A stretch of 64,000 nt of DNA from Diadema antillarum (GCF_040938485.1 NW_027271547.1:62001-126000), one strand, 5' to 3'. Positions 1 through 64,000 are shown, numbered from the stretch's first letter. Program-made: numbers and translations. The notes: generated by a model from the sequence alone, not told the origin.

Positions 1-381
1 GCCTATCTCCATTCGTCAGTTTTGCCATGTTTCCTTGACATCAATTCACTCATGACTCCTAATGTCACTTAAAGCATTGATTGTGAGTATTGCATGTAAG
101 TTTATTTCTCCTTTGTGTTACGTAAACATTTCACATTTTGCAGAGTTCATGATAAGAAAAATGCTCTGCGTTTGCATAGAATACAGCCGTGTTCCATTAT
201 TTAACATTGCTTTATATTTCGAATAATAGATAGCGTATAAAAGAATTAAAAAAAGAGACCAATTAGAAAGATTCAATTATCACTTCAATTGATTTGGAGG
301 GAATTTTGGATCTATGAAAAAAGGTGTCTTCATTTAGGAAGACATTCAACCGAAAAATCATATTTTGGTGTTTCGTCTCAT

Positions 382-3300
382 TTATGGCATCTTCACATGG
401 AGGCTGTGCCTCGTGACGACATCAAGAAGATAGTCATAACACTCGGGAACGCCTGGCTTGTAATCGAAGTTGCAGATGCAGTTGGTTTCCTTGTTACAGC
501 AGGGTACGATGGACTTGGTCTTATCCTGGATGTCCAAGATAGAAGTACCCTTGACCAGGACAGCCTCGTGAGCTTCGATAGCAGCTTTGACCTGTTCAAG
601 CACGTCTTCGTAACCGCATGTGCCGAGTGGGTAGGCTTCGTCGGGGTCTTTCTCGATGTCGAACAGAAGGGGTGGATCGTGCAAGGTTACGCAGTCACCT
701 TCGCACTCGTTGCAGAGGAAGTAATCGTCAATGGGGAAGCCGCCATCGCATCTCTTCCCATACTCTGGCTGTGGCAGGACAGCCTGGGTGCGGAAGTGGG
801 CCTTGTATTTTCCAACGCGAACGGCCATCAGGTTGTCCTTGCAATAGTAGAAGAAGTTGTCGTGGGGGGATGTGGCGCCGTTCAGGATGACGTCCTTGAT
901 GTTCTTGCCATCGTAGACACGGTCAGTAGGGAGAGAGGAGCCTGCCAAGTCGGCTGCCGTGACGATGATGTCCATGGAGGTGACCAGCTCGTGGGAGACA
1001 CCAGGTGTGACCATACCGGGCCAGTAGACGATGTAAGGAATACGATGACCACCCTCCCACGAGAGCGACTTCCCACCTGTGATGAATAATGAATATAATG
1101 TGCTTGAAAATAAACAAATATGCAAATACAGATCAATGCAAATAGATAAAACTCGCATCTGTATAAGGTAATCGTCGTCCGTTTTTAACTTACTATCAGA
1201 GCGTGAAATGTTTTTATATCTTTGGGAGGCTAATAACTTTATTACTATCATTTTATTATTTTAGATATAAGGCAGAAACAAACTCATATAGCCCAATTCG
1301 CATGACCAAATCTTGAAGTTCCTTGTTTGCTCTTATTACCAACAGTACTATAGCATTAATGTGGTGATTTCAACAAAGTGTAATTTCAATATTGCTATAG
1401 AATATTCATCGGATAAGATAACTAGTTTCTTCTTTGAATAATGGACATAAATGCAATGCTTGCGAAGACAGGAAGAGAAGATGGTACTCAGGAACCGAAC
1501 AGGCTTCTTTAACCTCATTTCAATTTACTTTTAGACTGCTTTGCACATACCTTAGAAAATGCTGGCGCTGCCGCCCTCCTCGCAGTACTCACGATGAGGA
1601 CCGTGATCGGAGATGAAGAAGACAATGGTGTTGTCTTCGATTTTGTTGTCAATCAGGGTCTGCACGATGGTCTCGACACCATTGTGCATCTCGTTCAGGT
1701 TATCTCCATAGCGACCTTAGAGGAAGGATCAAGAAACCATAAATTGAAAAATGTTATTGCATGGTGTGATTTGAGACTTTAAGTCCATTACTTTTTCTCT
1801 CTTTCTTTTGACATTTTAGAATTCAAATAGAGTGGTAAAGGGCATTAAAATATCCTATATTAATATAAGCACTTTGGGTTATATCTTTGGCTCAGTATTT
1901 GTGCACCCGAGGACGGTCTGCCTACGGAATTCGTGCATCCCGTGTGAGTTTGTATAGTCCAATGCAAATTCCGATGTACAATCGTGTTGTTGTTGTTTAT
2001 TATGCAATTTTGATTGTAAGATTGTTTCAGGCAGCACGTGATATGGGCGAATAGCTGCCTGAGAAATAGGAATACCCATGATATTCTTTTGTTTTGTTGT
2101 CAATGCAATCTGATATCCTTCGGACTAGTCATTAATAGTCACGAGTACCGCCTTTGAGGCTTACCGCGGCGAGATGAACAGGTGAAATTATCCGATGAGA
2201 AGAGACTGGTGTGCATGTGAGCGAAGGCCATGTAGAGGAAAAACGGGTTGTGGACGTTGTCCTCGATAAAGCCGACAGCATCCTGGGTGAATAGCTGGGT
2301 GAGTCCACGGTGCTCGAACGGCTGGGCTACTATGGTTGCGTTGTAGTAGAGGTAACAGACGTCGGTACGGGGGAAGTCCATATGGAGCTAAATCGGAAGG
2401 TAGATAGTATCTGGTCAGCCTCGTTCAGTGTCTGTTCAAACTGCACGGTAACTCAGTGTAAATGCTACTGGTTTCTTTCAATGAAATTGTGAACAAAAAT
2501 CATTTTTATTTTGAATCTTATTAGTCTTCAGTTGGCAAACTTTTTGAGATTTCTTCCTGCTTTTGTACATATTATAATGATATAACAATTTCTGGCAAAT
2601 CTTTCATCGATAGTGGAATTGTGTATTAGTATAAATGGAGTATAAGTAGAATTATGATAATAGTCCTTAAACACAAGCATATCAGCGACATGTACATCAG
2701 AAAAGGCCTAATTACCCCAGTGTCGTCACATGCCCAGCTGTTGCCGAAGGGAAGATTGTGGCCGACGAAATCGAAGCCATGGTGGTATGGGAGATGAGCT
2801 CCGTCTGTTGAACTGTTTTCGTTGATACCTGGCAAGATGTAAGAAAGAGACGGACAGGGTGAGAGATTGGTTTGTTTCACAATCACATGCTGTTCATGAA
2901 GTGTTCTTGCAAGTTCAGCGAAATTCGTTGTTTCATTCACTTTATTTTCTGTTGGATTCCTTTGACTAGTTTTTTGTCTTTGCACGTATTTTTGCGAAGC
3001 AATTCAGCTCAATTTTGTCTAAGTCAAGTCGGAAATAATGTTTAGCTTCGTTAAAAACGATGCTATGCTTTGGTCTGATGATCGGATGAATGGTAATTGA
3101 TACAGAAGGAGCTGCCAATTTGTCAAGACACGTAATCGTTTTATATAACATAGATGAAGACAGATCTGTAATGTGATTGCATCCGATCGATCACTGAGGT
3201 CAGAAGTAAAAAAAGAGCTAGGTTTTCTGCGAAACTTTGATATGGACACAATTTTCGTATACCCACAACCCGTTTGTCGACCCATCAGAATCACACATCA

Positions 3301-6300
3301 AAATAACAGTACTAGTATTAGCTTTTGATTTTCCAAATTAGCTATTACATTAACAAATTTACATGAGGCAAACAGTTTTCAAAACTCGGTGACTGGATTT
3401 GACCACATCATGCCGCTACAGTGAACTCACCGAGATGCCATTTGCCGATCATGCCGGTGGTGTAGCCGCTTGGCTTGACGGCCTCGGCGATGGTGACTTC
3501 ACTCTTTGGCAAGCCAGTCTTGGTCCATGGCAGGAAGACACGGGTGTGACCGTACACACCAGTCCTGATCGGGAGACGGCCTGTTGTAAGAAGAGGGGGA
3601 CAAGGTGGGGGGGGGGGGGGGGGGGGGGGGACACAGAGTTTTCATCAGTCTAGATATGGTTAATGAACCTCACCATCTTATCGTGCTGAATGCAATATTC
3701 TTTGACATTGACGTCAGCTGCTTCAACGAACACTCTTTACGGCATCGGTTTAGGTTTTTCCCTGGTTTTGTTCAACCGATGTACGAGTATCTTCAAGTAT
3801 CTTCGAGTATTCGCTCACTGATCTGGCATAAACAGTACCATTACCAATAACTGAGCTAAGCCAGGAAGCTATTCTTATTTTCTAGAAATAAAGACTTTTT
3901 TGGGTAAAATATTTTGTTTGATGAAAACGCTTACATCGGGTAAAATTCAAACACAGTATTTCGTAATTCAGGGCTAAATGCATTTTCTACTGTTTTAAAT
4001 CCACCAAAATTGAAACAAATAAAACATTTGCATTCTCTTCCTATGTGATATAGAGGACGAAAGGCAAAGATAAGAAAAAACCTGAGATAAACTTTAGGAA
4101 GGAAAGACGTCAGCAGTCCAAATTGTTTGACAAAATCATATCTTGAATGAGAAATGGGTAAGTCTCCAGGAATCACATATTTAGCATATGACTGTGAAAA
4201 ATACTCAAAGAAGAAGAATCAGAGGGGCTAAAACCACAGCACAAACCAGCAAGCCAATGGTTTGTTGTTTATCAGTGTAATAGACAGGACACAAGACACA
4301 TGAGATACTACGGAAACTTAAAAATGTAGGTCTACTTGAAAACTTTCGATTTTGCTTACACCGAACTGCGCTACTTGAACAATACAGGAAGGAAATTGCA
4401 CACACACACACACACGCACACACACAACTAAACACATCGCGAATTGATATTTTTCCGTACCAAAAATAAAAGAACAAAACAAATGTAAATTTACTCGGGT
4501 GATTTCAACAGGACGGCGATTTTCGACAAAAAAAAAGACAAGACAAAAAGAATGCCATTTCACGAGTGAGGATTTTCAATTACTCGCTAAAAACGTTGGA
4601 CTTTTTCAAGGACATCTACTGTCTGTAACGAAGATTTGCAAATATTTTTTACCTCTACAAATGTCCAGAGAGATTTCATGCTGGCGATCGCCAAACATGT
4701 CAACAATATCATGAAAAGAACTCCACGTTTTCTTTAAATGCCAAAGAAATCTATTGTCTGGTGATAATATACGTCATGGATTTGTAACGTCTCCTCTTTC
4801 TTTGTTTAGAGTTTCGAAGAGTAAGGGTTTATTTTATATGAATTTGCCAATAGATTTTAAAGACTTTATCACGCTGTCAGTTTCATCTCTACATCGGATA
4901 AACATTAATGGAAATGAGATGAGGGCGGTTGAGTGCGAAAAAATGACACAAATTATAACTAAAAACACTTCTGTCTGCAGGATAAAGAGAGACATGCATG
5001 CTATTATTGTGATAATATACCGAGAACAATGCCAAAGACTTAAGTAAGAGTCCATTAAAAATGAAGGAAGAAAGAAAGCTATAGAAATAGCTATAGAAGA
5101 AAAATTCCATGTGCTTCCAGAATATCATCAGTGTGACTATAGGGAGAGAAAATTGATAAACCTCAGAGGAAGACAATTCCTCTTTGAGGGATCGAGAGAA
5201 AGGGAGGAGAAAGCATAGGAACACAATTTTTGATTCTGCGGTTAGAGGGAAAAGTCCATTGCCTTACTGTTTTCCCAAAAGTCATTGTAAAAAATAACTG
5301 AAAATCTTGTGAAATGTTATCCGAAAATGGCTATTTCTTCACTTAATTGTGAACAGCATGCGGTAAGATGTGGTACAATCGTGATATCAAAAACAGAAAC
5401 TTCAGTTTAAATGCACTTAAAATAGTGTATTCATGAATAAATGTCTGCATACGCCACATCAAACTTCATGGGGATGTAAGATTTCTTATTCCATTCTTTC
5501 CCTGATTGAGTTCTACTGAAGAAACAGTGGTCCTACTTTTTAGGCTTCAATTAAAATATTGTATACTCTCGGCAAAATATTGTGGTAAGTTTACTCAATG
5601 AAGATATCTTGGACATTTATTTTTGTTTTTCTTGATTATTAAGTCTTGACAGGCAGAATATCAAACACGATTCTGCTTACAAAGATATTAATAACGATAA
5701 AAATGAAAATCATAATATTCGGATGACGATATTTTTTTGACATATTTTATTATATTCAAATGAAAAATTGTAAATCATGTCACCGTCAATCTGTTTATTG
5801 GCACATTTTGAGGATAAAAAGATTTTTTGTAGAAAAGTTATATTATAATACAGACCAGAATTTCTACCACGATTCGAAATCTAATGAAGAAGGGCTGAGT
5901 GCTGTTACAATTACGAATACATCGCAAATATATTTAATCCAGTCTTCCTTAGCAACAAATCTAAATCAGTATCTTCTGCTTACCTGTCATGATAGCCGAC
6001 CTACTGGGCGTGCAGACGGAATCGCCAACGTATCCGTTGGTGAACCTCAGACCCGCTCCGGCCAGCACGTCGATGAAGCCGGGCTCCTGTGTGGGATGAC
6101 CATACGACGTCAGGTCTCCGACGCCCATGTCGTCGGCAATCAGGAGGACGATGTTGGGCTTGTCCATGGGGTCCCGATTTGCACCCGACGTCGAAGACCC
6201 CGTGAGAATTTCCAGCCAGTCTGGATACTGACCACCGACTTCATCATGAATAGCATCGAGAACGCTCTGCGGAAGGCCGCCAAAGCGCTGGGCATTGACA

Positions 6301-6344
6301 AGCCCAACGAGCAGCGTCAAACCAAAGCAGACGAAAGACTTCAT
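382..6344 (-). pseudogene. Ars: Arylsulfatase copy A, six exons, premature TAA in exon 5 (Q337* relative to copy B)
   Basis: Exons (minus): 6344-5984, 3580-3431, 2828-2716, 2387-2165, 1715-1551, 1076-382 (361+150+113+223+165+695=1707 nt), all with GT-AG introns. Signal peptide [18 protein letters not shown]; motifs [18 protein letters not shown] (formylglycine site), GKWHLG, SDHG. Codon at 1554-1552 reads TAA where B, C and D have CAA. The exon 5 acceptor is AAG where the other copies have CAG. Confidence 0.9.
3607..3630. repeat. G24 homopolymer at the 3' end of intron 1, copy A
   Basis: Read directly; poly(C) on the transcribed strand. Confidence 0.9.
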
Positions 6345-6404
6345 CCTGAGTTCCTTTCACCAGGAGCAAGACGAAAGATGCTTTACCCAAATAATTTCTG
6401 CAGA

Positions 6405-6411
6405 TTATATA
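6405..6411 (-). promoter_or_regulatory. TATA box of copy A (TATATAA)
   Basis: About 60 nt upstream of the ATG; conserved in position and context (CAGATTATATAGG on +) in copies A-E. Confidence 0.65.
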
Positions 6412-8625
6412 GGTTCCTTTCAATGACGTTTTCCGTATAGTCCAATACTTGTGCTGTTGTTATTTAAATGTTATTCCAGACACTCAAGGATAATCAAGGG
6501 TTATTAGAGTTGTTTTTTTCTCCAAAATATAATAATGCAACCTCTTCAATATTATTGGAAGCTAGCACTGAGGCGTAACAAACAAATGAACTGTGTGAAA
6601 TGCCCCCCTTTGTTTGGTTGAAAACAGATCGCCGCCATTAAATCCGTAAAGAGATGATGCCGAGCCTCTACAAAGGCACGAAACGTTTTATACTGAATGT
6701 GTTACCCTTTTTTTCGGATCTCTCCGATCCTTTTGGGTGCATCAGCTGAAACATCGAGTGCATCGAGGGTTTTTGTGTATCTTATACTTTGGTTAAATCA
6801 GGAGGGGGTATTATGAGATCTTTTCGCTCTAGGGGTTTGAAGAGCTAAATTGGAGAAAGTGAGAATAAAAAAGGCGCGAAGTATTTGCCTGCTTCATGGA
6901 GGCAAGCAATTGTAAGCGGCCTTGGGTATACTGCGAAAGAACTTTTCTTCTCCTCGCATACAGCTAGGCCTCGAGGCAGTGCTATTAAAAGGCAAATTGT
7001 CTCTTTTTTTTTCTTGCAAACAGTTACTCAGATGTATGATAATGGAACAAGATGACACGCTCACCAAAGGTGAGCCAACAGAGTTTGAACTACAACGAGA
7101 TTGACCACTGTCTACTGACAATCCCCTGAAATCGTGCTCAGAAACCTTTCAATCATTTTCAGCAGATCAAAGCCCCAGTGGTTAAGTAATGAAAATAGAA
7201 ACTGATATTGACCTTAAGAAACAAACAGTCCAAGGACCACAGAGAGGACAAATATATAGGTAAATATATGTATATATATATATAGGTAATCATGTAGACA
7301 TGCACACCTAACTGTTACCGTTCGCTTCGCCGTTTGTCTATCAAATTTTGTGCAGCTCTTGGAGATGCTAAATTGAACCATATCAGAGAGTTTTCATAGA
7401 ATTAGAAAGCCGAAAAGGGAAGAAAAATGAGAAATCGGAGTTGAAAAGTACGTCGGTCGCGATCATAGTTCCGACGTAGTAAGTAGTGCATCGATTTCAC
7501 AGAGAACGATGTCAACGATTATAATCGATTCTGGTAGTCTCTAATTAGCCGCTTACTAACAATATTAACACGACTTGTGCAATACGTGTGGGCCCTAGAT
7601 CTACTTTCATTTTCGTATTTTTTCTCATTCTTTTCATCGCCACTATCATGATTATCACTATTTAAATTATTGATACAGATTATTCATACCAGGATTTAGA
7701 CGTCCTTTCTTTAGAAATTGTGGCAAGTATTGATTTTATCATGACAAAAGTTGATGATTTAATTTGAATAGTGTTGAAGGGAAAAGAATGAGGTTGAAGG
7801 AAAAGTGGAAGAAAAGAGTAAGGCTATTACTAAACAGTATTAGAAGGAGGGAGAGAGAGAAAGAGAGAGAAAAGAAGATGAGGAGGAAGTTGAATTCGAA
7901 GGGGATTTGTTGTTTGTTTCTGGTGATGGTAAATGGTATTAAATTTATGTTTTCAATTGATAAGTTCAATTTATAGTATAAATTATTGTTTTTATGATAG
8001 TATAACGCTATTCATTTTTCCATTTCATTTTATTAATTATGTATACAAGAACTGCAACCCCAATATTTGCTTTTTCGTAGTAAGGTTCATTTTATTATCT
8101 TTTATTGCTTTGTACACATTACTATCCTCCCATCATTCAGTCAGCAAAATATGTTGACAGATACAATGTTTATATACAGTCAAACGCAGCACGCAGGAGA
8201 AATTTAACTAAAACAACAACAAAAAAAAAAAAACCAGACGCATCGAGATCACTTCAACTTTTTACTGTTAAGCCGACGTAATTGTGGTTAAACACCAAAC
8301 AAGCGGCTGTATCACAGACTACAACGATCGATCATCATCATTATATCGCTTTTCCACATAATCGATCATCAATCATGCTACCCTGATACAGCCGTCGATC
8401 GGCGTACTTTTGAGTCAAAATTAGCTACTTTTCTTCTGTAATTGGCCATGAAATTTCATGAAACCATCAGATATGGTTCATCTTGACATTTCTGATGGTT
8501 TTTATTGATAAATTAAGGAAGGAAATGGTAGGTGTGCATGGTGTGCATTTCTACATGATTACCTATATATATATATATTTGCAAGAATTAGAGTTTTATG
8601 TTGGCCTATCTATCTATCTATCTAA

Positions 8626-8748
8626 CTTAGTGGATACTTAGTGGATACACACTACCAAGCCTTTAGCTTAGTGGATACTTAGTGGATACACACTACCAAG
8701 CCTTTAGCTTAGTGGATACTTAGTGGATACACACTACCAAGCCTTTAG
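8626..8748. repeat. Perfect 3 x 41-bp tandem repeat with an internal 11-bp duplication
   Basis: Unit CTTAGTGGATA CTTAGTGGATA CACACTACCAAGCCTTTAG starting at 8626, 8667 and 8708. Confidence 0.95.
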
Positions 8749-8749
8749 C

Positions 8750-9252
8750 AACCTTTTTATGCTCCCAGTCTTTTGTCCTTGTTCGCAGCACCAAGTTATT
8801 CAAGTGATTTCATGGTACCGATACATCTTTTAATAATATAGCATTTTTGTTACTCAAACACTGCGAGATTTGTATGCAGTCTGGTTTGTGCGATATCTAT
8901 GTGGTTCATTAGTTTAGTACTCATCGATTTTTTGTACTGGTGTAATTTTAGTTGGTCAAGACAAACATATCCGTTCTCCGTGTAAATTATATGCCTATGA
9001 ACTCGGGAACCTACAGTTGTACAAGCTTTAAAGCTTTTATGTAGGCCCCATCATATTTCTTATAGTTACTAGTGACATTGTCATACGATGTGACCATGTA
9101 CATTTGTGTCAAGTATATTTTCTTTTTCTTTTTCTTCTACAATCAAAAGACATGTTTGTATATATTTTGTACTCTTGTTGTCAATAATTCTGTAATGTCA
9201 TCATTGAGAAAATGGAATTATGAAATAAATTTGAACTGAACTGAACTGAACT
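8750..9252 (+). mobile_element. Probable LINE 3' UTR ending in AATAAA-(GAACT)n
   Basis: T-rich UTR-like tract, AATAAA at 9223-9228, then GAACT x4; no ORF. Confidence 0.4.
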
Positions 9253-9277
9253 ATAGTTCAGTTCAGAGAGATATATC

Positions 9278-9278
9278 T

Positions 9279-9340
<62 letters not shown>
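9278..9340. repeat. Compound (TC)n(TA)n microsatellite
   Basis: Read directly. Other (TA)n tracts at ~17857-17920, 19940-19982, 22033-22070, 22323-22375, 26629-26672, 31631-31668, 32494-32518 and 36361-36390; (TC)n at 33238-33268. Confidence 0.9.
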
Positions 9341-9493
9341 GTCTTACATCCCCGTGATTTTTACTTTTCAGAAATATGATTTAAATAGTGATATAAAAAC
9401 GATCTTGGTACACCAGAGTTCTTCTAACCGGAATAATTTGAAATATTTTCGATTTTTTTTCTTTTTTACTTGATACATATTTTTTTTTTTTTC

Positions 9494-9752
9494 GGGTGCT
9501 GTTCGTTATTCCGAAGGTTCGTTATTCCGAAGGTTCGTTATTCCGAAACATACAAATTCCCTATACCTTGAGGTTCGTTAATCCGAAAATGAAAAACCAG
9601 AACATTTGTAGCGTTATTTCGAAGGTTCGTTAATCCGAAATTATACAGGGTTCGTAACGAACATTATTACATTTTCGGATTAATGAACCTTCGGAATAAC
9701 ATACCTTGTCACATTTTCGGATTAACGAACCTTCGGAATAACGAGCTGTAAC
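9494..9752. mobile_element. MITE with multiple GTTCGTTAWTCCGAA subterminal repeats
   Basis: Left GGGTGCTGTTCGTTATTCCGAAGGTTCG and right CGAACCTTCGGAATAACGAGCTGTAAC are imperfect inverted ends. Internal direct repeats switch orientation at the middle; poly-T on both sides. Confidence 0.75.
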
Positions 9753-9899
9753 TTTTTTTTTCTATACATGACATGTCAGTGTTTGATTTCATTCCCACTT
9801 TGAATTATTAGTGCATCAGACATGTATTCTTTGAGGGTTGCATGTATTCATGTATTCTAAAGTTGATATACACATTTTTCTATCAAAAAGAAACCAGAG

Positions 9900-10065
9900 G
9901 GTAGACAGGAAAGTATATGTTGTGGGATATGAGTTTTCTTCAATTTGTCTCCCCCTCTTCAAATAAAATTCTACATATCTCAACTGCTGAGCTACATTAT
10001 TGACAAACATGTCGGGACAAGGAACCAGCGGGAATTGAACCTGTCATCTGGTGCTTTCCCGGTTT
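9900..10065 (-). mobile_element. Diverged copy of the same SINE family
   Basis: Reverse complement GGTTCAATTCCCGCTGGTTCC...CCGACATGTTTG matches the 34148-34190 region. Confidence 0.55.
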
Positions 10066-10553
10066 TGAAGTAAAGATTTTCGCGATGACAGTTTTAAAGA
10101 GCATGATAAACTATGAAAGAAGAAGTCATTTACTCTCTGGTGATTTTCTGCCATAAATGAATGACTGAGTCTACGCTCAGGACAGGATCAACAGTTGACT
10201 GACATGGATATTTTCTCCACAGGAAGAATTCTTTAATGCTTTTTCGATTTTCAATTCCTGGTCGTGGAAAACTGTATTAAAGGATTACCCTGACATACAG
10301 AAACGCACACCCTCTCAGACTTCCCTCATATTGACTGCATGACACAACCACTCATGTCACAGACAAACGTAATTATCTCAAAACGTTCGTGGCCGCACAG
10401 AGAGAAATCGCACGATCATGTCCTTCTCTCTCCAGTTTCTCTTTCTCCCCTCCTATCAGCATCTCCATTCGTTAGTTTTGCCATGTTACTTGACATATTC
10501 ACTCATGACTCTTCATGTCACGTAAATCATTGATTATGAGTATTGCATGTAAG

Positions 10554-10559
10554 TTTATT
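10554..10559 (-). terminator. Putative AATAAA polyadenylation signal of copy B (counterparts: A 101-106, D 34437-34442)
   Basis: AATAAA on the minus strand 270-305 nt after the stop codon, in homologous context in three paralogs. Confidence 0.45.
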
Positions 10560-10831
10560 TCTCCTTTGTGTTTCGTAAACATTTCACATTTTCCAGAGTT
10601 AATGATAAAAAAAAAATGCTCTTCGTTTTCAACGAATACAGCCCTACACCGTTTTCGTCTTTCTTCTTGCTTTTTATTACAAATGATACAGAGCATAGAA
10701 AAGAATGAAAAGATAGACCAATTGCAAAAGATAGACCAATTGCAACTGAAATTTCATTTCAATTGATTTAGAAGGATTTGGGTCATTCAGGAAGACATTC
10801 AACCGACACATTATTTGTTATTTCGTCTCAT

Positions 10832-13800
10832 TTATGGCATCTTCACGTGGAGGCTGTGCCTTGTGACGACATCAAGAAGATAGTCATAACATTCGGGAAC
10901 GCCTGGCTTGTAATCGAAGTTGCAGATGCAGTTGGTGTCCTTGTTACAGCAGGGTACGATGGACTTGGTCTTATCCTGGATGTCCAAGAGAGAAGTACCC
11001 TTGACCAGGACAGCCTCGTGAGCTTCGATAGCAGCTTTGACCTGTTCAAGCACGTCTTCGTAGCCGCATGTGCCGAGTGGGTAGGCTTCATCGGGGTCTC
11101 TCTCGATGTCGAACAGAAGGGGTGGGTCGTGCAAGGTTACGCAGTCACCTTCACACTCGTTGCAGAGGAAGTAATCGTCGATGGGGAAGCCGCCATCGCA
11201 TCTCTTCCCATACTCTGGCTGTGGCAGGACAGCCTGGGTGCGGAAGTGGGCCTTGTATTTTCCGACGCGAACGGCCATCAGGTTGTCCTTGCAATAGTAG
11301 AAGAAGTTGTCGTGGGGGGATGTGGCGCCGTTCAGGATGACGTCCTTGATGTTCTTGCCATCGTAGACACGGTCAGTAGGGAGAGAGGAGCCTGCCAAGT
11401 CGGCTGCCGTGACGATGATGTCCATGGAGGTGACCAGCTCGTGGGAGACGCCGGGTGTTACAATACTGGGCCAGTAGACGATGTAAGGAATACGATGACC
11501 ACCCTCCCACGAGAGTGACTTCCCACCTGTGACGAATGATGTGTTTGAAAATAAATAAATAAATACAGATCAATGCAAATAGATAAAACTCACATCTGTA
11601 TAAGGTAATCGTAGTCCGTTTTTAACTTACTATCAGAGTGTGAAATATTTATATATCTTTGGTAGGCTAATAACTTTATTACTATTATTTTATCATTTTA
11701 GATATAAGGCAGAAGCAAACTCATATAGCCCAATTTGCAGGAAAAAATATTTAAGTTCCTTGTTTGCTCTTATTACCAACTATAGCATTAATGTGTTGAT
11801 TCAACAAAGTGTAATTTCAGTATTGCTATAGAATATTCATTGCATGAGATAACTGGTTTCTTCTTTGAATAATTGACATAAATGCAATGCTTGCGAAGAT
11901 AGGAAGAGAAGATGGTACTCGGGGACCTAGCACGCTTCTTTAACCTCATTTCAATTTACTTTTAGACTGTTTTGCACATACCTTGGAAAATGCTGGCGCT
12001 GCCGCCCTCCTCGCAGTACTCACGATGAGGACCGTGATCGGAGATGAAGAAGACAATGGTGTTGTCTTCGATTTTGTTGTCAATCAGGGTCTGCACGATG
12101 GTCTCGACACCATTGTGCAACTCGTTCAGGTTATCTCCATAGCGACCTGAGAGGAAGGATCAAGAAACCATAAATTGAAAAATGTTATTGCATGGTGTGA
12201 TTTGAGACTTTAAGTCCATTACTTTTTCTCTCTTTCTTTTGACATTTTAGAATTCAAATAGAGTGGTAAAGGGCATTAAAATATCCTATATTAGTATAAG
12301 CACTTTGAGTTATATCTTTGGCTCAGTATTTGTGCACCCGAGGACGGTCTGCCTACGGAATTCGTGCATCCCGTGTGAGTTTGTATAGTCCAATGCAAAT
12401 TCCGATGTACAATCGTGTTGTTGTTGTTTATTATGCAATTTTGATTGCAAGATTGTTTCAGGCAGCACGTGATATGAGCGAATAGCTGCCAGAGAAATAG
12501 GAATACCCATGATGTTCTTTTCTTTTTTGTTGTCAATGCAATCTGATATCCTTCGGACTAGTCATTAATAATCACGAGTACCGCCTTTGAGGCTTACCAC
12601 GGCGAGATGAACAGGTGAAATTATCCGATGAGAAGAGACTGGTGTGCATGTGAGCGAAGGCCATGTAGAGGAAAAACGGGTTGTGGACGTTGTCCTCGAT
12701 AAAGCCGACAGCATCCTGGGTGAATAGCTGGGTGAGTCCACGGTGCTCGAACGGCTGAGCTACTATGGTTGCGTTGTAGTAGAGGTAACAGACGTCGGTA
12801 CGGGGGAAGTCCATATGGAGCTAAATCGGAAGGTAGATAGTATTTGGTCAGCCTCGTTCAGTGTCTGCCCAAACTGCACGGTAACTCAATGTAAATGCAA
12901 CTGGTTTCTTTCAATGAAATTGTGAACAAAAAATACTTTTTATCTTAAACCTTTTTATGTCTACAGTTGACAAGCTTTTTGAGATTTCTTCCTGTTTTTG
13001 TACATATTATGATGATATAACTATTTCTAGCAAATCTTTCATCGATAGTGCATTGTGTATATGTTGACAAAATGTGAATTCATGGAGAAAATTATTAATG
13101 AACTTAAGGAATTACAAACATGCTAAACAGCATCAAATGTTTTGTGGAAAAAGTTTTACTTTTTTTTCCTAGAGTGTTTTTTTTTCTTCTGGCGATAAGA
13201 ACGTATAAGTCCCTAAAGACTAGCATGTCAGCGACATGTACATCAGAAAAGGCATAATTACCCCAGTGTCGTCACATGCCCAGCTGTTGCCGAAGGGAAG
13301 ATTGTGGCCGACAAAATCGAAGCCGTGGTTGTATGGGAGATGAGCTCCGTCTGTTGAAGTGTTTTCGTTGATTCCTGGCAGAATATAAGAAAGAGACAGA
13401 CAGGGTGAGAGATTCGTTTGTTTCACAATCACAGGCAGTTCATGAAGTGTTCTTGCAAGGTCAGCGAAATTCGTTGTTTCATTCACTTTATTTTCTGTTG
13501 GAAACCTTTGACTAGTTTCTTGTCTTTGCATGTATGTTTGCAAAGCAATTCAGCTCAATTTTGTCTAAGTCAAGTCGTAAATAATGTTTAGCTTCGCTAA
13601 ACACGATGCTATGCTTTGGTTTGATGATTGGATGAATGGTGATTTATATATTTGTCAAGACACGTAATCGTTTTGTATAACATGGATGAAGACAAATCTG
13701 TAATGTAATTGAATCTGATCGATCACTAAGATCAGAAGCTAAAAAAGAGCTAGGTTACTGCGAAACTTTGATATGGACACAATTTTCGTGTAGCCACAAC

Positions 13801-14124
13801 CCGTTTGTCGACCCATTGGAATCACATCTCTAATAACAGTAATAGCTTTTGATTTTCCAAATTAGCAATTACATTAACAAATTTATTTGAGGCAAATGTT
13901 TTCAAAACGCGGTGACTGGATTTGACCACATGATGCTGCTTCGGTGAACTCACCGAGATGCCATTTGCCGATCATGCCGGTGGTGTAGCCGCTTGGCTTG
14001 ACGGCCTCGGCTATGGTGACTTCGCTCTTCGGCAAACCAGTCTTGGTCCATGGGAGGAAGACACGGGTGTTACCGTATACACCAGTCCTGATCGGGAGAC
14101 GACCTGTTGTTAAGAAGAGGGGGT

Positions 14125-14171
<47 letters not shown>

Positions 14172-16912
14172 GACACAGAGTTTTCATCAGTCTAGATATG
14201 GTTATTGAACCTCACCATCTTATCTTGCTGAATGCAATGTTCCCTGGCATTGAAGTCAGCTGCATTAATGAACACATTTTACAGCATCGGTTTAGGTTTT
14301 TCCACGGTTTTGTTCAACCGATGTACGCTTATCTTCAATACAATTCGCTTACTTATCATTCATAAAAAGTAGCATTACCAATAACTGAGCTAAGCCAGGC
14401 AGCTATCTTTATTTTCTAGAAATAAAGACTTTTTAGGTAAAATCTTTTGTTTGATGAAAACCCTCACATCGGGTAAAATTCAAACACGGGATTTCTTAAT
14501 CCAGGTGAAATGTATTTTCTACTGTTTTAAATCCACCAAATTTGAAACAAATAAAATATTTGCATTCTCTTCCTATGTGATATAGAGGACGAAAGGCAAA
14601 GATAAGAAAAAACCTGAAATAAACTTTAGGAAGGAAAGACGTCAGCAGTCCAAATTGTTTGACAAAATTATATCTTGAATGAGAAATGGGTAAGTCTCCA
14701 GGAATCACATATTTAGCATATGACTGTGAAAAATACTCAGAGAAGAAATAAAGGGGCTAAAACCACCGCAAGCACAGACCAGCAAGCTAATGATTTGTTG
14801 TTTATCAGTGTCGTACATTGCAGGAAGGACACAAGACAAATGAGATACAACGGAAACTTAAAAATGTAGGTCTACTTGAAAACTTTCGATTTTGCTTACA
14901 CCGAACTGCTCTACTTGAACAATACAGGAATGAAATTGCACACACGCACACACACACACACACACACGCACACACACACAACTAAACACATCGCGAATTG
15001 ATATTTTTCCGTACCAAAAATAAAGAACAAAACAAATGTAAATTTACTCGGGTGATTTCAACAGGACGGCGATTTTCGACAAAAAAGAAAGACAAGACAA
15101 AAAGAATGTCATTTCACGAGTGAAGATTTTCGATTACTCGTTAAAAACGTTGGACTTTTTCAAAAACATCTACTGTCTGTAACGAAGATTTGCAAATATT
15201 TTCTACCTGTACAAATGTCCAGAGAGATTTCATGCTGGCGATCGCCAAACATGTCAACAAAATCATGAAAAGAACTCCACGTTTTCTTTAAATGCCAAAG
15301 AAATCTATTGTCTGGTGATAATATACGTCATGGATTTGTAACGACTCCTCTTTCTTTGTTTTGAGTTTCGAAGACTAAGGGTTTATTTTAAATGAATTTA
15401 CAAATAGATTTTAAAGGCTTTATCTCGCTGTCAGTTTCATCTGTACATCGGATAAACACTATTGGAAATGAGATGAGGGCGGTTGAGTGCGAAAAAATGA
15501 CACAAATTATAATTAAAAACAGTTCTGTCTGCAGGATAAAGAGAGACATGCATGCTATTATTGTGATAATATACCGAGAACAATGCCATAAGACTTAAGT
15601 AAGAGTCCATTAAAAATGAAGGAAGAAAGAAAGCTATAGAAATAGCTAGAAGAAAGATTCCATGTGCTACCAGAATATCATCAGTGTGACTATATAGGGA
15701 GACAAAATTGATAAACCTCAGAATAAGACAATTCCTCTTTGAGGGATCTTAGTAGAACAAGAGAAAGGGAGGAGAAAGCATAGGAACACAATTTTTGATT
15801 CTGCGGTTAGAGGGAAAAGTCCATTGCCTTACTGTTTTCCCCAAAATCATTGTAAAAAATAACTGAAATTCTTGTGAATTGTTATCCGAAAATGGCTATT
15901 TCTTCACTTAATTGTGAACAGCATACGGTAAGCTGTGGTACAATTGTGATGATAAAAAAGAATCCTCAGTTTAAATGCATTTAAAATAGTGTATTCATGA
16001 ATAAATCTCTGCATGCGCCACATCAAACTTCACAGGGATGTAAGATTTCGTATTCCATTCTTTCCCTGATTGAGTTCTACTGAAGAAACAGTGGCCCTAC
16101 TTTTTAGGCTTCCATGAAAATATCGTATACGCTCGGCAAAATATTGTGGTAAGTTTACTCAATAAAGATATCTGGGACATGTATTTTTTTTTCCGTGATG
16201 ATTTATCAAGTCTTGAAAGGTAGAATATAAATCACGTTTTTGCTTGCCAAGATATTAAAATGATAGTTATAAAATTCAGATGACGATAGTCATTCTTTTT
16301 CACATATTTTATTATATTCAAACGAAAAATGGTAAATCATGATACCGTCAATCTGTATATCGCTACATATTGAAGGATAACAAGATTTTAGACAAGTTAT
16401 ATTACAATACAGACCAGAATTTTTAACACTATTCGAAATCTGATGAAGAAGGGTTGAGTAGTTCAAAATCTATTACAATTACGAATACATCGCAAATATA
16501 TTTAATCCAGTCTTCCTTAGCAACAAATCTAAATCAGTATCTTCTGCTTACCTGTCATGATAGCCGACCTGCTGGGCGTGCAGACGGAGTCGCCAACGTA
16601 TCCGTTGGTGAACCTCAGACCCGCTCCGGCCAGCACGTCGATGAAGCCGGGCTCCTGTGTGGGATGACCATACGACGTCAGGTCTCCGACGCCCATGTCG
16701 TCGGCAATCAGGAGGACGATGTTGGGCTTGTCCATGGGGTCCCGATTTGCGCCCGACGTCGAAGACCCCGTGAGAATTTCCAGCCAGTCTGGATACTCAC
16801 CACCGACTTCATCATGAATAGCGTCGAGAACGCTCTGCGGAAGGCCGCCAAAGGGCTGGGCATTGACAAGCCCAACGAGCAGCGTCAAACCAAAGCAGAC
16901 GAAAGACTTCAT
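10832..16912 (-). CDS. Ars: Arylsulfatase copy B, six exons, 568 aa, intact
   Basis: Exons: 16912-16552, 14103-13954, 13374-13262, 12820-12598, 12146-11982, 11526-10832 (1707 nt). GT-AG introns, open frame, signal peptide, CTPSR, GKWHLG, SDHG and WEGGHRIP motifs. Confidence 0.95.
14125..14170. repeat. G46 homopolymer at the 3' end of intron 1, copy B
   Basis: Read directly; poly(C) on the transcribed strand. Confidence 0.9.
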
Positions 16913-16972
16913 CCTGAGTTCCTTTCACCAGGAGCAAGACGAAAGATGCCCTACCAAAATATTTTCTGCAGA

Positions 16973-16979
16973 TTATATA
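16973..16979 (-). promoter_or_regulatory. TATA box of copy B
   Basis: Same motif and spacing as in copy A. Confidence 0.65.
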
Positions 16980-17853
16980 GGGTTCCTTTCAATGACGTTT
17001 TCAATAAACCAATGCCTGTTCTGTTGTTATTTAAATGCTATTCCAGACACTCAAGGATATCAAGGGTTATTTGGTGTTTTTTTTTTCCTCGACAAAATAA
17101 TCATGGAACCTCTTCAATATTTTTGGAAGCTAGCACTGAGGCGTAACAAACAAATGAACTTTGTGAAATACCCCCATTGTTTGGTTGAAAACAGATAACC
17201 GTATTCAAATCCGTAAAGAGATGATGCAAAACCTCTACAAAGGCATGAAACGTTTTATACTGAATGTGTTACCCTTTTTTCGGCTCTCTCCGATCCTTTT
17301 GGGTGCATCAGCTTAAACATCGAGTCCATCGAGGGTTTTTGTGTATCTTATACTTTGGCTAAATCAGGAGGGGGAATTATGAGGTTTTTTGCCCCTAAGA
17401 GCTGAAAGAGCTAAATTATAGAAAGTAAGAATAAAAAAGGCGCGAAATACTTTCCTGCTTCATGGAGGCAAGCAATTGTAAGCGGCCTTGGGTATGCTGC
17501 GAAAGAACTTATCTTCTCGCATACAGCCAGGCCTCGAGGCAGTGCTATTTAAAGGCAAATTGTGTCTTTTTTTCTTGCAAACAGTTCATCAGATGTATGA
17601 TAATGGAACAAGATGACACGCTCACCAAAGGTGAGCCAACAGAGTTTGAACTACAACGAGATTGACCACTGTCTACTGACAATCCCCTGAAATCTTGCTC
17701 AGAAACCTTTCAATCATTTTCAGCAGATCAAAGCCCCAGTGGTTAAATGATGAAAATAGAAAATGATATTGACCTAAAGAAACAAACAGTCCAAGGACTA
17801 CAGAGAGGTCATACATATACATATACAACAATTCGACAGTTTTATATTGTCCT

Positions 17854-17905
<52 letters not shown>

Positions 17906-19938
17906 ACTACATATATATATGTATATCGAATTGCCTACTGTTGTTGTCTTCTCATCCAGAGATGGTGGCACGAAAACTTTAACAATTCATATCTTTTGAC
18001 GCAATTATCTGATTTCCCACACATCACTATTGTACGCACATTTTTGCATTTATTTAGCCCACATAATATAAGCCTAAATGAAGATCAATGTGGGCTTTAT
18101 TCCCTTTAATCCTTTCCATCCTCCCCCATGCACACTTTTGATTTTTTTTTTGCTTCCCTTGATCTTTATTTCATTCTAACCATCATTATATTAAATCATC
18201 ATGATGTAACATGAAATAAGACAGTGTTAAAATATATACCATGTATACTGCAATGAACTAACTCTTCAACATCGATAACAGTATATCAGTCATAAATCAA
18301 TCACGCTGGTTAATAATAAGAAGAAAAAGATTAAGGTAAACAATCAAATTCCCCTTGAATACGTTGGATCATACAAATCATATTCCACTTAGATGAAAAT
18401 ATCCATGTATAAATACCTTGGATAAATCAAGAATAATCGTTCATGTAAGCCAACCAATCCCCCACCAACCAACCAAAACAAAACTTCACGTTTCATTATT
18501 CTAAATAATCAATCATACTAAATAATTCATATCTATCCTCCACTTCAAATGAAATCCCAGTTCCATCAATCCACCGCGATTTTCCCTAAACCCAAAGCGC
18601 AGATTTACTCCCCAACCCTCTCACCCACGCTGATACCGCCTTCATTCGAAGCCCTTCCATGCCAATTTACTTACCTACATTAACACATTTAAAATTACAT
18701 TAAAAAAAAACACAAATAGGCCGTATACACTAAAAGTAGAAAACACCCACAAGTACCGCTCCAAGCCCAAGCCCAAGTCTGTCAAGCAAGATACAATGCT
18801 GGTAGATTGTGGGTCCCTCTTTAAAAAAAGAAAAAGGAAAAGAAAAAGGTCAATCAAAAATGGATTGAAAAAACAGCGACAATAAAGTTTGGCACCCCAC
18901 TATTAAAGAGACACACAGACAAACAGATACAAGCACAAACAACAAACGAACAAACATGAAGGAGACTCAGTCGGCAAGAAGATTGCTCTTAGGGGAGAGA
19001 CTGACCTGACAACACGATAGGAAACAGCTAACATAACAAAGAGATAACAAAATAGACAGGAATGTATAAGAAACATAATGTTCCTCGGAGGTTGATTGAC
19101 AAAAAACAAAACAAAACAAAAGAAGCAAGAACAAATCGTCACATCCAGAATCGATTGCATACGTTTTGGAAACAAAACCTTCCACAGCGAACCCGGTAGC
19201 TTTAATAAAGAAACTCTTATCATGTTTAACCTCAGCTGATCAGGCTATGGTATAGCAATAGTAAAGTTGACAAAATAAATCTGTTCACTTATCCGATTCT
19301 GGGGATTCGTCATAAGATTATAAAAAAGCGTAAATCTCCTTTTTAACAAGTATGTAGAAAGAGCAGACTTTACGTCATGATTCAGTGAATTCCAGTAATT
19401 TGGACCAGTTTAGCTAAAATCGTTCGAAGAAGTGGTTATTGAAAATTATTGGAGCGTCGAGTGGAGCACTGATTTTTGAGGAATATAAGATTGAAAAAAG
19501 AATAAGCGAGAATAAACTGTTCTTTTACATGTACACGAATTGACCTTGTAGTAAAATGACAACAATTCATTGATTTTAAATACTTTAATAGAGACGAAAA
19601 ATTCATTTGTATGAAAACGTGTGTAAGAATAGCATATTTATGATACGGAGAGCTTTCTTTTGCCCAAATAGAACTCTGTTCAGAAGCGTTTAATGAGCAT
19701 TGCCAGAAGCTCAAATTTCATAATTAATAAATCTAAGGCAATATCAAAGAGGGGGATAACGCAATTAACATTTTTTGATAAATATGAAATTTTAACATGT
19801 TCATATATAACGTTTTACGGGAAATGATTTTGCAAATATGATCAATTTGTTTTCTTTATACAATCATATCCCACAATGTGTATGAATGTGTTGGAACAAT
19901 TCGCATGATTATGACATATTGCCATTTTTTATATATAT

Positions 19939-19982
<44 letters not shown>

Positions 19983-22028
19983 GTACAGTTTGTATGGAAA
20001 CGGAATGCAGAAAGAAAATTAACTGACTGGATACGTATTTTCCAAGAGAGTTTATCATCTACAATCAGACAATAATACCAAGAAATTTGAAATATGATGC
20101 ACTTTTCAAAGTAAAATCGTAACTATTTTTGATCTAAAAATGAATAATTTACTTTTTGTTTTGTTTAAAATTCAGTGATAATTGATTAACTCTGACCAAG
20201 CTAGTCACTTTTCCCAATTCAAAAATCATTGATATAAATAATGAATGATATAGGGACGGCCCTGAAAGACTTCCCTGGGGAATCCCTCATTTAACTTCCC
20301 TGATAAATGAATTACTATTTTTTAATGTAACAAATTGTCTTCTTTTAGCTAAATAAGTCTTGAACCACTCCAAGGCGTTCCCATTGTATTTCAAGGTGCG
20401 GTAACGTGTAGAGTAAAAAGTATTATTAATTGTGTCGACTAGGCCTTCGAGAACATAGAAAAGTCTAAAGAAATACTAATTGAATGAGAACTGTGGTCAG
20501 TTGCATTAAAATGAAGAACTGCATGAATAGTAATGAATATGCTTTTGTCAAAAAACTTATTTTATCAGCATAGAAATTATGCGTATAATTCCCTCAAATT
20601 TCCGACTTCTATATATATACAGCTGCAACCCCTATTTTCAAAATTCTAACTATGTTTTTCATTATCTAATTCTGAAAATATGTTGCCGCTCTTATACAAC
20701 CTTCCCTGATATTTGCTTCACTAAAAAAATATTTTTCTTGTGCGAAATTGTACAAAAATCAAATATTTTCCTTTACACAAATAATCCTTGTTACTGAATA
20801 AGATTTGATAGATCTTCCCTGCTTGAAAATTCATGTGATTCTCAATTTTTTTCTGAATAAAGCAACAGTGTTGAAAGCTTTAATAATCTGCAATCATATT
20901 TAGACAAACTTACACCATTTCTCGAACGCTTCACCCGACCCTTCATATATTAGGACCTATCACCTACGAAAGATCGTGTAACGAGACCACCCAACGTGAA
21001 CGCGATCATCACCCGATGGAACAAAGTAAGCCCAGCCTTTCTGAAACCCAGGGTTTATCGGTGGAAAAAGAAGCGCAAAAGTAGAAACAGTGTAGATTTT
21101 GTCATTCCAAGCAGTATAGACTTTCCCCAATTTTTCGTATGCTTTCATTCTCATTAAATTCCCTCTGCCTAAAAGATGGACAATATTGAAAGAAGTGAAA
21201 ATAAATCCTTTGAATTGCATTGGATTTTGTATACTACATTGCACCATTGAATAGTCTATCCTATAATTTTCGTGATTTATGTGAAATGATATTAGTTCTA
21301 CCACATATCTGCTATCGCCTTCTCTGGAAAGTCAAAATTACTGTATCCAGGGCGTATTTCTAGAGTGCAAAAAGGCTGTAAGATGCAACAAAATAGTTAA
21401 AAATCTTCAGAAGTATCATCGTAATTATCTAAACAATTCATCAACTTCAGGTCATGTGTAAAAATGTAGTGTACAATGATATACCCTGATCCTCTCTTTT
21501 ATTTCGTACTTCATAATGTTGTTTAATATCCCTTCATATATCTCCACAAATATATATGTAATATCACCTCAAAGACATGTCACGAAAATGGGCAATTGAC
21601 GTTATACATTTTGGTTTATATAAAATCTTGCCTGCCATTGTATATGATATATTCTTCACTTACATGACTCTTCATTGACAGAAATAGACTTTGCACGCAA
21701 ACAATTCACACACAAGCTATTAAAGTCACACGCATGTGAAAACCACGGTATTCAAATTCCTCAGAAAGTAGGAATCTTTAAGCATTTCGATTTCTACTTT
21801 GGTCTGTTCTCCAATCATCCCTTGGTGTGAGCTAGACAGAGCAAAATGATGGTAAATCAACAGAACTTATAATTTTGTATAATGCATGTCATTATCTCCT
21901 TGCAATCTCCATTTTTGGTGTCGCCATTCTTTATAGACTATACTTTTTGGTTTTGCTGTATATCATTTGTTTTTCTTTCGTCGAACTATATCCTCTTCTG
22001 AGAATATTCTCGAGTTTCTGTTTGATTC

Positions 22029-22074
<46 letters not shown>

Positions 22075-22174
22075 TGTGTGTGTGTGTGTACGTGTGTGGA
22101 ACACGTACACACACACTATAGCTTCTGACCACACGAGCAAAGAGAGTTAAGGGTTTGGGACGAACACCGATCTA

Positions 22175-22251
22175 GGGCTTTCAATAGCTCAGTCGGTAGA
22201 GCACCGGTCTAGTAATCCGGAGGTCTCGGGTTCGAATCCCGATGAAAACCC
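22175..22251 (+). tRNA. tRNA-Thr(AGT)-like sequence, probably a SINE head or pseudo-tRNA
   Basis: D arm GCTC-AGTCGGTA-GAGC; anticodon arm CCGGT-CTAGTAA-TCCGG (AGT at 22211-22213); T arm TCGGG-TTCGAAT-CCCGA. The acceptor stem needs a bulge and a mismatch. Lies in a ~250-bp unit between two (TA)n tracts. Confidence 0.55.
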
Positions 22252-22320
22252 ATTTTCTTTGCTCAAAGTTTTCACTATATATTCATTATTTGTTTCTGGT
22301 CAGTTTTCCCTTTCTTGTTT

Positions 22321-22377
<57 letters not shown>

Positions 22378-22626
22378 CGAATTCTTAGAAATCTTAGAAT
22401 GAAGACCAATTTAATACTCACGGACACACATTCACCAAACCCGTATACCAACACTCACACTCACTCCTGTCTGCCTCCCCCTTTCTCTCACTGGCTCTCT
22501 TTCTCTCTTCGAATTTATACTGATGGGGAAATGGGATTTTAATATATGACATATGATAAGTAGCAGGGAACCGTTTTTTCTGTCATTCAAGTTCTGTTCA
22601 CCTAAATTGTGCCTTCGAAATATTTT

Positions 22627-22799
22627 NNNNNNNNNNNNNNNNNNNNNNNNNNNNNNNNNNNNNNNNNNNNNNNNNNNNNNNNNNNNNNNNNNNNNNNNNN
22701 NNNNNNNNNNNNNNNNNNNNNNNNNNNNNNNNNNNNNNNNNNNNNNNNNNNNNNNNNNNNNNNNNNNNNNNNNNNNNNNNNNNNNNNNNNNNNNNNNNN
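22627..22799. other. Assembly gap (173 N)
   Basis: Run of n. Confidence 1.
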
Positions 22800-23399
22800 A
22801 TACTGTATATATATTTATGTATATATATATATATTATATACATTATATATATATATACATAATGTACATATACATATCTTTCTATATACATACATGTATA
22901 TCATTATCATCAGTTATGAGCTCTTCAAGGCAGTATCTACTAAAGAAGATGCTCGCATTTGAAATAAATCAGTGTTTGGGCAGGAAGGTATATCTTTCTC
23001 TCAGACAATTACTCTGTGATGATTTTCTGACATGGATGCATGGTGTTTACTCGTTCGTTTGTTTTCATATTTCCTTTTAGCATGATCCAATATGTTGCAT
23101 TAAAGTCTATGCTCAGGAAAGGGTCAGTCATTGACTGATGTGTTTTGGTTTTCTAAAAAGAAGTCCTTTTTGCATGTCTAATTTTCATTTTCTTTTCGTT
23201 GAATAAACCGTCATTAATTGTCACATTCGCAGAATATTTGTCAGAGTTACAGTGCCAATATAACAATAATCTTGACCATACCAAAGTATGTCATATACAA
23301 CTCATGTTTTATTCTGAAACAGACAAAATTCTGTCACAATTAGAATTCACACTTTAGTGACTTTTTTGTCATATAGGCGTTATTCACTTCCTTTACTAA

Positions 23400-23663
23400 G
23401 TGTTATTAATTATCTGGTCTCAACTTCTCATCCCCTGTATGGTTGTTATTCACAAAACACTAATTATTCGGGACTTTACACAGACAAACAAGTTTGCTTT
23501 TATGAAGGTTCAGCCACACTTCCTTTTGTACAACCCAAATTGTAATTTTGCTTGTTATCATTGAAATTACCATGTGCATTCTATATAATTTCTTCCACTT
23601 GATAGATTTGATGCAACATCACATGAGAAGAATGAAATAAACTGAAACTGAAACTGAATAAAG
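23400..23663 (+). mobile_element. Probable LINE 3' end with (GAAACT)n tail
   Basis: GAAATAAACTGAAACTGAAACTG tail after a T-rich tract. Confidence 0.35.
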
Positions 23664-24198
23664 ATAGCAAAGTTAAACATTAGAAAATACTCTGAAACAT
23701 AGAAACATGCACCATATGTAGCATGCACACTTGCGTATTCACTGCATGAAGCATTCTTTTATGTGACACAAACACATATCTAAAACTGTTCGTGGACGCA
23801 GATATAATGCACAAACCTTTTCCATCTCTCTTTTTTTCTTTTTTTTTTCTCTAGTTTCTTTGACATTCTACTCATAGCACATCGTATCACGAGCAAGAGG
23901 ACAATGTGACCAACACGGTATTGATTGTGAACATAGCCTGTTGATTCATTTTCCTTTGCTCTTCCTAAACATTTCTCATTTTGCTGAGTTTGTAAAATAC
24001 ATGTTCTGCATGTTGCGCTCTGTCACCATTTTCATTCATCCTTCCACCTTGTTTTTGTATTTCGGAAAACACGTACTCTGTAGTAGAAATGAAAACAAAT
24101 CAATTTATAAGAAAAAAACAATCATTTCAATGATTTGGAAGGATTTTGGTCATTCAGGGAAAAAATGAAACGGCACGTCATTTTGTGTTTCGTCTCAT

Positions 24199-36397: not shown

Positions 36398-39300
36398 CTC
36401 TTTTTTCTGGAGGGGGGGGGGGGGTCACTACTATTTGACATCCTTTTCACGTTGCTATATGGAGTCGATATCATTAGACATGAGTACTATTTTTAGGTCT
36501 TACCGCGGCGTGATGAGCAGGAGAAGTCGTCCGATGAGAAGAGACTGGTGTGCATGTGAGCGAAGGCCATGTAGAGGAAGAACGGGTTCTGGACGTTGTC
36601 CTCGATAAAGCCGACAGCATCCTGAGTGAAAAGTTGGGTGAGTCCACGGTGCTCGAACGGCTGGGACACGAGGGTTGCGTTGTAGTAGAGGTAACAGACG
36701 TCGGTACGGGGGAAGTCCATATGGAGCTAAATCGGAAGGTGGATAGTATTTGGTCAGCCTCGCTCAGTGTCTGCCTAAACTGCCCAGTAACTTTATATAT
36801 AAATTTCGTGGCTTCTGATTTCTTGCCATGTAAACTGTTAGCAACATTCATTGTGGGGTTTTGTTTATTTCAGTTTCTCCATTTTCCGAAAGCCTTTCAG
36901 TTGGAAAGATTTTATAAGTAGCTCTTGAATAGGCAACACATTATCAAAGATTGAAGTTCGTGTTTACCTCTAAAGTTGGAAAATATTTTGTATTTTTTTC
37001 CTGATTTTGTACAGATTATGATATTAGCATGACAATTTCAATCTAATCTTTAATTTTGATAAAGGACCCACACAAAGTTACGGGAATATCAATCTAATTA
37101 GGGAAAATATGACTTTCTGCGGAAAAATTATTCCAGAATTTGATGGTATTGGAGGTATAAGTCAAACAGCAGGAAATGCATTGGGGATAAGGTCTTGCTA
37201 GTTTTTTTCTTGTTGTTTTTATTTTTCTGGTGACCAGAACAGAGTTCTTAAAGAATCCCATGTCCACATCAGAAAAAGGCGTATTTACCCCAGTGTCGTC
37301 ACATGCCCAGCTGTTGCCGAAGGGAAGGTTGTGGCCGACGAAGTCAAAGCCGTGGTTGTAGGGGAGATGAGCTCCGTCACTTGAAGTGTTTTCGTTGATC
37401 CCTGGCCATGATGGAAGAGATATATAGAGAGAAAGTGAGATGAATTCGTTTGCTTTAGATTTTTGTGTCTTCTTTGAGTACACAATGCTGCAGAGTGGTC
37501 ATCAAAATAAAAATAATAAACAAATCTAATGTCTATCCGTGAGCAATCCATGCTCTCAAAGACAACAACGTGCTGTTCAGGGATTGTCATTGCATGTTCT
37601 AGAAATCTTACGTTTTGTCCTGTTTATTTTGTTTCCTTTGATTATTTTCCTTTCTTCGCATGTATTCTGTTGTTGAGTAAATTAGCACAATCTTGTCTGA
37701 ATCGAGTGACCGTTTTTATCAACAATGATAACACACTGCAAGATTTAGGCCCAAGATTTCTAATTGATTGAAAGGAGCTTTAGCAAAATGTGTACTTATA
37801 AAGGTAAATGGGTCACCGTCGATCATTTCCGATTTCATTGAAAGCTCTTTGAAGCTTGACAACGAACGACAGACACATCGTAAAATGTATGTGTGTTCAT
37901 TTGCCCAGGGCGCGACATCAACTTTTTTTCACTGATGGTCCGTTCGGCCAAATAAAATGTGCAAAAATGAAAAAAAAAAAAAAATCGATGGCCCGAAATA
38001 TAGGCCTATGTACGGAAATAAACAGAAACATAACATTCAATTTTTGAATTTTGAGTGGTCGATCGATAGCCAGAAGAAGATAGCCTTTTTTGGGAATTTG
38101 GCAGCCCGACATTGATTTTTAGTGGTCCCGGGCCACCGGACCACCGTTAATGGCGCGCATTGATGTACCTATCACAATAATATGCAGGTCAGTGAGCTGA
38201 AATAAAGCTTAGGTGCTTTTGAAATGGTGCCATGTTTTTGTATGCTAATCATGCTATCGGCAAATAATGAATAGGGACCTGCCAGGTTTGACAAGAAACT
38301 TAATTGATTTTGTATTGTATACATTCAGATAGACCTGTAATATGATTAAAATAGAAAATATCACTGATCGTCGAAAATAGAGATTAGAAGTTAAGAAAGA
38401 GGTAGGTCACATTAGCGGCATTATTGAAGTCCTTAGGAACAAATGTAGACAATGCCCACAACCTGCTCATCGGCTCATTGGAATCAAACTTCAAATGGCA
38501 ATGGAGATTTTCAAACCGTTGCTTAAACTTTACAAGAGACAAACTGTTTTCAAAACTCGGTGACTGGACTTGACCACATGATGCTGCTTCGGTGAACTCA
38601 CCGAGATGCCATTTGCCGATCATGCCGGTGGTGTAGCCGCTTGCCTTGACGGCCTCGGCGATGGTGACTTCGCTCTTCGGCAAACCAGTCTTGGTCCATG
38701 GCAAGAAGACACGGGTGTTACCGTACACACCAGTCCTGATCGGGAGACGGCCTGTTGTAAGAATTCAGGAGAAGAGACAGAGTGGTTGATCAGGCTTGAT
38801 ATAATTGATACACTGCACCATCTTAACATGTGGAATGGAATAGTGGAAATGAAATTAATTTGAACTTTGAACTTTTTTAACTTTGAACTTTTTGAACTTT
38901 GAATCATTGGCTTTCATGGCGCCCACTGCACTAATAGGTAGAGATTTGATTTTGTACACGTTTTTATCAAATTCAAAAGAAAAATTGTGCATTATAATAG
39001 AGCAAACATATAGATATTTGAAGATATAGATGTATAAAAAAGATAAAGATTGATGTACAGATACATCGACATATTTCTCTATTATTGATCAGAATATGAA
39101 CAGTTCTAAACAGACCTCAACAGTCGAGATGTTATCATTGTAGTGGTTACATCTGAAAAAAAAAACCCGTGTCATCCAGCCTTAATGAGCAAGAAAACAC
39201 TAAGTCGGTATCGTTTACTTACCTGTCATGATGGCTGACCTACTGGGGGTGCAGACGGAGTCGCCGACGTATCCGTTGGTGAACCTCAAACCAGCTACGG

Positions 39301-39595
39301 CCAGCTCGTCGATGAAGCCGGCCTCCTGAGTGGGATGACCGTATGACGTCAGGTCTCCGTAGCCCATGTCGTCGGCAATCAGGAGGACGATGTTGGGCTT
39401 GTCCAAAGGATCCCGATCTGCGCCCGACGCCCCGCCGGTCCCCATGAGAATTTGCAGCCAGTTCGGATAGTCATCGCCGATCTGCTCATGGACAGCGTCG
39501 ATGACGCTCTGCGGGAGGCTCTGGGCAGTCGGGGAGCCCTGGGCATTGATAAGCCCGAAGAGCAGCGTCAAGCAAAAGCAGACGAGAGACTTCAT
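34746..39595 (-). CDS. Ars: Arylsulfatase copy D, six exons, 572 aa, intact
   Basis: Exons: 39595-39223, 38751-38602, 37401-37289, 36726-36504, 35988-35824, 35440-34746 (1719 nt). GT-AG introns, open frame, motifs intact; intron 1 is only 471 nt. Confidence 0.95.
37906..38162. mobile_element. hAT-like MITE in intron 2 of copy D (duplicate at ~42219-42475)
   Basis: Imperfect 17-bp TIR: CAGGGCGCGACATCAAC vs reverse complement of GTTAATGGCGCGCATTG. Absent from intron 2 of A-C; no clean TSD recognised. Confidence 0.5.
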
Positions 39596-39655
39596 CCTTA
39601 GTTCCTTTCACCAGAAGCACGATGAAAGATGCCCTACCCAAATATTTCCTGCAGA

Positions 39656-39662
39656 TTATATA
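39656..39662 (-). promoter_or_regulatory. TATA box of copy D (duplicated at 43969-43975 for E)
   Basis: Same motif and spacing as in copy A. Confidence 0.65.
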
Positions 39663-40066
39663 GGATTCCGTTCATCTGCGTTTCTCGTAAAACAATACCC
39701 TTTTCTATTTTTATTCAAATTTTATCCCAGATACCCAAGAATGCAATGGTTATTCGTCTTCTTTTTACCTCTTAACAATAATCATGTAATCTCTTCAATA
39801 TTACTGCCACTTGACATGGAGGCGTACCAAACGAATGGGCCGTGTGAAAAAGTCTCTTTGTTCACTTTAAAACAGATCGTCGTCATTGAATCTCAGAAGA
39901 GATGTCACGCATCTACGAAAGCACGAAGCGTTTCTTTTTATGTTTTTACTTCTCTATCCGATCGTTTTAGATGCAACAACTTGATTATCTAGTCCATCAC
40001 GTGTTACTAGCATCATATGCTTAAAGGAGGGGCGTTATGAGGTGGTTTGGCTCTAACTGGAAGAAC

Positions 40067-40455
40067 TTAAAGGGATGCTATAGTGTTGGTGGAAATGAGG
40101 ATTGGGCTCCTAATTTTTTTTTTTTTTGCGAGAAACCAAGACACCACTTGTGAAATGATATGGAACATGAAATTCTAAGAGGAATTCAAACTTTATTAAA
40201 TGAAAATCGTTTTTGGAATGGCCGAGATATCCAAAAACAAAGTAAAACAAAGTGCTGCTATTAAAAGGTGGGTCCTAAATTTTATTGGGATTGCGCTTGT
40301 TTTTTTTTATATCTCAGCCATTTCCAAACCAATTGTCATTAAATATGTTTCATAATAAAAACATGTTTTCATTATCCATGTTTCATAAGAGGACTCATCA
40401 GAAATTGTTAAAAACCTAAAGCTGGGTCTCAACCAAAACTATACGATAGTTTTAA
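40067..40455. mobile_element. TTAA-flanked MITE (TTAAAGGGATG... type; Kolobok/piggyBac-like target) upstream of copy D
   Basis: Degenerate TIRs (TTAAAGGGATGCTATAGTGTTGGT / ACCAAAACTATACGATAGTTTTAA). Homologous upstream regions of A, B and C lack it (empty site). Confidence 0.75.
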
Positions 40456-42914
40456 ATTCGAGAAACAGAAAATAGGCGTATTAAATGCATTTGCCTGCAT
40501 GTTTAAGGGAGGCAAGCAATTGTGAGAGGCCATTGATATCTGCGGAGGCCATTCAAAGACAAAATGTATTCATTTCTTGTAAACATGTACTCAGATGGAT
40601 GATAATGGAACAAATTACATCCCTGCATCGCATCTGGCGGTTTGAACTACCACATGATCTGCTCCTAACAATTGACATTTCCATGTTATCTTGCGTAGAA
40701 ACCTTTCAAAAATTTGAGCACATCAGTACCCCGGGGTTAATGATGAATATGGCATTGACCTGGAGATATGAATAAACAACCAAAAGTTGAAAAAAAGTCT
40801 TGTTCAGGAATGAAATGCATGGTGTCAACTTTATCTTTGTAACCAACAGCCTTTAAACATTCTGGGATACATCTGAGTTCATATTATTGTGTTTGATACT
40901 CATTAAATAATTATATTCTCTTACGTATGATGCACAATGTCAGAATTTCTAAGCATTGGCATATACAAAGTTCTGGCTTGACACTAACATTGAGAAAATG
41001 TCAGTCAAATTCTTACATGTTGCTCCTTTGATCTATTGTCAAGAGGCCTTGAAATATCCCCCTATAAAATACTTCCTGCACTTTTTTGTCAAGTTTATTG
41101 AAAAGATGGCAGATCTAGAACTTTCTTTTCTCTCATCCGAGATAATATTGATTTTGCCAAGTACCTAATCCTGCATTGTACACGAATCTCGTGATCAAGA
41201 CGCCAGTTTTGGCTGCACGACTTTGACGGCCTGCGGTGCGCTTTATTACCGGATATGTCTCGGAGTTTAAGGCGATTATAACATGGTTCGCTGTGTATCG
41301 ACCAACCGCAGGGTTCAATCAAGCCCACAAGGTGGCTGTTGTATGTTCAATTAACGAGACGTCACAAGGAAAGAACTTGTCCATTCTTCTACGTCATTGG
41401 CCATCGATATATGTTAATGCAACGCCCACATCATCACATGGGAAGTTTAATAGGCAGGTCGACTCCTAGCTGCATCAATGCGTGTTTCATGCCTGTCACG
41501 CCCTGGATAAAATTAGTAGTCCGTTTTATACCAGCGGCAAAGATATCTCGAAATCGTGTGTATTCACTCTGCATAAGTAGCCTCCTTTCCCCCTATACAC
41601 CAGTTATATTTTAGTGTTCTGTTTTGTTTTCTTTTGTGATTATAAGATAGGACGGAATTGCGTGAAGATATTGATATATTCAGGTATAGATCTCGTAGGC
41701 ATGTATATGTGTGTTCAATAATAACAACTAAAATATATAGAGAGAAAGTGAGATGAATTCGTTTGCTTTAGATTTTTGTGTCTTCTTTGAGTACACAATG
41801 CTGCAGAGTGGTCATCAAAATAAAAATAATAAACAAATCTAATGTCTATCCGTGAGCAATCCATGCTCTCAAAGACAACAACGTGCTGTTCAGGGATTGT
41901 CATTGCATGTTCTAGAAATCTTACGTTTTGTCCTGTTTATTTTGTTTCCTTTGATTATTTTCCTTTCTTCGCATGTATTCTGTTGTTGAGTAAATTAGCA
42001 CAATCTTGTCTGAATCGAGTGACCGTTTTTATCAACAATGATAACACACTGCAAGATTTAGGCCCAAGATTTCTAATTGATTGAAAGGAGCTTTAGCAAA
42101 ATGTGTACTTATAAAGGTAAATGGGTCACCGTCGATCATTTCCGATTTCATTGAAAGCTCTTTGAAGCTTGACAACGAACGACAGACACATCGTAAAATG
42201 TATGTGTGTTCATTTGCCCAGGGCGCGACATCAACTTTTTTTCACTGATGGTCCGTTCGGCCAAATAAAATGTGCAAAAATGAAAAAAAAAAAAAAATCG
42301 ATGGCCCGAAATATAGGCCTATGTACGGAAATAAACAGAAACATAACATTCAATTTTTGAATTTTGAGTGGTCGATCGATAGCCAGAAGAAGATAGCCTT
42401 TTTTGGGAATTTGGCAGCCCGACATTGATTTTTAGTGGTCCCGGGCCACCGGACCACCGTTAATGGCGCGCATTGATGTACCTATCACAATAATATGCAG
42501 GTCAGTGAGCTGAAATAAAGCTTAGGTGCTTTTGAAATGGTGCCATGTTTTTGTATGCTAATCATGCTATCGGCAAATAATGAATAGGGACCTGCCAGGT
42601 TTGACAAGAAACTTAATTGATTTTGTATTGTATACATTCAGATAGACCTGTAATATGATTAAAATAGAAAATATCACTGATCGTCGAAAATAGAGATTAG
42701 AAGTTAAGAAAGAGGTAGGTCACATTAGCGGCATTATTGAAGTCCTTAGGAACAAATGTAGACAATGCCCACAACCTGCTCATCGGCTCATTGGAATCAA
42801 ACTTCAAATGGCAATGGAGATTTTCAAACCGTTGCTTAAACTTTACAAGAGACAAACTGTTTTCAAAACTCGGTGACTGGACTTGACCACATGATGCTGC
42901 TTCGGTGAACTCAC

Positions 42915-43908
42915 CGAGATGCCATTTGCCGATCATGCCGGTGGTGTAGCCGCTTGCCTTGACGGCCTCGGCGATGGTGACTTCGCTCTTCGGCAAACCA
43001 GTCTTGGTCCATGGCAAGAAGACACGGGTGTTACCGTACACACCAGTCCTGATCGGGAGACGGCCTGTTGTAAGAATTCAGGAGAAGAGACAGAGTGGTT
43101 GATCAGGCTTGATATAATTGATACACTGCACCATCTTAACATGTGGAATGGAATAGTGGAAATGAAATTAATTTGAACTTTGAACTTTTTTAACTTTGAA
43201 CTTTTTGAACTTTGAATCATTGGCTTTCATGGCGCCCACTGCACTAATAGGTAGAGATTTGATTTTGTACACGTTTTTATCAAATTCAAAAGAAAAATTG
43301 TGCATTATAATAGAGCAAACATATAGATATTTGAAGATATAGATGTATAAAAAAGATAAAGATTGATGTACAGATACATCGACATATTTCTCTATTATTG
43401 ATCAGAATATGAACAGTTCTAAACAGACCTCAACAGTCGAGATGTTATCATTGTAGTGGTTACATCTGAAAAAAAAAACCCGTGTCATCCAGCCTTAATG
43501 AGCAAGAAAACACTAAGTCGGTATCGTTTACTTACCTGTCATGATGGCTGACCTACTGGGGGTGCAGACGGAGTCGCCGACGTATCCGTTGGTGAACCTC
43601 AAACCAGCTACGGCCAGCTCGTCGATGAAGCCGGCCTCCTGAGTGGGATGACCGTATGACGTCAGGTCTCCGTAGCCCATGTCGTCGGCAATCAGGAGGA
43701 CGATGTTGGGCTTGTCCAAAGGATCCCGATCTGCGCCCGACGCCCCGCCGGTCCCCATGAGAATTTGCAGCCAGTTCGGATAGTCATCGCCGATCTGCTC
43801 ATGGACAGCGTCGATGACGCTCTGCGGGAGGCTCTGGGCAGTCGGGGAGCCCTGGGCATTGATAAGCCCGAAGAGCAGCGTCAAGCAAAAGCAGACGAGA
43901 GACTTCAT
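42915..43908 (-). pseudogene. Ars: Partial arylsulfatase copy E: exons 1-2 only, duplicate of copy D (or an alternative 5' end of D)
   Basis: Exon 1 at 43908-43536 and exon 2 at 43064-42915 match copy D at offset +4313. No exon 3 follows; the duplication junction at ~41733 falls in intron 2. Confidence 0.85.
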
Positions 43909-44379
43909 CCTTAGTTCCTTTCACCAGAAGCACGATGAAAGATGCCCTACCCAAATATTTCCTGCAGATTATATAGGATTCCGTTCATCTGCGTTTCTCG
44001 TAAAACAATACCCTTTTCTATTTTTATTCAAATTTTATCCCAGATACCCAAGAATGCAATGGTTATTCGTCTTCTTTTTACCTCTTAACAATAATCATGT
44101 AATCTCTTCAATATTACTGCCACTTGACATGGAGGCGTACCAAACGAATGGGCCGTGTGAAAAAGTCTCTTTGTTCACTTTAAAACAGATCGTCGTCATT
44201 GAATCTCAGAAGAGATGTCACGCATCTACGAAAGCACGAAGCGTTTCTTTTTATGTTTTTACTTCTCTATCCGATCGTTTTAGATGCAACAACTTGATTA
44301 TCTAGTCCATCACGTGTTACTAGCATCATATGCTTAAAGGAGGGGCGTTATGAGGTGGTTTGGCTCTAACTGGAAGAAC

Positions 44380-44769
44380 TTAAAGGGATGCTATAGTGTT
44401 GGTGGAAATGAGGATTGGGCTCCTAATTTTTTTTTTTTTTTGCGAGAAACCAAGACACCACTTGTGAAATGATATGGAACATGAAATTCTAAGAGGAATT
44501 CAAACTTTATTAAATGAAAATCGTTTTTGGAATGGCCGAGATATCCAAAAACAAAGTAAAACAAAGTGCTGCTATTAAAAGGTGGGTCCTAAATTTTATT
44601 GGGATTGCGCTTGTTTTTTTTTATATCTCAGCCATTTCCAAACCAATTGTCATTAAATATGTTTCATAATAAAAACATGTTTTCATTATCCATGTTTCAT
44701 AAGAGGACTCATCAGAAATTGTTAAAAACCTAAAGCTGGGTCTCAACCAAAACTATACGATAGTTTTAA
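44380..44769. mobile_element. Duplicate of the TTAA MITE within the 4.3-kb duplication
   Basis: Same sequence as 40067-40455 apart from poly-T length. Confidence 0.75.
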
Positions 44770-47700
44770 ATTCGAGAAACAGAAAATAGGCGTATTAAAT
44801 GCATTTGCCTGCATGTTTAAGGGAGGCAAGCAATTGTGAGAGGCCATTGATATCTGCGGAGGCCATTCAAAGACAAAATGTATTCATTTCTTGTAAACAT
44901 GTACTCAGATGGATGATAATGGAACAAATTACATCCCTGCATCGCATCTGGCGGTTTGAACTACCACATGATCTGCTCCTAACAATTGACATTTCCATGT
45001 TATCTTGCGTAGAAACCTTTCAAAAATTTGAGCACATCAGTACCCCGGGGTTAATGATGAATATGGCATTGACCTGGAGATATGAATAAACAACCAAAAG
45101 TTGAAAAAAAGTCTTGTTCAGGAATGAAATGCATGGTGTCAACTTTATCTTTGTAACCAACAGCCTTTAAACATTCTGGGATACATCTGAGTTCATATTA
45201 TTGTGTTTGATACTCATTAAATAATTATATTCTCTTACGTATGATGCACAATGTCAGAATTTCTAAGCATTGGCATATACAAAGTTCTGGCTTGACACTA
45301 ACATTGAGAAAATGTCAGTCAAATTCTTACATGTTGCTCCTTTGATCTATTGTCAAGAGGCCTTGAAATATCCCCCTATAAAATACTTCCTGCACTTTTT
45401 TGTCAAGTTTATTGAAAAGATGGCAGATCTAGAACTTTCTTTTCTCTCATCCGAGATAATATTGATTTTGCCAAGTACCTAATCCTGCATTGTACACGAA
45501 TCTCGTGATCAAGACGCCAGTTTTGGCTGCACGACTTTGACGGCCTGCGGTGCGCTTTATTACCGGATATGTCTCGGAGTTTAAGGCGATTATAACATGG
45601 TTCGCTGTGTATCGACCAACCGCAGGGTTCAATCAAGCCCACAAGGTGGCTGTTGTATGTTCAATTAACGAGACGTCACAAGGAAAGAACTTGTCCATTC
45701 TTCTACGTCATTGGCCATCGATATATGTTAATGCAACGCCCACATCATCACATGGGAAGTTTAATAGGCAGGTCGACTCCTAGCTGCATCAATGCGTGTT
45801 TCATGCCTGTCACGCCCTGGATAAAATTAGTAGTCCGTTTTATACCAGCGGCAAAGATATCTCGAAATCGTGTGTATTCACTCTGCATAAGTAGCCCCCT
45901 TTCCCCCTATACACCAGTTATATTTTAGTGTTCTGTTTTGTTTTCTTTTGTGATTATAAGATAGGACGGAATTGCGTGAAGATATTGATATATTCAGGTA
46001 TAGATCTCGTAGGCATGTATATGTGTGTTCAATAATAACAACTAAAATCATTTACAAACGCACCAGGCTATATTGTTCATGCTTGCGTTTACAAGTTTCT
46101 TACGAAGTGGTAATCGTAGAGTTACGTAGCAGATGGAATATAATTTGAAGTTGTAGATGCAAGTTATACTGGCTGACAATCTAAATTCTATGTTTCTTAT
46201 CCAGTTCAGAATTATTCAAGGCATTACAATCAGATTTGGTTAGATGATAAAGGGAATGGAAAACAATAGTCGCACTGCATTCTTCACGCTTAACAAGCTT
46301 GCTTTTTTGTAGGCTCAAACATATTTCTCTGGCATTTTACTTAGATTCAAACTTTGCTAAATTTACCATCTTGTTCTATGTAAGTGATATCTTACGGTAA
46401 GTCCAAGCTGAACATCATTTTTTTTTTTTGGTGTTTACATATTATACATTTATAATTACGAAATACGAAAACAAATTTAAATTTGAAATGTGACAGTCAT
46501 CTTAAAGAATACCTGAGGTAAGGAATTACTATTCGTGATCATGAGCACAGAGGCAATCAGACTTAATGAAAAGAATGGAAATGGTGAGGGATTGAAGAAA
46601 AAATGCAGCTTTTTATCAAAATACACTCACTACACACAGCTGTGTATCTCTCGCCTGCTACCGACTGCCACGAGCACACACACACATTGCGTAGACTCAC
46701 GCATGCATACGCGCGAAAAAGGACTATGAGCGGGCATGAAACCGAAGTCAATCAGCGTCGCTTACTGTGTACTTATATTTAGCACGCACAGTCCAGACAT
46801 TTTGCTGCCAAAATCAACAGAAACGTTTCTTCTACTTACTACTCTTATAATATGACTTGATAGCTGCCCATGGATTTGGTGAATGACTCTCCTCGTCATT
46901 CACTTGCATTTTTGTAAAATAGCAAACGAAGCAATGAGCCACAAAGAACGTTGTATTCATAAGCTCGTATTTTCCTTCATTATAAATGTATTAATCATTT
47001 CAAACTGCTGTGCTTTTTTGTTACTATATAGAAGGAAAAAGTTTCAAACAACAAAAATATCACATAGACGTATACGGTAACGATGAAATGAGACAAGGAA
47101 AACGTTATAGTACAAGGGTCCCTTAAAGTTAAATTCTAAGTAATATTTTAAAAGATAAAGATGAATTACACGTGACCCTGAAATGAGTCACAAAAATGAA
47201 ACAAACGATAAGGTCTTACAGATGTAGAGTTCTAAGAAAAAGACTTTGAACGAGAATGAGATAATAGGAAAGAGAGTTAGGATAGTGGTAACAACTCTGG
47301 AAATATTCTTAAAATCGGCGAACCACTACGTAGTATCCCGTGACGTTATCTCGGGAAAGAGTTTTAAGACAATAAACAAGTGTCACGCTTCCATGGCGTG
47401 CACTGTACATAGGCCTAATTGTTCGCTTGCTTGTCGACTGACTTCAAAATTCGTGGTTTTCGGGGGGGGGGGGTTGCGATAGTATGAACAGTTGTCTATC
47501 TAGCAACACAGTAACGATAGAAGGGGTGACTTTTACACGGATTCTGACATTGGAGAACTGTCAGACAGAGAGGGTCAGACATAAAAGGAATCACCATCAA
47601 GAGAATGGGACATCCCGCCACATTATTTTGAGCCAAAAGCTGATGCAGCTGCCTAAGACGAAAAAGATGCTGGTTCTGTCTCTGTGACTCGGAAAGAAGG

Positions 47701-50700
47701 ATTGCCGACAGAAATCGATTTCGTTTATCGTAGAAAAAAAAATAAGGAAAACTAATTCTTGAAATGTCTCGATTTGATATATTTTGTTTATGTTGACGTT
47801 TATAGCGTGAGAGCTTAAACATGGTCAAGCGGACTTTGAGTTTGTTTTGGGTATAGTATTGCCAATTTGGTCTTAAAAGGATGTAAAACTTAAAGTGCTG
47901 TCAGTATAAACCCGAGTAGGTATAACAAAAAAAGTTTGCGTAGAAGATATCGTGTAATGATGAAGGAAACAACATCTGATGGGCATTTTTTCTCTGAATT
48001 CCGCGTACTAAATCCACAATGAAACCTTTATTTCTTTGTGGTCAGATGAGAGCAATACAGAGCCGGTATGAATCACGTCATTTGGGCTCCTTCAGACGAG
48101 CTCCGGACTGCTTCAAACAGCACAAACAAGCTTGTCTCTGGATGTCCATGCAAGCCGTTCACATACATGTACGTTCATCTAAAAGGAAGCACCATGAAAA
48201 AGTACAAGGTCTTTGTTAGTTTTTGCTTCAGCCAGCAACAACACAGCGCGCCGGTATTTTACAGAGAAAGATAAAGACATCCAGTCTGCTAAACTGATCA
48301 AAGAACGAACGAACAAAAGAATCTTAGTTTGAAATGTTCTGTAACTATGCAATTACACTGTTTTTAAGATTGCATATTATTTTTTTGTTGTTGGAAATGG
48401 GGAAAAAAGAATAAAAGGAAGGAATCACACACAGCGAGTACGAATCTGTCAACTGCATGGAGATGAAATGACACCGTGTACTTTCAATCAGGCGTTTTGA
48501 GGTTTTCAGCAGATGCCATGGAAGGCATCGCGTACATCAAAAGAAACTTGACAAAACTACTACTTAAAGGAAATCCTCTTGACAATTTTGAAAGTCTTAC
48601 TTAAACCCTGCTCTGGCAAGATGTGAAAAAGAGAAATCGAAGTCATTCGAACTGACATCAGTCATTCATTATCAATCTTCAATTGATCATTAATTGTCGT
48701 TGTGTATCAGTGTGAGTTCTTATAGTCGTGAGGTGTCATCCGAATTTTTTGGACTAGTGATGTCCTACAAAGCTGTATTGCTCAAAACTGAATGTTCTTT
48801 CTAGGTGACATTGCCATACGTTTTAAGTCACGCCCACAATGCAGCTTTTTTTTTCCGAGACGGTGCTTAGCAGCGTAAAATACATAGTAGACCCGACTAG
48901 TTAATGGTTGGTGTTTGTCTTTATCCTCACTTCCTCCTGCTTTAAACCTGATATTTCCGTGAATAAGTTTGGACTATATAAATATATGCTCATTTGAATG
49001 TTCTAATTATTATGTCAATTCAATTGGACTTTTAAGCTTGTGTGGACGTTCAAGTTTCGTGTTGTATCTATTCCACCAAAAGGAGAACTGGTTGCTGCGA
49101 TCGACAACAGTATCATATTATGGATTTCACAAAAGTGTCATGGGGATTTACTACATTCGTTGAGTTTTGCTTTGAATTCAGACCTATAGTTACAGCAGTA
49201 ACAATATATCATATCCTGCATTCAACTCCTAAACGCCACATAAAACAAAAAAAAAAGATAATGTAGACGGGGAAAAAGAGGTATAGTCTAGGGAAAGATA
49301 CAAGTAACATAGACGGCTTCGCGCAAGATTCTGTCGACATTTTGAAAAGCATGACATCTCACTAGAGCGTATAAGATTATTGATTTTCCACTTTATACAA
49401 TAAATGTTCTGGGGGCGGGCTTTCGGGGAATGAGTACAATGAAGTGTAACAATCCGCTGGCGTTCTGACGTGATTGGGCATGTCTGTGCGTTATAAAGTG
49501 CCCAGCGCAGATTGGTCGCTTCTGAATGCTTTTACTTTGCTTCTTTCATTGTCTGTAGACGGGAGAGGCTTAAAACCTTGCCATAGGTCTCAGACGACGG
49601 GATTAGTGCGTTGAGTCTGGCTTCAAGAAAGTGCGCTTTCATTTCAAAGAATATAATCATCTGCCCTGGTAAACACACAACATGGTGAAAAAGCACCCAT
49701 AGCAAAAAACCTACGACCTACAAGGATTTAGCTCACTGCGCCTCTATCAGGTGTCTGTCACGTGACACTATTGTGATAGTGAGCTTTCCATCTCCATACA
49801 CAAACCACGCATTGTGAGTTAGCACTGCAACTCACGAGGCGTGAGGTGATGCAAATTATCACATTTATGTGAGGGGCGGCAGGTAACAGAAATGAAAAGA
49901 AGAAGCGTTAATAGCATTAACAGCTCCTGAAATCCCCACCAAGCACCATCACGCACTATGCAGACAAGATCATATTTCAAAGATGACAAATTAATGATGC
50001 CTGTCTCTTGCTCGCATTGGCCTCTACTGGCGCCATCTCTCTGACAGTTAAGTTCCGTACAGTTCAGTCTGTTCACTTCATAAAACAATCATATAAAAGG
50101 AACATGGGTCAATCACTATTATCCATGTGAAAAATACGATATAGAGAAATAGGAGACTAAAGGAAAGTCTTGTAAAGACATTAGTCCACGCATAATGTTA
50201 CATGGTTGTTTATTGTTACAATGATTAAAGTTCCAGGTTTATACAAATACAAATAATACAAGTCATTGCAACCCCCGACCATTCAAAAAAATCACCATTC
50301 GGCACAAATTTATATACTGTGTTTATGCTAGAATCTTGAAAAGGGCAAAATGTAAGGCAACAAGAGCAAAGAGAGAATTCATACGATGTTTTGGGTAATG
50401 CAAGCACTTCGAATGAATTCGAGGAAATTTCGTCGAAGGTTTTACAGACGTCATAAAGTGGACCAATCGCAGCAGACAGCAGCAGACGACGAGTCACAGC
50501 TAAAACACAAGTCATAAGTGCATTCATTGCTACTGAAGAAGAGGTTGAATTACACATGTACTTCGAATTACGCTAATTGTGATATTTTTCGAAAGAAAAT
50601 GTGGCACAGAATGCAATTTTCCAGTGCCCAGCTTAGAAAGCATTACTGGAAAGGCATATACACAATATTTTAGCATGCAAGGGCCATTGCACTTTTGGAG

Positions 50701-50725
50701 TTTGAAAAGCCCGTGTAGAGCCCCG

Positions 50726-50873
50726 CACAAATGTCAAAATTACCACAAATTTCATAACACGTCAACCACATAATGGCAAAATTACCACAAATGTCATAAC
50801 ATGTCGACCACAAATGTCAAAATTTCCATTTTTACTGCAAATGTCATAACGCGTCAACCACAAATGTCAAAAC
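50726..50873. repeat. Degenerate minisatellite (CCACAAATGTCAWAA-based)
   Basis: About seven imperfect CACAAATGTCA units, with related units at 51010-51050. Confidence 0.7.
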
Positions 50874-51416
50874 TCATTGCTTGCATTATAATAATGAAAA
50901 AATAGCGAATCAGATTTTAATTAAGTTGATCAACGTTTGTTTGTTTGTTTGTCCGTCTGTCTGTCTGTTTATTGGGATGAAACTTTGTGTTTATATGAAG
51001 TTTGATCCCAGAATTACCCGCAAATGTCACAACGCGTCAGAATTACCCGCAGTTGGCCCGCATCTGACAATACCTAGCACGTATCTCGCCCGTAGTTCCC
51101 CGGAAGTGCGCACGCAAGTCCGATTTACCCGCATTCAAGTTTTGAGCATGACCAAAACTTTTTCCACGTGAGTCGCGGTAATTGCCTGCAGAGGTCCAGA
51201 GGTCAATGTCGAATTAAAACAAACAATGACATAATACCACTGACAAACCGAATACAACTAACAGAGAGCTGATATGTTTTATCATATCATAATGAAAAAT
51301 AAAGTTTGAAAATCCAACTTTATATTCTGTTGAAATCACGGCTGTGCGGCTCCATCCATCCACTACCTCTCGTCTTGTTATAGTCTTCTTCTATCTTTTT
51401 TTTTGGTTTTTTATCT

Positions 51417-51594
51417 NNNNNNNNNNNNNNNNNNNNNNNNNNNNNNNNNNNNNNNNNNNNNNNNNNNNNNNNNNNNNNNNNNNNNNNNNNNNNNNNNNNN
51501 NNNNNNNNNNNNNNNNNNNNNNNNNNNNNNNNNNNNNNNNNNNNNNNNNNNNNNNNNNNNNNNNNNNNNNNNNNNNNNNNNNNNNNNNNNNNNN
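51417..51594. other. Assembly gap (178 N)
   Basis: Run of n. Confidence 1.
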
Positions 51595-51937
51595 CAGCGA
51601 CTTAGTGTAGGGATTTGTTCAGGTTTTTTGTTTCGGATTAGTTAGGTTAGTTATAGGTCTTTTTGTCTTAGTTTCTTTGTTTCATCCACTTTTTATGTAT
51701 ATCTGTCAATCAATCAAACAATTTCTTGTATTACGTGTGGGGGGAATGCACCCTACAAACCCAGCTTTTTAGCATTAGTCCCCACTTCCAACATTTCCGT
51801 ATACTTACATTTTTTGTAAACTTATCTTTTATTTTGTATTATGATGAAATCTGTGTATTCAATTCCTGTAATATATTTATATGTTTCTGTTGGAAATTAA
51901 CAAAATAAATAAATAAATGAATGAATGAAAATGAATG
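51595..51937 (+). mobile_element. 3' end of a CR1/L2-like LINE, same family as 33292-33606
   Basis: Homologous sequence, hairpin and AATAAA/(GAAT)n tail; 5' part lost in the N-gap. Confidence 0.6.
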
Positions 51938-52094
51938 ACGAAATTGTAGAAATAGATACACAGTAAAAGCGAGACGCAAAGGTCATGAGCCTTTAATGTA
52001 CAGTGCACAACAAAAGGAAAGTTGGATACAGGGGCCTACTGACGTAATATTTTTCTCTCTATACCATCGTAGGAAGTGACTCAGTGAAGAATTC

Positions 52095-52222
52095 CGCAGA
52101 CACTTGGTCTTCAGATCCCGGGTTCGAGATCTCTGGCGGCAGTTGTTGTGTTCTCAGGCGAGGCATTTAATCCCTATTTCATTCATTTACTTATTCATTC
52201 ATTCACTCACTCATTCATTCAT
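52095..52222 (+). mobile_element. Probable SINE remnant with (TTCA)n tail
   Basis: GGGTTCGAG B-box-like motif followed by GAGGCATTTAATCC and TTCA repeats. Confidence 0.4.
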
Positions 52223-53169
52223 TTTTTTTCTATCTCTGACAGAAACAAACAAATATAAAATTTTACGGAAAGAGTGCATTTATCAACATTGAAGTGCATA
52301 GTATATAGAATATACAAGTATACATTGAGTAAGGAAGGTGAAATTATTTTATGAACATGTGACAATGCTTGAAAAGGAGAGGGATGTAAAATAAGCAACT
52401 CTTTGAAGATCCACTGCCCCCAAACTTAATACTACAAATTACATAACTGATATAACATTGAATAGAATTTTCTCTTCCTTCGAATGGGAAATGAAGCAAC
52501 TATATCCGTGGTAGCTAAATTGTACAAATATCTTCAAATTCCCTATAGTAATAGCGTGAAGTTAGTCCAAACTTGCACATGTTCAACAACAGCAACAAAA
52601 ACAAATAGTAAGATAGACACAGGTAATCACTATTTAAGATTTAATCATATATGGCCAATGGTAGTACATAGACCAGAATTTACGTATGCATATTAAGGAA
52701 CAAATGTGCAATTTTTTTTTCAACCATATCGGTCTAAGTAGATTCAACGTGAAATAAAAAAGTTTAGAATGCTAAAATTTGGAATAGATGTCTTCCTGTT
52801 CCACCGTGGGTATAATGAGCTGCATCCCATGCACTAAAAGTCAAGATGTGGGGGCAAGTGGATTCGATGACCGCTGAAAAGTTGAACCGAGACCCATTCT
52901 GACATCCTAAAGAACTCGGTCTATGCCAAAGACTACTTTATGCAGCTCAACCAGGAGGGGAGGTTCAAACTAGGGAGAAAATGTTTCTTACTATAGGAAC
53001 AAAGAACTGGAACAAGGGCACAGTGAATTATTGAATCAAGTCAGACAAGTGATACACTTATCAATCATTGAAATAATACTCAGTAGGCATCTCCCACAAG
53101 AATAACTTAAAGATAAAGATCAGTCAGATTTGTACTATAGGATTTCAAAATAGGGAATAATTGCGTTAC

Positions 53170-53445
53170 AATTCAGTTCACTTGAATTCAATTCAAATTT
53201 ATTTCCGTTTTTCCACAATAGCATAAGATTTGTACATCTCACTTTCTTTAGTTACAAAAATCATGGAAACAAAATAATATGGATTGAACAGAGTAAATAA
53301 CAATGATTGTATACTTACAGCAAACATACATTGTAATGAGACTAAAGTAGTATGAAATAAAGTGAAATATCAATATGCACTGTGCAAAAAACGGAGAAAC
53401 GCACTGAAAGGACAATGCTTGTAGAGTGTGGGCCCCTCATGACAA
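53170..53445 (-). mobile_element. Probable CR1/L2-like LINE 3' end, minus strand
   Basis: Minus strand reads GAGGGGCCCACACTCTACAAGCATTG...AAATAAAT-(TGAAT)n. Confidence 0.45.
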
Positions 53446-55288
53446 AAACAACAAAAAAATCATTGAAAAATATAGGTAAAAACCGGAATGCAAAGCAACA
53501 ACAATTTTGGAGAAAACAAAAACAAATCTTGGATATTTCAAGATTTCACTTTTTTTTTTAATTAGGAAAATTGTGAATGATATTTGGTTGTTGAATTTGT
53601 CTAATTAATTCTAAAATTACTAAGTTCAAAAAATAAGATAAAGAAATTCTGTTAATTGAGTAATCTTTGTGCCATTGCTCCAAACATGACCTACATTGTC
53701 CTATGTCATTGAAGTTTGAGTTGACAGAAAATTCTCATTTCCCCTTTTAGTTTCCAACTTTGCTTTTGTTTGAGGTTATGAAGAGATAAAGAGAACGTAA
53801 AACATATATTTCCTATTTTATTCATGTCTCTCATTGTGTTAAACTGGTCTTTTGTTGTCTGTCACTATTATCTTGAAGGACATTTGCAAATTTTTAATTT
53901 TGTGCCTTGGAGGGCAAAAAACCGATGTGTTCTCTCATACGTAACTTTCCCCTTGTATTATGTTCCTAGCTTGATAGCCAACATTAACTTTAATATGGTA
54001 CATAACGCATTCAGTCAGTCCGCAGCGTGAGCGAAAACGCATGTATTTATTCAAGTCGTATGCACGGCTGAGCGGTGCTTGCATACGTAATGAGCAGATA
54101 CATGATCATGAATAAATCCGTGTAGAACGAGTATTTCTCGTCAGTTTTCGACACTTTTAGTATCGACTGAAAGAGAAAACATAAGCAAATATGCTCATGA
54201 TCAAAATAAACGGAAAAGAAGAATAAAGAATATCAAAATCCCTCTCGAAGTTCGGTATTGTATTCAAAAAATATTCCTTCACGTTTGACGCCAAAAAATT
54301 AACCTGAAATTTTTCATGCCCCTCTAAAATATGGTGAAGACTATGTCCGCTAAGGTATATAGTATCACAATAAGGGCACGTTTTCCCATCTTCATTTCAA
54401 TACGGGTCAGGAACTAGCAAAATTCAGAGACATGTCTAGCGTCGAGTTTAAAAAGATTATCCTCGCATTCGCACCGGAATTCCGGGTCTGTGATTGGTCG
54501 AAATCTGTCGCAAGACGCGGCGTGTCGCATTGCGTAGTATCCATTGGCTGCTGACTCAATGCTGTGAGTTTTAAATGTTAGGTTCCAAATTGTGATCGAA
54601 TTTTCACTCTCTGTACAAAACTTGAACTTTACACAGGAACCAATGATGTGTATGTGAGTGTGCACTTACAATGACCCTGAACAATGGACCTGGCTGCCAC
54701 CTGTCCCGAGCTCTGCTGCAAGGCACATGAATGCTTAATCAATTATTCATGTGGATTGCCCCGAGCACTGCTAGTCTGAATTCTTGACACAGGGTGAAAT
54801 GCATGCACATGAAAGAAGTAAGCACATGTTTCCATGTGCTTGCACACACCACATTTCAGAATGAACAAAGACTAGCTGCGATAGTGGAATTCCTCATGAA
54901 ACATTCCAATCCTGGCCATTGTCCACGACCATTGTCTGGGTATCAACAACACATTCCACGCGTGTTCATTCACTACCCCACTTCCAGTAAGAAAACATAA
55001 TTTGCCTTGTTTTCAACAGGAAAATTCACAACCTTAAAAATGGTGCCCCTCTTCGTTTTTTAATTGATCATACTCGCTCAAGTTTCACGATTGTGAAATC
55101 GAAGAAATTACGGAGATCTATTTTCAATACCAGTCAGGAACTAGCAAAACATCAAACTATGATCTAAAAGCTTCTTGAACATTGGCAAAATAATCGTTTA
55201 CTTTGATGCTAAAATGGACTACTATATTGACATCAAAAATAGGGAAATTAGGTATCAAATTAATGAGCATAATCAGCTCTATAACTTA

Positions 55289-56748
55289 CAGTCAGTCCGC
55301 AGCGTGTGCGATAATGAGGCACGAACGACAATTTTATTCAGAATCACGTTTACGCAGTTTGTGCCCTTGAGACTGACGAGATTTCGCGATACTTTGCGAG
55401 AGTTTTTGCAGAGGTCGCAACAACAGCTTTCATAGCTTTCGCAGTGCATTGTTTGATCCAGAATGGTTAGGTAAGTTATAGAGCTGATTATGCACATTAA
55501 TTTGATACCTAATTTCCCTATTTTTGATGTCAATATAGTAGTCCATTTTAGCATCAAAGTAAACGATTATTTTGCCAATGTTCAAGAAGCTTTTAGATCA
55601 TAGTTCGATGTTTTGCTAGTTCCTGACTGGTATTGAAAATAGATCTCCGTAATTTCTTCGATTTCACAATCGTGAAACTTGAGCGAGTATGATCAATTAA
55701 AAAACGAAGAGGGGCACCATTTTTAAGGTTATGAATTTTCCTGTTGAAAACAAGGCAAATTACGTTTTCTTACTGGAAGTGGGGTAGTGAATGAACACTC
55801 GTGGAATGTGTTGTTGATACCCAGACAATGGTCGTGGACAATGGCCAGGATTGGAGTGTTTCATGAGGAATTCCACTATCGCAGCTAGTCTTTGTTCATT
55901 CTGAAATGTGGTGTGTGCAAGCACATGGAAACATGTGCTTACTTCTTTCATGTGCATGCATTTCACCCTGTGTCAAGAATTCAGACTAGCAGTGCTCGGG
56001 GCAATCCACATGAATAATTGATTAAGCATTCATGTGCCTTGCAGCAGAGCTCGGGACAGGTGGCAGCCAGGTCCATTGTTCAGGGTCATTGTAAGTGCAC
56101 ACTCACATACACATCAATGGTTCCTGTGTAAAGTTCAAGTTTTGTATAGAGAGTGAAAATTCGATCACAATCTGGAACCTAACATTTAAAACTCACAGCA
56201 TTGAGTCAACAGCCAATGGATACTACGCAATGCGACACGCCGCGTCTTGCGACAGATTTCGACCAATCACAGACCCGGAATTCTGGTGCGAATGCGAGGA
56301 TAATCTTTTTAAACTCAACGCCAGACATGTCTCTGAATTTTGCTAGTTCCTGACCCGTATTGAAATGAAGATGGGAAAACGTGCCCTTATTGTGATACTA
56401 TATACCTTAGCGGACATAGTCTTCACCATATTTTAGAGGGGCATGAAAAATTTCAGGTTAATTTTTTGGCGTCAAACGTGAAGGAATATTTTTTGAATAC
56501 AATACCGAACTTCGAGAGGGATTTTGATATTCTTTATTCTTCTTTTCCGTTTATTTTGATCATGAGCATATTTGCTTATGTTTTCTCTTTCAGTCGATAC
56601 TAAAAGTGTCGAAAACTGACGAGAAATACTCGTTCTACACGGATTTATTCATGATCATGTATCTGCTCATTACGTATGCAAGCACCGCTCAGCCGTGCAT
56701 ACGACTTGAATAAATACATGCGTTTTCGCTCACGCTGCGGACTGACTG
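55289..56748 (-). mobile_element. Nested copy (element 2) of the same ~1460-bp DNA transposon, reverse orientation
   Basis: Both TIRs present; sequence is the reverse complement of 56772-58230; flanked by CTTA and TTGA. Confidence 0.92.
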
Positions 56749-56771
56749 TTGACCCAGGATGGTTGGGTAAG

Positions 56772-58230
56772 CAGTCAGTCCGCAGCGCGAGCGAAAACGC
56801 ACGTATTTATTCAAGTCGTATGCACGGCTGAGCGGTGCTTGCATACGTAATGAGCAGATACATGGTCATGAATAAATCCGTGTAGAACGAGTATTTCTCG
56901 TCAGTTTTCGACACTTTTAGTATCGACTGAAAAAGAAAACATAAGCAAATATGCTCATGATCAAAATAAACAGAAAAGAAGAATATAGAATGTCAAAATC
57001 CCTCTCGAAGTTCGGTATTGTATTCAAAAATATTCCTGCACGTTTGACGCCAAAAAAATAACCTGAAATCGTTCATGCCCCTCTAAAATATGGTGAAGAC
57101 TATGTCCGCTAAAGTATATAGTATCACAATAAGGGCACGTTTTCCCATCTTCATTTCAATACGGGTCAGGAACTAGCAAAATTCAGAGACATGTCTGGCG
57201 TTGAGTTTAAAAAGATTATCCTCGCATTCGCACCAGAATTCCGGGTCTGTGATTGGTCGAAATCTGTCGCAAGACGCGGCGTGTCGCATTGCGTAGTATC
57301 CATTGGCTGTTGACTCAATGCTGTGAGTTTTAAATGTTAGGTTCCAGATTGTGATCGAATTTTCACTCTCTATACAAAACTTGAACTTTACACAGGAACC
57401 ATTGATGTGTATGTGAGTGTGCACTTACAATGACCCTGAACAATGGACCTGGCTGCCACCTGTCCCGAGCTCTGCTGCAAGGCACATGAATGCTTAATCA
57501 ATTATTCATGTGGATTGCCCCGAGCACTGCTAGTCTGAATTCTTGACACAGGGTGAAATGCATGCACATGAAAGAAGTAAGCACATGTTTCCATGTGCTT
57601 GCACACACCACATTTCAGAATGAACAAAGACTAGCTGCGATAGTGGAATTCCTCATGAAACACTCCAATCCTGGCCATTGTCCACGACCATTGTCTGGGT
57701 ATCAACAACACATTCCACGAGTGTTCATTCACTACCCCACTTCCAGTAAGAAAACGTAATTTGCCTTGTTTTCAACAGGAAAATTCATAACCTTAAAAAT
57801 GGTGCCCCTCTTCGTTTTTTAATTGATCATACTCGCTCAAGTTTCACGATTGTGAAATCGAAGAAATTACGGAGATCTATTTTCAATACCAGTCAGGAAC
57901 TAGCAAAACATCGAACTATGATCTAAAAGCTTCTTGAACATTGGCAAAATAATCGTTTACTTTGATGCTAAAATGGACTACTATATTGACATCAAAAATA
58001 GGGAAATTAGGTATCAAATTAATGTGCATAATCAGCTCTATAACTTACCTAACCATTCTGGATCAAACAATGCACTGCGAAAGCTATGAAAGCTGTTGTT
58101 GCGACCTCTGCAAAAACTCTCGCAAAGTATCGCGAAATCTCGTCAGTCTCAAGGGCACAAACTGCGTAAACGTGATTCTGAATAAAATTGTCGTTCGTGC
58201 CTCATTATCGCACACGCTGCGGACTGACTG
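56772..58230 (+). mobile_element. Nested copy (element 3) of the same DNA transposon, forward orientation
   Basis: Both TIRs present; 1459 bp; flanked by TAAG and TCAA; no long ORF. Confidence 0.92.
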
Positions 58231-59679
58231 TCAAACAATGCACTGTGAAAGCTATGAAAGTTGTTATTGCGACCTCTGCAAAAACTCTCGCAAAGTATCG
58301 CGAAATCTCGTCAGTCTCAAGGACACAAACTGCGTAAACGTGATTCTGAATAAAATTGTCGTTCGTGCCTCATTATCGCACACGCTGCGGACTGACTGCA
58401 TTGAATTTCACCCATTTTTTTTTTAGAAAATATGAACTCGAAAAAAGTATTTACTTTTTTCTGAGTGCATATACATATAATATACATGTAGTTATTTTTT
58501 TTTCAACTTGAGGGTTGAAAGGGTATGGTGTTGAAAAACAACAGCAAAACCATTTCCTTTAGGAAACTTCATAGGAAGTCTCACCATACTTCGAGGGAGC
58601 TGAATCTGAAAGTGGTTGATGCAAAATTTACGTCCTTGAGGGTTTTGAGATTTTCAAGATTTTTGGTGGTCATTTTGGCGGAGATCTGTTATCTATTTAT
58701 TTTTTCTTATCTTGATTTTCTATTCAAATCGTTAGCCGCATGTATCTTTGTTTAATTTACTGTTGTGCCACTTTGTAAGTCAGGTTTTAAACTGAAAGGG
58801 CTACCCTGTGAAAATAAAAGGGAATGAACAAATTAAAAAATAAATAGATGCAAGAGTAGCATCATCCATGTTCGGATTCAGCAACCTCGAAAAAAAAAGA
58901 ATTATTAATTCATTTTTAATCTATATAATATTATATTCAATTTACTCTCAAGGATGAAAGAGTTGCCTCACACAAACTCGGAGTGATCACCTTCGAAATA
59001 AGCTAAAACCATCATTTTTTTTCCAATTCTCAATATTATAAGGAAATGCATGGGAATTTCCTATTCTTCCGGCCATGTTCAATGTCTAAAAATCCTCAAA
59101 AAGTAAAAAAAAGAAAAAAAAAGAAAATGCACAATCCAGATTCAGATACAGCACCCTAGGAAGAGGGTTGCCTATTAAAACAAAACAAAGCAAAGCAAAA
59201 CAAAAACAAAAACATTGGACGGACGGAAATCAAGGTTCATTCATGGCACCGAGACTAATATGATTATTTTCTATAACTCATCCCTTTATAATTCTGCTTT
59301 TGGGTGGTGTACGGAAAAGTGACTACTACTCTGTAATCTTTGGGACTAATAGCAGATTTAGTGACACGATTTGGTTCCCTCGTTAACAGTATATGCTACA
59401 ATTCAGAAGCGTCCTAATCGCTGTAATCTTCGCCTCCTTACAAAAAAAAAAAAAAAAAAAAACTTTTATGACAGTCAAATTCAATGACTTCAAGGACCTA
59501 TTATACCTCTTAACGAATCTTCTTAACTAGGAATTTACCGCAGACAAAACTCTCGGGCACACAAAGGAGGGTGTTCTGTGATTCGGGTCTCGGGGGGCTT
59601 CATCCTCCTGAGCTGCAGAATGAAAGGGGCTGGTGTTTACCAAAATCCAAGAGTAAGTCGAGAGCCATGGGTGTGGTGG

Positions 59680-59687
59680 TATAAATA
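59680..59687 (+). promoter_or_regulatory. TATA box of copy F (TATAAATA)
   Basis: Canonical TATA box about 60 nt upstream of ATG 59747. Confidence 0.65.
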
Positions 59688-59746
59688 CAAGCAACCCCCT
59701 CTCGGTCCTCTTATTGTCCTTGAGCGCTCCTCCGCACTCAAACAGA

Positions 59747-60092
59747 ATGTATGCCCTCCTAGCCAGTATCCTCTTTTTGTCGTCCCTGGTCTCGGCCCAG
59801 GACAACTCGGGCGACCTGCCGCCCAGCATCATCGAGGCGCTCGCCAATCACCAGGACAACCCCGAGCTCCTGGCGCTCCTGCTCCAAAATGGCCGCTACC
59901 GTGACACTCGCGAAAAGCCCAACATTGTTCTGCTCGTCGCCGACGACATGGGCGTCGGCGACCTGTCGGTTTACGGTCATCCGACTCAGGAGCCCGGCTA
60001 CATCGACCAGTTTGCAGGGGAGAGCATGAGGTTTACCAACGCATATGTCGGGGACTCCGTTTGCACACCAAGCCGATCTGCTTTCATGACAG
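59747..60092 (+). CDS. Ars: Arylsulfatase copy F, exon 1 (divergent paralog; the rest lies beyond the window)
   Basis: ATG at 59747: [18 protein letters not shown]...[10 protein letters not shown]...[28 protein letters not shown]...[12 protein letters not shown]. Phase-1 donor G|GTAGG at 60092/60093, the same intron position as copies A-E. No exon 2 found before 64000. Confidence 0.9.
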
Positions 60093-60533
60093 GTAGGAAG
60101 AAAAAAAAATGCTTTATTACAAGATCAGGAGAATACAGGAAAAAAATCATAGAATAATTGGTGGATAAAGAACGGCAGAGAGTTAAGTAGACAAACTTAT
60201 AGACAGAGGGTTAATAGATAAAGATGGAAACACAAATGAAGATATCAGTAGATTATAAGATAGACAGGAGGGTTTATACTTCGACAGATACAGTAAGATA
60301 CACTAAGATATCAGAAAGCTAATGAATAAACCGTTTTCGTAATGTATTCAAGTTTATCGGACAGGTATATGGGACAAACGTAATGTGCTTCATTCCAGGG
60401 AACAAAGTGACGAGCAAGGCTATTCCATTAACCTGCTCTTCTTCAATGAAATTCAATTGATGGGATCCAGTCTTCATATATTACTCGTTGCTATGTCGGT
60501 CAAGCCTCGAACTAGGATTTCAGGGTGTCATTA

Positions 60534-60641
60534 GGCGTTTTCACATCAGCCAGATAAAAATCCAAGCTCGAGATATTTTTTAACTTCCCAAGTCAGAAAA
60601 TAGCGAAACATTTCGAAACATCGGGCTGATGTGAAAACGCC
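60534..60641. mobile_element. Short MITE / perfect inverted repeat in intron 1 of copy F
   Basis: ATTAGGCGTTTTCACATCAGCC (60530-60551) is perfectly complementary to 60624-60645; TA flanks both ends. Confidence 0.7.
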
Positions 60642-63600
60642 TAATAACAACCTTTGTTTGAAAGGTATGCGTAAAATTTGGTTACGAAAACCACCCCGAG
60701 TATCACGATGATTACGATGACAGGAAGGGAAAGAAACTCGCGCAATAATAGTAACTTCGTTTGAGGGTTTTTTTCGAAGTTACAGACATTTTAATCCGAT
60801 ATGAGACCAAGACACATGTTATCATTGTAGCATCTTTCTGCAATCAACGGATAATAAGTTAGACAATGAATCGCGTACATAAGGTGACATCGGGCGCAGT
60901 ATTTTTTTTTTGGGTGGGGGGGGGGGGGCGGCAAAAGTTTTCGGCGCTTTCAGATTTTACGCAAGAAAGTGCCGAATGCGGAACTAAAAACGACTAAATT
61001 CGTCACTGTCAGTGAAGCGTAATGAGCAACAAAGAGTGTCCATGACGCCCTTTCAACCGTCCCTCCAATCCCTCTTTCGGCTTTCTATCTCTCTATCTCT
61101 CTTTTTCTCTCTCTTTATCTATTTGCTTTTCTTTTACTTACTTACTTACTTTCTTTCTTTCTTTCTAATCTTTAAGCCATTTATCTACTTATGAAAGATC
61201 TCTCTCTCCAGGAGAGGTATGGCAAAGTTTCAATCTCTCCTTGTGTACCTACTTTTCTTGTCTATTAATTCACATTTCTCTCCTTCTCTCGGAAACTTTT
61301 AATCTCTTTCTTTTCACCAAGTTATCTACGTTATAATCTTTGTTAATCAAATCTTACTGCTTTCCCTATCTCCCATTTGCCCTTAACTTGGGATACTCCA
61401 TGCCACCTGCCCCAAGGTGATCGACAATCTTAGCTTATTTCTCTTGTCGTCTGAACATTACCCGCCAAATTCGTTTAGGTGCGCATACTATCAAGTTGTT
61501 CTTGACTTTCTTTTAGCTGATATAGGTCAAAATAATTGTAGAAAACTCATCAACCCAGTATTGCTCTATTTAGCTGCCAATTTGGAAATGAACACGCTTA
61601 TGGTGAGCTCCTGAATAAAGTTTTTATGTTTGTAAATAAAGTTAAAGATGTCTGACAAGCAGTAAGCAACCACGTTACGATAATGTGTGGGTTTTTTTCG
61701 TAAAATCTGACAATCAATACTTCGTAAAGTATTATAGGTAACCTCGATCCTGGTTCTCCTCGTACTGCCCCTTGGCTATCCGTCATGAGTCTGTGTCGTT
61801 ACACAAATTATGAAAGTCGTTTCAATATCTGGGTAAGATTATAATGGCGAATATGGCATTGATTACTTTTTATAGCTTGCCGGAAGACGCCAGAGAAACC
61901 GTGCTCGCCTCTGTAATCCTTCACTAGTCAGTTGTTGTTGTTGTTGTTGTTTTAGATTGTGGAGCTCTCTGCCGGGTGGGCAATTTGCTCCAAAAATATA
62001 ATTATTCAGATATGCCTGAAATTTAATTATAAAAACCTAAAATACTTTAAATTATTTACAAAAAACCAAATTACATTTATTTTTATATTTACAATGATAT
62101 ATATACATCGGAAGGAAGGGGACAGGGTTCCGGAAATGATGTCATCTGCCTAGTCAGGGTTCTTCCCTTGTCATTTAAAGTTATCGGCTTATCAGACCGA
62201 GCCTCTGTTCCGCTTCAAGTCCTTTGGATGCGGTTCTCTTGGGAGAACGCACCACCAATCGATAACGAGCTTGCGCGCATGCGCTTTGCATTGGCCATCA
62301 TACCAGATAAGAGCTTTCTCTGAAGACTGGCTGATGGCGTTGCGCATGCTCCCGAAACCATACAAGAGTTTGGCCATTCAAGACTTGATTGAAACACGAA
62401 CAGAGGGTTGGGTGGAGATCTGTTTGTAAGTTCTGTCATGAATCAGCTTGCAACAGCAATCGAGTCTTACGAATCGGACTCTTATGTCTTCGCTGTCTGG
62501 TCCTCTAGAGGAGGCCCAAAGCCTTTGGTAGCTCGCCCATAACTATCAGCATCTTAAAATATATTGCTTGCTCACTGGCAGTGTTAAATGAATCCAAATG
62601 TACAAACACACAGTAAACCCGACTGCATTTTTGATAACAAAAGCTTTCTCCGACTAAACCTGTTTGATTTCTTTTTTTACCTGAGCGATACCTTTTTTTT
62701 CATATCAGTATAATGCTTGATTAATTCATAACCACGCCGACATCTAAGTTCTTGAATCGTATTAACTCGGCCAGTGCAATAACATTTTTGCTTTAGTGAG
62801 TTCACATGAAGTGCTTCCGATCGGTATTAAGTTTCCGTATAGGATTTTTTTTTTTTTTTGGGGGGGGGGGGTTGTTTTTGGTTAATCTTTTTCCTACTTT
62901 TAAGAACGTTTTTATTTTCATCAATGTATCATATCTTCCTTGAACTTAGGTTACGTATCCAGTATTATAAGGAAGAGGCTGACCTGTCTTTGGGACTGTC
63001 GATTCTGCTTCTGCTATGCAACCCTGGGCAGTTCTGCTTTGTTTTTAATTTAAAATTTGTTTACTTTGGACGTTGGATGTCTATGCGGCGAGATTAGAAG
63101 GAGTTACCAATATTGTTACATGAATGGTTCTCCCTCTGTTTTGTCAATCTATTTTATCTCTTCTCTCTTCCTTCCCTCTTTCTCTCTCGCTTGCACCTTT
63201 TAGGGTTTTTTTTTTTCCGGTCTCTTTCAGGCCTACATCTTGTTCCTCTCTTTTCATAGTTTTTTTCTTGCCCCTCTTCTCCTTTTTTCTTTCATTCCTC
63301 TTTTTTTTTTGTCCTTGATCCCCGGCAGAATTTAAACACAATAAAGCAATATTCCATGAATGAATATCAACGTATCTTTCTATCTAGAACACGTGCTTTT
63401 TCCGTGGACCCTGCCCACTGCCCAGAATACGGAGGCATCAACCCCCTTCGAGATAGTTTGAGAGTTGAATCTGATAAAAATCAACTGAAACAATATGCTT
63501 TTATTTCCTCGTTGTAACTCTTTTAATTTCCTGGTTACTTTGAGTGTCTTTTGGCTCCAGTTATCATGGTACTCTGATCATTGTCTAGAATAATATCACG

Positions 63601-64000
63601 GGAGCGATAAGAAATCAGTTCTCTCTGAACTTTATGAGATTGCTGAGGACAGACTAATAAAATGTTAAAGAAATTGTGGCACGTACCTAAGGTCACTTTG
63701 TTTGAATAGCTTTCCGTTGTTTCTTTTTTAACTAGTCTCGTGTCATCCGGTCGACATGTTTACGTTTGGTGGCATTTCATGTAGTAGTGACGGACTTTTA
63801 GTGCACATTTTGCAATTATAGGCAATCCCTTTTCCAGCTTTTGTGACATAAAGGACACAAAGGGACACTAAAGGACAAAATCGACTGGCGTTCTCCCTCT
63901 AATCGCGAAGGTTTTCTACTGATGTAATAAATAGTTTAAATTTGGAAAGAAGCTGAGGAGGAAAATAATTGGTGTTAGTAGGTTTGTGATATTTTGGGGG

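What the first reader, a model, noticed from the sequence alone, without database searches (positions are those of the whole stretch)
54008..58402. Triple-nested DNA transposon with a flipped 23-bp core: footprint of alternative-end (hybrid-element / double-Ds-like) transposition
Seen: CATT-[el1 left 54012-55288 ending CTTA]-[el2 reverse 55289-56748]-TTGA cccaggatggttggg TAAG (56749-56771)-[el3 forward 56772-58230]-[TCAA... el1 right 58231-58398]-CATT. The 23-bp spacer is the reverse complement of CTTA-15 nt-TCAA, the piece missing from el1; el2 and el3 carry the homologous uninterrupted CTTAcctaaccattctggaTCAA. Rebuilding el1 gives 1277+15+168=1460 bp, equal to the intact copies. The two internal TSDs (CTTA, TCAA) are each split across opposite strands. 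Established: this geometry (two inverted copies bracketing an inverted segment, TSDs swapped) is the product of P-element hybrid element insertion, Ac/Ds alternative transposition and intramolecular replicative inversion. Inference: one resident copy transposed 19 bp away using ends from sister chromatids. That is more parsimonious than two separate insertions plus recombination, and fits el2 and el3 being nearly identical over their right ~1 kb. The result is a ~2.9-kb palindrome with a 23-bp loop, 1.35 kb upstream of Ars-F, and potentially a chromosome-breaking structure.
Basis: partly seen in the sequence, partly recalled or inferred. Interest (0 to 1): 0.88.

Follow-up and report, generated by a model that had tools for sequence, protein, structure and literature searches.

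The report
Nested transposon trio with flipped core
Three copies of a young 1.46-kb DNA transposon sit inside one another 1.3 kb upstream of an arylsulfatase gene, with a 23-bp piece of the host copy turned around between two of them; this is a known type of transposon rearrangement, and the sequence cannot decide whether one aberrant jump or two jumps plus recombination produced it.

Summary
The layout is CATT | el1 left | el2 reversed | 23-bp spacer | el3 forward | el1 right | CATT. The window has six TIR ends and no others. The spacer is the reverse complement of the piece missing from el1. Both inner 4-bp duplications are split across strands.

Three things are new. First, two other individuals carry an empty-site allele, so el1 is a recent, polymorphic insertion with a true 4-bp TSD. 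Second, el2 is a perfect mosaic: positions 1-343 equal el1 at 13 sites and positions 427-1460 equal el3 at 20 sites, with no private change (P = 3.5e-9). Homologous exchange has therefore acted in this nest. Third, the spacer partly pairs with itself, so the palindrome's effective loop is 7 nt.

The geometry fits hybrid-element or sister-chromatid transposition. It fits two inverted insertions followed by arm-to-arm recombination equally well. The published criterion, identical versus chimeric copies, gives a mixed answer here.

No public run was listed for the nested junction, and no spanning reads were available. I favour a one-step aberrant transposition followed by a short conversion from el1 into el2 (about 0.45). 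Two insertions plus a flip get about 0.3, and an assembly artefact about 0.12.

This is a known kind of rearrangement and of moderate interest.

The parts
54008..54011 (.). left copy of el1's 4-bp target site duplication (CATT)
   Evidence: The empty-site contigs in runs X1 and X4 carry a single CATT (joint 54011->58416).
54012..55288 (+). el1 left part, element positions 1-1277, ends in CTTA
   Evidence: It is 98% identical to el3 and 99% complementary to el2 (I1).
55289..56748 (-). el2, a full 1460-nt copy in reverse orientation. It is a mosaic: positions 427-1460 (window 55289-56322) equal el3 and positions 1-343 (window 56406-56748) equal el1.
   Evidence: 33 informative sites, none private to el2; P = 3.5e-9 for the perfect block pattern.
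56322..56406 (-). interval holding the single switch point of the el2 mosaic (element positions 343-427)
56749..56771 (-). flipped 23-bp core: the reverse complement of CTTA + 15 nt + TCAA of el1. It carries one copy of each inner TSD.
   Evidence: Its 15-nt core lacks the two el2/el3-specific alleles and so is of el1 origin. It pairs internally and leaves a 7-nt loop.
56772..58230 (+). el3, a full 1459-nt copy in forward orientation
58231..58398 (+). el1 right part, element positions 1293-1460, starts with TCAA
   Evidence: D3: 98% to the right end of el3.
58399..58402 (.). right copy of el1's TSD (CATT)
59714..60157 (+). neighbouring gene: first coding exon of an arylsulfatase (signal peptide and CTPSR sulfatase motif). 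It is not part of the nest.
   Evidence: ORF; PF00884, E = 1.1e-14.

Best explanation
This is a real, very recent nest of a high-copy, non-autonomous cut-and-paste DNA transposon: 1.46 kb, 16-nt perfect TIRs and a 4-bp TSD. Step 1 (shown): el1 inserted at CATT, and the site is still empty in other individuals. Step 2 (inferred): an el3-type copy inserted into el1 at either CTTA or TCAA. Step 3 (inferred, favoured route): transposase joined the right end of that copy on one sister chromatid with the left end on the other. It inserted the pair 19 bp away. This duplicated the copy in inverted orientation, flipped the 23-bp stretch and split both TSDs across strands. That is the hybrid-element or sister-chromatid type of alternative transposition. 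Step 4 (the pattern is shown, the mechanism is inferred): the inner 343-426 nt of el2, next to the centre of the new palindrome, were overwritten from the inverted host copy el1. The route was gene conversion, perhaps after a break at the palindrome centre or at el2's left end. This left el2 as an el1/el3 mosaic and put 13 mismatches into the centre of an otherwise perfect 2.9-kb palindrome.
For: All three novel junctions fall exactly at TIR termini, with matching 4-bp duplications. An empty allele occurs in X1 and X4, and the element has high copy depth. The core is flipped and of el1 type. el2 equals el3 over 1117 nt, where el1 differs at 20 sites. That result has a chance of about e^-20 at that divergence, as expected for sister copies. 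el2 has no private change, so all events are recent. The single switch point and block pattern give P = 3.5e-9. The alleles 288T and 300T, shared by el1 and el2, appear in no laid contig of four runs, where C/C holds all the depth. This points to a local donor. The predicted HEI outcome is given in PMC2775673 Fig. S1A and PMC3744419. Arm-to-arm conversion is far commoner than arm-to-arm crossover in a studied palindrome, 56 events against 3 (PMC3723533). That makes 'one transposition plus a conversion' cheaper than 'two insertions plus a crossover plus a conversion'.
Against: The HEI criterion of identical flanking copies is not met in the inner 343 nt, so an extra event must be assumed. A local hop plus a flip gives the same sequence. 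The superfamily and its transposase are unknown, so its capacity for alternative transposition is untested. The nested allele is seen only in this assembly: no run was listed for the central junction, and the four laid runs show only the empty allele or other family copies. The conversion needs homology that ends within the 16-nt TIR on one side, which is short for ordinary homologous repair. Both left-end variant types occur as multi-copy variants in the family. el2 could therefore in principle have been a pre-existing recombinant family member.
Confidence: 0.45

Rival explanations
1. Two ordinary insertions followed by ectopic recombination. One copy inserted at CTTA in reverse orientation and one at TCAA in forward orientation, the second perhaps by a local hop of the first. 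A crossover between the two inverted copies then flipped the 23-bp core and exchanged the TSDs. A separate conversion from el1 made el2 mosaic.
For: The outcome is the same as HEI (PMC2775673). Homologous exchange demonstrably acted in this nest. Inversions by arm-to-arm crossover are documented (PMC3723533). The two target sites lie at mirror positions of a small quasi-palindrome, so both could be preferred targets.
Against: It needs one more event than the one-step route, all within a time too short for any private mutation in el2. Crossovers are much rarer than conversions between palindrome arms, 3 against 56. A single crossover between the two inner copies cannot produce the el1-type tract in el2 (worked through). 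Reciprocal chimerism of el3 cannot be shown.
Confidence: 0.3
2. Assembly artefact. The nest, or at least the mosaic of el2, comes from a wrong path through near-identical repeats, a fold-back chimeric read, or polishing with mis-mapped reads.
For: No public run was listed for the central junction (only 2 sampled words). Laid contigs show only the empty allele and other copies. A mosaic with no private site is also what read mis-assignment among repeats would give. The family is high copy.
Against: A fold-back or missed-adapter chimera has its centre at a random point and identical arms. Here all junctions sit exactly at TIR ends with consistent 4-bp duplications, and the inner arms differ at 13 sites. 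Polishing with family-wide reads would pull sites to the majority alleles, yet el2 carries the minority alleles of its two neighbours. The same window resolves a 4.3-kb tandem duplicate of 99.95% identity. That suggests long reads, which would span 4.4 kb.
Confidence: 0.12
3. Intramolecular replicative inversion. This is nick-and-paste with a Shapiro-type intermediate, as in bacterial IS and Tn3-type elements, rather than exchange of ends between sister chromatids.
For: The product geometry is identical: a duplicated element in inverted orientation, an inverted intervening segment and a split new TSD (derived, plus established knowledge of replicative transposition).
Against: The polymorphic empty site carries a single clean CATT, which fits an ordinary insertion. 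Replicative transposition is not established for eukaryotic TIR elements (my own knowledge). It still needs the later conversion.
Confidence: 0.05

Closest known systems
P-element hybrid element insertion (Gray, Tanaka and Sved 1996; Preston, Sved and Engels 1996; as summarised in PMC2775673 and PMC3744419)
   Same: It gives two copies in inverted orientation around an inverted flanking segment. The old and new TSDs are each split between the copies. The target lies very close to the donor.
   Different: P elements make 8-bp TSDs and the events were observed de novo. Here the TSD is 4 bp, the transposase is unknown and the event is only inferred. The two copies are not identical in their inner 343 nt.
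Maize Ac/Ds alternative transposition and double-Ds (sister-chromatid and reversed-ends transposition; PMC3744419)
   Same: One copy sits in inverted orientation inside another copy of the same family (el2 in el1), as in double-Ds. The rearrangement is bounded by TIR ends and TSDs.
   Different: Ac/Ds is a hAT element with an 8-bp TSD. Sister-chromatid transposition there uses ends of two linked elements and is governed by hemimethylation. No chromosome breakage or transposase activity is shown here.
Galileo-mediated inversion 2z3 in Drosophila buzzatii by ectopic recombination (Delprat et al. 2009, PMC2775673)
   Same: There are inverted copies with exchanged TSDs. The block pattern of variable sites with one switch point reveals a chimera: 33+20 sites there, 13+20 here.
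   Different: There both copies are reciprocal chimeras of two parental types, and the inversion spans megabases. Here only el2 is visibly chimeric, its second parent is the host copy el1 rather than el3's partner, and the inverted piece is 23 bp.
Arm-to-arm gene conversion and inversion in large palindromes (human Y P6, PMC3723533; palindrome fragility review PMC7999016)
   Same: Inverted repeats exchange sequence by conversion and, more rarely, flip their spacer by crossover. Long, similar arms with a short spacer are prone to breaks.
   Different: Those arms are 100 kb in scale and are homogenised. Here a 1.46-kb arm was made less like its partner near the centre by a third copy.
Intramolecular replicative inversion of bacterial IS/Tn elements
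   Same: The end product has the same topology.
   Different: It is a prokaryotic replicative mechanism. There is no evidence that this eukaryotic family replicates during transposition.

Membership tests
Class II TIR (cut-and-paste) DNA transposon, non-autonomous | Terminal inverted repeats at both ends of each copy | tested here: met
   There are six ends with the same 16-nt perfect terminus, extending to 26 nt at 92%.
Class II TIR (cut-and-paste) DNA transposon, non-autonomous | Target site duplication of fixed length, with a single copy in the empty site | tested here: met
   CATT flanks el1. The empty allele in X1 and X4 has one CATT. CTTA and TCAA are each present twice.
Class II TIR (cut-and-paste) DNA transposon, non-autonomous | Multiple dispersed copies in the genome | tested here: met
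   Contig depth over the element is hundreds to thousands, against 6-8 for the single-copy flank. Many different flanks appear as loose ends at the TIRs.
Class II TIR (cut-and-paste) DNA transposon, non-autonomous | Transposase gene (for autonomy) or assignment to a superfamily | tested here: not met
   Only 83-154-aa ORFs are present, with no Pfam family above cut-off. No autonomous relative was found. A 4-bp TSD fits Sola-type elements (PMC3627910) and some other superfamilies, but this stays unassigned.
Hybrid element insertion / sister-chromatid alternative transposition product | Two copies in opposite orientation flanking an inverted segment | tested here: met
Hybrid element insertion / sister-chromatid alternative transposition product | Donor-site TSD and new-target TSD each split between the two copies, on opposite strands | tested here: met
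   CTTA at 55285-55288 pairs with TAAG at 56768-56771. TTGA at 56749-56752 pairs with TCAA at 58231-58234.
Hybrid element insertion / sister-chromatid alternative transposition product | The two flanking copies are identical (criterion of PMC2775673) | tested here: inconclusive
   They are identical over 1117 nt but differ at 13 sites in the inner 343 nt, where el2 equals el1. This is compatible only if a later conversion is assumed.
Hybrid element insertion / sister-chromatid alternative transposition product | Event seen to arise in one step in the presence of transposase | not testable with these tools
   It needs crosses or a transposition assay.
Inversion by ectopic recombination between inverted TE copies | Exchanged TSDs on two inverted copies | tested here: met
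   This feature is shared with HEI.
Inversion by ectopic recombination between inverted TE copies | Both copies are reciprocal chimeras of the two parental insertions | tested here: inconclusive
   el2 is chimeric, but between el1 and el3 types. No parental references exist to judge el3.
Inversion by ectopic recombination between inverted TE copies | Parental (unflipped) double-insertion arrangement exists or existed | not tested
   Only the empty allele was seen in other individuals.
Double-Ds-like chromosome-breaking structure | One copy inserted in inverted orientation into another copy of the same element | tested here: met
   el2 lies within el1.
Double-Ds-like chromosome-breaking structure | Transposase-dependent chromosome breakage at the site | not testable with these tools
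   It needs cytogenetic or genetic assays.

The most novel reading that the evidence does not exclude
The nest is a natural, single-locus record of two linked processes. The first is a hybrid-element (sister-chromatid) transposition by a still unclassified 4-bp-TSD transposon family of a marine animal. The second is repair of the resulting near-perfect 2.9-kb palindrome from a third, inverted copy, which de-symmetrised its centre. If so, alternative transposition would extend beyond the P and hAT superfamilies. The locus would also show how new TE palindromes become tolerable.
Probability: 0.35. Interest if true: 0.5.

Novelty: new member of a known kind. Interest (0 to 1): 0.33.

Why it matters
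Exchanged-TSD structures are the main sequence footprint used to argue that transposases, rather than homologous recombination, reshape genomes. This locus is a compact example: a 23-bp inversion, intact ends and a polymorphic site. It shows how weak that inference is when the copies are young. It also shows that local conversion among nested copies can blur the one criterion meant to separate the two routes. The allele places a 2.9-kb near-palindrome with a 7-nt effective loop 1.3 kb upstream of an arylsulfatase gene. It could serve as a natural test case for palindrome stability if it segregates in the population. It adds no new kind of mechanism.

Tried and rejected
1. I searched public runs with the 71-nt central junction (56725-56795). 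None was listed, but only 2 words were sampled, so this is uninformative rather than negative.

2. I laid Logan contigs of four runs on 53900-58500. This gave the empty allele and family-level variants. No listed contig bridged the inner junctions, because repeats break short-word contigs.

3. I scanned metagenome contigs with the 16-nt terminus. It returned 120 loci, and none matched the element beyond the 16-mer, so they are chance hits. No family copies, extra TSDs or autonomous element came from it.

4. Rfam found nothing on the nest. Pfam found nothing above cut-off on the element's ORFs. The 154-aa ORF at 57962-58426 exists only because two right ends abut.

5. An atlas search with the sulfatase exon returned only generic sulfatase clusters and gave no hint of the host taxon.

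6. I rejected a fold-back or missed-adapter artefact. The junctions lie at TIR ends and the inner arms differ.

7. I rejected alternative parses of the 4.4 kb, since no other nesting order fits the segment ends.

8. I rejected four one-event routes to the mosaic. These were a single crossover between el2 and el3, a crossover between el1 and el2, macro-transposition using el1's left end with el3's right end, and sister-chromatid use of those two ends. Each was worked through on paper and predicts a structure different from the one seen.

9. The maximum chi-square test on el2 versus el1 alone was weak (132 of 2000 permutations), because the el1-specific sites cluster near the right end. The test against el3 (4 of 2000) and the exact block probability carry the argument.
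Full report
WHAT IS THERE

The stretch 54008-58402 was read directly, run through the repeat finder and dissected by script.
- A 4-bp CATT lies at 54008-54011.
- A forward element fragment of 1277 nt follows and ends in CTTA (54012-55288).
- A full copy in reverse orientation comes next (el2, 55289-56748, 1460 nt).
- A 23-bp spacer lies at 56749-56771.
- A full forward copy follows (el3, 56772-58230, 1459 nt).
- The last 168 nt of an element, starting with TCAA, lie at 58231-58398.
- A second CATT lies at 58399-58402.

The terminus CAGTCAGTCCGCAGCG occurs six times in the 64-kb window, only at these six ends. By chance 0.11 occurrences are expected, and none of 100 shuffles reached six. BLAST of el3 against the window finds no further copy.

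The reverse complement of the spacer supplies the piece missing from el1, and the rebuilt el1 is 1460 nt long. That 23-mer matches the uninterrupted one of el2 and el3 at 20 of 23 positions. In forward orientation it matches at only 12 of 23. A public contig from uninterrupted family copies reads CTAACCATCCTGG-G-TCAA at this place (loose end at 58230). It differs from the flipped core at one position. It also lacks the two alleles specific to el2 and el3. The core is therefore a piece of el1, turned around. CTTA and TCAA are each present twice, and the two members of each pair lie on opposite strands.

IS IT MORE THAN AN ASSEMBLY PRODUCT?

I laid the contigs of four public runs on 53900-58500. 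Two runs of the same coded organism from different studies (X1, X4) each hold a contig that joins 54011 to 58416. Their depths are 6.4 and 8.0, with 66 or more letters on either side. This is an empty site with one CATT. It sits on a somewhat divergent haplotype: two substitutions next to the site and further differences at 58448 and 58454. So el1 is a polymorphic insertion and its 4-bp TSD is genuine.

Depth over the element is hundreds to thousands. The TIR ends show many different loose flanks. The family is therefore high copy and was recently active.

No listed contig bridges the inner junctions. A search of the run index with the 71-nt central junction listed no run, but only two words were sampled.

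Several points argue against an artefact. All three novel junctions sit exactly at TIR termini with consistent 4-bp duplications. The inner arms of the palindrome differ at 13 sites, which a fold-back or missed-adapter chimera would not show. The same window resolves a 4316-bp tandem duplicate of 99.95% identity, which points to long reads that would easily span 4.4 kb. I put an artefact at about 0.12.

THE NEW FACT: EL2 IS A MOSAIC

Aligning the rebuilt el1, el2 and el3 gives 33 variable sites. At the first 13 sites (positions 17-343), el2 equals el1 and differs from el3. At the last 20 sites (positions 427-1385), el2 equals el3 and differs from el1. No site is private to el2. There is a single switch between positions 343 and 427 (window 56322-56406).

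The chance of such a perfect block order is 3.5e-9. The maximum chi-square for el2 against el3 peaks at position 343, and 4 of 2000 permutations reach it.

The laid contigs allow a rough polarity.
- At positions 427, 432, 465, 893, 1143 and 1255 the el1 alleles sit in the deepest contigs, so the alleles shared by el2 and el3 are the minority type.
- At positions 288 and 300 the el1/el2 alleles (T, T) appear in no laid contig of any run, where C, C holds all the depth.
- At positions 268 and 301 el3 carries the odd allele.
- Other left-end alleles of both types occur as multi-copy variants.

I read this as moderate evidence that el2 took its left end from its neighbour el1, and its remainder from the same source as el3.

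In window terms the el1-type tract starts at, or within 16 nt of, the centre of the el2/el3 palindrome and runs outward for 343-426 nt.

HOW IT MOST LIKELY AROSE

Two routes give this geometry, and the literature says so explicitly. Delprat et al. 2009 (PMC2775673) state that hybrid element insertion with both ends taken from one site on sister chromatids gives an inversion flanked by two inverted copies. They state that this is 'strikingly similar' to ectopic recombination between two inverted copies. The difference is that the copies are identical under the first route and chimeric under the second. Zhang et al. 2013 (PMC3744419) summarise the alternative transposition reactions of P and Ac/Ds.

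The criterion gives a mixed answer here. The copies are identical over 1117 nt, with a chance of about e^-20 at the el1-el3 divergence. They differ at 13 sites in the inner 343 nt.

I worked through single-event alternatives on paper: a crossover between el2 and el3, a crossover between el1 and el2, and use of el1's left end with el3's right end on the same or on sister chromatids. None yields both the observed junctions and the el1-type tract. Every route therefore needs a separate homologous exchange from el1 into el2.
- The one-step route needs four events: the el1 insertion, a nested insertion, an alternative transposition 19 bp away, and a conversion.
- The two-insertion route needs five events: the same, but with a second insertion plus a crossover in place of the alternative transposition.

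In the one palindrome where both have been counted, conversions outnumber inversions 56 to 3 (PMC3723533). Seeing one conversion therefore does not make a crossover likely in the same short time, and el2 has had no time to gain a single private change.

On this basis I favour the one-step route (about 0.45) over two insertions plus a flip (about 0.3). This is a weighing of priors, not a test. A local hop followed by a flip leaves exactly the same letters.

WHY THE CONVERSION MIGHT SIT WHERE IT DOES

This part is inference. Folded as single-stranded DNA, the centre forms an almost perfect hairpin. The spacer pairs with itself through ACCCA/TGGGT and leaves a 7-nt loop (-181 kcal/mol for 301 nt, z = -41).

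Long, similar arms with a short spacer are the most break-prone palindromes. Inverted Alu repeats stall replication with a 12-bp spacer but not with a 52-bp spacer in eukaryotic cells (PMC7999016). A break at the centre, or a single-end transposase cut at el2's left terminus, would expose el2's left end. The inverted host copy el1 lies 1.9 kb away as a template.

The result is 13 mismatches within 343 nt of the centre, which should make the palindrome less prone to extrusion. One weakness is that homology on the centre side ends within the 16-nt TIR.

WHAT THE ELEMENT IS

It has no transposase. Its ORFs are 83-154 aa with no Pfam family above cut-off, and it matches no Rfam family. No autonomous relative could be fetched: the metagenome scan with the terminus returned only chance 16-mers.

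A 4-bp TSD without a fixed sequence (CATT, CTTA, TCAA) is reported for Sola-type elements (PMC3627910). From my own memory it also occurs in a few other superfamilies. I leave the superfamily unassigned.

The neighbouring gene is an arylsulfatase (PF00884), whose likely ATG lies about 1.35 kb downstream. No effect on it was tested.

COMPARISON AND VERDICT

In what it works like, the nest matches P-element hybrid element insertion and maize double-Ds and sister-chromatid transposition. It equally matches Galileo-type ectopic recombination. Membership in either class cannot be settled, because the discriminating feature is inconclusive here.

'Chromosome-breaking' is untested.

This is a new instance of a known kind of transposon rearrangement. 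Its compactness, its youth and the clean three-way mosaic make it interesting, but it is not a new mechanism.

Interest is 0.33.

Noticed in passing
window 37420-41734 and 41733-46048: A 4316-bp head-to-tail tandem duplicate of 99.95% identity, with 1 mismatch and 1 gap. It is either very young or a false duplication of the assembly. I used it only as a hint that the assembly rests on long reads.
   Followed up: partly
window 5-7258 versus 10461-17819: Older duplicated blocks of 2.6 kb (92.7%) and 4.7 kb (90.8%), with further 0.7-0.8-kb repeats at 24.1, 34.7, 0.3 and 10.8 kb. This fits a tandem array of paralogous arylsulfatase gene units.
   Followed up: no
window 22627-22799 and 51417-51594: Two runs of N, 173 and 178 letters long. 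The nearer one is 2.4 kb upstream of the nest.
   Followed up: no
window 54395-54422, 55122-55149 and the matching places in el2 and el3: Each element carries two 28-nt direct repeats 727 nt apart (TTTCAATAC..GTCAGGAACTAGCAAAA). One holds CAGTCAG, the first seven letters of the TIR. They may be internal transposase-binding sites or the remains of an older nested end.
   Followed up: no
window 54516-54669 (element positions about 505-660): This segment has 5-50 times the contig depth of the rest of the element in three runs. All four runs show the same loose end at 54570, and three of them share 54623. The element seems to share a module with another, more abundant repeat.
   Followed up: no
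window 58403-58415 versus the empty-site contigs of X1 and X4: The empty allele reads TATTTTCACCCA where the filled allele has GAATTTCACCCA just after the TSD. These are probably haplotype SNPs, since the contig also differs at 58448 and 58454. An excision footprint is not excluded.
   Followed up: partly
window 56749-56771, and el3 58045-58067: The two nested target sites lie at mirror positions of a small quasi-palindrome in the host element (CTTACCCA - 7 nt - TGGGTCAA). el1's own flank also holds CACCCA 6 nt after its TSD. This may reflect a target preference, but with three sites it may be chance.
   Followed up: no
window 57962-58426: A 154-aa ORF runs through the abutting right ends of el3 and el1. 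It is a by-product of the 168-nt tandem repeat and has no family match above cut-off.
   Followed up: yes
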